Source: Macrostomum hystrix
Lineage: Eukaryota > Animalia > Platyhelminthes
NCBI GenBank assembly: GCA_950097015.1
Contig: CATNEN010000001.1
Coordinates: forward strand, 6,944,001 to 7,008,000
DNA length: 64,000 nt
Reading direction: 5' to 3'
Position 1 is the stretch's first letter. Each line of letters begins with the position of its first letter. Position numbers and translations under genes: made by a program. The notes below the pieces were generated by a model that saw nothing but the letters and a program-made list of their open reading frames with translations, had not been told where the DNA came from and searched no databases. Below are positions 1 to 64,000 of the stretch, one piece after another.

Positions 1-2293
1 TTGGGGGAGGCCCTCAGGGAAGAGGCGTTGGGGGCTCTGGTTGCCGTCCCAGGTCACGATGGCAAGTCGATCGGAGATATACGAGTGAATCCAGCGGCGA
101 GTGCCGGTCGGAACTTTCTTACGGCGTAGCTTAGCGATGAGGGCCTGTCGCCACATGCGCTCGTAGGCACGCGAGAAGTCCCCAAACAGCATCGCTGCAC
201 GGTTTGCTGTTTTTTTCTTCTGGAAGCCGTCGAAGACGTACTGGGATGCCGCGGCGATCTGCTCTTCGGTGGAGCGACCGCGGCGGAAGCCGGCCTGGGC
301 CGGGTGGATGAGGTTCTCGGACTCCAGGTAGTGCGTGAGACGTTCGTTAACCAGACGTTCCGCGACTTACGCCGTGCAGGAAAGGAGGCAGATGGGCGGT
401 AGCTGGAGGTCGCGTCCGGGCTTTTCCCCGGCTTGTGGATCGGCCTGATGTCACCGATTTTCCAGGCTGCGCAACACTGACCGTTACGCCATGAAAGGTT
501 CATGGTGAAGAGGAGGAGCTCGATCCCTTTTGGCGGCAGATTCTTCAGCATCAGGTTGGATATCCCGTCTAGCCCTGGGGCGGACCGGCTCGGGATGGCG
601 CGGAAGGCTCGGGTGAGCGCCTCTAGGTCGAAGTCAGCACACATTCCCAGGCGTTGTCCGTTGCACGCACAGGGCTCATTAAGGGCTCTCTTGGCCTCAA
701 GTTTGACTTTGTGGTCCCGCATTTTGTCTTTAGGAAGTTGCGCGACCGTCGCGTACTCTCTACAGAAAAGGTTGGCCTTCTGTGAATTCGTGGTGGCGCA
801 GATGGCAGCGGATGGTCTGGCCGCCGGTGTCCGCCCGTCGAGAACTCGGATTATTCTCCAGATCGCGGCCGAGTCCAGTTTATTGTAGTTGTCGGATATG
901 AATTCTTGCCAGAGTGCCTCCTTGGCCCTACGGATGGACGCGGTGGCGAATGCACCCGCGGCTTGATACGCCACGGCGAGCTCGTCGTTGTCAGGGTCTG
1001 CGCGGAGAGCTTCGAGGGCCTGACGTCTGGCGGTGCACGCGGTTTCGGCCTCTGGGCTCCACCATGCCACTGGGGCTCGGCGCGAGCCCTGCGGAATAGC
1101 TCCGCGAGAGGCTGTACGGATGGCGTGGTTCAGTTTGGCTGTTGCTCCAGCGACCGAGCGGGTGGGCGGTGCTGCCAATGCTTGAGTTCTTCGGTGATGA
1201 GCTCGCGGAAAAGGGTCCAGTCTGCCTTATGGTAGGCGAGGCGGGTCACCCGTTTCCGCTTTGGGGGTCTCTTGGAGCTGTTTCGAATCTCGATAACAAT
1301 GGGGAGATGGTCGGATCCAATGTGTGCCTCCGTCTCCCAGGTCATCCGGTCTTGCCAGTTGGCCGGAGCGAAGGTCACGTCCGGGGCGCTGGTCACGCCT
1401 CTAGGGCTGATTCTGGTGAAGGAGCCATCGTTAAGCGCGACGTAGTCGAACGTCGTGACCCAGTTTTCGAAGTCGGTCGCCAGGGAGTCGTCGGTCTCGC
1501 AGCTCTCGTCCCATATCCCGTGGTGCGCGTTAATGTCGCCGAGGATGACGGTGTCGGGGCCGGATGGGAGCCAGTCTGGTTCGAACTCGCTGACCCGTCC
1601 GTCTCCTGCACGGACCGGTGGGATGTAGATGTTAATGATCTAGAGTGGGCGGCCGATACGCGGGTCGTAAATTGTGACCGCGGAGGCTTCCGTGGCCGAG
1701 TTGATAGCCTTGGGGGGTGGAATCTGGAGCTCGGAGAAGTCGATGCCTTCTTTGATCAAGCAGCAGGCTCCGACGTGCGGCGTCTCTGCCGGCTCGCCAG
1801 CGCGTCGGTCCCTGCGGGCGGGAATTTGCCAGCCCGGCAGTCTTGGGAGGGACACGGTCGCCGCTAGTTTCGTCTCCTAAATACAGGCGACGTCGATGGG
1901 CTTGGCCTCGAGGAAGTGGAGTTCGAGCTTACGGGCGTGGAGGCCGGCGGCGTTAAGTTGTAAAATGCGGAAGCTGTCGCCGGGACCATTCTGGTTACAC
2001 AGGTCTCTCTGGCGAGGTTCCGTGGTGCTATTGGGAATGGTGGTTGGTCTCGCAGTAGGACGGTGGATCGGACGGCTGCTGCCGTTACCCTCGGTAGGCG
2101 CTTGGGGCTGCCTCGCTGTCGGGTCAGGTGTCCAGCAATTGCGGCAGTACCAGGGTGAGCGATGCACCGCGTTGATCTCGGCGATGCTCAGACCACTGCA
2201 AGCCATATGCCACCAGTGGGCGCAGGTTTGACAGCGTGTTGAGTGGCCGAGGCCAACGTTAGTGCTGCAGCCACCGCATGGGTACGACGTTGG

Positions 2294-2344
2294 TGGCCCA
2301 GGGTTGGTCTCCACGTCGCCAGCTCGGAGGAGCAGCTGGGCCAG
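2294..2344 (-). other. 2A-like StopGo ribosome-skipping peptide (LAQLLLRAGDVETNPGP)
   Basis: Extending ORF 1877..2314 upstream in frame gives HLAQLLLRAGDVETNPG/P, matching the GDxExNPGP consensus, directly before the PHD finger. Confidence 0.85.
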
Positions 2345-2416
2345 GTGAGCAGGGGAGGCTGGTCCAGCTGGGAAAAACCCGAGGTGTCCTGTCCCCAGAC
2401 GATGTCCAGGGTCAGC

Positions 2417-2480
2417 GCTGCACTTCGCCGGGGGTGAGTCCGGACGGTCCCGCCACGTGAAGGCGGCAGCATTGGGAAGC
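2417..2480 (-). ncRNA. Candidate degenerate HDV-like ribozyme at the LINE 5' end
   Basis: Minus strand reads gcttccc-aat-gctgcc-GCC-ttcacgt-GGC-gggacc-gt-CCGG-actcaccc-CCGG-CGAA-gtgcagc. This gives P3/L3, P4, a CGAA J4/2 and P2 (gctgc/gcagc) in HDV order. P1 pairs only about 4 bp. Confidence 0.5.
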
Positions 2481-2516
2481 GCGCCAAGGCCCCCCCATCT
2501 GGGGTTACACCAGCAT

Positions 2517-4229
<1,713 letters not shown>

Positions 4230-4239
4230 AAATGTTAAC

Positions 4240-4320
4240 ACATGTGTACTGTGTACAGAATCCAAAGACTGTGTACTGCTGTTCAGTCCGTGGACTGGAA
4301 AGGGCCACCAAATCTACCAA
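4240..4320 (-). mobile_element. SINE family A fragment in the egr 3' UTR region
   Basis: gtactgctgttcagtccgtggactgg matches the family A palindromic core. Confidence 0.5.
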
Positions 4321-4447
4321 AATGTCTACCCGAGCTAGCTATTACGAGTATACGTTCGTAGCAACTTTTTTACAGCTGGCAAAAGTGAACTAGGGAATTT
4401 AGTGTCTTCCTCAGGAACCATGACAAATAAATTAAATAATAATAGAA

Positions 4448-4480
<33 letters not shown>

Positions 4481-5726
4481 ACAGAAATAGTTAATGAATA
4501 CAATAATCGCAAAACACCCCTACCACGCTATTTTTCCGGCTTGGGAGATCGACCACGAGGGTATTTGAAATATTTACTTCACGATATCTGCCAAACCAAA
4601 TGACCGATTTTTGTGAAAGTCCACCATATAAATAATAAATTCCGCCCTTTTCGATAACTTTCAACAATGCCGTCCGATGTCAGAATCGTCGAGATATTCA
4701 ACGATTCTTGTCGAAGACCCTTGGTATTTTATTGAAAATAGGGAAAATGTTTGCCTTTTAATGGCGATTTGTTGAATATTTTGTTTATGAGATTCGAAAA
4801 AATGTGGGTTTTTGAAATACACTGTTTACTATATTATTAAATAGCAAATAATATTACTACTTATATTTGCAGGAGGGCTGCGGGCAATGTCAAATAATTG
4901 GTGACACTAGACCCGCAGCCAGCGAGGAGGCAATTCTGCCCATTTCGCTGACTTGTTGTAACACTCAAGGACTCGAAGGCTTAAATAACTTAATAAGAGT
5001 AGGTCGAAGAGTAAGGTTGGATTTGTGTAGAGGCGATGGACTGTCTAGTTATTCATTAAGATGTCGGTCATAACCTGCAAATTTATTTTGATTGCCTTGT
5101 CTTAGTAGAAAAGTCTTAATTAAGCGTCCAACACCACTGGCTAGGCCGTGGCGTGAAATACGCAGCGAATCCGATTTTAAATACAATTCGCGCAGATACA
5201 TGGAATATAGTAAGCGACAACCGGACTTTCAATAATTGCATGAAAATAATGAATAATATGTACTGTTATAGATTTTATATAGACAAAGATTATAAATACC
5301 CAAGATACGTCACTCAATGCAAAAATCTGGTTTTCGCTCTCATCACACACTTTATGCCATAGACATTTATACTGCTATGCACCATTTCATGAATCAATGC
5401 TGCTATTCTTATTGCCGGAATACTCATACGTGGTACATTGCACAAATAGATGAATTGAACTTCATAAATTTAAGTGAATTTATATCAAATTACGCATGTG
5501 CATAGGTTGTTGCTGGCGCTAGAACTATTTGGCCTGGCAATTTTATAAATAATAATCTTTATAAATAGGGTATTTATAATCTTTGAATATAGATAAATAG
5601 GAGACATTACACATAGACAAACATCACTAAGAGTACAAAAATGCAATTCACATAGAACTAAAAATTCCTAGACAAATAACGAAATAACGACAAACTATGA
5701 ATACGAAATAAATGACATCGTCACAT

Positions 5727-5822
5727 TGTGAGCACACACGCACTCAGACAATGCATGCTGACACACGCTCACATAGGTTTGTACATCTTTCCTGACTTTC
5801 TCATTGTCAGACAGTGTACATT
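5727..5822 (-). mobile_element. 3' fragment of SINE family B
   Basis: Reverse complement (ctgacaatgagaaagtcagg...agatgtaca...gagcgtgtg...gagtgcgtgtgtgctca) matches 48195-48285. Confidence 0.7.
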
Positions 5823-6899
5823 CGCACCAATCTTAAAGCTAGGTTAGCCCTTAAGGGCGTAAATTGCACGAGATTTGCATTATTAGACAAATTACCAAGA
5901 ACAGTTTTTCGTTTGTAAGTTCGACTTAAGTAAGAGAACGCTTCGTATTTTTCTCTTGAATTTGAAAGCCATTTATTGAATTTAATAGCGATTTTCTCTC
6001 TACATTAATTCTGTTGTACTATTTTCTGTGCTATTTTATCAACATGTACTTTTCATTTATCGAGTTTAGAAACTCTCTTACTCTTATATCTAAGCTACAG
6101 CAAATGCCAAAAGTTTTGCTCTATACCGATTTAGAGACAGATTCAATGACAAAAAATCTGAGATTATATTATTTCACTTTGCTACATAACTTTTTAACCA
6201 TTTTTCATTCCATGCACTTCATATATAACATCAGTAAGACAGCTTTTGCATAATTTTGTCCATCCATTTTGTTTTAACTCCTTAACGGCTTTTGCATTTC
6301 AAGAAAAATACACAATAAATGCTTGATGCGTGTTAATGGACCATTTATTGCAGCAACTCTACTTATAGTAGAGTTTTTGTCCTAAATTTGTAAAAAAACA
6401 CTTTCCCCACGTAAACACATAACGATGTAGTGAATTTGTTAAATTTATTATTTTTTGTAATTGTATGTTTGGTTCGGATCGATGTAAATTTTCTTTCGAA
6501 ACTGCTGTGCACCTAATTTTTTCAACATTTTTGCATGCATCAACATACTTTTTTCAGTTTTTCACATTTCTCATGTGTATCAAATTTATTCTTAACGTAT
6601 ATTCCCAATTTTGCAATATTTTATCGAATAGAAGTTTTAAAATATTTTTTATAGTTTGTGTTCTTGGTGTTTTGTTAATTGCCACTTACTACTTAAAAGT
6701 AATAGGGTGTATAACCTCACACACCTCACCAAAGTAGTTGCTTTTGCTACAATTTTGCAAGTATAATTCCCGTTCGATGGAAAATGTCAACAGTGTGTGA
6801 AGAATTAAAGTTTTAATTTGATGTGCAACTGAAACTTTAAATTTCATTCGATTCATTAAATTCTGTCCAACTGGAAGCAGATTCTTCATGATGATCAAG

Positions 6900-7098
6900 C
6901 TCAACTTGCCAGCCAAGAGTAATGTTAACAATAATTGACAACACTTGCCCCAATTTTAATCGATGCTGGTACCCATTTAATAGCTGGATGAACTGGAGCA
7001 ACGCAAAGTTAAGTGTCTTGCTAAAGCGCAAACTTTTTCAGTTGAGTCGGGAATCGAACCCCCGACCTTCAATTCCTGAGTCCGATGCCGTTTCGGTG
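6900..7098 (-). mobile_element. tRNA-derived SINE with CORE-like domain and a divergent tail
   Basis: B-box ggttcgattcc followed by tagcaagacacttaac...ccagctattaaatgggtaccagcat, similar to 7335-7440. Confidence 0.7.
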
Positions 7099-7176
7099 GG
7101 TCAATTTTAATCGATGTAAAAACTTTTTTCTCGATTATACAATTTCAAGTCTTTGCATGAGCTCTTTATTAAGAAA

Positions 7177-7445
7177 TAAATAATAATAATAATAATAATT
7201 GATTACACCTGCCCTAATTGGGTCAGATGTGCAGCCGACAGCACAGCCGCAGCTATTGCGCGGCGCATCTGAAGGCTGCGTACAGTCCATGGACTGGGGG
7301 GACGCCACATCCACCTTCAATTATCCCAGCCAATGCTGGTACCCATTTAACAGCTGGGTGAACTGAAGCACTGCTGAGTCAAGTGTCTTGCTAAAGGACA
7401 CAAATTGTTCTAGTGGATTCGGGAATCGAACCCCCGACCTTGAAG
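7177..7445 (-). mobile_element. tRNA-derived SINE family A with CORE-like domain and (ATT)n tail
   Basis: B-box, CORE-like gtcctttagcaagacactt...cccagctgttaaatgggtacc, palindrome cagtccatggactg and a simple-repeat tail. Confidence 0.8.
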
Positions 7446-7950
7446 TCGGAATTAATGAATAAAACTACTTCCCTTAATTGTTAAATGAGTAAAATGACAT
7501 CAAAGAAAAGGCTTTGCTTGTTTATGACCTATTCCTTTTTGTTTGGGTTTATTATCATGCTAATTAAAATCGATCGTTAAATCTATCTTAAAAATTTAGA
7601 GGTGGGTTGTAGCCATTTTACAATATGAGGTGAAAGTTTATCGGAAGCAGTGAATCTAATGAAGATTAAAATACTATATAAAAATGACAATAAATCACTT
7701 GGGTAGGAAATTCCAGTACAGACTTATTTTACTTTTCCGAAGCCACAAAAATATTCGCTTTGAGCGAAAAGTTAACAATTGAGGTAATTAAGACACGTTT
7801 GAAACGTACCTAACTTTGATTTACAATTAGAAATTTGGCCATTAAAACAAAATTTCAAAAAACTTCAGCAGCACTGTATAACAAAAATAGTTAATTTGAG
7901 ACGACAATACGCAGCAAAAGTGTCAAAGTTTCATATTGCACAAAACTGTG

Positions 7951-9051
7951 TTAACAACTGGTGGCGAGTTCGGCCCAGAGAGAATTCAGGCACACATTGT
8001 CGGGCAGCTCGCCGACGACAAACAGGCAGAGGGTGATGCGCAGTACCAGCTTGCGTCCGTAGCAGTCCAAGAACGCTGGCAGTCGGTTGGGTTGGAAATA
8101 TTTTCTGCGCACACTTCCTGACCTGCGCTTTTTATAGCTGTCCAGAAGCTCCCACGCTTTGCAGTCTTTCCAGTCGGGGAAGAGGATGAAGAACCAGAAT
8201 TGTCCCGGCTCAGTGTCCTCCAGCAGTTCGACTACCCGCTTGACCGTGGCCTCGAGCACTGGCTCCGAGTGGGGCGGGTTCAGCAACCAACCACCCGGGT
8301 GCGCCTTCAAGTCGACTTTGAAGAAGCTGCCCAGACTGCCGTAGACGGCGTCCGTGTCTGGAAACAGACTGCAGAACTTCGAGTCCGGCCTGTCGCGCAT
8401 GCGCAAGTTAAGCGGCGACGAGAAGCCCTCGTACCTGACGCCGCCGAAGTTGTACAGCGCGTCAAACACAGCGGGGCCAGGACTAGACTCGCAGCCGGCA
8501 AAGTCGTTCAGATTGTGGTAGCGCAGGCAAACTAGCGCAGCGCTCAGCTCGCCGCACATTTGCACCAGTCTCGTGACTTGTTTGGAATGTGGCGTTTGGA
8601 ACTTGCCCACAATGAGCCGGCAGTGGCCTTTTTTCTCTGTGTAGATTACCTGACGCTTGTTCGCCAAAGAATTCTCCAAAATTTGGCTTTCTTGCAGTTG
8701 AAGAAACTGACTGATCTTCTCCTGCAGAGATTCAGCAAACTCTGCAGCTTCATCGTCGGTCATTTCAGGAAAGCTGTACCGGTAATAGTTCACGAATTCT
8801 GTCTTGCTTCTGTCGCCTAGAGCACGCGGCATTAGTGGGTATTGGTCGTCAAGTTGTTCCGGGTCCATGACCTGGATTGTCACAAGCCATCTCGCAAACT
8901 GGCTCTTCGCTTTGTTCCACGGATTTCTATGCGGCGCCGGCCGAAACGCTGACGTCCTCTGCTTGAGCCATTTTTTTAGCTCTTCGAATGCCTCGAACTG
9001 GCTGTACTCGCGCTGAAGCTTGGCTTGCACAATGTCCTCTTCTGATGCCAT
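7951..9051 (-). CDS. PCIF1/CAPAM-like cap-specific adenosine N6-methyltransferase homolog, 366 aa, intronless, no WW domain
   Basis: Motifs SQFARWL...YPLMP, LRYH, VFDAL...VRYEGFSSPLN, FCSLFPDTDAVYGSLGSFF, LNPPHSEPVL and FFILFPDWK parallel the PCIF1 motifs ESFNRW, ECFASPLN, YCSAFPDTDGYFGSRG, NPPF and FIVFIPEW (recalled from memory). Confidence 0.85.
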   Translation of the reverse strand: MASEEDIVQAKLQREYSQFEAFEELKKWLKQRTSAFRPAPHRNPWNKAKSQFARWLVTIQVMDPEQLDDQYPLMPRALGDRSKTEFVNYYRYSFPEMTDDEAAEFAESLQEKISQFLQLQESQILENSLANKRQVIYTEKKGHCRLIVGKFQTPHSKQVTRLVQMCGELSAALVCLRYHNLNDFAGCESSPGPAVFDALYNFGGVRYEGFSSPLNLRMRDRPDSKFCSLFPDTDAVYGSLGSFFKVDLKAHPGGWLLNPPHSEPVLEATVKRVVELLEDTEPGQFWFFILFPDWKDCKAWELLDSYKKRRSGSVRRKYFQPNRLPAFLDCYGRKLVLRITLCLFVVGELPDNVCLNSLWAELATSC

Positions 9052-9169
9052 GCTTTTGGCTTTGAAATACTAAATAACTTTCAACTATTATAAACTTGCG
9101 AATCTGAAGTTTGCAATTCTAAATAAAGCTTCCAAGCTTAAAAACTATATTTATACTTTTATATTGTTC

Positions 9170-9235
9170 TCGTTTTTCGTTTTTCGTTTTTCGTTTTTCG
9201 TTTTTCGTTTTTGGATTTTCGTTTTTCGTTTTTCT
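9170..9235. repeat. (TTTTTCG)n microsatellite upstream of the PCIF1-like gene
   Basis: About 9 tandem 7-mers. Confidence 0.9.
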
Positions 9236-9516
9236 TTCAGATAACTTTTCTATTTTGAGCGTGCCACTGCCGAAGATGGCGTATATTAATCAAATGATTG
9301 ACTTATTGATTGTGTCCTATGCAGTGTTAGATCTGAAATCTGTTAGATTTGCGACAGTGGATTCCTAACTTAACCAAGAAAATTGTAGCAGTCTAAATTC
9401 CAGACAGATAATACATTTTAAGGGCTATTTTTAGAATAACCTAAGTGGGTTTACGCCTTCTGTAATTTGAAGGCTAAAGCTGTAGTCTCCTGTTTATTTT
9501 CAATATATCTTCGTCT

Positions 9517-9553
9517 TCTATATATATAAAAGTGAAAACTCTGTCTGTCTGTC

Positions 9554-9592
<39 letters not shown>

Positions 9593-11959
9593 AACCTTTT
9601 GTCTTTATAGACGCCGAAACCGCTCAACCAAATCGCACCAAACTTTGCACATACCTAAAACCACCTACGCTGAGTGCAATAGGCTACTCAAATTCCCGAA
9701 AAATCATTTCCTTCCTGCTCAAAAGTGCAAAAAACTGCTCAAAAATCGTCAAAAAATCACTCAATTCGACATATCGTCGCCCCACTTTGTCAGATTTTCT
9801 CCAAATTTGATCCACTTACACTTTACATGTTTTCCAACAATGCTGTCAATTTTGAACATCTCTACTCAATCCAGAGCAAAGCTGCATCATCTCAAAGTGA
9901 GTCACTTTTTGTTTTCCGAGGACAGCCACCCCAACTCCCCTCCGCCACTCTGCGGGCCAAATTTTAATACAGCCACCCCCTCCCTTCCCCGGGCGCCGAA
10001 GCCCCAGACTGTACATTGCATTTCAAGCCGTGAATGTACACAGCCCAAACCCCTAGACTGTCTACTGGCCCCCAAGCAGCACTGAGACTGAGTGCGGTGA
10101 GTGCGGTGGCGTCCCAGTGCGCAGGGCTCTCCGGTCAATATTTCTCTCCAGCCAGCCTGGGATAGAAGAAAGAGAGAGGCTGGCGTACAGTGCTTTGCTA
10201 AAATACAAGACGGTTATCCGCTGTATCGACGGAGATCACGTGAGGATGGCGGCTTTACCACTCGCATTATTCTATGCAGCCATGGGAATGAAGAGATCGA
10301 TCTGGACAACAGATGGGTCGTTCCCTACTGCCCGCTACTGTCCAAGGTGTTCAATCCACACATCAACGTTGAGTACTGCAACTCTGTTAAATCAATCAAG
10401 TACATTTGCAAGTACGTGAACAAGGGTAGCGACCAAGCAGTGTTCAACATTGAGGGACCTGGAGGCATAGTAAACGAATTTGACGAAGTCAATCGCTTCA
10501 AGAGCGGAAGGTATCAGCTCTAACGAGGCAATGTGGCGAATCTTCGGATTCTCTATTCATGAACGCCACCCAACTGTCATGCACCTCAGTGTGCACCTGG
10601 AAAACGGTCAGAGAGTATACTTTACGGAGGAGAACATCCAGCAGCGTGCTCAAAGGCCACAGGACACTACTCTTACTGCTTTCTTCAAGTTGTGCGCTGA
10701 AGACCCCTTTGCCAGGACTTTGCTGTACCACCAGGTGCCTGCCTATTACACATGGAACGCCTCTTCGAAAGGATGGAAGCGGCGGGTTCAAGGCGCTGCA
10801 GTTCCAGGCCATCCTGAAATACGACAGACTGATGCATTAGCCAGAGTACACGGTGCACCCAAACCACAGTGAATGCTACTACCTGCTACACACCGTGATT
10901 GGTCCGACGTCATTTAGACACATTAGAACGGTGGAAGGCCATACCTGCCAAACTTTTCATGAAGCATGTCAGCGACTGGGACTGCTGGAAGAGCTGGATG
11001 ACCAGGAGCAGCTGGGACAGTTCATAGAGGAGAATGAGCCCCGACTCATGCCTGAGCAGCTAGAGGCGTACCGCGAGCTATTGCGCAGAGTCAACAACAA
11101 CGTTGGTGGCATGGTTTTTCTTGATGCTCCAGGTGGCACAGGAAAAAAATTTCTAATCAACCTCCTTCTGGCAAAGGTCAGGCAACGAGGCGACGTTGCC
11201 ATTGCTGTAGCTTCCTCTGGAATTACAGCCACCTTGCTGCCAGGCGGTCGCACTGCCCACTCAGCACTGAAGTTGCCGCTTGATCTGTCTTGAGCGGAGA
11301 ATCCGCTGTGCAACATCAAGAAAAACACAGGCACTGCCAGAGTGCTTCAGGCTTGCAAGCTTATCGTCTGGGATGAGTGTACCATGTCCCACAAACTGGC
11401 ATTTGAAGCACTCAACTTAACTTTGAAAGACCTGCGCAATAGCAATCAACTGATGGGTGGTGTCACTCTGCTGCTGTCTGGAGACTTTAGACAGACGCTG
11501 CCTGTGATTCCGCGAGGCACTCCTGCTGATGAGATTAATGCTTTCCTAAAATCATCTCACCTGTGGCCATCGGTTGTGAAGTTGCACCTACGAACAAACA
11601 TGAGAGCTACAATTCAAGGAGACGAAACAGCTCATGAGTTCTCTGCCAATCTATTGCGAATCGGCAATGGTCTGCTGGAGATTAGCACAGAGAATGGGCA
11701 GTCATCGATCGCTACAATCGGAACCATTGTGCAGTCAGTGCAGGAGCTCAAGGCAAAAGTTTACCCGAACCTGATGGTTCGATATGCTGACGTTGACTGG
11801 CTGTCAGAGCCAGTACGCCCTTAAACAAACTCTTCACTTTTCATTCATGCAGTAAATAAATAAATGGTGACCTTCACTATAAAGTTAATACAGAGACGTG
11901 AATTGCTTACTGCTTTGCTTTAAATTTCTGCCCCAAAAACAACGGGCAAAAAAAGCTAG
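9517..11959 (+). mobile_element. Helitron derivative 1, internally deleted; retains Rep-helicase linker and helicase motifs I-III
   Basis: 5' TCtatatata and (TG)n. Protein fragments DGYPLYRRR...DNRWVVPY...HINVEYCNSVKSIKYICKYVNKGSD, LSVHLENGQRVYF, FLDAPGGTGK, IVWDECTM and GDFRQTLPVI. 3' gccc/gggc hairpin then CTAG. Confidence 0.93.
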
Positions 11960-12607
11960 TCTATATATATAAAAGTGAAAACTCTGTCTGTGTGTGTGTG
12001 TGTCTGTCTGTGTGTGTGCAACCTTTTGTCTTTATAGACGCCGAAACCGCTCAACCAAATCGCACCAAACTTTGCACATACCTAAAACCACCTACGCTGA
12101 GTGCAATAGGCTACTCAAATTCCCGAAAAATCATTTCCTTCCTGCTCAAAAGTGCAAAAAACTGCTCAAAAATCGTCAAAAAATCACTCAATTCGACATA
12201 TCGTCGCCCCACTTTGTCAGATTTTCTCCAAATTTGATCCACTTACACTTTACATGTTTTCCGACAATGCTGACAATTTTGAACATCTCTACTCAATCCA
12301 GAGCAAAGCTGCATCATCTCAAAGTGAGTCACTTTTTGTTTTCCGAGGACAGCCACCCCAACTCCCCTCCGCCACTCTGCGGGCCAAATTTTATTACAGC
12401 CACCCCCTCCCTTCCCCGGGCGCCGAAGCCCCAGACTGTACATTGTATTTCAAGCCGTGAATGTGCACAGCCCAAACCCCTAGACTGTCTACTGGCCCCC
12501 AAGCAGCACTGAGACTGAGTGCGGTGAGTGCGGTGGCGTCCCAGTGCGCAGGGCGATATTTCTCTCCAGCCAGCCTGGGATAGAAGAGAGAGGCTGGCGA
12601 TCAACTG

Positions 12608-13564
12608 ATGGGTGGTGTCACTCTGCTGCTGTCTGGAGACTTTAGACAGACGCTGCCTGTGATTCCGCGTGGCACTCCTGCTGATGAGATTAATGCTTGC
12701 CTAAAATCATCTCACCTGTGGCCATCGGTTGTGAAGTTGCACCTACGAACAAACATGAGAGCTACAATTCAAGGAGACGAAACAGCTCATGAGTTCTCTG
12801 CCAATCTATTGCGAATCGGCAATGGTCTGCTGGAGATTAGCACCGAGGATGGGCAGTCATCGATCGCTACAATCGGAACCATTGTGCAGTCAGTGCAGGA
12901 GCTCAAGGCAAAAGTTTACCCGAACCTGATGGTTCGATATGCTGACGTTGACTGGCTGTCAGAGAGGGCAATTCTGTGTCCTAGAAATGATGCCGCCAAC
13001 GAAATTAACTACCAACTGCTTCAGGAGTTGCCAGGTGCAGTTTTCACCTACAAGTCAATTGATACAACGTTGACTGATGACACCGCTGTGGAGTATCCTG
13101 TTGAGTTTCTGAACTCTCTAGATCCTCCTGGAACTCCATCGCACAACTTGCAGCTGAAAGTTGGGGCACCAATTATGCTCCTCCGCAACCTGAATGCGCC
13201 AAGGCTGTGTAACGGCACCCGACTGATAGTCAGGCGGCTCTTCCCACACGTGATTGAGGCCACGATAATGACTGGATCTGGCAGAGGAGAGTCTGTGTTC
13301 ATTCCCCGGATTCCAATTATCCCCACGGACCTGCCATTTCAGTTCAAGCGACTGCAGTTCCCTGTGAGAGTGTGCTTTGCGATGACTATTAACAAGGCTC
13401 AGGGACAGTCGCTGAAGGTGGCTGGCATCAACCTGGAGACTCCTTGCTTCTCGCATGGGCAGCTTTATGTCGCCTGCTCCCGTGTTGGAACTCCAGCTGG
13501 CCTATTCATTTTCGCACCAAGGGGAAGAACGAAGAATGTGGTGTATCCCCAGGCCTTGAGTTGA
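12608..13564 (+). pseudogene. Helitron PIF1-family helicase C-terminal ORF, lacking Walker A/B
   Basis: GDFRQTLPV, LKVGAPIMLLRNL...LCNGTRL, RLQFPVRVCFAMTINKAQGQSL, FSHGQLYVACSRV. Confidence 0.88.
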
Positions 13565-13716
13565 CTCGCAAGCAATTAATAGAAAAGTAGTCACGAATTG
13601 ACCTTGACCTGTCTAACTCTGAACTCTGAAACAGTTTAATTTTGTTTCTTTGACATTGTTATTGTTATGCCATGGCTATTTTCCTTATGTATACGCGTGT
13701 ACATGCATACTGTATA

Positions 13717-13956
13717 CAGAGGCAGATTTAGGGGGGGGGCGGGGGGGCAGTCGCCCCCCTAAATTTTAATCATGGGAATAAGATGCCCCCACCAGCCGCT
13801 GGCGCACCTTTTTCAGCCGCTGGCTCCCGTTTTTCAGCCGCTGGCGCCCTTTCTTGGCTCCTGGCGCCCTTTTTCGGCCGCTGGCACCCCCTCTGTGATT
13901 CTCATGGCGCTCCCCTGACAGACCGCCCCAAAACAAAATTCCTGGATCTGCCACTG
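13717..13956. mobile_element. hAT-like MITE nested in Helitron 2
   Basis: Imperfect TIRs cagaggcagatttagg / cctggatctgccactg flanked by the 8-bp TSD actgtata. Confidence 0.85.
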
Positions 13957-14839
13957 ACTGTATAGAGGAGTGGCTAAGAGACATGTTTCTAAAGAAGTAA
14001 TCAAGAGGGGGCTGTTTGGACAAACTTTTCACTTATTTTTTACTTAAAACGCCCTTAAACAAACTCTTCACTTTTCATTAATGCAGTAAATAAATAAATG
14101 GTGACCTTCACTATAAAGTTAATACAGAGACGTGAATTGCTTACTGCTTTGCTTTAAATTTCTGCCCCAAAAACAACGGGCAAAAAAAGCTAGTATCTAT
14201 ATATATAAAAGTGAAAACTCTGTCTGTCTGTCTGTCTGTCTGTGTGCAACCTTTTGTCTTTATAGACGCCGAAACCGCTCAACCAAATCGCACCAAACTT
14301 TGCACATACCTAAAACCACCTACGCTGAGTGCAATAGGCTACTCAAATTCCCGAAAAATCATTTCCTTCCTGCTCAAAAGTGCAAAAAACTGCTCAAAAA
14401 TCGTCAAAAAATCACTCAATTTGACATATCGTCGCCCCACTTTGTCAGATTTTCTCCAAATTTGATCCACTTACACTTTACATGTTTTCCAACAATGCTG
14501 TCAATTTTGAACATCTCTACTCAATCCAGAGCAAAGCTGCATCATCTCAAAGTGAGTCACTTTTTGTTTTCCGAGGACAGCCACCCCAACTCCCCTCCGC
14601 CACTCTGCGGGCCAAATTTTATTACAGCCACCCCCTCCCTTCCCCGGGCGCCGAAGCCCCAGACTGTACATTGTATTTCAAGCCGTGAATGTACACAGCC
14701 CAAACCCCTAGATTGTCTACTGGCCCCCAAGCAGCACTGAGACTGAGTGCGGTGAGTGCGGTGGCGTCCCAGTGCGCAGGGCGATATTTCTCTCCAGCCA
14801 GCCTGGGATAGAAGAAAGAGAGAGGCTGGCGATCAACTG

Positions 14840-15796
14840 ATGGGTGGTGTCACTCTGCTGCTGTCTGGAGACTTTAGACAGACGCTGCCTGTGATTCCGC
14901 GTGGCACTCCTGCTGATGAGATTAATGCTTGCCTAAAATCATCTCACCTGTGGCCATCGGTTGTGAAGTTGCACCTACGAACAAACATGAGAGCTACAAT
15001 TCAAGGAGACGAAACAGCTCATGAGTTCTCTGCCAATCTATTGCGAATCGGCAATGGTCTGCTGGAGATTAGCACCGAGGATGGGCAGTCATCGATCGCT
15101 ACAATCGGAACCATTGTGCAGTCAGTGCAGGAGCTCAAGGCAAAAGTTTACCCGAACCTGATGGTTCGATATGCTGACGTTGACTGGCTGTCAGAGAGGG
15201 CAATTCTGTGTCCTAGAAATGATGCCGCCAACGAAATTAACTACCAACTGCTTCAGGAGTTGCCAGGTGCAGTTTTCACCTACAAGTCAATTGATACAAC
15301 GTTGACTGATGACACCGCTGTGGAGTATCCTGTTGAGTTTCTGAACTCTCTAGATCCTCCTGGAACTCCATCGCACAACTTGCAGCTGAAAGTTGGGGCA
15401 CCAATTATGCTCCTCCGCAACCTGAATGCGCCAAGGCTGTGTAACGGCACCAGACTGATAGTCAGGCGGCTCTTCCCACACGTGATTGAGGCCACGATAA
15501 TGACTGGATCTGGCAGAGGAGAGTCTGTGTTCGTTCCCCGGATTCCAATTATCCCCACGGACCTGCCATTTCAGTTCAAGCGACTGCAGTTCCCTGTGAG
15601 AGTGTGCTTTGCGATGACTATTAACAAGGCTCAGGGACAGTCGCTGAAGGTAGCTGGCATCAACCTGGAGACTCCTTGCTTCTCGCATGGGCAGCTTTAT
15701 GTCGCCTGCTCCCGTGTTGGAACTCCAGCTGGCCTATTCATTTTCGCACCAAGGGGAAGAACGAAGAATGTGGTGTATCCCCAGGCCTTGAGGTGA
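14840..15796 (+). pseudogene. Helitron PIF1-family helicase C-terminal ORF, second copy
   Basis: Almost identical to 12608-13564. Confidence 0.88.
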
Positions 15797-15948
15797 CTCG
15801 CAAGCAATTAATAGAAAAGTAGTCACGAATTGACCTTGACCTGTCTAACTCTGAACTCTGAAACAGTTTAATTTTGTTTCTTTGACATTGTTATTGTTAT
15901 GCCATGGCTATTTTCCTTATGTATACGCGTGTACATGCATACTGTATA

Positions 15949-16191
15949 CAGAGGCAGATTTAGGGGGGAGGGGTGGGGGGGCAGTCGCCCCCCTCAATTT
16001 TAATCATGGAAATAAGATGCCCCTTTTCGGCCGCTGGCGCCCCTTTTTCAGCCGCTGGCTCCCGTTTTTCAGCCGCTGGCGCCCTTTCTTGGCTCCTGGC
16101 GCCCTTTTTCGGCCGCTGGCACCCACTCTGTGATTCTCATGGCGCTCCCCTGACAGACCGCCCCAAAACAAAATTCCTGGATCTGCCACTG
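15949..16191. mobile_element. hAT-like MITE nested in Helitron 3
   Basis: Same TIRs and actgtata TSD. Confidence 0.85.
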
Positions 16192-16428
16192 ACTGTATAG
16201 AGGAGTGGCTAAGAGACATGTTTCTAAAGAAGTAATCAAGAGGGGGCTGTTTGGACAAACTTTTCACTTATTTTTTACTTAAAACGCCCTTAAACAAACT
16301 CTTCACTTTTCATTAATGCAGTAAATGAATATATGGTGACCTTCACTATAAAGTTAATACAGAGACGTGAATTGCTTACTGCTTTGCTTTAAATTTCTGC
16401 CCCAGAAACAACGGGCAAAAAAAGCTAG

Positions 16429-16970
16429 TCTATATATATAAAAGTGAAAACTCTGTCTGTCTGTGTGTGTGTGTGTGTGTGTGTGTGCAACCTTTTGTCT
16501 TTATAGACGCCGAAACCGCTCAACTAAATCGCACCAAACTTTGCACATACCTAAAACCACCTACGCTGAGTGCAATAGGCTACTCAAATTCCCGAAAAAT
16601 CATTTCCTTCCTGCTCAAAAGTGCAAAAAACTGCTCAAAAATCGTCAAAAAATCACTCAATTCGACATATCGTCGCCCCACTTTGTCAGATTTTCTCCAA
16701 ATTTGATCCACTTACACTTTACATGTTTTCCAACAATGCTGTCAATTTTGAACATCTCTACTCAATCCAGAGCAAAGCTGCATCATCTCAAAGTGAGTCA
16801 CTTTTTGTTTTCCGAGGACAGCCACCCCAACTCCCCTCCGCCACTCTGCGGGCCAAATTTTATTACAGCCACCCCCTCCCTTCCCCGGGCGCCGAAGCCC
16901 CAGACTGTACATTGTATTTCAAGCCGTGAATGTACACAGCCCAAACCCCTAGACTGTCTACTGGCCCCCC
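16429..16970 (+). mobile_element. Helitron derivative 4, 5' part only
   Basis: TC start abuts the CTAG of unit 3. Homology stops at ctactggcccc. Confidence 0.9.
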
Positions 16971-17134
16971 ATCTAACGGCCGCCGGCTAGCCGACACTTC
17001 CACTAGTCAAAAAATACTCGGCTAGCCGGGTGATTCCACGTGGACCCACGGGGGGCTAGCCTTACTGGCGGTGGCCTTGGGGGAATTGCATTCCTAACCC
17101 ACGTGCATGTAGTAAGAAACTATATAAATAACTT

Positions 17135-18066
17135 ATTTCCAAACATATAGGGAAGCCATTTTTACGGCGTAGTATAGAATAACTTCGACTAAGTAGCTCA
17201 ATGAGATACATGAGATACATACATGACAAGGCCATTTTTCAAAAGAAACCAAACTAGAATCCTTGTCCCTAGAACTCAAAGAACTCGATATGGAAAACTC
17301 TTGCATAATGAATTATAGCTTTTTGGCTAGAACGGCAAGAACTATATACAACACAGGCATATATGCATTTTAGAAATGAAATAGATGACAGATTAATAGA
17401 AAGGAGGAATGAAAAGAAAAAATGACAAAAAGTGAAAAAGTTTTATTTCGTCAATTACAATAATCAGTAGTGGTTGGTAATCGAGCTAGGGACCTTCCGC
17501 ATGCGAGGATTCAGCGCTACTCAACAATCTACACAGGGGAAAGGGAAAAAGGGAAAAAATATTATTATACTGGCTGGCCATAACACTAGCCATTTCTAGA
17601 CATTTCCAAACATATAGGGAAGCCATTTTTACGGCGTAGTGTAGAATAACTTCGACTAAGTAGCTCAATGAGATACATGAGATACATACATGACAAAGCC
17701 ATTTTTCAAAAGAAACCAAACTTGTCCCTAGAACTCGAAAGAACTCGAAGCAGTGGCGAACGAATTTCGTATATGGAAAACTCTTGCATAATGAATTATA
17801 TCTTTTTGGCTAGAACGGCAAGAACTATAATACAACACAGGCATATTATATGCATTTTAGAAATGAAATAGATGACAGATCAATAGAAAAGAGGAATGAA
17901 AAGAATAAATGACAAAAAGTGATAAGTTTTATTTCGTCAATTACAAAAATCAAATGTTATTGGTAATCGAGCTAGGGACCTTCCGCATGCAAGGATTCAG
18001 CGCTACTCAACAATCTACACGGACTTGATAGAAGTGAAGGGAAAAAATGTTATTATACTGGCTGGT
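17135..18066. repeat. Tandem duplication of a ~467-bp AT-rich unit (2 copies)
   Basis: atttccaaacatatagggaagccatttttacggcgtagt recurs at ~17135 and ~17602 with colinear downstream sequence. Confidence 0.85.
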
Positions 18067-18185
18067 AGAAAGCCCAACTTAAAAGTTCTTTATCGTTCTT
18101 AATCGTTCTTTCATTCTTATTTATTCTATACCGTAACAGTTGAACCTAAAATCTGTAATTTAGAAGATACAAGAGAGAATAAGTA

Positions 18186-19802
18186 TCTATATATATAAAA
18201 GTGAAAACTCTGTCTGTCTGTGTGTGTGTGTGTGTGTGTGCAACCTTTTGTCTTTATAGACGCCGAAACCGCTCAACCAAATCGCACCAAACTTTGCACA
18301 TACCTAAAACCACCTACGCTGAGTGCAATAGGCTACTCAAATTCCCGAAAAATAAAAAAAACTAACCCCTAGCCCAAAACTAGCCCAAACCCCTAGACTG
18401 TCTACTGGCCCCCAAGCAGCACTGAGACTGAGTGCGGTGAGTGCGGTGGCGTCCCAGTGCGCAGGGCTCTCCGGTCGATATTTCTCTCCAGCCAGCCTGG
18501 GATAGAAGAAAGAGAGAGGCTGGTGTTGACTGGCTGTCAGACAATTCTGTGTCCTAGAAATGATGCCGCCAACGAAATTAACTACCAACTGCTTCAGGAG
18601 TTGCCAGGTGCAGTTTTCACCTACAAGTCAATTGATACAACGTTGACTGATGACACCGCTGTGGAGTATCCTGTTGAGTTTCTGAACTCTCTAGATCCTC
18701 CTGGAACTCCATCGCACAACTTGCAGCTGAAAGTTGGGGCACCAATTATGCTCCTCCGCAACCTGAATGCGCCAAGGCTGTGTAACGGCACCAGACTGAT
18801 AGTCAGGCGGCTCTTCCCACACGTGATTGAGGCCACGATAATGACTGGATCTGGCAGAGGAGAGTCAGTTCGTTTCAATTCGGATTCCAATTATCCCCAC
18901 GGACCTGCCATTTCAGTTCAAGCGACTGCAGTTCCCTGTGAGAGTGTGCTTTGCGATGACTATTAACAAGGCTCAGGGACAGTCGCTGAAGGTGGCTGGC
19001 ATCAACCTGGAGACTCCTTGCTTCTCGCATGGGCAGCTTTATGTCGCCTGCTCCCGTGTTGGAACTCCAGCTGGCCTATTCATTTTCGCACCAAGGGGAA
19101 GAACGAAGAATGTGGTGTATCCCCAGGCCTTGAGGTGACTCGCAAGCAATTAATAGAAAAGTAGTCACGAATTGACCTTGACCTGTCTAACTCTGAACTC
19201 TGAAACAGTTTAATTTTGTTTCTTTGACATTGTTATTGTTATGCCATGGCTATTTTCCTTATGTATACGCGTGTACATTCATACTGTATACAGAGGCAGA
19301 TTTAGGGGGGGTGGCGGGGGGGCAGTCGCCCCCCTAAATTTTAATCATGGGAATAAGATGCCCCCACCAGGGGCGCCAGTCGCAGCACTGGCGCCCCTTT
19401 TCGGCCGCTGGCGCCCCTTTTTCAGCCGCTGGCTCCCGTTTTTCAGCCGCTGGCGCCCTTTCTTGGCTCCTGGCGCCCTTTTTCGGCCGCTGGCACCCCC
19501 TCTGTGATTCTCATGGCGCTCCCCTGACAGACCGCCCCAAAACAAAATTCCTGGATCTGCCACTGACTGTATAGAGGAGTGGCTAAGAGACATGTTTCTA
19601 AAGAAGTAATCAAGAGGGGGCTGTTTGGACAAACTTTTCACATATTTTTTACTTAAAACGCCCTTAAACAAACTCTTCACTTTTCATTAATGCAGTAAAT
19701 AAATAAATGGTGACCTTCACTATAAAGTTAATACAGAGACGTGAATTGCTTACTGCTTTGCTTTAAATTTCTGCCCCAAAAACAACGGGCAAAAAAAGCT
19801 AA
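18186..19802 (+). mobile_element. Helitron derivative 5 (shorter helicase fragment, frameshifted)
   Basis: A|TC start; hairpin and CTAA|T end, consistent with an AT target site. Helicase fragments at 18540-19138. Confidence 0.92.
19291..19565. mobile_element. hAT-like MITE nested in Helitron 5 (longest version)
   Basis: Same TIRs and actgtata TSD. Confidence 0.85.
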
Positions 19803-19921
19803 TAATATACATTACATAGCCTGTAAGAAACCAACACAGCAAAAAACTCTCTTAACATGCTCACTGGGATCAGTATCGAGATCTACATTCGGATCGGTAT
19901 CTCAGGTGTGACCAGCAACCT

Positions 19922-20585
19922 GGTTGAGAGGAAAATGTACAGGGTGGGAAGAAGATGTGGAGGGTGAGAGGAAGATGTGCAGGGTGGGAGGAAGATGTGC
20001 AGGGTGGGAGGAAGATGTGCAGGGTGTGAGGAAGATGTGCAGGGTGAGAGGAAAATGTGCAGGGTGTGAGGAAGATGTGCAGGGTGAGAGGAAGATGTGC
20101 AGGGTGTGAGGAAGATGTGTAGGGTGTGAGGAAGATGTGCAGGGTGAGAGGAAGATGTGCAGGGTGAAAGGAAGATGTGCAGGGTGTGAGGAAGATGTGC
20201 AGGGTGAGAGGAAGATGTGCAGGGTGTGAGGAAGATGTGTAGGGTGTGAGGAAGATGTGCAGGGTGTAAGGAAGATGTGCAGGGTGTGAGGAAGATGTGC
20301 AGGGTGAGAGGAAGATGTGCAGGGTGTGAGGAAGATGTGTAGGGTGTGAGGAAGATGTGCAGGGTGAGAGGAAGATGTGCAGGGTGAGAGGAAGATGTGC
20401 AGGGTGTGAGGAAGATGTGCCGGGTGAGAGGAAGATATGCAGGGTGTGAGGAAGATGTGCAGGGTGAGAGGAAGATGTGCAGGGTGTGAGGAAGATGTGC
20501 AGGGTGAGAAGAAGATGTGCAGGGTGAGATCGAGGAAGATGCGCAGCTAGGGTGAGAGGAAAATTTTCAGGGTTAGAGGAATATG
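19922..20585. repeat. 20-bp minisatellite (agggtgtgaggaagatgtgc)n
   Basis: About 30 tandem copies. Confidence 0.97.
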
Positions 20586-20971
20586 TGAATGTTGGGGGTA
20601 AAATGTGCATAGTGAGTAGCTTTTGTAGTCGGATTTTGTATGGTTAAGAGAATTTAGAAGATTTAGATTATGTATTTTTATAGTTTACGCTCGTAGAACT
20701 ACTCGTAGTTTTACAGAAATCTCGGCTACACATTCAATTACTTTGTTGCCTGATAATTTTCAGTGGCACATCTTGGATTCGTTTTAGTTAGCTCAAATGC
20801 TGGATTTGAATTGGCACATCTACAAATGAGTTGGCAATAGAGGCAGGTTCATTGTGCTTTCTAGGACCCCCCTTTCTGATGCTTTAGGCTCACAGTCATT
20901 GTTAAAATTTTAGCAAAAATACAAGACGGATTTGAGATTTGAGATTGCTGGAATCCGGTCAAAAATTTCTG

Positions 20972-20979
20972 TATAAATA
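20972..20979 (+). promoter_or_regulatory. Candidate TATA box of the peptide gene
   Basis: TATAAATA about 125 nt upstream of ATG 21100. Confidence 0.4.
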
Positions 20980-21099
20980 GTTTGAGCCAAAAGCTTGGAA
21001 ATCCTCCAAGAATAACTGAGAAGTCAGTCACCTCACAAAGCTGAGAAAAGCAATAGATTTTCAGCGGGGTCAGGACCAAGCTCATACAACTACTCAACC

Positions 21100-21477
21100 A
21101 TGCGAATCGCACTGCAGATCTGCCTGTCTACTGCCCTGCTGCTTGCAGTGATCTGTCTGCAGACATCGGACGCTGCGCCTAACGAGGACCTGGACCTTCA
21201 AGATGCCATAGAAGCCGTTGAAGAGATGAAGAAGCGAGGCCTGCTGGATGACAATGAGCTTGCCGAGGTGAGAATTCATACGATGCTGGCACTATAGAGC
21301 CCTAATAAATTCAAATGCTTTGGAATTGATTGCCTTGCTCATTCTGAAATAACAAATTTCGAATTTCAGGACGAGCCACAGAAGCTGACAAAGAAGTGGC
21401 GACGCATCCGAAGGTTTGTTCGATACGCCAGACAGGCTTATACGGCCTATAAGTTTTTAGGCCCATTGATTGGCTAA
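21100..21477 (+). CDS. Secreted prepropeptide, 91 aa (exons 21100-21267, 21370-21477); putative amidated cationic antimicrobial peptide precursor
   Basis: Signal peptide MRIALQICLSTALLLAVICLQTSDA, then an acidic propiece. A phase-0 intron GAG|gtgaga...tttcag|GAC leads to DEPQKLTKKWRRIRRFVRYARQAYTAYKFLGPLIG-stop. Confidence 0.8.
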
Positions 21478-22437
21478 ACTCCTGGCGCTTATGGAGTTGC
21501 TATTCAGTTATTAACAATCGAATTGACAATTCGATGCAAACAATGTTTTTACCCAAGTTATTTTTCGGTCAAGCTTAGCAACTAGTGTTTTGTTCTAATT
21601 CTATTTACAATCCATACAGTAGTGTTAAAGAATGGTTAACACCAGCCTAATTAATTTGTCGATCTGTGTTGCCTACATTTCTGACCAATTAAATATAGAA
21701 AAGTGAAAAGTCCACAGCAGCCGTCATGCCTTGTGCAGGTGATAAATATTGTACATCGCGCCTCGTATCTTGAGGCTCAAACCATTTTGTCGTTTTCCGA
21801 GTTCTATACATTTTCTTTACTAAATCTACCCCTATACTATTTCTAGTGTGCGAATTCCAATTAATAAACACAGGTCTGCAAAGTTTAGCTGCAGTAAAGA
21901 CCTCTCGACTAAGTAATGGACCATTTGTATTTCAAGGGTATAAAATGCAGGTTGAATATAAAAACGCGAGTAAAAGAAAACGAGGTATGCATTTGCAGAC
22001 ACAAAATATGTTAACAGTGCGCCTCACAAGGCCTCACACGGCCCACCATCGCACGCACCAGCAGGGAGGGCCGGCTCTGGAAGAAAGAAAAACGAAAACA
22101 AATTATAATAACTTGTGCGGTTAAGCGTCTGCTGCAGACGCTTTTAGTGTCTTTTTTGGTTGTTGTGCTAAGAGTCTACGAAATCGGTTTCCTGACCGCA
22201 GCCTGTATGAAGCTCCATATTATTATTAATCTGTTATATTTGGTGCACTGCAAATTTAGCCACCAAAATTAAAAGTTCCTGGCTAAGACTTAAATAAACC
22301 CACAATCACTCTAATCGCTTAGCCTGTTACATCAGTTGGCTGTTCCCAACTTTTAATAATGCTTTTGAAATCTTAATTATCAGCGAAATCAGTCTCGACA
22401 TGTTACTACAAGTAGTCAATCCAGAAGTATCTCTATA

Positions 22438-22572
22438 ATAATGGCAGAGCGGTCAACGCGTTTGCCTCTCGCACCACGGTCCGAAGTTCGATTCCGCGGC
22501 GAGACCACATTCATTTGGGGTGCAGTCGCCGAGAGAATGCTTGGTGGCTTGTCATGCAACCTACAAGGCACA
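22438..22572 (+). mobile_element. 5' part of tRNA-derived SINE family B
   Basis: A-box tggcagagcgg and B-box gttcgattcc. Matches 48028-48150. Confidence 0.8.
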
Positions 22573-23675
22573 GGCGTCATCAGGATACGACCGCTTTGGT
22601 GATGACGCCAGATGGACTGTCGGACCATTTCAGCACGTCGTCAGGCGTGCTGCAGGGTGACACTCTGGCGCCTTTCCTGTTTGTGCTGGCACTGGACTGG
22701 GTGCTGAGGACCGGCCTGCCAAACTCGGACGACGGCTTCCTGCTGAGAAGGCACACGAGTCGGCGGCACCCGGAGAAGCGGCTTTCCGTTCTCGGCTACG
22801 CGGATGACCTCGCGCTTTTGTCATCGACGGCAGAAGGCGCTCAGCGGCTGCTAGATGGCCTTACGGCGGCAGCATCGCGGGTCGGCCTCATGCTGAACGC
22901 GCGGAAGACGGTCGTCTTCACGGTGCCCTCTGACCTGCCTGCCGAGATCAACTATCGAGACGCTGCTGGAGAAGCAATCAGGCTTACCCGCTGCCAGCAG
23001 TTCTTGTACCTCGGCGGCCTCGTGCCAGACGTTGCCGACGACCTGGTGAGGCGACGAGGACTGGCCTGGGCCGCGCTCCGCTCAGTGCGCCCCATACTCC
23101 AATCTGAGGCCCTGGACGACGGGCTCAACGCTCGGCTGTTTCAGGCAGTCGTTGAGACTGTCTTGCTGTATAACGCCGAGACCTGGACCCTGACGGACGC
23201 TTTGGAGAGGCAGCTGAACGCTGCGCATGCGGCCATGCTGCGTGCGGCGTTCGGGGTCCGCAGCGGCCCAGGCAGTGAGACCACTGCCGCGCTCTACGCT
23301 AGGGCGCGCCTGACGCGGCCTTCTGACCTGCTGCGCGGGCGGCGACTTCGACTGGCTGGCCACGTCATCCGGTCGGAGGCCCGCTGCCCTGAGCCACTAC
23401 ACGACGTGCTGCTGCTCAAGCTGCAGGGACCGCGCAGGCGAGGCCAAGGGCGAACGGCGAGATTTCCTGAACGGCTTCTGAGTGATGCTGGCGCCCCGGA
23501 CCAAGCTAGCGGGTGTGACTTTTTGAGATCGTTGGCCCAGAAACGCGCTCTCTGACTGCTCTCCCCCTCTCTGGCCACTGCGTGGCTGGCGGGAGCAGTT
23601 CTTTGTTGTTGTTGTTGTTGTCGCCGCGGTCACCAGCCGTCGGCTCTGGTTGGTGTGCCTCGCTGAAGAGTAAGA
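22573..23675 (+). mobile_element. 5'-truncated RTE-like non-LTR retrotransposon (RT C-terminal half plus 3' UTR)
   Basis: GVLQGDTLAPFLF, LGYADDLALL, GLMLNARKT, FLYLG, LLYNAETWTL, RRLRLAGHVIR. Frame is open to the stop at 23555. Confidence 0.9.
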
Positions 23676-24179
23676 ACACGACATGCTGTTGTTTGTCTAC
23701 ACAATGATTTCTCGTGAATTTGTCCGCCGACAATTTCCGATTGGTGTCAAAGCATTTTTGCGTATTCGCTAACCACAGGCACACACCTTGATGTTAGGTG
23801 ATAGACAGCATGACCAGATTAATCAGCCATAGACAAAAATTGATGGCAACGAAAGCTTAATTTTGTAAGTTATGCTCGTATTTGTATCAACTTGTATTTC
23901 TGGATCTCAAAGTGAACCTAAAAAATATATTTTATTATGAAGCATTTAGCAGAGAAATTAACGACTATTCGGTTCTTAAATTGGCGTCGTCATAAAAGAA
24001 CCAGAAGCTTTCCTGATGACACGTTGCTAACAGTCGATAGAAAACACTCGTTTGAGACTGTTCTCACTGACTGTGACAACTGTCAGTCTGAGCCAGTGGG
24101 TGAAATGGTAGCCAGCGGTAGTCATATTGGCTCTGGTGAGAACAATATTCTTTGTCAAGCGGAGTTAGATTACCTGATT

Positions 24180-24710
24180 TGTGTTAGACATGTGTTGTTA
24201 GACATGTGTTGTTAGACAGTCTAACGCGTGTTGGTGTTAGACAGTCTAAGGTGTGTTGGTGTTAGACAGCCTAAGGTGAGTTGGTGTTAGACAGCCTAAG
24301 GTGTGTTGGTGTTAGACAGCCTAAGGTGTGTTGACCAGTGTTAGACAGTCTAAGGTGTGTTGGTGTTAGACAGTCTAAGGTGTGTTGGTGTTAGACAGTC
24401 CAAGGTGTGTTGGTGTTAGACAGTCTAAGGTGTGTTGGTGTTAGACAGTCTAAGGTGTGTTGGTGTTAGACAGTCTAAGGTGTGTTGGTGTTAGACAGCC
24501 TAAGGTGTGTTGACCAGTGTTAGACAGTCTAAGGTGTGTTGGTGTTAGACAGTCTAAGGTGTGTTGGTGTTAGACAGTCTAAGGTGTGTTGGTGTTAGAC
24601 AGTCTAAGGTGTGTTGGTGTTAGACAGTCTAAGGTGTGTTGGTGTTAGACAGTCTAAGGTGTGTTGGTGTTAGACAGTCTAAGGTGTGTTGGTGTTAGAC
24701 AGTCTAAGGT
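24180..24710. repeat. 25-bp minisatellite (gtgttagacagtctaaggtgtgttg)n
   Basis: About 20 tandem copies. Confidence 0.96.
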
Positions 24711-24933
24711 ATTTCTGCATGCTACTCTAAGTATCAGGTTTTCATTGTCGTCAATTTGCGTACATCTGGATGATAACTGGGGATAACTGAAGAACGGATC
24801 TGATTGGTTGTGGAAAATGTCATGTGATTATTTATAAGTAGAACATTACTAGTAGAGCATGGCCAAGTTGCAGATTCTAGATTATAACCGAAATATTCTT
24901 TCAAGTGTCTCATTGCTAATTGATAACTATGAA

Positions 24934-27900
24934 ATGACTCGTCGATTAATCAAATCTTCGGGCGATTTCTATCGCATTCATTCAGACGATGAGATAATAG
25001 AAAATGAAATATTGACAGCCAAGACTGCCGTTGCTAGGGGAAGACGCGGCAACAAGCTGGCTAGATACAGCAGCCAGTTTGGATTGGACGAGCAGGAGAC
25101 TGTACTCAAAGGTGAGACGTTTGAAAATGTGTTTTTTGAAACAATTGATTGATACTTGAAAATAACTGCACTAAAAATTGCAGTGTGCCCGTGCTTTCTG
25201 GTATCTGATCTGCTGGTACAGGGCTGCCTCATTGTGACAGACAGACACGTTTGCTTCTACTCCAGCATGTTCGGCATGAGAAAGACTGTAAGAGCTGCTA
25301 TCTGTGGAGACTCATGCAGGAAAATATTACTCGGATATAGGGAGGGAGAGAAGCAGGGGGAAGAGAGAAGGAAGGAGATTGAGAGAAGAGAAGAGAGAAA
25401 AGGAGAGAAGGAGGGAGAAAAGGAAAGAGAGGAGGAGAGAGAAAAGGAGAGAGAAAAGGAGAGAGAAAAGGAGAGAGAAGAGAAGAGAGAAAAGGGGAGA
25501 AGGAGGGAGAAAAGGAGAGAGAGGAGGAGAGAGAAAAGGAGAGAGAAAAGGAGAGAGAAAAGGAGAGAGAAGAGAAGAGAGAAAAGGAGAGAAGGGGGGA
25601 GAAAAGGAGAGAGAAAAGGAGAGAGAAAAGGAGAGAGAAGAGAAGAGAGAAAAGGAGAGAAGGGGGGAGAAAAGGAGAGAGAGGAGGAGAGAGAAAGGGA
25701 GAGAGAAAAGGAGAGAGAAAAGGAGAGAGAAGAGGGTAGAGAAAATGGGAGAGAAGAGAAGAGAGAAAAGGAGAGAGAAGGAGGGAGAAAAGGAGAGAGA
25801 GGAGGAGAGAGAAAAGGAGAGAGAAGGAGGGAGAAAAGGAGAGAGAGGAGGATAGAGAAAAGGAGAGAGAAAAGGAGAGAGAGGAGGAGAGAGAAAAGGA
25901 GAGAGAAAAGGAGAGAAGGAGGGAGAAAAGGAGAGAGAGGAGGAGAGAGAAAAGGAGAGAGAAAAGGAGAGAAGGAGGGAGAAAAGGAGAGAGAGGAGGA
26001 GAGAGAAAAGGAGAGAGAAGAGAAGAGAGAAAAGGAGAGAAGGAGGGAGAAAAGGAGAGAGAGGAGGAGAGAGAAAAGGAGAGAGAAAAGGAGAGAGAAA
26101 AGGAGGGAGAAAAGGAGAGAGAAAAGGAGAGAAGGAGGGAGAAAAGGAGAGAGAGGAGGAGAGAGAAAAGGAGAGAGAAAAGGAGAGAAGGAGGGAGAAA
26201 ATGAGAGAGAGGAGGAGAGAGAAAAGGAGAGAGAAGAGAAGAGAGAAAAGGAGAGAAGGAGGGAGAAAAGGAGAGAGAGGAGGAGAGAGAAAAGGAGAGA
26301 GAAAAGGAGAGAGAAAAGGAGGGAGAAAAGGAGAGAGAAGAGAAGAGAGAAAAGGAGAGAGAAGAGAAGAGAGAAAAGGAGAGAGAAGAGAAGAGAGAAA
26401 AGGAGAGAAGGAGGGAGAAAAGGAGAGAGAGGAGGAGAGAGAAAAGGAGAGAGAAAAGGAGAGAGAAAAGGAGGGAGAAAAGGAGAGAGAAGAGAAGAGA
26501 GAAAAGGAGAGAGAAAAGGAGAGAGAAAGGGAGAGAGAAAAGGGGAGAGAAAAGGAGAGAGAAAAGGGGAGAGAAAAGAAGAGAGAAAAGAGGAGAGAAA
26601 AGGAGAGAGAAAAGGAGAGAGAAAAGGAGAGAGAAAAGGAGAGAGAAAAGGAGAGAGAAGGAGGGAGAAAAGGAGAGAGAGGAGGAGAGAGAAAAGGAGA
26701 GAGAAGAGAAGAGAGAAAAGGAGAGAGAAGAGAAGAGAGAAAAGGAGAGAAGGAGGGAGAAAAGGAGAGACAGGAGGAGAGAGAAAAGGAGAGAGAAAAG
26801 GAGAGAGAAAAGGAGGGAGAAAAGGAGAGAGAAGAGAAGAGAGAAAAGGAGAGAGAAAAGGAGAGAGAGGAGGAGAGAGAAAGGGAGAGAGAAAAGGGGA
26901 GAGAAAAGGAGAGAGAAAAGGGGAGACAAAAGAAGAGAGAAAAGGGGAGAGAAAAGGGGAGAGAAAAGGGGAGAGAAAAGGGGAGAGAAGAGAAGAGAGA
27001 AAAGGAGAGAGAAGGAGGGAGAAAAGGAGAGAGAGGAGGATAGAGAAAAGGAGAGAGAAAAGGAGAGAGAGGAGGAGAGAGAAAAGGAGAGAGAAAAGGA
27101 GAGAAGGAGGGAGAAAAGGAGAGAGAGGAGGAGAGAGAAAAGGAGAGAGAAAAGGAGAGAAGGAGGGAGAAAAGGAGAGAGAGGAGGAGAGAGAAAAGGA
27201 GAGAGAAGAGAAGAGAGAAAAGGAGAGAAGGAGGGAGAAAAGGAGAGAGAGGAGGAGAGAGAAAAGGAGAGAGAAAAGGAGAGAGAAAAGGAGGGAGAAA
27301 AGGAGAGAGAAGAGAAGAGAGAAAAGGAGAGAGAAGAGAAGAGAGAAAAGGAGAGAGAAGAGAAGAGAGAAAAGGAGAGAAGGAGGGAGAAAAGGAGAGA
27401 GAGGAGGAGAGAGAAAAGGAGAGAGAAAAGGAGAGAGAAAAGGAGGGAGAAAAGGAGAGAGAAGAGAAGAGAGAATAGGAGAGAGAAAAGGAGAGAGAGG
27501 AGGAGAGAGAAAAGGAGAGAGAAAAGGGGAGAGAAAAGGAGAGAGAAAAGGGGAGAGAAAAGAAGAGAGAAAAGGGGAGAGAAAAGGGGAGAGAAGAGAA
27601 GAGAGAAAAGGGGAGAGAAGGAGGGAGAAAAGAAGAGAGAGGAGGAGAGAGAAAAGGAGAGAGAAGAGAAGAGAGAAAAGGGGAGAGAAAAGGAGAGAGA
27701 AGAGGGTAGAGAAAAGGGGAGAGAGGAGAAGAGAGAAAAGGAGAGAAGGAGGGAGAAAAGGAGAGAGAGGAGGAGAGAGAAAAGGAGAGAGAAGAGAAGA
27801 GAGAAAAGGAGAGAGAAAAGGAGAGAGAAGAGAAGAGAGAAAAGGGGAGAGAAAAGGAGAGAGAAAAGGAGAGAGAAGAGAAGAGAGAAAAGGAGAGAGA

Positions 27901-30900
27901 AAGGAGAGAGAAGAGAAGAGAGAAAAGGGGAGAAGGAGGGAGAAAAGGAGAGAGAGGAGGAGAGAGAAAAGGAGAGAGAAAAGGAGAGAGAAAAGGAGAG
28001 AGAAGAGAAGAGCGAAAAGGAGAGAGAAGGAGGGAGAAAAGGAGAGAGAGGAGGAGAGAGAAAAGGACAGCGAAGAGGGTAGAGAAAAGGGGAGAGAGGA
28101 GAAGAGAGAAAAGGAGAGAAGGAGGGAGAAAAGGAGAGAGAGGAGGAGAGAGAAAAGGAGAGAGAAGAGAAGAGAGAAAAGGAGAGAGAAAAGGAGAGAG
28201 AAAAGGAGAGAGAAAAGGAGAGAGAAGAGAAGAGAGAAAAGGGGAGAAGGAGGGAGAAAAGGAGAGAGAGAAGGAGAGAGAAAAGGAGAGAGAAAAGGAG
28301 AGAGAAAAGGAGAGAGAAAAGGAGAGAGAAGAGAAGAGAGAAAAGGGGAGAAGGAGGGAGAAAAGGAGAGAGAGGAGGAGAGAGAAAAAGAGAGAAAAGG
28401 GGAGAAAAAAGGAGAGAGAAAAGGGGAGAGAAAAGAAGAGAGAAAAGGGGAGAGAAAAGGAGAGAGAAAAGGGGAGAGAAAAGGGGAGAGAAAAGGAGAG
28501 AGAAGAGGGTAGAGAAAAGGGGAGAGAGGAGAAGAGAGAAAAGGAGAGAAGGAGGGAGAAAAGGAGAGAGAGGAGGAGAGAGAAAAGGAGAGAGAAGAGA
28601 AGAGAGAAAAGGAGAGAGAAAAGGAGAGAGAAGAGAAGAGAGAAAAGGGGAGAGAAAAGGAGAGAGAAAAGGAGAGAGAAGAGAAGAGAGAAAAGGAGAG
28701 AGAAAGGAGAGAGAAAAGGAGAGAGAAAAGGAGAGAGAAAGGAGAGAGAAAAGGAGAGAGAAGAGAAGAGAGAAAAGGGGAGAAGGAGGGAGAAAAGGAG
28801 AGAGAGGAGGAGAAAGAAAAGGAGAGAGAAAAGGAGAGAGAAAAGGAGAGAGAAGAGAAGAGCGAAAAGGAGAGAGAAGGAGGGAGAAAAGGAGAGAGAG
28901 GAGGAGAGAGAAAAGGAGAGAGAAAAGGGGAGAGAAAAGGAGAGAGAAAAGGGGAGAGAAAAGAAGAGAGAAAAGGGGAGAGAAAAGGAGAGAGAAAAGG
29001 GGAGAGAAAAGGGGAGAGAAAAGGAGAGAGAGGAGAAGAGAGAAAAGGAGAGAGAAGGAGGGAGAAAAGGAGACAGAGGAGGAGAGAGAAAAGGAGAGAG
29101 AAGGAGGGAGAAAAGGAGAGAGAGGAGGAGAGAGAAAAGAAGAGAGAAAGGAGAGAGAAAAGGAGAGAGAAGAGAAGAGAGAAAAGGGGAGAAGGAGGGA
29201 GAAAAGGAGAGAGAGGAGAAGAGAGAAAAGGAGAGAGAAAAGGAGAGAGAAAAGGAGAGAGAAGAGAAGAGAGAAAAGGAGAGAAGGAGGGAGAAAAGGA
29301 GAGAGAGGAGGAGAGAGAAAAGGAGAGAGAAAAGGAGAGAGAAAAGGAGAGAGAGGAGGAGAGAGAAAAGGGGAGAGAAAAGGAGAGAGAAAAGGGGAGA
29401 GAAAAGGAGAGAGAAAAGGGGAGAGAAAAGGAGAGAGAAGAGGGTAGAGAAAAGGGGAGAGAGGAGAAGAGAGAAAAGGAGAGAGAAGAGGGTTGAGAAA
29501 AGGGGAGAGAGGAGAAGAGAGAAAAGGAGAGAGAAGAGGGTAGAGAAAAGGGGAGAAGGAGGGAGAAAAGGAGAGAGAGGAGGAGAGAGAAAAGGAGAGA
29601 GAAAAGGAGAGAGAAAAGGAGAGAGAAGAGAAGAGAGAAAAGGAGAGAGAAGGAGGGAGAAAAGGAGAGAGAGGAGGAGAGAGAAAAGGAGAGAGAAAAG
29701 GGGAGAGAAAAGGAGAGAGAAAAGGGGAGAGAAAAGAAGAGAGAAAAGGGGAGAGAAAAGGAGAGAGAAAAGGGGAGAGAAAAGGGGAGAGAAAAGGAGA
29801 GAGAAGAGGGTAGAGAAAAGGGGAGAGAGGAGAAGAGAGAAAAGGAGAGAAGGAGGGAGAAAAGGAGAGAGAGGAGGAGAGAGAAAAGGAGAGAGAAAGG
29901 AGAGAGAAAAGGAGAGAGAAGAGAAGAGAGAAAAGGGGAGAAGGAGGGAGAAAAGGAGAGAGAGGAGAAGAGAGAAAAGGAGAGAGAAAAGGAGAGAGAA
30001 AAGGAGAGAGAAGAGAAGAGAGAAAAGGAGAGAAGGAGGGAGAAAAGGAGAGAGAGGAGGAGAGAGAAAAGGAGAGAGAAAAGGAGAGAGAAAAGGAGAG
30101 AGAAAAGGAGGGAGAAAAGGAGAGAGAAGAGAAGAGAGAAAAGGAGAGAGAAAAGGAGAGAGAGGAGGAGAGAGAAAAGGAGAGAGAAAAGGGGAGAGAA
30201 AAGGAGAGAGAAAAGGGGAGAGAAAAGAAGAGAGAAAAGGGGAGAGAAAAGGGGAGAGAAGAGAAGAGAGAAAAGGAGAGAGAAGAAGGGAGAAAAGGAG
30301 AGAGAGGAGGAGAGAGAAAAGGAGAGAGAAGAGAAGAGAGAAAAGGGGAGAGAAAAGGGGAGAGAAGAGAAGAGAGAAAAGGAAAGAGAAGGAGGGAGAA
30401 AAGGAGAGAGAGGAGGAGAGAGAAAAGGAGAGAGAAGAGAAGAGAGAAAAGGGGAGAGAAGAGAAGAGAGAGAAGGAGAGAGAAAAGGGGAGAGAAAAGG
30501 AGAGAGAAAAGGAGAGAGAAGAGAAGAGAGAAAAGGAGAGAGAAGGAGGGAGAAAAGGAGAGAGAAAAGGAGAGAGAAAAGGAGAGAGAAGAGAAGAGAG
30601 AAAAGGGGAGAAGGAGGGAGAAAAGGAGAGAGAGGAGGAGAGAGAAAAGGAGAGAGAAAAGGGGGGAGAAAAGGAGAGAGAAAAGGGGAGAAGGAGGGAG
30701 AAAAGGAGAGAGAAAAGGGGAGAAGGAGGGAGAAAAGGAGAGAGAGGAGGAGAGAGAAAAGGAGAGAGAAAAGGGGAGAGAAAAGGAGAGAGAAAAGGGG
30801 AGAGAAAAGGAGAGAGAAAAGGGGAGAGAAAAGGAGAGAGAAAAGGGGAGAGAAAAGGGGAGAGAAAATGAGAGAGAAAAGGAGAGAGAAAAGGAGAGAG

Positions 30901-33900
30901 AAAAGGGGAGAGAAAAGGGGAGAGAAAAGGAGAGAGAAGAGGGTAGAGAAAAGGGGAGAGAGGAGAAGAGAGAAAAGGAGAGAGAAGAGGGTAGAGAAAA
31001 GGGGAGAGAGGAGAAGAGAGAAAAGGAGAGAGAAGAGGGTAGAGAAAAGGGGAGAAGGAGGGAGAAAAGGAGAGAGAGGAGGAGAGAGAAAAGGAGAGAG
31101 AAAAGGGGAGAGAAAAGGAGAGAGAAAAGGGGAGAGAAAAGGAGAGAAGGAGGGAGAAAAGGAGAGAGAGGAGGAGAGAGAAAAGGAGAGAGAAAAGGGG
31201 AGAGAAAAGGAGAGAGAAAAGGAGAGAGAAAAGGAGAGAGAAAAGGGGAGAGAAAAGGAGAGAGAAAAGGAGAGAGAAAAGGGGAGAGAAAAGGGGAGAG
31301 AAAAGGAGAGAGAAGAGGGTAGAGAAAAGGGGAGAGAGGAGAAGAGAGAAAAGGAGAGAGAAGAGGGTAGAGAAAAGGGGAGAGAGGAGAAGAGAGAAAA
31401 GGAGAGAAGGAGGGAGAAAAGGAGAGAGAGGAGGAGAGAGAAAAGGAGAGAGAAAGGAGAGAGAAAAGGAGAGAGAAGAGAAGAGAGAAAAGGGGAGAAG
31501 GAGGGAGAAAAGGAGAGAGAGGAGAAGAGAGAAAAGGAGAGAGAAAAGGAGAGAGAAAAGGAGAGAAGGAGGGAGAAAAGGAGAGAGAGGAGGAGAGAGA
31601 AAAGGAGAGAGAAAAGGAGAGAGAAGAGGAGAGAAGGAGGGAGAAAAGGAGAGAGAAAAGGGGAGAGAAAAGGAGAGAGAAAAGGGGAGAGAAAAGGAGA
31701 GAGAAAAGGGGAGAGAAAAGGAGAGAGAAAAGGGGAGAGAAAAGGAGAGAGAAAAGGGGAGAGAAAAGGGGAGAGAAAAGGAGAGAGAAAAGGAGAGAGA
31801 AGAGGGTAGAGAAAAGGGGAGAGAGGAGAAGAGAGAAAAGGAGAGAAGGAGGGAGAAAAGGAGAGAGAGGAGGAGAGAGAAAAGGAGAGAGAAAAGGGGA
31901 GAGAAAAGGGGAGAGAAAAGGAGAGAGAAAAGGGGAGAGAAAAGGAGAGAGAAAAGGGGAGAGAAAAGGAGAGAGAAAAGGAGAGAGAAAAGGGGAGAGA
32001 AAAGGGGAGAGAAAAGGAGAGAGAAGAGGGTAGAGAAAAGGGGAGAGAGGAGAAGAGAGAAAAGGAGAGAGAAGAGGGTAGAGAAAAGGGGAGAGAGGAG
32101 AAGAGGGAAAAGGAGAGAAGGAGGGAGAAAAGGAGAGAGAGGAGGAGAGAGAAAAGGAGAGAGAAAAGGAGAGAGAAAAGGAGAGAGAAAAGGAGAGAGA
32201 AAAGGAGAGAAGGAGGGAGAAAAGGAGAGAAGGAGGGAGAAAAGGAGAGAGAGGAGGAGAGAGAAAAGGAGAGAGAAAAGGAGAGAGAAGAGGGTAGAGA
32301 AAAGGGGAGAGAAAAGGAGAGAGAAGAGGGTAGAGAAAAGGGGAGAGAAGAGAAGAGAGAAAAGGAGAGAAGGAGGGAGAAAATTAGTGAGAGGAGGAGA
32401 GAGAGGAGGAGAGAGAGGAGGAGAGAAAGGAGGAGGGAGAGAAGGGGGAGGAGGGAGAGAAGGGGGAGGAGGGAGAGGAGGAGGGAGAGAAGGGGGAGGA
32501 GGGAGAGAAGGGGGAGGAGGGAGAGAAGGGGGAGGAGGGAAAGGAGGAGGGAGAGAAGGGGGAGGAGGGAGAGAAGGGGGAGGAGGGAGAGGAGGAGGGA
32601 GAGAAGGCGATTGAGTCAAAGGCAGAAACGATTTTTAATACTTTTCAGAAGAAGATCAGCTTCGAGGAAATTGTGCAGATCAGCAAGGAGAAGGTGTACA
32701 CGCTGTTCCCCACTGGAATCGGTGTGAGAACTCAAACAGAAAAGGTCAGTTTGTTAATCAGGATTCGCGATAAAAATATTATTGATGTCGCATGCATCTC
32801 AGTTCTATATTTAAACTAATCTATGAAACAGAAAAAAACATAAATTAAATGTCCACCAACAACTAAACGATAAGAAGTATTTTTTATTTGCATTTCCGTA
32901 AAATAAAGAAACAAACCTAAGGAAATGCACAGAAATCAAGATGGCAAATTTCTAAATATGGCACTGCTTTTTATCCCTGTCATTGAAATCCCACGTATAA
33001 ATATCTTTTCTCTAAATCCCTCAATCGAAATCCCCTCTTTCGAAATCCCTTCCTTCGAAATCCCCTCCTTCGAAATCCATTCCTACGAAATCCCTTCCTT
33101 CGAAATCCCCTCCTTCGAAATCCCTTCCTTCGAAATCCCCTCCTTCGAAATCCATTCCTTTGAAATCCCTTCCTTCGAAATCCCCTCCTTCGAAATCCTT
33201 TCTTCGAAATCCTTTCTTCGAAATCCCTTCCTTCGAAATTCTTACTTCGAAATCCCCTCCTTCGAAATCCCTTTCTTCAAAATCCCTTTCTCCGAGATCC
33301 ACTCCGATTTAATCCAGTTTTTAACAGCCCGTCTATTAAAATCCCATTTTCGGATTGTCAATGTCAATTAAAATCCTTTTCAATATCCTATTCTTACACA
33401 CACTCGCACACACACGTATTCTGCTGTCATATTAAGCATGTAGCGTAGATTTCGCCTTTGTCAAGACCCGTGACGTGTGCCGAGCTAAAGCTAAAAACAG
33501 ATCCTAAGGAGAAAATATAAAAATAGGTCCCAATCAGTTTGTGTTGCTAGGCGGTTGATACAATTAGAAAATGTTGTAACATACAGCATGAGGCTGACAC
33601 AAGCTAGAACTAAGAAGATTATAGTAGGTTAATTGTAGCACTTTTCAGAAATTTGTATATGCTTACTTCTTTCTACTATCCTGTCTCTTTTATCCCTCTT
33701 ATATCCCATCTCTATCATACCTCTATCCTGACTCTACTATCCATCTATCTTTTTTCGATTATCCATCTATCCTGTCTCTATCGTCAGTCTATCCTGTCTC
33801 TATTATCCCTCTGTCCTGTCTCTCTCGTACCTTTTCCTGCCTCTATTATCCCGAAATCATGAGCCAATCCGAAATCAACATTACCAGGTGACTTTCTCGT

Positions 33901-33964
33901 CTGCAACATCGCGAGATCGACTTCTTTTATTGTTGCGCCAGCAGCATCAACAAGTTGCTGCAGC

Positions 33965-34026
<62 letters not shown>

Positions 34027-35671
34027 ATATGGAACAGGCTTCCATCCAAGTCCCAGACAACCATTCTATGGCACAACCAGATTCTATACCGACTTCTCAC
34101 CTGATTATCGAGCGATGGACTGATGAAAATGTGTCGGTTAGTTTGATTTTTTCGTAAATTTTATTTGCATAAATTAGGAGTAATCTTGTAATTTACTCAA
34201 TAATAATGCTCAGACACGCCATCGCCGTGTTTTGGCTGCCAGTAATTTCCTGAGGGGTTGATTTATAAAGCAGAAAAGCTGGTACTGTCTAGAAATATCT
34301 TTCAAGAATATATTTTGCGCTAAATATGACTAATGGGAGTCTTTTATTGAGAAAAACTCCGTAACAATATTTTTTTATTCCCAATTTTAATCCGATTTAT
34401 GATCCCCATTCTGATCCGATTTTTATGATCCAGATTTTGATCCCATTTGAAATCCCCATTCTGATACGATTGGAAAACCCCAATCTGATCATATTTCAGA
34501 TCCCAATCTGCATTAGGTCCCTATTCTAATCCCATTTTAAGATCCTCATTCTGATCCCATTATGAGATCCACATTCCGATCCCATTTTAAGATCCTCAGT
34601 TTGATCCCATTTTAAGTTCCCCACTCTGACTTTATTTTACTCTGACTCTGACGCTCTGACTCTGAGCCGGGCGGCCGATCTATGGTTAGGGTTAGGTTTA
34701 GGGTTAGGGTTATGGTTAGGGTTAGGTTTAGGGTTAGGGTTAGGCTCTCTACCTTATTCATATATTTTCTTGGGCACTGAGTTGATCGGACAAGCAATAG
34801 AAAACTTACTAAACTCTGAAAAATGCATTTATTGACGTATTGCCTTCCACTACCGCATTGTCTAGCCTTCAACAATATCCAGCGGTACAGCTAGAACTCG
34901 AGGCTCTCAACTTGGGCACCTTGAGCACATTGACATGACAAATCATCCGATGGTTGCCATGGCAACGGCACTGGGGCCTGAGAACCAGCGTAGGTCGGAT
35001 GCATATAAGACGCATGACATCTATGATGTCGATAGCTGGCCCAGTTGTCATAGCAACAGTACTGAAAGGCGCGCGCAAGCTTCTGCCAACGGTAAGTAGT
35101 ATGTGAGCATATTTACAAGTTTTCTATAACTAATTCCAACGTCCAAGCTGTAAATCGCATTGCACTACTCATTGCAGTAATATGTGAAGGACGCATTGAT
35201 TCCTGCAAAATTAATGGCCGAGATAATGCAACAGCAAACGCAGTTTCTAGATTGCATCGGAAACATCTGCTATTTCTCGGTTGTCTTGCTTGCATGTGAG
35301 GATGGGCAATCAAATTCCGTTTAAGTTTAGACTGACAGAGAAAGAAATGAAACCTAGCCGGATGTACGCTGTGTACAACTGTTCAGTCCATGGACTAGAG
35401 ACCCAGCTATTTCTGATCTCCACTTTACAGCTGGGTGTCTTTAATGTACAGAAGTTCCCAGGATCATGAATAGGAATTTAAAAGCTATATGTTGCTGCAG
35501 CTACTAGAAGTAGATTGTTTGAGCATTATTATTATTTTTAAAAACACTTTCAGAATAGCAGTACTCACAATAGTCGGCTTGCTATTTGCTTTTCGTCTTG
35601 GAGACATGGAGCGGCAATTGGCGATGGCAACGGCTGACGGCTACAACAGCAAAAGTTCGGCTAAATTGTGA
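24934..35671 (+). CDS. GRAM-domain protein (GRAMD2/3-like). Exons 24934-25111, 25184-25287, 32649-32744, 33888-34136, 34866-35091; tentative TM exon ~35559-35671
   Basis: Phase-compatible GT-AG joins give QFGLDEQETVLK-VCPCFLVSDLLVQGCLIVTDRHVCFYSSMFGMRKT-KKISFEEIVQISKEKVYTLFPTGIGVRTQTEK-VTFSSATSRD, a GRAM signature. A hydrophobic AVLTIVGLLFAF segment lies downstream. The start (24859 or 24934) and the 3' exons are uncertain. Confidence 0.78.
25338..32608. repeat. ~7.3 kb polypurine (GA-rich) satellite in the GRAM gene intron
   Basis: Variants of the 12-mer gagagaaaagga. Pyrimidines are very rare on the + strand. Confidence 0.98.
33025..33300. repeat. 15-bp minisatellite (gaaatcccctccttc)n
   Basis: Tandem copies within an intron. 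Confidence 0.93.
33957..34025 (+). repeat. Coding (GCT)n tract, 23 Ala
   Basis: Lies inside GRAM gene exon 33888-34136. Confidence 0.9.
34684..34744 (+). repeat. Interstitial telomere-like (TTAGGG)n with variants
   Basis: About 10 hexamer/pentamer units, arranged as a duplicated 30-mer. Confidence 0.85.
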
Positions 35672-35712
35672 GATTTAATTACCAATCGGGCTCTGAAAAA
35701 TGAACAAATTTA

Positions 35713-36105
35713 GGGTCAGCATGTGGTCAGTTGTGTACAATGGGGTCAGCATGTGGTCAGTTGTGTACAATGGGATCAGGAACTGGTCAGTTGTGTGCAG
35801 TGGGATCAGGATGTGGTCAGTTGTGTGCAGTGGGATCAGGATGTGGTCAGTTGTGTGCAGTGGGATCAGGATGTGGTCAGTTGTGTACAGTGGGGTCAGG
35901 ATGTGGTCAGTTGTGTGCAGTGGGATCAGGATGTGGTCAGTTGTGTGCAGTGGGATCAGGATGTGGTCAGTTGTGTGCAGTGGGATCAGGATGTGGTCAG
36001 TTGTGTGCAGTGGGATCAGGATGTGGTCAATTATGTGCAGTGGGATCAGGATGTGGTCAGTTGTGTGCAGTGGGATCAGGATGTGGTCAGTTGGGTACAG
36101 TGGTG
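35713..36105. repeat. 30-bp minisatellite (tgggatcaggatgtggtcagttgtgtgcag)n
   Basis: About 13 copies. Confidence 0.96.
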
Positions 36106-36110
36106 ATCAG

Positions 36111-36326
36111 AAAATGCAGTGCAACGTTGATACAATTAAAAAAAGGCTCGAAACTTTCAGCAGTTCGTCAGTTTTTCCTCACGAAGAAAAGCCAGGATTG
36201 GATGTCAAGCTGAATAGTATCATACTGGAACTGGGCAAACTCCAGAACAAACTGCTACTCATCCGACCAGCTCTAACGCTATTGGCTGAAAAGGATTCTC
36301 TTCAGGCATCAAACAATAATAATTGA
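36111..36326 (+). CDS. Possible terminal coiled-coil exon (KMQCNVDTIKKRLE...LNSIILELGKLQNKLLL); gene assignment unresolved
   Basis: Open frame with heptad-like leucines after a cag; AATAAA at ~36454. Could not be phase-linked to the GRAM gene. Confidence 0.3.
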   Translation, partial: KMQCNVDTIKKRLETFSSSSVFPHEEKPGLDVKLNSIILELGKLQNKLLLIRPALTLLAEKDSLQASNNNN

Positions 36327-37572
36327 ACCATACGTGGAACACTGTACGATATGTACTATAATTTAACAGTTTTCATACAATAGATACCAGACTTTAACGC
36401 TTTGATGCTCATTTTTTTCCTTACTTAGACACTTTTTGAGCTGACGTAAATTGAATAAACTATAAACTATTGGTTCAATTACTGCTCAATGAATTAATAA
36501 TGAGTTTAAACTGAGTTTCTTTGGCCAAACCCAAAGACCCGTGTCTGACCGGTATCTGACCGGTATCTGACCGTGTCTGAAGTCAGAGTTATCTCAAATC
36601 ATAATTAGGCATTGATTTGATTTACAACTTACGTTTTAAATCACGTAAACAACTTACGTGTGTAGTAAAATGAATGTCCTAGCTGGAGCGTGAGGAATTT
36701 AAAGCTAGCGACTATTCACTATTCACCGGGGTCGGTGTTCTACCAATCGGTTCAATAGCAGCAGGGGAAATCTGAAAATAAATAGCGTTATGAGACTGGG
36801 GTAGCGAGCGAAGCGGAATAGATAAGCGATGAGACCCGCGTGTCGTCCTCCGGCCCGGCGAAACTCCCAATGAAAAAAAGAACAACACAGTACGAACACG
36901 AAGACTCGAAGAATTTGATTGGGGAGTGATTTAATCTATTTTTTAGTCTCTCCGACTTCAGATTAGAATAGGAATTGATTCGGCTCTAGTTTACTTGCTC
37001 AACTTGATTCAAAAGTTACACCGGCACCGGAGGATATTCGCACGGAAAAAATATAGCGCGCCTACAGCGAAAAGCAAAATTTGGTCCGGCGAAATTGGAT
37101 ATAACAATTTTACTTAAACTGGCCTAATCCGCGCCCTACTCTTCCCTAGAGGCTCCGGTTGTCTCTGCTTTCAGCGCTGCCCCGACAGATCCTATCGGTT
37201 GGGACTCCTTCTGCCTGACGGCGGAGTCTCCGAAGAGAGCACGTACTAACTTCGACAACAAGCGCCTATCTAGACCACCCTTGTCAGCGGCGCACTCTCG
37301 TTAACTATTCTGTGACTCATAGTTATTTACATACCTATACATTGTATTGTATCAATAATACAGTCTGAAATAGTTTTTTCCCAACACAGAAGCTAGAAAC
37401 GTCATTGTCAATAGCTGCGACAACCTAAGTTATTAAAATATTCATCTGGGTTCCTTGGTGAGTTCAAAGTAAGTTTGTTGAGTTATAATTCAGATTTAAA
37501 AAGCCACACCGATTGAAGTGATTTGTCATCGCTGTAAACCAGATTTGCTCTCAATTCTATACTATTCAGCCA

Positions 37573-38079
37573 TCACTGACAGCTGAGAGCATTCAGGTCA
37601 ACCAGCTGCAGCTCAACGCTGCCATGCTCGCCCTTCGAGTTCCCACCATCCGTGGCCTCGCAGCCGAAGCCGCCGCAGAATGAGCCGCCTCCACCGCCGG
37701 CGAGGTTGCCGCGTAGGCCGGCGCCGCCGCCGCTGAAGCCACCGCCAGCTCCTGCGGCTCCACCCATGGTGGTTGGCGGCTCCGCACCGCCTCCTCCGCC
37801 GCCGCCGAAGCCGCCGTCACCAGTGCTGCCGTCACCGGCGCTGCCACCGACCCAGCCGTCGGCCCGACTGCCGCCTCGATCTCGGTCCGAGTTGTTTCGC
37901 CTCGGGTTGACGGCCTTGCCCAGCCAGCCGGCTCCACAGCCTCCGTGATTTGTACTTTTAAATGTGTCACTGGGATCGTTAAAGCCGGGCTGTCCATTGG
38001 AGCCACCGTAGCCTAATTTGACGCAATCAGCGCAAACCCGACTGTCTCTTCCGTTGACTCCCTTTGATCCGGGGGGATC
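37573..38079 (-). pseudogene. Duplicate of the last exon of the ALK/LTK-like glycine-rich gene, with a +1 base in a G6 run
   Basis: Colinear with 47213-47718, with the same acceptor (aaaatctgcag|GATCC) and the same stop. Length is 507 vs 506 nt. No upstream exons of its own were found. Confidence 0.75.
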
Positions 38080-40384
38080 CTGCAGATTTTGAAAAGCTTT
38101 GGTGTTCGGTCAGAAATTATTTTGTAGATTAAAACAGGAGCTGATAGTTCGCTCCATTCAACTTTAATTCACGGCAAATGTTTTGGCGTGATTTAGAAAC
38201 AAGTCACGCACGACTGTCGAAACACGACTGTACGTTCTTTTTATTTCCCACAGACGTCTGTGAGTTGTCTATGGTAAACATTCCGTCTTTCTGCCCGGGC
38301 GAGCGGGAAATAAATCATTTGGCGGAAAAACAGGGAAGACATCGAGAAAGACTAAATAAAGCCCGGAAAATATAAATTTCTAACTCGATGTTTTATGTCT
38401 ATGGTAAAAATACATACTGGTACAGGCTATAGCGTAGGAATTTAACATGGGCTACTTTATGTAGCATCTTGAATGGGACTTAATAACATGGATAGCTAGC
38501 TCATCAGCCGAAAATTTGGGGTAAAATTTTGCTTCTCGAGACCCCGTTCTCGCTCTCCCCGTTCTCCCCGACCCCCGAGACCCCGCGACGATTCGCTTGC
38601 TGTTCCATGGTAAAAACACAGAAGGCTTTCAAGCCCGCGCATTAAAATCTTGAAAATTCTCAGTCTATAATGTACCTTAAACAAGAAGTAAAAGTAAATA
38701 CTCGTATACTGTACACCTCCACAATATTTAGATGGAGGCCAATCGGCGAGAACTGCTCATGAGCAATGCATATTATTATTCATCCTTGGGTTGACTCCCT
38801 GAGAAAAGAGAAATAGAGCTTGAGAGGAAAGAGAGACGTAGATTTGGTAGCTTTCGAGAGTTTGGTAGCTTTAACTGTTACGGCCGACGCTTAGCCTTTT
38901 TTCAGTTTCTTAACGTTTGCCTCGTGATCAGATCGTTCAATCGAGCGCCTGCGGCGAGGTGCAGACGCCGTTGGGATCCGCGATAGATTCTCGGAGACAA
39001 CAGCTAGAAGCTACCTGTTACTTTAAGAGTTTGTGAAGAACGTCAGTCAGAAAGCAGGCATTAGCAGGTTGTACAGAAGCCACTTCATAAGTTTGGTTGA
39101 CTTGTATACTTTTGTATACTTTATTCTTATTACGGTCCTCTGTAAACGCATGTGCTAAATCAGGTTGATGATATTCGTCAACTGCAGAGAAAGTAGGACA
39201 GACTATCCAGGAGATCATGCTGTGAGAGAGCATCGACGGCATGAGATAACCACGGACGACGGTCATTAGTTCGTCTTGAATGATTTCGGCGCAGTGTCCA
39301 CGAGCGCCAGCGGCTAGTCAAGAGTCGCCAACTACCTCCTAAACGGACCCAGCAGCTTCCGAACGCGGCACTGACTGCCGGTAGTCGCGTCCGCTTCCGC
39401 ACGTTTTTTTAAACAAAACTCGGCAGTGGTGTCTCCGAGCCGCAGACAGTCGTCAGTCGCTAAGTCAACACGTTAACGCTTGCTGAAAGCAGTCGTTGGA
39501 ATGTCAGCCGCTCAATTCCGGAGGTTCGCCGAGATTGGAGCGACCGCGATGATGGGTACAATGGAAGCGCCGCCCGAGCCAGCGACGCCAACGCCACCCC
39601 TGCGCCGCTCTGAGAGACTTCGAGCTCTTCCAAATTGTTCGGCAACATCGTGACCCGTGGCTGACAAAATGAACTCATACCAACTGTTCTTCATGACGTC
39701 TTTAAAGCGGCGATGATGTTGAGAATGCATATTTCATTTTCGTTCAGAGACCACAGAAGGATTTCCGGCGATGAACATCGACATGACCAGCGGGTGTGCC
39801 TCAATCTTCGATAAGTGCGCGTGAGTTTTTTCAGCATTGGGATTCCCCGAGGAGAGAGTTAATCCCGACGCCGCATTGTCGGCCCCAGCCGTGAGACACT
39901 GAGTTCGACCTTTCGAAAAGCTCGGATCCTTGAATAGAGCTAAGTACAGGCACGGAACACACTTAGAAAGGCAAATGTAGATAGCAAGAGGGAAAATAGA
40001 CAAAATTTTACGAGAATAACACTATTGTCAAGCCGACTGTCTCATCCAATCAACTATTGAGTTAGAATGATATTTAGCATCTAAACTCTAAAAGGAAGAA
40101 ACTTATCCGTCTAAATAAATATCGGCCGATTAACATCACTAGGATCGCCGTCGTGTAGCGTCGTGATAGCCGTCGTCGTGCATTTATTTATTGCGCTAAC
40201 AGGGGGGGCATAAACCGATAAGGGAGAGGTGGGTCTTGACAAGGGTACACTTGAGTGAGCATGGCTGACAATAACAAGATAGAGTGGGGCGATCGATACG
40301 TTAGTGATGAGCACATCAAAGCCGCGATGAGAAACAGATAGAGACTAAGGGTAAAATTACTGGACAGTAGCACTTTTCCGCGAC

Positions 40385-40672
40385 ACCATGTCTTATCTCC
40401 CCATGTCATATCTCTTTTATGTCTCTCATCTCCCCCATTTCTCATCACCCCATGTCTTATATCTCCGCCATGTCTTATCTCCCCTACGTCTCATCTCACC
40501 CACGTCTCATCTCCTCCACGTCTTATCTCCCCCATGTCTTATCTCCTTATGTCTTATCCATTCCACGTCTCATCTCCCCCATGTCTGATCTCCTCGTGTC
40601 ATATCTCACCATGACTGATTCCCCATGTCTTATCTTTCCAATGTCTCATCTCGCCCATGTCTCATCTCCCTC
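40385..40672. repeat. Degenerate (ccccatgtcttatct)-type minisatellite
   Basis: Recurrent catgtcttatctcc motif. Confidence 0.8.
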
Positions 40673-41281
40673 ATGGGACCTTGTCCCATTGGACCAAAAA
40701 ACCAGCTACCAACCATCACTAGGGCGGGTTCCACTTCCACCTTGGGATCGGCATTGTGGGATTTCCAGCGCTCGGATTGAGCGATCCACAGGTTACAATA
40801 CTATGGTATACTATTGTACAGTTATTGTTTTAATGGTTGCATCTCAGTTTTCAAAGTTCTTTTTAAATTGAAGCGCGCAACTTCTCTGAACATGCGCAAG
40901 GCAGCATCCGCCCAGTCAAAAATCAAAATGAAAATTTCCTGCTTTCTATCCACGTTATCCTCGCTATAATGCTTATGCCAGCTTACATAGCAACACACAC
41001 TACAGCGGCTATTTTCAAATCCCGTATTCCCACTACTAAATTATTAATTAGCCTCTAATGGACAGGGCAGGTCCGTAGGCTAGAGAAAGAGATGAATGCG
41101 TAACACGTCAGTGGCACGTGGGAGGGCTCTGGACAGTTTTGGACAGCATCGCTTAGCAATCGATGAAGAGCTTAACATATTTCTGGCATTCTGGCATAAA
41201 TATAATAAATAAGTAGGATAGCATCGGTCCGACCTAACGGAAACTGTGCAATAAACTCATAACAAGACAGAGGTCTGCACA

Positions 41282-42470
41282 ATGAGACCACCTGCTGTTC
41301 TCATCCGCCACCTGCTCTGCTGCTCGGTACTCCGCTGCGTGTTGGCCGTTGAGTTCGGTCCCATCGGCTGCTATGTGGATAATGTGGGCGTTGTCAGGGA
41401 CCTCAACGGCCTGGCCGGCATGTCCACCATCGGGTCCTACAGCGTGGACACAGGCCAAAAGGGCGTCATTATGAGCTCCATGACTCTGCAGTTATGTAAC
41501 ACCATCTGCAGCATCGGCAGCTTTGTCTACTTTGGTGTCCAGTTTGGAACCAACTGCTTCTGCGCCAACTCCTACGGCAGTCAGGGCGTTGCAGCAGACT
41601 CCGACTGCAACATGCCGTGCGCTGGAGATGCCAGCCAGATCTGCGGAGCTGGCGGACGAAACTCGGTGTACCGACTGCTCTATCTACGTCCTAGTGAGCA
41701 AGTCTGCATATTATTAATATACAGTATATTCTATAAAATGTACTTTTTTCTTGAAAAAAAGAAAAAGAAAAAGAGAATCCAATTATTTTCCAAAAGAATT
41801 TTGTCCAACAGCTTCACATTCTCATTGGCAATTGTCGTAGCCAATTGATGATCGGAATCGCGACCAGGGACTATAAATGCTCCATGCAACTACTAACAGT
41901 ATTTAGTAGTCCCTACTCTTGACTAGAAAGTCGGAGGTTCGAGTCGCGACTCCACTGAAAGATGTGTGTCCTGAAGCGATTGACACTGGCAACTAGCACC
42001 TGCTGGGGTAATTGAGGGTGGGTGGGGCGTCCCACCAGGCCATGGACTGAACAGCCGTGCGCAGCACCGCGATAGTTGCGGCTGTGTTGTGTGCTGTACA
42101 TCAGGCGCCAATGGGGCCATCAATTATTAAAGCTCGAACAACTTTTATAAGCTGTTATAATGACACAATGCATTGAGTTATGGCAATGGCACCTGTGACT
42201 AGCTACACATGATCCTCACAACGGTATTGCATTCCAGTTGGCACACTGTTCGTCCTGCAGACTGGCCGACTGTTCCTGAATGTGAGCTCCTCCAGCGGAC
42301 CGTTCTACCGCAGCCCGCAGCCAATCAGGGGCGACATGGAATGCTTCGTGAACTGCAACGCCGACTGCCAGGCAGTTCTGGTCGGTCCGGGTGTCTGCCA
42401 ACTGCTCAAGTTCCCCGCTGTGCCCCACGAGCTGCTCAACATTCCGGGCGAGTTCTTTGTTCGAGTCTAG
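41282..42470 (+). CDS. Secreted WSC-domain protein with a C-terminal PAN/apple-like module, 214 aa (exons 41282-41693, 42238-42470)
   Basis: Signal peptide. WSC pattern IGCYVD...MTLQLCNTIC...YFGVQFGTNCFCAN...CNMPCAGDASQICGAGGRNSVYR. Phase-1 intron. Exon 2 contains ECFVNCNADCQAVLV...CQL. Confidence 0.85.
41915..42128 (+). mobile_element. SINE family A copy in the WSC gene intron, CORE region largely deleted
   Basis: B-box ggttcgagtc; tail similar to 2530-2650 and 7200-7330. Confidence 0.75.
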
Positions 42471-42685
42471 CCTTCAAGATGAGATCGTCTTCAATATGGC
42501 TCGCGGGTGCAACATCTCAATGAGAGCAAAAAAACGAATATTTAAAATGCCGGTTATATATATATTCCTGAGCAACTCTAATTACTTAAAACTCCGGCCA
42601 GCATTACAATGAAACAATTTTCTAGTTATTTATCAAGACCTTGAGTAGCTACAAAATATACTGACTTGGCTTTGACAAAGACTTG

Positions 42686-43718
42686 GCTCCCAGTCTCTGT
42701 TCACTCCGGGATCACTCTCCCAGTCTCTGTTCACTCCGGGATCACTCTCCCAGTCTCTGTTCACTCCGGGATCACTCTCCCAGTCTCTGTTCACTCCGGG
42801 ATCACTCTCCCAGTCTCTGTTCACTCCGGGATCACTCTCCCAGTCACTGTTCACTCCGGGATCACTCTCCCAGTCACTGTTCACTCCGGGATCACTCTCC
42901 CAGTCACTGTTCACTCCGGGATCACTCTTCCAGTCACTGTTCACTCCGGGATCACTCTCCCAGTCTCTGTTCACTCCGGGATCACTCTCCCAGTCACTGT
43001 TCACTCCGGGATCACTCTCCCAGTCACTGTTCACTCCGGGATCACTCTTCCAGTCACTGTTCACTCCGGGATCACTCTTCCAGTCACTGTTCACTCTGGG
43101 ATCACTCTCCCAGTCTCTGTTCACTCCTGGATCACTCTTCCAGTCACTGTTCACTCCGGGATCACTCTTCCAGTCTCTGTTCACTCCGGGATCACTCTCC
43201 CAGTCTCTGTTCACTCCGGGATCACTCTCCCAGTCACTGTTCACTCCGGGATCACTCTCCCAGTCACTGTTCACTCCGGGATCACTCTCCCAGTCTCTGT
43301 TCACTCCTGGATCACTCTTCCAGTCACTGTTCACTCCGGGATCACTCTCCCAGTCTCTGTTCACTCCTGGATCACTCTTCCAGTCACTGTTCACTCCGGG
43401 ATCACTCTCCCAGTCTCTGTTCACTCCGGGATCACTCTCCCAGTCTGTTCACTCCGTGATCACTCTTCCAGTCACTGTTCACTCCGGGATCACTCTCTCA
43501 GTCTCTGTTCACTCCTGGATCACTCTCCCAGTCTCTGTTCACTCCGGGATCACTCTCCCAGTCTCTGTTCACTCCGGGATCACTCTCCCAGTCTCTGTTC
43601 ACTCCGGGATCACTCTCCCCGTCTCTGTTCACTCCGGGATCATTCTTCCAGTCACTGTTCACTCCTGGATCACTCTCCTAGTCTCTGTTCACTCCTGGAT
43701 CACTCTCCTAGTCACTGT
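42686..43718. repeat. 30-bp minisatellite (cagtctctgttcactccgggatcactctcc)n
   Basis: About 34 copies. Confidence 0.98.
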
Positions 43719-43885
43719 TTTCGAAAACATTTACATTTTTTTCATGAAAACTTAGGTAAATAACTGAATATTTATACAAATGGTTAGTTATTCCGTAAAA
43801 AAGACAACACTTTAAAATGCATGTAAGAAAAGCACAATATATTTATTCTGTACACAAGCATCCTCATAAACTGAACTAAACTTAA

Positions 43886-44258
43886 TGAGTCAGTAGGTCA
43901 GTGTGTCAGTGAGTAGGTGGGTCAGTGGGTCAGTGGGTCAGTGAGTAGGTGGGTCAGTGGGTCAGTGGGTCAGTGAGTAGGTGGGTCAGTGGGTCAGTGG
44001 GTCAGTGAGTAGGTGGGTCAGTGGGTCAGTGGGTCAGTGAGTAGGTGGGTCAGTGGGTCAGTGGGTCAGTGAGTAGGTGGGTCAGTGGGTCAGTGGGTCA
44101 GTGAGTAGGTGGGTCAGTGGGTCAGTAGGTCAGTGGGTCAGTGAGAAGGTGGGTCAGTGGGTCAGTGGGTCAGTGGGTCAGTGGGTCAGTGAGCAGGTGG
44201 GTCAGTGGGTCAGTGATTCAGTGGGTCAGTAGGTCATTGATTCAATGAGTCAGTGAGT
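43886..44258. repeat. (gtgggtca)n-based repeat with a higher-order unit
   Basis: Tandem 8-mers interspersed with gtgagtag. Confidence 0.95.
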
Positions 44259-44259
44259 C

Positions 44260-45360
44260 AAGTACTGACCGCTGCCACCCAGTTGGCCGCAACTGACTGA
44301 GATGGGACTTCGGCAGCTTTTTTCCTACCGTTGTGCGACTCGTTGAGTGTCCAGCTGTGGCTCAGGGCGGGTGGCACCGAGCTGCCTGTGAGGAGTGTGA
44401 GCTGCAGGTCCAGCCTATCTATGGTCCAACTGATCTCTGCTGGGTTGCTCTCATTGAACAATGTCCCAGACGATGTCGTCGGTTGCAGCGCCAGAATGTT
44501 CAGCGCCTGAGTAGCGCCGTCTTCAGTGCCAACCTGCAGTCTGGGTGCGCACTGGGCACTGGACCACACGTACAGCAGGCCGCTGTCTTGGTGCCCTTAA
44601 GCTCGCACTTAACCCGCAGGCCGGCTGCTGACCCACCCAGCTGGCCAGCCTGACTCAGATCCGTGAACCTCTCCGGGTCGCGACTAGTCACCAGTTTTGT
44701 GAGCTTGACTCTCTTGCCCAGTATCTGCTGCTTCTGCGGATAATCCTGCAGCAGCTGCACCAGCGCCGCAGAGATCCTGCAGCGAATTATGTCCGGTGTG
44801 CTCAGCGGTCTTCCCGTTGTTCGTTGGCTGCATTACGACGTTATGCTATTTGCGGACAACATGCAACAGCACAACCAACGTCTTGACGCCTGCCTCACCA
44901 GACTCGCAGAGTGCGGAATGACCGTCAACACGGAAAAGTGCAAGTTCGCACAGAGCACAATAAGCTTCCTCGGCGTCTTACTCTCAGCCAAAGGCATTTC
45001 AGCGCCAGCTGAAAAGATTAAGGCCATTCTGGAATTTCGACCTCCGACGAATGCGACCGAGCTTCGACTTGTTCAGGCGGCAGAACAAGTCGAAGCTACA
45101 CACACCATTCGAAACGAAACCATGGGTCGTTGATTCTGTCAAGGGCGACACATTCACGCTGCTGCGCCAAGGCATGCGTGCGCCAAGGCATGCGTCACCT
45201 GGCTCACATCCAGCCGATCCCGCAGCCGCCGCCCCCGGCAGAACCAGCTGTCGAACAAGCTGCACCCAGCGGCAGTCTGCCTGGAGATGACGAGCCTATC
45301 GCGGCGCGTCGCCACCCCCGAAAGGCGCGGGACGCAGTGATCAGCTACAAAGAGTAATTG
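44260..45360. mobile_element. Rearranged Ty3/Gypsy LTR-retrotransposon relic
   Basis: Plus strand 44765-45068 encodes RT: EILQRIMSGVL...DVMLFA...HNQRL...LTRLAECGMTVNTEKCKFAQSTISFLG...KIKAILEFRPPTNATELR. This is fused to an integrase-tail-like SKLHTPFETKPWVV. Minus strand 44450-44700 has decayed gag zinc-knuckle-like CCTCG...H..C and C..RHRLGH. Confidence 0.75.
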
Positions 45361-45819
45361 TGAGTCTGCGGACAAATTACTGAATGGACTTTATGGACGT
45401 TCAAAATATTTTCGAGAGACTCAGTATCAGTTAGCTTATCAATATTAGCTCTTTAATACTTAAAAGTGCTTCCAAATTTGTCGTTTCCATAAATTGCGAT
45501 TAACCAGGGCTCGATAATTTTCAAAAACATTTTATACCCGATCTTGCTTCAAATATTTTTTTCGGTTACACTTTTCGTTTTTCACTGATCAGTACCATAC
45601 GTACTGACCTACACACGCTCCTTGTCTCACTCTCTCCAATGTGCCGTTCAAACGTGAGCCCCAAAATAATGTACAATTTGGCCCTCCAAATATTACGTAA
45701 TAACAGCTCACGCACTCTGAACTTCAATACAATAAGTATCGATGCAAGATGCCTCAGACTGGGACAAGAAGTTACTTTTATTCAGCGTGCAAATATCGCG
45801 GCCTTGACTTTACTACAAA

Positions 45820-46408
45820 GTCCACAGTCCACAATCCACAATCCACAGTCCACAATCCACAATCCACAGTCCACAATCCACAATCCACAATCCAAAATCC
45901 ACAATCCACAGTTCACAGTCCACAATCCACAATCCACAATCCAAAATCCACAATCCACAGTTCACAGTCCACAATCCAAAATCCACAATCCACAATCCAC
46001 AGTCCACAATCCACAATCCACAGTCCAAAATCCAAAATCCACAGTTCACAATCCACAATCCACAGTCCACAGTCCACAATCCACAATCCACAGTCCAAAA
46101 TCCAAAATCCACAGTTCACAATCCACAATCCACAGTCCACAGTCCACAATCCACAATCCACAGTCCACAATCCACAATCCACAATCCACAGTCCACAATC
46201 CACAATCCACAGTCCACAATCCACAATCCACAATCCAAAATCCACAATCCACAGTTCACAGTCCACAATCCAAAATCCACAATCCACAATCCACAGTCCA
46301 CAATCCACAATCCAAAATCCACAGTCCACAATCCACAATCCAAAATCCACAGTCCACAATCCACAATCCACAATCCAAAATCCACAATCCACAGTTCACA
46401 GTCCACAG
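45820..46408. repeat. 7-bp satellite (tccacaa/tccacag)n
   Basis: About 80 copies. Confidence 0.97.
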
Positions 46409-47212
46409 ACACAGACAGCCTACCTATCTCAGCCTTTCCACTCATTCTCTTTACCAATTCAGCAGTGGGCTTACACAGCTCATCTGTAGTGGTACACCAG
46501 CAGAAAGGCTGAGAGCCCCCTTCCTCCATGAGGTCTTGGAGGCGCAGTAAAATGCATATGTTGCGCACTGTCACCCTTAATCATTCATACAAAACAATCG
46601 TCAGGGTGGGAAATGGACAGAAAGCGAGGAGCAACAGGTCCTTTCACATCAGTCTGGACGACGGTAAGTGCAAAAAAATGCGAAAAAAAGTTCCTGTACG
46701 CCTCTGATTTGATTCTGGATTTATTTACTTTATGCTCGCAACTCAATGTGAGACAAAAAAAGTTACAGATTTAATGCCTTTTTATACAGTTAATTTTTTT
46801 GCGAGGGCCGACTCGTACAACTACGGGCAAAGGCTTAATTAAAGCAGATGTTTTATTACTATGTATCAGGGCTGATAGCTTTATGAGTCTGGGATAAGAT
46901 ATAGCAGACTGATTTCTTCTGGAAATGTTTTGTAAACGTTTTGGATTTGTGACGAAACAGTCGTGAGAGGTACCGTACATTTTTCTTATTTGGTTCTGCA
47001 TATTGGGTTCCGGAGACCGTGTAAATGTTTTCCACGCCTTCTCGTTGCTGACGTCTCGAAAATAGAGTCGCAAAATGAATCACCTTGTGTGCTTTTTTCC
47101 TCCAGTTAAAAATAATAACAAGCAATGGTCTCAAATCTAAAGTTACTACCGCAGTCAGTTACTATCGCTGTAAACGAGTTGTTCTCTCAATTCTATACTC
47201 TCTATTCAGCCA

Positions 47213-50200
47213 TCACTGACAGCTGAGAGCATTCAGGTCAAGCAGCTGCAGCTCAACGCTGCCATGCTCGCCCTTCGAGTTCCCACCATCCGTGGCCTCG
47301 CAGCCGAAGCCGCCGCAGAATGAGCCGCCTCCACCGCCGGCGAGGTTGCCGCGGAGACCGGCGCCGCCGCCGCTGAAGCCACTGCCAGCTCCTGCGGCTC
47401 CACCCATGGTGGTTGGCGGCTCCGCACCGCCTCCTCCGCCGCCGCCGAAGCCGCCGACACCAGTGCTGCCATCACCGGCGCTGCCACCGACCCAGCCGTC
47501 GGCCCGACTGCCGCCTCGATTTCCATCCGAGCTGCTTCGCCTCGGGTTGACGGCCTTGCCTAGCCAGCCAGCTCCGCAGCCTCCGTGATTTGTATCAGCA
47601 AATGTCTCGTCAGGGTTGTTGAAGCCGGGCTGTCCGTTGGAGCCACCGAAGCCTAATTTGGCGTAAACAGTGCAAACCCGGCTGTCTTTTCCGTTGACTC
47701 CATTTGAACCCGCGGATCCTGCAGATTTTAAAAACAATCTTATCAGGCCAAAAAACGATTTGGTGGATAAGAAAACAGTAGCTGATGAAATGATAAAAAA
47801 ATCAAGTAGAGAAACACAAGCTGCACTGTCCTATCACCATAGACTGGTTTCTTATCCACTTAATTGGCGCTTTTGTCTATGGTCGAGTGTAGTTCTATGG
47901 CAGTGGCTGCTACTGCAGGATATGGCAGATTCTAAACGTGATTGACTTATTCTCGACTTGGCTGACAAAAGCAATAGTGGTCCTTGGCTAAACTGTCCAC
48001 AACTTTTGGCCATAGACTTCAGGGGTCGGTGGCAGAGGGGTTAACGCGTTTGCCTCTCGCACCAAGGTCCCTGAGCTCGATTTCGCGGCGAGGCCACATT
48101 CTTTTGGGGCGCAGCCGCGAAGAGAGAAGGCTTGGGGGCTTTTTATGCAATTTATGCCCTTGAGGGTCAATCTCCAATGAGGCACAGTGAACTATACACT
48201 GCCTGACGATGAGAAAGTCAGGGCAGATGTACACACCGGTATGAGCGTGTGCCTGCGTACACCATCAGAGTGCGTGTGTGCTCAGGAGTCAGCAAAATTT
48301 ACGGAATTTTTTTGGCCATAGACTTTTTAAGCGTGCACCGATGATGTATGGCTGCACGCTCAGAAAAAAAATTGTTTCACGCTCTACAATGTGTCCAAAA
48401 GAGAATTGTTTTATCGTGAACCAATTATATTACTAGAAAATGATTTTTAGGACCTACAATGCTTGGGTGTTAGCTGTGTAGCACACACTGTGTTAGCTTG
48501 GAGCACTTCAATTTAATAATGGACAGTGGCAGTAAGGTCGAGTACTCGTACAACTGGGCAGCCATGCTTGCCAGGAAACAGTATCTTATTGATCAACACT
48601 ATTTTATTGCTGCAAGCTAGATAAAAGCAGAAATTGGGAGAAATCCCTGGTCAGAGGGAATGGATCTGACTCCCTACCATCGACGCAAAGTGAAGCTCCT
48701 CCGCCACCGCCAGCCGCCATCAGCAGCCCGCTGCCAGCTGCTCGATACACGAAGCTGCCTCCGCCACCGCCAGCTCCGGCCTTGTCGCTGCTGCTAGCAG
48801 AGCCTGCCTGACCGACCACAATGGTCAGCTGGAGACCGGCTGTCAGGTTGAACCTGCCAGCAACCAGAGCTCCTCTGCCTCCGAAATTATTGTTAAAAAT
48901 GTTGTCGCCGCCCTTGGCACCGGAGACCTCGATACGGTAGCAGCCGGTCATGTTGATCAGCACCGACTGAGTGACACCCAGCCTTCCGGTCGACGTATCT
49001 TTGAGTGTGATGGGCAGGCAGGGAAGGTTGGGAGAGCTCAGAAAAGTGAGCAGAGTTACAAGACTCACTGACGAAGCGACGGTAGCCGATCTGCCTGGCT
49101 TTGAGCAGCTCGCTGAATCCCTCCACCAGCCAGACTGCCGCACCGGCCTCGGCACCCACCAGTCTCCTCACGTGACACTCCGCTGGCCCCGGGACATTCG
49201 ATGCATCCAGCAGCCTGACGGCTTGGCACAGGCCGCTCATCAAATTCCAACTGAACGCTGCGCAGTCACGGAGCAGGCAGAGCAGGGAGCATTCCTGCAA
49301 GGATGAGCTCCCTGACACGGAGGCGACCTCGCTGCACACCGACGAGTGCAGAAGCAGAGGCGCCGGCGACCACTCGAAGCGGCGAGCGACGGACAGCGGG
49401 GCCACCGACTGCGGCACTGACGAAAGAAAGAGTAGAGCAGATCATGTGACACACACACTGTGTGAGCAGCAGATGGTGTGACACACACACTGTGTGAGCA
49501 GCAGATGGTGTGACACACACACTATGTGAGCAGCAGATCATGTGACACACACACTATGTGAGCAGCAGATCATGTGACACACACACTGTGTGAGCAGCAG
49601 ATCATGTGACACACATACTGTGTGAGCAGCAGATCATATGACACACACACTGTGTGAGCAGCAGATCATGTGACACACACACTGTGTGAGCAGCAGATCA
49701 TGTGACACACATACTGTGTGAGCAGCAGATCATGTGACACACACACTGTGTGAGCAGCAGATCATGTGACACACATACTGTGTGAGCAGCAGATCATGTG
49801 ACACACACACTGTGTGAGCAGCAGATCATGTGACACACATACTGTGTGAGCAGCAGATCATGTGACACACATACTGTGTGAGCAGCAGATCACGTGACAC
49901 ACACACTATGTGAGCAGCAGATCATGTGACACACATACTGTGTGAGCAGCAGATCATGTGACACACACACTATGTGAGCAGCAGATCATGTGACACACAT
50001 ACTGTGTGAGCAGCAGATCACGTGACACACATACTGTGTGAGAAGCATATTATGTGACACACACACTATGTGAGCAGCAGATCATGTGACACACATACTG
50101 TGTGAGCAGCAGATCATGTGACACACTGTGTGAGCAGCAGATCATGTGACACACTGTGTGTGCAGAAGATCGTGTGACACACACACTATGTGTGCAGCAG

Positions 50201-52273
50201 ATCATGTGACACACATACTGTGTGAGCAGCAGATCATGTGACACACTGTGTGAGCAGCAGATCATGTGACATACTGTGTGAGCAGCAGATCATGTGACAC
50301 ACTGTGTGAGCAGCAGATCATGTGACACACATACTGTGTGAGCAGCAGATCATGTGACACACACACTATGTGAGCAGCAGATCATGTGACACACATACTG
50401 TGTGAGCAGCAGATCACGTGACACACATACTGTGTGAGAAGCATATTATGTGACACACACACTATGTGAGCAGCAGATCATGTGACACACATACTGTGTG
50501 AGCAGCAGATCATGTGACACACTGTGTGAGCAGCAGATCATGTGACACACTGTGTGTGCAGAAGATCGTGTGACACACACACTATGTGTGCAGCAGATCA
50601 TGTGACACACATACTGTGTGAGCAGCAGATCATGTGACACACTGTGTGAGCAGCAGATCATGTGACATACTGTGTGAGCAGCAGATCATGTGACACACTG
50701 TGTGAGCAGCAGATCATGTGACATACTGTGTGAGCAGCAGATCGTGTGACACACAATGTGTTTGTGCAAAAGTTGGTGCTAAATTTTTTTTGTACTAAGT
50801 CTTACCTACTACCAGAACGGTTGCTAAACAGAACAAGAAGATGGACAAAAGCTTTGCCATGGATTAAACGCGCAAGTTTTGGCAACTCAATAGCTCTCTA
50901 ATAATCTGCTGGCGCTAGAAGCAGTCAATTTAAATGCGCCTGGGTTGCCATGCAGTTTTTATCTGTGAGCTGAGCACAGCTTATTTGTCGATGATTTACA
51001 ATTTGAGATAATTTTATTTTGCAAATTGCAATAACAGCGTTGAGCACATAGGCTAGACATCGTATTCAATTAACGTCATCGTTTGGTGCCTAGAAGGCCT
51101 TGAAATTGCTTTTTTATGGGAAATAACTTTTTGGCTTAATAAGCACCAGAAAAGGCTTTGAAATTATAACTGTCATGAGGTGGGACAGGGTTCTTTAATT
51201 GGAGTCCGGGCTCCTACAGCTTATCATGCTATAGGGTTCATTTGCTTTTTCTGATTATTTCGTGACGATCGCTATACGATCGTATAAACTAGAATTTCAT
51301 TAAAATGGAATTAGCAGATCATGTGAAACACACACACTGTGTGAGCAGCAGATCATCTATCACGCACTGTGTGAGCAGCAGATCGTATGATACACACACT
51401 GTGTGAGCAGCAGATCATGTGACACACACACACTGTGTGAGCAGCAGATCATCTATCACGCACTGTGTGAGCAGCAGATCGTATGATACACACACTGTGT
51501 GAGCAGCAGATCATGTGACACACACACACTGTGTGAGCAGCAGATCATCTATCACGCACTGTGTGAGCAGCAGATCATCTATCACGCACTGTGCGAGCAG
51601 CAGATCGTATGATACACACACTGTGTGAGCAGCAGATCATGTGACACACACACACTGTGTGAGCAGCAGATCATCTATCACGCACTGTGTGAGCAGCAGA
51701 TCGTATGATACACACACTGTGTGAGCAGCAGATCATGTGACACACACACACTGTGTGAGCAGCAGATCATCTATCACGCACTGTGTGAGCAGCAGATCAT
51801 CTATCACGCACTGTGCGAGCAGCAGATCGTATGATACACACACTGTGTGAGCAGCAGATCGTATGATACACACACTGTGTGAGCAGCAGATCATGTGACA
51901 CACACAGTGTGAGCAGCAGATCATCTATCACGCACTGTGTAAGCAGCAGATCGTATGATACACACACTGTGTGAGCAGCAGATCATGTGACACACAGTGT
52001 GAGTGTGAGCAGCAGATCATCTGACACACAGTGTGAGTGTGAGCAGCAGATCATCTGACACACTGTGTGAGCAGCAGATCATGTGACACACAGTGTGAGC
52101 AGCAAATCATTTGACACACACGAGCATTAACGCCACAAAAAGGACACTGGATTTTGAAATTGCGCAAATATTTTGATCGCTGATGTTATAAACATAATTT
52201 CTCAATCTACAATGCACAGGTTTTACTTACCAAACGCTGCAGCCATTGCTATGACCAAGAATGTTGAAGCCAT
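47213..52273 (-). CDS. Secreted PAN/apple-like plus ALK/LTK-like glycine-rich domain protein, 405 aa (exons 52273-52231, 49416-49069, 48998-48678, 47718-47213)
   Basis: All three introns are GT-AG phase 1. Signal peptide MASTFLVIAMAAAFV; PAN-like SLQECSLLCLLRDCAAFSWNLMSGLCQ; GR-domain motifs FVNTSTGRLG, TGCYRIEVSGAKGG, LTIVVGQAG, GGGGGSFV, LMAAGGGGG, GGFGGGGG, HGSVELQL. No TM segment or kinase. Confidence 0.85.
48020..48309 (+). mobile_element. Full-length tRNA-derived SINE family B with a 16-bp TSD
   Basis: tRNA-like head. Flanked by ttttggccatagactt at 48004-48019 and 48310-48325. Confidence 0.88.
49434..50760. repeat. ~29-35-bp minisatellite (tgtgtgagcagcagatcatgtgacacacacac)n
   Basis: About 40 copies in intron 1 of the PAN-GR gene, ending next to the acceptor. 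Confidence 0.97.
51312..52122. repeat. Second block of the same minisatellite family with distinct variants
   Basis: gagcagcagatc core with atctatcacgc and gtatgatac variants. Confidence 0.96.
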
Positions 52274-53765
52274 ATTGTCTAGGTGAAAGTACAACCTTCT
52301 CTTCTCTGATGGCCAGCAGATAAAATATTTATAATTTAGCCTTAACCCAGATTGTCACTTAATGACACTTACCTGAGCATAGTTTTAGTCGTGCACCTGT
52401 CACATGAGCCTTGATTGATAACCAAACGGCGCTCTTTGTTGAATGTCGAAACGTCTGAAGAGTTTCCTCGGCTGGGTAGATAAGGTGGCTTACTAGCTGC
52501 AGGGCAAGAGTAAACATATAAATTATATGTTTTCTGGCCGCGGATTTGCGAGTCCTAATCGATTCAAACTCAGACAAAAAAGCGAGTGAGATGGACACAT
52601 TTGTAGAAAGTGAAGCGAAGTGTCTGATGGAGATGCTGTCAGCTGCGTGGTCTAGTAAAAATGACTTGACTTTCATTTGCGCCAAAACCAATCTATTTTG
52701 GCCATTGGCTAGCATCATAGATTTTGTACAAGCACATAACAACCTACTTGTATCATTATTAAAAAGTTATTTCACTGTGTTTTAAATGCTATAATGTAAC
52801 CAGCGACCAAATGCTTCGATTCGATTGAGAAGTGCATAATAATCGAGATCAGCTTTAACGATCTAATAAGTTGGTTGGGAAAATCTCAGTTGGATTCCGA
52901 GTTGCGGGGGGATGGTGACGTCGCAATCTTCTTATTCAGGTAATTAACGAAAACCTTAAAAATCGAGCTCAAGCTATATATTCCAACAAGTCATCGACAA
53001 CAAGTGGTCCTTCATATAATCACCACCTCGAATAGCGGAGAATTTTTTCAATAAAATTTTCAAAACAGGTAAGCAGGTTGGTAATACCACTATCAGCACA
53101 TGTTCTTGACGCAAAATTTAGTATGCACTTTATCCAAGTTCTTATTTAGTTAAAATGTCACCGGTAAATCGTATACTTTACTACTTTAACAAACGAAACT
53201 ATATTTCAATGATTATTCTCTAAAAATACTTGCTTAGGCTTGATAAATTTTGCCATAGCACTTGAAAAACATTTTTTTGATTCGACACTTGAGGGCACGA
53301 ATATAGGGATTTGATCTAGTTTAAGATAGCAAACTAGTAGAAATGCAAAAAACAGCTCTCTAGATTCGTGTGCTTTTTAAACTTAAGTAGACTCTAAGTC
53401 GAGTTGAGTTCACATAGAAGTTCCGTTAAAAAAAGATTTTCTTATTAGTCAACTTGTTTCTTGATTTCAAATCCTGCATGAAAACCTCATGATTTTTTAT
53501 TTCATAAATTTTGGTTCTATTTTAAACTCAACTGCTGATTGACAATAGTATTACTTTGCATTGTATTACAATTCGAATTGAATTTTTTTAGAGTTTCTGA
53601 TAGATTTAAAATGTATCTTAAATTGAATACAGCTTAATTCCACACTTAGACCAATTATACTTCTCCATAATTTTCCTTTTAGTTGGAGGGTTATTATTCA
53701 TTACTGTTGATTTGATGCTTTCTGACATCTAAATTATCTAATTTAGGTTAGATTTTCAAAGCGAA

Positions 53766-56700
53766 ATGGTAAGTGATATTATCTTACATCTTCTAATTTA
53801 TAATGATCCTACAACAATTTTTTTAAATTTACTTTTGCGCAACCTTTTTGGTGACTGTTTAATAAAACCATTTATGCAACTTTATGCAACTAATTTATGA
53901 AACTCATTTATAGAAGCTTCAAGATGGCAGCTCAAAGCAATGTGGTATAGAATAAAATGAAAATATCTACAATGACAGTAGATATATCTATTATCAGTTG
54001 ATGCAGGATTAAAAAATCTTAATATATATAGTTCTCAAATAAAATAACAACCACTGCATATTAGAAACTATAGTAGTGTTGTAGGCCCAGCTTCTTAATA
54101 AATGACTTTATCCCAATGTTGTCACCAAAGTTGTCCTAGGGTTAAATGCTATTCTAACTTTATTTTCACAATGCCACCAAAGTTGTTATTTCTATTTTTT
54201 CTTTTATATCCTACAAAAGTTGTTTACAAAACTATTTTAATGTAATTTCCAAGTAAGTTCAATAGTTTCTTAGAATTGTTCTCTGAGAATGTATTTTATA
54301 TATTTAAAATAATCTCTTGGTATGGTATTTAGTTATTCTGGCCAATTACTTTATAGTATGTATGTATTTCTGAGTATGGGCTTTGATCTCAATTGTACAG
54401 CAATACTTTCTACTTTTCTCTCTTGAATTTTCTTTGTATTCATCTCTATGTTTTATAAAGAATGAAAGAACACTTCTGAGTATTGTATACAAAGTTTGTA
54501 TAAAACCACAAGTTAATTTCTTTTGCTAAAGTCAGCTGTATTTTACAGTATTTATACTTACGGTGTAATAAAAATGGTGGAAACAATTGAGCAAAGTATT
54601 TTAATAGAAATTTCAGATTCAGTTTCTACATCCTAATCTCAAATATTAATCATAGGACACACTCAGATAAACAAAACAGTGCAAAATTAGTATATAGACA
54701 ACTTAATGTCTATCTCAATGCACATTCATGTTCATTCATGTTTTTATGTATATACTTTAAAAAAGCAAATTATATAATGTCTAAATGATAGAACTTTTAC
54801 CTTTAATTTATTCATTTTGTGGAAGAATAATTCAAGGTTTTATTATTTTAACTGTTTTAAATGGTTAATTCATTTCATGATAATTTTTTACTTTTTTAAC
54901 AGAGTTTTTTCGGCCTAGTTGGACAAGTGGCAGACATTGAAATAGTACTGGATGCCCAAGAGAGTCGAAAGACTGCAGAACTCAAATTGGAAGATGGCAA
55001 AAAGGAACGATTGCCATTGTACTTTGATGGCGAGAGCGTCTCTGGCAAAGTCAACATCCTAATTAAGAAGTCTGGCACAAAGCTGGAGCATCAGGGTATC
55101 AAAATTGAATTTGTTGGTCAAATAGGTGAGTTTATCTTAATAATAGTTAGATTTAGTGCTTCCACTGTATATGTAAATTAATAATTCGCTGATCACTCTG
55201 CAGACCTGTACTTTGATCGCGGCAATCGGCACGAGTTTATCTCCATGGTTCGCGAGCTGGCGCGTCCCAGCTTGCTCAGCCAGGCAGCCAGCTATGGCTT
55301 TGAGTTTGTCAATGTTGAGAAGCCCTACGAGAGCTACTCAGGTGCCAATGTGAGACTCAGGTGAGAATTCTTATTCAGGTTGAACACTGAAACCCAAGAC
55401 AAGCATAATCCAAGACCTCAAGCCTACAACCTGAACATCAAGCTTGTAACCCTGAACCCCAACCCTATACCCCTGAACCCCAAGTCTATAACCTTAAACC
55501 CCAAACTCTGAACCTAAGTCTTTACCCCTGAACCCCAAGTCTATAACCTTAAACCCCAAACTCTGAACCTAAGTCTTTACCCCTGAACCCCAAGTCTAAA
55601 ACCCTGAACCCCAATTTAAAACCCTTAAACCCCAAGCCTATAACCCTGAACCCTAAGCCTATAACCCTGAATCCCAAGCCTATAAACCTGAACCCCAAGC
55701 CTTCAGACCTGAAACCCAAGCCTTCAGACCTGAACGCCAAGCCTTCAGACCTGAATGCCAAGCCTTCAGACCTGAACCCCAAGCCTATAAACCTGAACCC
55801 CAAGCCTATAAACCTGAACTCCAAGCCTATAAACCTGAACCCCAAGCCTATAAACCTGAACCCCAAGCCTATAAACCTGAACTCCAAGCCTATAAACCTG
55901 AACTCCAAGCCTATAAACCTGAACTCCAAGCCTATAAACCTGAACCCCAAGCCTATAAACCTGAACTCCAAGCCTATAAACCTGAACCCCAAGCCTATAA
56001 ACCTGAACTCCAAGCCTATAAACCTGAACCCCAAGCCTATAAACCTGAACCCCAAGCCTATAAACCTGAACTCCAAGCCTATAAACCTGAACCCCAAGCC
56101 TATAAACCTGAACCCCAAGCCTATAAACCTGAACTCCAAGCCTATAAACCTGAACTCCAAGCCTATAAACCTGAACCCCAAGCCTATAAACCTGAACTCC
56201 AAGCCTATAAACCTGAACCCCAAGCCTATAAACCTGAACCCCAAGCCTATAAACCTGAACCCCAAGCCTTCAGACCTGAACCCCAAGCCTATAAACCTGA
56301 ACCCCAAGCCTATAAACCTGAACTCCAAGCCTATAAACCTGAACCCCAAGCCTATAAACCTGAACCCCAAGCCTATAAACCTGAACCCCAAGCCTTCAGA
56401 CCTGAACCCCAAGCCTACAGCCCGGAACCCAAAATCGAAAATATCTAAAGTTCTCGCATAAAAACTTTCCTCGCAGATACTACTTGCGCGTGACAGTAGT
56501 AAAACGACTAAGCGACCTAGTCAAAGAGCAGGATATCTGCGTGCATACAATGGCTCAGTATCCGGATCTAAACAGCAGCATCAAAATGGAGGTTGGCATC
56601 GAGGACTGCCTGCACATTGAATTCGAATACAACAAATCCAAGTATCATCTGAAGGACGTCATAGTGGGCAAAATTTTCTTCTTATTGGTTAGAATTAAAA

Positions 56701-58387
56701 TCCGTCACATGGAGGTGCAAATTATTCGCCGCGAGTTGGCAGGCGCCGGGCCGGCTGCTTTGAACGAAAGTGAAACTTTGGCCAAATTCGAAATCATGGA
56801 CGGCGCCCCGGTTCGAGGCGAGTCGATTCCAATCAGATTGTTTCTGAGCGGCTACGATTTGACGCCTTCTATGCGCGATGTAAATAAGAAATTCTCCGTC
56901 AAATACTACCTCAACCTGGTCCTGGTGGACGAGGAGGACAGGCGATATTTTAAGCAGCAGGTAAAATTTCGACTTGCTCAGGTAGATTGGTATTTGGGAA
57001 GGTAGATTGGGATTTGTGGATGTAGATTGGGATTTGTGGAGGTAGATTGGGATTTGTGCTGGTAGATTGGGATTTGTGGAGGTAGATTGGGATTTGTGCT
57101 GGTAGATTGGGATTTGTAGAGGTAGATTGGGATTTGTAGAGGTAGATTAGGATTTGGGGAGGTAGATTGGGATTTGTAGAGGTAGATTGGGATTTGTGGA
57201 GGTAGATTGGGATTTGTAGAGGTAGATTGGGATTTGTGCTGGTAGATTGGGATTTGTGCTGGTAGATTGGGATTTGTGCTGGTAGATTGGGATTTGTGCT
57301 GGTAGATTGGGATTTGTGCTGGTAGATTGGGATTTGTGCTGGTAGATTGGGATTTGTGGAGTTAGATTCGGGTTTGTGCTGGTAGATTGGGATTTGTAGG
57401 GGTAGATTGGGATTTGTGCTGGTAGATTGGGATTTGTGCTGGTAGATTGGGATTTGTGGAGGTAGATTGGGATTTGTGGAGTTAGATTGGGGTTTGTGGA
57501 GGTAGATTGGGATTTGTAGACGTAGATTGGGATTTGTGCTGGTAGATTGAGAATTGTGCTGGTAGATTGGGATTTGTGGAGGTAGATTGGGATTTGTAGA
57601 CGTAGATTGGGATTTGTGCTGGTAGATTGGGATTTGTGCTGGTAGATTAGGATTTGGTGGGGTAGATTAGGATTTGGTGGGGTAGATTAGGATTTGGTGG
57701 GGTAGATTAGGATTTGGTGGGGTAGATTGGGATTTGGTGAGGTAGATTGGGATTTGTGCTGGTAGATTGGGATTTGTGAAGTTAGATTGGGGTTTGTGCT
57801 GGTAGATTAGGATTTTTGGAGGTAGATTTGAAAATGTTGTTCTTATTTAGACAAAGGGAAGATTTCGGGACAGAAATGGAAATAAATTTACTTTATGGAG
57901 AGTGGAAGGTGATTTGAAGAGAATGTTGCACAGATAATAATTTATAGAGACTATAGAATCTTTGAGGGATTGAAAAGTGCGAAGGGATAGGTTTTTTCCA
58001 TGCACTTGAGGGACATTGCGAATCGTCAAACTACTCAGTTGGGCTCAACACTCTGACCGGTTACTCACCTTGTCACAGGAGGTAACTCTGTTTCGCAAAG
58101 CCGAGAAACGTCGAAGGATAATCGCCAACAGCTACATCGAACAGGCGATCTTTCATCACAGAACTGCCCAGTTTGGTCAGCAGCAGCAGCAGCAGCAGCA
58201 GACGCCTCCCTTGTTATCGCCAGACGAGGCAGCCGCTGCGGCTATCGATCAGCGTCCGGTGGAAGACAGTCCCGAGCTCGAATCCGGATCGACCCACGTC
58301 TCGCCAGCGATGCAGACGCAGTCAACAATGACTGCTGGAATGTGCAAGGATGTACTTGGCGAGGATGAAGACGATGAAGACTATTGA
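53766..58387 (+). CDS. VPS26: Retromer subunit VPS26, 391 aa (exons 53766-53768, 54903-55125, 55204-55360, 56477-56960, 58079-58387)
   Basis: M|SFFG...[14 protein letters not shown]...[110 protein letters not shown]. All splice phases are compatible (1176 nt in total). Confidence 0.96.
55440..56432. repeat. 21-bp minisatellite (cctgaaccccaagcctataaa)n in a VPS26 intron
   Basis: About 45 copies, degenerate at the left edge. Confidence 0.97.
56981..57830. repeat. 20-bp minisatellite (ggtagattgggatttgtgct)n in a VPS26 intron
   Basis: About 42 copies, starting 20 nt after the donor. Confidence 0.97.
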
Positions 58388-58420
58388 TGACCTATTTGAA
58401 TATTGATTCTAAAAAAATAG

Positions 58421-59405
58421 ATCTCAATCCCAACTTCTGGCATCTGAATCCCAACTTCTGGCATCTGAATCCCAACTTCTGACATCTGAATCCCAACTTC
58501 TGGCATCTGAATCCCAACTTCTGGCATCTGAATCCCAACTTCTGACATCTGAATCCCAACTTCTGGCATCTGAATCCTAACTTCTGGCATCTGAATCCCA
58601 ACTTCTGGCATCTGAATCCCAACTTCTTGCATCTGAATCCCAACTTCTGGCATCTGAATCCCAACTTCTGGCATCTGAATCCCAACTTCTGGCATCTGAA
58701 TCTCAACTTCTGGCATCTGAATCCCAACTTCTGACATCTGAATCCCAACTTCTGGCATCTGAATCTCAACTTCTGACATCTGAATCCCAACTTCAGACAT
58801 CTGAATCCCAACTTCTGGCATCTGAATCCCAACTTCTGGCATCTGAATCCCAACTTCTGGCATCTGAATCCCAACTTCTGACATCTGAATCCCAACTTCT
58901 GGCATCTGAATCCCAACTTCTGGCATCTGAATCCCAACTTCTGGCATCTGAATCCCAACTTCTGGCATCTGAATCCCAACTTCTGGCATCTGAATCCCAA
59001 CTTCTGGCATCTGAATCTCAACTTCTGGCATCTGAATCCCAACTTCTGGCATCTGAATCCCAACTTCTGGCATCTGAATCCCAACTTCTGGCATCTGAAT
59101 CCCAACTTCTGGCATCTGAATCCCAACTTCTGACATCTGAATCCCAACTTCTGGCATCTGAATCTCAACTTCTGACATCTGAATCCCAACTTCTGACATC
59201 TGAATCCCAACTTCTGGCATCTGAATCCCAACTTCTGGCATCTGAATCCCAACTTCTGACATCTGAATCCCAACTTCTGACATCTGAATCCCAACTTCTG
59301 GCATCTGAATCCTAACTTCTAAGAACTAAATCCCAACTTTTAGTAACTGAATCCCAACTTTTTGTAACTGAATCCCAACTTTTAGTAACTGAATCCCAAC
59401 TTCTA
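58421..59405. repeat. 21-bp minisatellite (tctgaatcccaacttctggca)n just after the VPS26 stop
   Basis: About 46 copies. Confidence 0.97.
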
Positions 59406-59921
59406 AGTCTTAACTACGGAAATCCGAATGACATCTTTAATAGAATCCATTTTAGAATTTCCAATTTTACAAATGTAAATCTTATATTTAGATTTATAGA
59501 TTACAGATGAAAAATTTAATATTTAAATATCTATGGAACCAAATGATCATGTTCAAACTTTTAAATGGACTTTTAAAAAATTATATTTACACTTGTCAAA
59601 GTTTTTTTCGAATCACAAAACTTAACTATCTGAATAATGTGTTTCTTGTTCTCAATGCAATTTTTTAACATACATTTATGACTTCCGACAAAAGGCATCA
59701 GTATTTTTATGGTCCCGTAATTGTCTATAATTATCAAAGCAATAAAAAAATTAACTATCTCAAAACTTTGATTTTCCTCTGATTTTTACTTTTTGTTGTT
59801 GTTTGTTTTTGCTGTTTTTTGTCATCTTTTGTCATGTTGGCTGTTGCTTTGTCTCTTGCCTGAACCATTTGTACTTTTTAAACGTAAACAGAAAAATTTA
59901 ACCTTTTAATCTCAATTTTCT

Positions 59922-61185
59922 AATCTCAAATCCTTATCTGTGTGTTTTCAAATCCTTATCTGTGGGATCTCAAATACTTATCTGTGGAATCTCATATACT
60001 TATCTGCGGGATCTTATATCCTTATCTGTGGGATCTTATATCCTTATCTGTGGGATCTCAAATCCTTATCTGTGGGATCTCAAATACTTATCTGTGGGAT
60101 CTCAAATACTTATCTGTGGGATCTCATATACTTATCTGTGGGATCTCAAATCCTTATCTGTGGGATCTCATATCCTTATCTGCGGGATCTCATATCCTTA
60201 TCTGTGGGATCTCATATACTTATCTGCGGGATCTCATATCCTTATCTGTGGGATCTCAAATACTTATCTGTGGGATCTCATATCCTTATCTGTGGGATCT
60301 CAAATACTTATCTGTGGGATCTCAAATACTTATCTGTGGGATCTCATATACTTATCTGTGGGATCTCAAATCCTTATCTGTGGGATCTCATATCCTTATC
60401 TGCGGGATCTCATATCCTTATCTGTGGGATCTCAAATACTTATCTGTGGGATCTCATATCCTTATCTGTGGGATCTCATATATTTATCTGCGGGATCTCA
60501 TATACTTATCTGCGGGATCTCATATCCTTATCTGTGGGATCTCTATCTATTTGCAGGGGGGGCCCGGAGCACTTGTCGTACAAGCGACTGAGCGGCACGC
60601 CCCCAGACCGGCGAACTAGGCGCTTTTGCGCCCATCGGGCCACCTCCCCTGAGCAGGCACCACATACAGCAGCACAGACCAGCCGGGGAGGGCAGGAGGC
60701 ACCCAGAATAGGCAGCAGTGTCCCCCACCCCAGCCACACACGCACAGAGCAGACCAAGCCGGGGCGGAAGGCTGATAAGAAATCAGTCCTCAAGGGGATC
60801 GCGCTGACGGAAGTCCAGAAAGCGCGTTGCGGTGTACACCCGCCCTCCAGCTACCCCCGCGAGGCCTCACGCCCCAGCGCCAACGCACACAACTCACACA
60901 ACGCAGAACAGGCACACAGAAGGTAGGAGCGAAGCTATTATTTCAAGCTTTGATTGCACGAAATATGGTGCACCTCCGCCGGTCGCTACTGTCCAAACCC
61001 CCCAACAAGCCCCGAAATTAATCGTGACTTGAAGGGTGAATCGAACTAGCGTCCTTTGGAGTGCGAGGCAGCGACGTTAGCCGCTGACCCACTCGCCCCT
61101 TATCTGTGGGATCATAAATCCTTATCTGTGGGATCTCAAATACTTATCTCGTAGATCTCAAGTCCTTATATTTAGAATCTCAAAC
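59922..61185. repeat. 22-bp minisatellite (cttatctgtgggatctcaaatc)n interrupted by a SINE
   Basis: About 28 copies left of 60541 and 3-4 copies right of 61100. Confidence 0.95.
60542..61099 (-). mobile_element. ~560-bp tRNA-derived SINE (family C) inserted in the minisatellite
   Basis: Head ggggcgagtgggtcagcggctaacgtcgctgcctcgcac...gttcgattca and an (atag)-like tail. Flanked by ttatctgtgggatc at 60528-60541 and 61100-61113. Confidence 0.8.
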
Positions 61186-61912
61186 TTATAATCTCAGTGC
61201 TAAATGTATCATTCACCGAACTTAATTTTTCCTCAACTTTTTCACATTAAATCGTTGAATAAAGGTTTTTTTTAATTGCATATCGTAAAAAATTAACCGG
61301 AACAGCAGCTTAGATTAGGAATAGGACTAGTTGTTTTCAGAATTATATTTTTTCCTGCCTTTTATTCTCTTTTTTCGCAGATTTTTTTGCTGCAAAATTA
61401 CAATTAAGATAATGATGCTTCCTCTGCTTTTGTCGCATTATTGTTTAATTCTTAAATTCAATCTGAATTCCTAGTTACACAGTAGGTGTTTGCTGCAATA
61501 TAATTTGCACACTTTTTGGAAACATTTAATGGACACGTTTTATGTCTTATACATTAAATACACATATCTACTCGTTGTCTGATTTCAGTAGTGCAATATC
61601 GGCAAGTTTAATAATTTATAAGTCAAGTATAGAGACACGTTGAGAAGAGTGGAGTCGGGTTGAGAATGCCAAGTTGAGTAGGGTTGGGTATATTTTTACT
61701 GCTAATAGGCGAATCAGTAGCCATCATAAGATAAGCTTTTTTCTTTAAAAAATATCATTCTATTTGCCTTTGCAGATTGTGACAGGTTGGTAATTAAATT
61801 CTGCTTCATCTACTAGCCTAAAACTGAGGCTTTGAAACTTTGATAAATGATGATCCGAAACACTCTGAACTAACATGTACATTGCACAAATAGTCCAGTA
61901 CCTACATCAAGT

Positions 61913-63168
61913 CCAGAATCTGCTTTGGTCTCTTCCAGAATATGCTTCTTAAACATTTTCAAAACCTGCTTCCGTCTTATACAGAATCTGCTTCCGAATG
62001 TTCCAGAATATGCTTCCGTCTCTTACAGAATCTGCTTCCGTCTCTTATAGAATCTGCTTCCGAATGTTCCAGAATATGCTTCCGTCTCTTACAGAATCTG
62101 CTTCCGTCTCTTACAGAATCTGCTTCCGTGTCTTCCAGAATCTGCTTCCGTCTCTTACAGAATCTGCTTCCGTGTCTTCCAGAATCTGATTCCGTCTCTT
62201 ACAGAATATGCTTCCGTCTCTTACAGAATATGCTTCCGTCTCTTACAGAATCTGCTTCCGTCTCTTACAGAATATGCTTCCGTCTCTTACAGAATATGCT
62301 TCCGTCTCTTACAGAATATGCTTCCGTCTCTTACAGAATCTGCTTCCGTCTCTTACAGAATATGCTTCCGTCTCTTACAGAATCTGCTTCCGTCTCTTAT
62401 AGAATCTGCTTCCGAATGTTCCAGAATATGCTTCCGTCTCTTACAGAATCGGCTTCCGTCTCTTACAGTATCTGCTTCCGAATGTTCCAGAATATGCTTC
62501 CGTCTCTTACAGAATCGGCTTCCGTCTCTTACAGTATCTGCTTCCGAATGTTCCAGAATATGCTTCCGTCTCTTACAGAATCGGCTTCCGTCTCTTACAG
62601 TATCTGCTTCCGAATGTTCCAGAATATGCTTCCGTCTCTTACAGTATCTGCTTCCGAATGTTCCAGAATATGCTTCCGTCTCTTACAGTATCTGCTTCCG
62701 AATGTTCCAGAATATGCTTCCGTCTCTTACAGTATCTGCTTCCGAATGTTCCAGAATATGCTTCCGTCTCTTACAGTATCTGCTTCTGAATGTTCCAGAA
62801 TCTGCTTCCGTGTCTTACAGAATCTGCTTCCGTCTCTTACAGAATCTGCTTCCGTCTCTTACAGTATCTGCTTCCGTGTCTTACAGAATCTGCTTCCGTC
62901 TCTTACAGAATCTGCTTCCGTGTCTTCCAGAATCTGCTTCCGTCTCTTACAGAATCTGCTTCCGTGTCTTCCAGAATCTGATTCCGTCTCTTACAGAATC
63001 TGCTTCCGTGTCTTACAGAATCTGCTTCCGTCTCTTACAGAATCTGCTTCCGTGTCTTCCAGAATCTGCTTCCGTGTCTTCCAGAATCTGATTCCGTCTC
63101 TTACAGAATCTGCTTCCGTCTCTTACAGAATCTGCTTCCGTGTCTTCCAGAATCTGATTCCGTCTCAT
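61913..63168. repeat. 22-bp minisatellite (agaatctgcttccgtctcttac)n
   Basis: About 55 copies with variant clusters. Confidence 0.97.
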
Positions 63169-63819
63169 AAAAAGCTGTCTTGTTGACGCTGCTATCGCCG
63201 CACATGCGCAACGCACAAGGCATCAACAGCAGAAATTTCTACTTCAGAGAAAACTAGGGAGAAAGTGGTTGTACGAGTGTAGTTCGAGATATTTTTCTTC
63301 GCGCATACACAACGCATGTATTGCTAGAAGAACGTTAATTGTTTTTCAAGTCTTTCAAAAGAAATGATTTACAGCCAAGTCAAGTTGCTAGCGAAAAAAT
63401 ATATTTGAAAAAAACGGTGAAGAATGAAAATGAAAAATATGGTCGATTCGCTATATCTACTTGAAGTAGAAATAAAAGAACATTAAAGCCTTTTATTATA
63501 AAAATATATTTATATATTAACGGTTTTACAAAGTCGCAACTTTAAGTTTAAACGCACTTTTACACTAGAAACGCGACACAAAACAAAAGATTTGGAAATC
63601 AAATAATAAATACATTGCTAGCTCAGTTTAGTTGCATAATTAGTTTGTAAACGAAAACGAAAGAAAAGCAAGTTTTGCATTCAATGTAATATGTAATATT
63701 GATAACTAAGTTTTTCCAAGTAAAAAGCCGAGAAGCATAGAAAATTGAACATAAAATGATAATCATATTTCACTCCTAGAAAAGTGTACTAGAAAAAGTC
63801 ATGAAAAAATATAAATTCT

Positions 63820-63995
63820 TAGACTCTTAGAGGGTAAGAGAAGAGACGACTCTCAGGATTAGATTAGACTTGATTCTCAGGGTGAGATTATAAACGATTC
63901 TCAGAGTGAGATTAGAGTCGATTCTCAGGGTGAGATTTCAGACGATTCCCGGGGTAAGACAATTCTCTTACAGGGGTGAGATAAGAGTCGAATCT
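63820..63995. repeat. Degenerate ~25-bp repeat (gattctcagggtgagatta...)
   Basis: About 7 diverged copies. Confidence 0.75.
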
Positions 63996-64000
63996 ATGGC

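Follow-up and report, generated by a model that had tools for sequence, protein, structure and literature searches.

A two-exon gene of Macrostomum hystrix for a predicted cationic, amidated peptide, with a mature-peptide exon remotely related to an unnamed Macrostomum precursor family

Does the stretch between positions 21100 and 21477 of the analysed DNA, a 64,000-nt segment of the Macrostomum hystrix genome (hereafter the window), hold a real gene for a secreted peptide, to what is such a gene related, and what might its product do? An earlier note had proposed a hidden two-exon precursor of a probable amidated, cationic antimicrobial peptide (AMP). The reading that we prefer, and to which we give about an even chance when all its parts are taken together, is that of a real, single-copy, two-exon gene for a secreted prepropeptide, with a second exon anciently related to a large Macrostomum precursor family and with a membrane-active, host-defence-like product.

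The gene anatomy was read directly from the DNA and from the translation of each exon. Exon 1 (21100–21267, 56 codons) opens with an ATG at 21100 and closes at GAG/GTGAGA (21267/21268). Exon 2 (21370–21477, 35 codons plus TAA) starts at TTTCAG/G (21369/21370), and its frame ends in Gly-TAA. Joined by the predicted splicing, they form a frame of 91 codons and a prepropeptide of 91 residues. The two exons, the 102-nt GT-AG intron and the succession of signal, acidic propiece and tail are as they had been described before. The same is true for the remark that the open reading frame list misses the mature part, its sole entry for the locus being an unspliced ORF of 65 aa (21100–21297). The recognized features were:

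20972..20979, + strand: TATA box TATAAATA, read in the sequence, 128 nt upstream of the ATG; putative function
21003..21010, + strand: possible initiator CCTCCAAG, 31 nt past the start of the TATA box
21100..21174, + strand: signal peptide, residues 1–25, predicted cleavage after S-D-A (translation, rule-based)
21175..21267, + strand: 31 residues of the acidic propiece encoded by exon 1, containing a KKR; net charge −8
21268..21369, + strand: predicted intron, 102 nt, GT-AG, phase 0, donor GAG/GTGAGA, acceptor TTTCAG/G, GC 0.35
21370..21396, + strand: end of the propiece, DEPQKLT, and KK processing site (translation); DEP and KK align with DEP...KK of the family
21397..21471, + strand: predicted mature peptide, W66–I90, 25 aa (translation)
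21472..21477, + strand: terminal Gly (amide donor) and TAA stop (translation)
21688..21693, + strand: candidate poly(A) signal ATTAAA, 211 nt past the stop
21863..21868, + strand: second candidate poly(A) signal, AATAAA

The signal peptide, a rule-based call, has a 14-residue hydrophobic core and a small −3/−1 pair. By the same kind of division of the product, the whole propiece comprises 40 residues. The predicted mature peptide carries a net charge of +7 and six aromatic residues, with no D, E or C. For the 27-residue tail, the counts given in the earlier note were correct (nine K/R, no D/E/C, a terminal Gly), and six of its residues are aromatic. Its propiece sequence needed mending, having dropped KLT, the three residues between DEPQ and KKW.

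The surroundings were examined in the whole window. On one side of the gene there is a minisatellite with a 20-nt unit (19928–20526). Upstream we found ORF fragments of the PIF1 helicase / Pif1 2B type at 12608–13564, 14756–15796 and 18457–18966 (+), which by their sequence look like repeated remnants of Helitron-like transposons. Downstream, at a distance of ~1 kb from the gene, an RVT_1 (reverse-transcriptase) ORF at 22515–23555 (+) probably marks a fragment of a retroelement. Positions 25381–32445 hold a 7-kb array that is purine-only on the + strand, with ~600 copies of a GA-rich 12-nt unit and with both GC skew and AT skew at ~1. Dense minisatellites with units of 20–44 nt, containing many long spurious ORFs, were found at 19928–20526, 24210–24710, 35716–36110, 42687–43719, 49436–52121, 55415–56417, 56980–57828, 58421–59404, 59923–60547 and 61914–63166. 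The window also has an intronless, PCIF1-like ORF at 7951–9051 (−; Pfam PCIF1_WW, E 9e-26), the nearest Atlas clusters of which are mostly from Nucleocytoviricota, and a long ORF at 2598–4229 (+) that spans a CAG/CAA (poly-Gln-coding) repeat (3072–3844).

In a window so rich in repeats, whose minisatellites yield many long spurious ORFs, two ORFs and a pair of splice sites might come together by coincidence within non-coding DNA. Several observations speak against this. The exon-1 ORF was the sole ATG ORF of 40–200 aa in the six frames of the 64-kb window to pass a crude signal-peptide filter. The splice sites are canonical and in phase, and the G + C content differs between the exons (0.53) on the one hand and the intron (0.35) and the flanks (0.37) on the other. 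Furthermore, the best two matches of the window to the profile of the Macrostomum family described below are the two exons, in their order. Coincidence is therefore very unlikely.

We looked for relatives exon by exon, the queries being each of the two exons and the open frame 21298–21474. Protein and DNA searches for paralogues in the M. hystrix genome, covering 220,453,370 bases in 42 contigs, gave solely the locus itself, showing that the gene is single copy. Exon 1 had 0 matches at E ≤ 0.001 among 1.84 billion representative proteins, and public protein sets yielded neither a homologous protein nor an orthologue or spliced product for exon 1 and the exon-2 frame. This empty result weighs little, because the M. 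hystrix gene set seems to be missing from those collections. There was no Pfam family and no PDB match for the gene, and the best score of exon 2 in the Atlas, 0.76, is meaningless. Judging by these sequence searches, the gene is lineage-restricted.

The lineage-specific character that had been proposed for the peptide thus holds, given the lack of database matches. The idea of a wholly unrecognised type is weakened, since exon 2 turned out to be a remote relative of a large Macrostomum family. As for the paralogues that the earlier note had suggested looking for, with a conserved prepro region and a variable C-terminus, the own-genome searches left the locus standing alone, and what exists are remote relatives of exon 2, in a family with a conserved signal and variable tails.

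This family has at least 58 loci in the M. hystrix genome by single-sequence search and at least 62 by profile search. Its precursors, ~70–93 aa long, have a nearly invariant signal of the MKWQ type (M-[KR]-W-Q-x-x-L-G-L-L-L-C-A-A-L-A), a DE[PS] motif within an acidic propiece, a dibasic KK that is rarely replaced by AK or SK, and a cationic, hypervariable, Cys-free tail ending in G, GK or GKK. All 29 extracted members were encoded by an intronless single ORF. The family is also present in M. lignano, with 60–79% identity to proteins annotated there as “hypothetical proteins” (BOX15_Mlig001477g4, Mlig030644g1, Mlig025003g1). It is found in flatworms only, is genus-restricted to Macrostomum and carries no name; here we call it the MKWQ-type family.

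According to Irvine et al. 2023 (PMC10414684), some M. lignano members are among the computational “AMP-like peptides” of supplement S5, where 82–91% of the predictors flagged them as AMP-like. The same paper states that the flatworm AMP repertoire was previously undescribed. These members were then removed from its priority list, either for occurring in a single genome or for being ungrouped. The examined portion of S5 contained no orthologue motif of the gene. Our literature search found no paper on Macrostomum AMPs and no measured activity for any MKWQ-type family member.

In most family genes a TATA-like box precedes the ATG by ~98 nt. Some 25 nt further upstream lies CCGGAAAAACGTG, at about −125 to −95 from the ATG (loci L003–L052), and ~30 nt after the box lies CTCCAAGCC. 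By sequence, the three together look like a family-wide promoter. The poly(A) signals of the family are located ~150–260 nt past the stop codons.

Two family copies are truncated. One, at L003:7972–8259 (G000:C1:16879771...), breaks after ...ALADL and continues into unrelated sequence. The other, L047 (G000:C5:1140696...), is truncated at the 5′ end and starts with ...ALEALADLDEP directly after a minisatellite. An intron common to the family was considered and rejected: the apparent “split” copy is the truncated L003:7972–8259, which has no usable donor site. Two further singleton genes, L056 (G000:C2:5579150–5579350, −) and L057 (G000:C33:1544771–1544968, −), are at the detection edge of the family profile. 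They have different signal peptides, and share with the gene an acidic propiece, a basic site and an Arg-rich tail.

The likeness of the gene to the MKWQ-type family was found in exon 2. Of the 1,689 stop-to-stop segments that the window contains, the exon-2 frame matched the family HMM best (E 5e-4, over HMM positions 41–80). Exon 2 scored 16.5–17 bits, a value equalled by 0 of 1000 full shuffles and by 0 of 2000 shuffles in which the acidic block, the KK, the cationic block and the Gly were kept. Shuffling of the mature part alone gave z values of 3.5–5.6 for the similarity to the mature peptides of the closest subfamily. With its closest family member, exon 2 shared 52% identity over the aligned columns. 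The alignment is collinear and runs through DEP, a linker, KKW, an RRIR-type run, A-[RK]-x-A-Y-x-x-Y and the C-terminal Gly, the linker from DEP to KK being 7 residues shorter in the gene than in the family.

The similarity has clear bounds. The genome-wide family profile lists 62 loci, and the locus of the gene is not among them; the single-sequence search misses it too. A profile of the C-terminal half that included exon 2 retrieved no other exon-2-only relatives. Sensitive blastn of the locus against the family loci gave only hits with E > 0.5, hence no similarity at the DNA level, and because of this the split from the family must be old. Taken together, the protein-level comparison suggests an ancient kinship between the mature-peptide exon and the family's C-terminal half.

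Could the likeness of exon 2 instead be convergent, driven by composition and function, with the gene having arisen independently? The profile score amounts to merely 17 bits, and the genome-wide profile search passes over the locus. Cationic Arg/aromatic peptides are also compositionally simple, and in its structure, its promoter and its exon 1 the gene departs from the family. Against this stands a likeness that is collinear and dependent on residue order (DEP ... KKW ... RRIR-type run ... Gly), and that outlasts both the block-composition shuffles and those confined to the mature part. We consider convergence improbable, and proceed with exon 2 as an old family relative.

Exon 1 behaved differently from exon 2. 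It reached 6.4–6.7 bits with the family HMM, a score attained by 136 of 2000 block-preserving shuffles. In the window scan its frame ranked second (E ~1, HMM positions 8–51). We rejected this rank as evidence for homology, as it merely restates the signal and acidic make-up of the exon. The signal starts with MRIALQ and has another hydrophobic core than the MKWQ-type cassette. The promoter differs too: no match to the CCGGAAAAACGTG motif with up to 3 mismatches was found near 20700–21100, and the profile of the family upstream regions, run against the window, gave no match at the promoter of the gene. Because that profile gives no significant match there, the possible initiator CCTCCAAG is recorded as an observation only.

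The gene further differs from the family in needing a 102-nt intron, where the family is intronless, and in being a singleton outside any cluster. It resembles the family in the end of the propiece with DEP and KK, in the Cys-free cationic tail followed by Gly-stop (a 25-mer, +7), and in the order of its parts: signal, acidic propiece, DEP, KK, cationic Arg/aromatic peptide and terminal G(K)(K). With an unlike signal, promoter and exon structure and a like propiece end, KK site and tail, the gene is therefore a remote relative of the family and not a member. As there is no likeness in exon 1, in the promoter or at the DNA level, the detectable kinship is confined to exon 2 and stops at the intron.

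The position of this boundary invites a comparison with the precursors of anuran skin AMPs (brevinin / dermaseptin type), in which an intron also separates the export part from the mature-peptide exon (PMC13128954). These precursors have, like the gene, a signal, an acidic spacer, a dibasic site and a mature peptide that is cationic and, in many cases, amidated. The pattern of conservation is the opposite one: frogs conserve the signal exon and have a hypervariable mature peptide, whereas in the gene the detectable conservation is in the mature-peptide exon. Conservation in the peptide exon and not in the export exon is, as far as the sequence comparison goes, the unusual point of this gene.

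One tentative explanation, which we consider unlikely to be the right one, is an exchange of the export exon, by which an old family mature-peptide cassette was joined via an intron to an unrelated signal/propiece exon and to another promoter. The junction may then fall exactly at the cassette boundary. Alternatively, exon 1 could simply have diverged faster than exon 2. If true, the exchange would turn round the usual AMP pattern, in which the export part is conserved and the peptide varies. It would also be a concrete case of exon shuffling, a process postulated for frog AMP genes and, according to PMC13128954, not yet demonstrated.

An old, diverged family copy could also be a silent relic that is not, or never was, transcribed or spliced, with its frame open by luck. 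The common promoter motif of the family is absent from the gene, the surroundings are rich in transposable elements and minisatellites, the protein databases gave neither product nor orthologue, and truncated family copies do occur elsewhere in the genome. However, the DNA similarity to the family has been wholly lost, and yet the gene retains an intact frame of 91 codons with its signal peptide, KK and Gly, and the two splice sites as well. The joint probability that shuffled exons contain no stop is only ~0.013. The TATA box and the ATTAAA are placed at family-like distances, and the exons are GC-rich compared with the intron and flanks. A silent relic thus appears unlikely. The combination of an old split from the family with the integrity of all gene parts, despite the lost DNA similarity, provides the best case for function, although an indirect one drawn from sequence comparison.

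We therefore return to a working, secreted precursor, and describe the route that its parts predict. If the gene is expressed, the nascent chain would be exported co-translationally and cut by signal peptidase after residue 25. The acidic propiece would neutralise the cationic tail until its release, for which a proprotein convertase would cut after K64–K65, and the terminal Gly91 would be converted into a C-terminal amide. Genes for the enzymes of this route occur in the genome, some with a Cu2_monooxygen domain and others with a proprotein-convertase P-domain. The expected product is a 25-residue, Arg/aromatic-rich, helix-prone peptide with a net charge of +7. Its helical moment of 0.525 was reached by ~3% of shuffles (p about 0.03), and AlphaFold2, run on the single sequence of the mature peptide, returned one helix with a pLDDT of 74 (moderate confidence). 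The layout put forward in the earlier note, with a signal, an anionic propiece, a dibasic site, a cationic and helix-prone C-terminus and a Gly donor, is borne out. By analogy with host-defence peptides, the likeliest action would be the binding and disruption of anionic membranes.

Similar layouts are known from distant systems. Melittin and other precursors of aculeate venoms have a signal, an anionic propiece, a cationic amphipathic peptide and a terminal Gly as amide donor, in the same arrangement as the gene. They are products of insect venom glands, and in melittin a dipeptidyl peptidase takes off the propiece step by step, without cleavage at a KK site. No homology between the gene and melittin-type precursors is known. 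In the arminins of Hydra, an anionic N-terminal part is followed by a cationic, helical C-terminal part, the latter being the active antibacterial peptide (PMC11767717). The gene shares with them the secreted precursor, the order of an anionic and a cationic part and the restriction to a taxon. The arminins belong to another phylum, their activity has been measured, and no sequence relationship to them was detected, the likeness of the gene being one of layout. Searches of the representative proteins, Pfam and the Atlas gave no prepro homology to arminins or to anuran AMPs. An antimicrobial function is plausible by analogy of this layout. A membrane-active host-defence peptide would agree with the modelled properties of the product and with the large number of hypervariable paralogues in the related family.

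A signal, a propiece, a dibasic site and a Gly amide are common to neuropeptides, venom peptides and AMPs alike. The gene could consequently be real and its product secreted, with a role other than antimicrobial: a gland secretion, which could be a prey-immobilising toxin, an adhesive or mucus additive or a peptide of the seminal fluid, or else a peptide that signals through a receptor. In Hydra, NDA-1 is reported as an example of overlap between these categories (PMC5614986), and many secreted, reproduction-related transcripts of Macrostomum evolve fast (PMC10468722). The absence of activity data for the family from our literature search is also compatible with such a role. When compared with amidated neuropeptides, the gene has the Gly donor and the KK site; its peptide is long and highly charged, and the protein sets gave no orthologue. 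Flatworm neuropeptides are short, and an amphipathic helix of 25 residues with a charge of +7 and no acidic residues would be atypical of them. In addition, a set of >60 paralogues with hypervariable cationic tails fits an arms race of defence or offence better than receptor signalling. We regard a non-antimicrobial role as rather doubtful, and continue to favour a host-defence-like peptide.

By itself, the gene is one more candidate peptide. Its wider interest comes from the large, genus-restricted family of AMP-like precursors in Macrostomum, which the literature touches in one supplementary table only (PMC10414684). To this family the gene adds a remote, intron-bearing relative with a different promoter. 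If expressed, it would provide a peptide to be tested beside those of the family, and a handle on how such precursors evolve, by divergence of the whole gene or by the joining of an old peptide exon to a new export exon.
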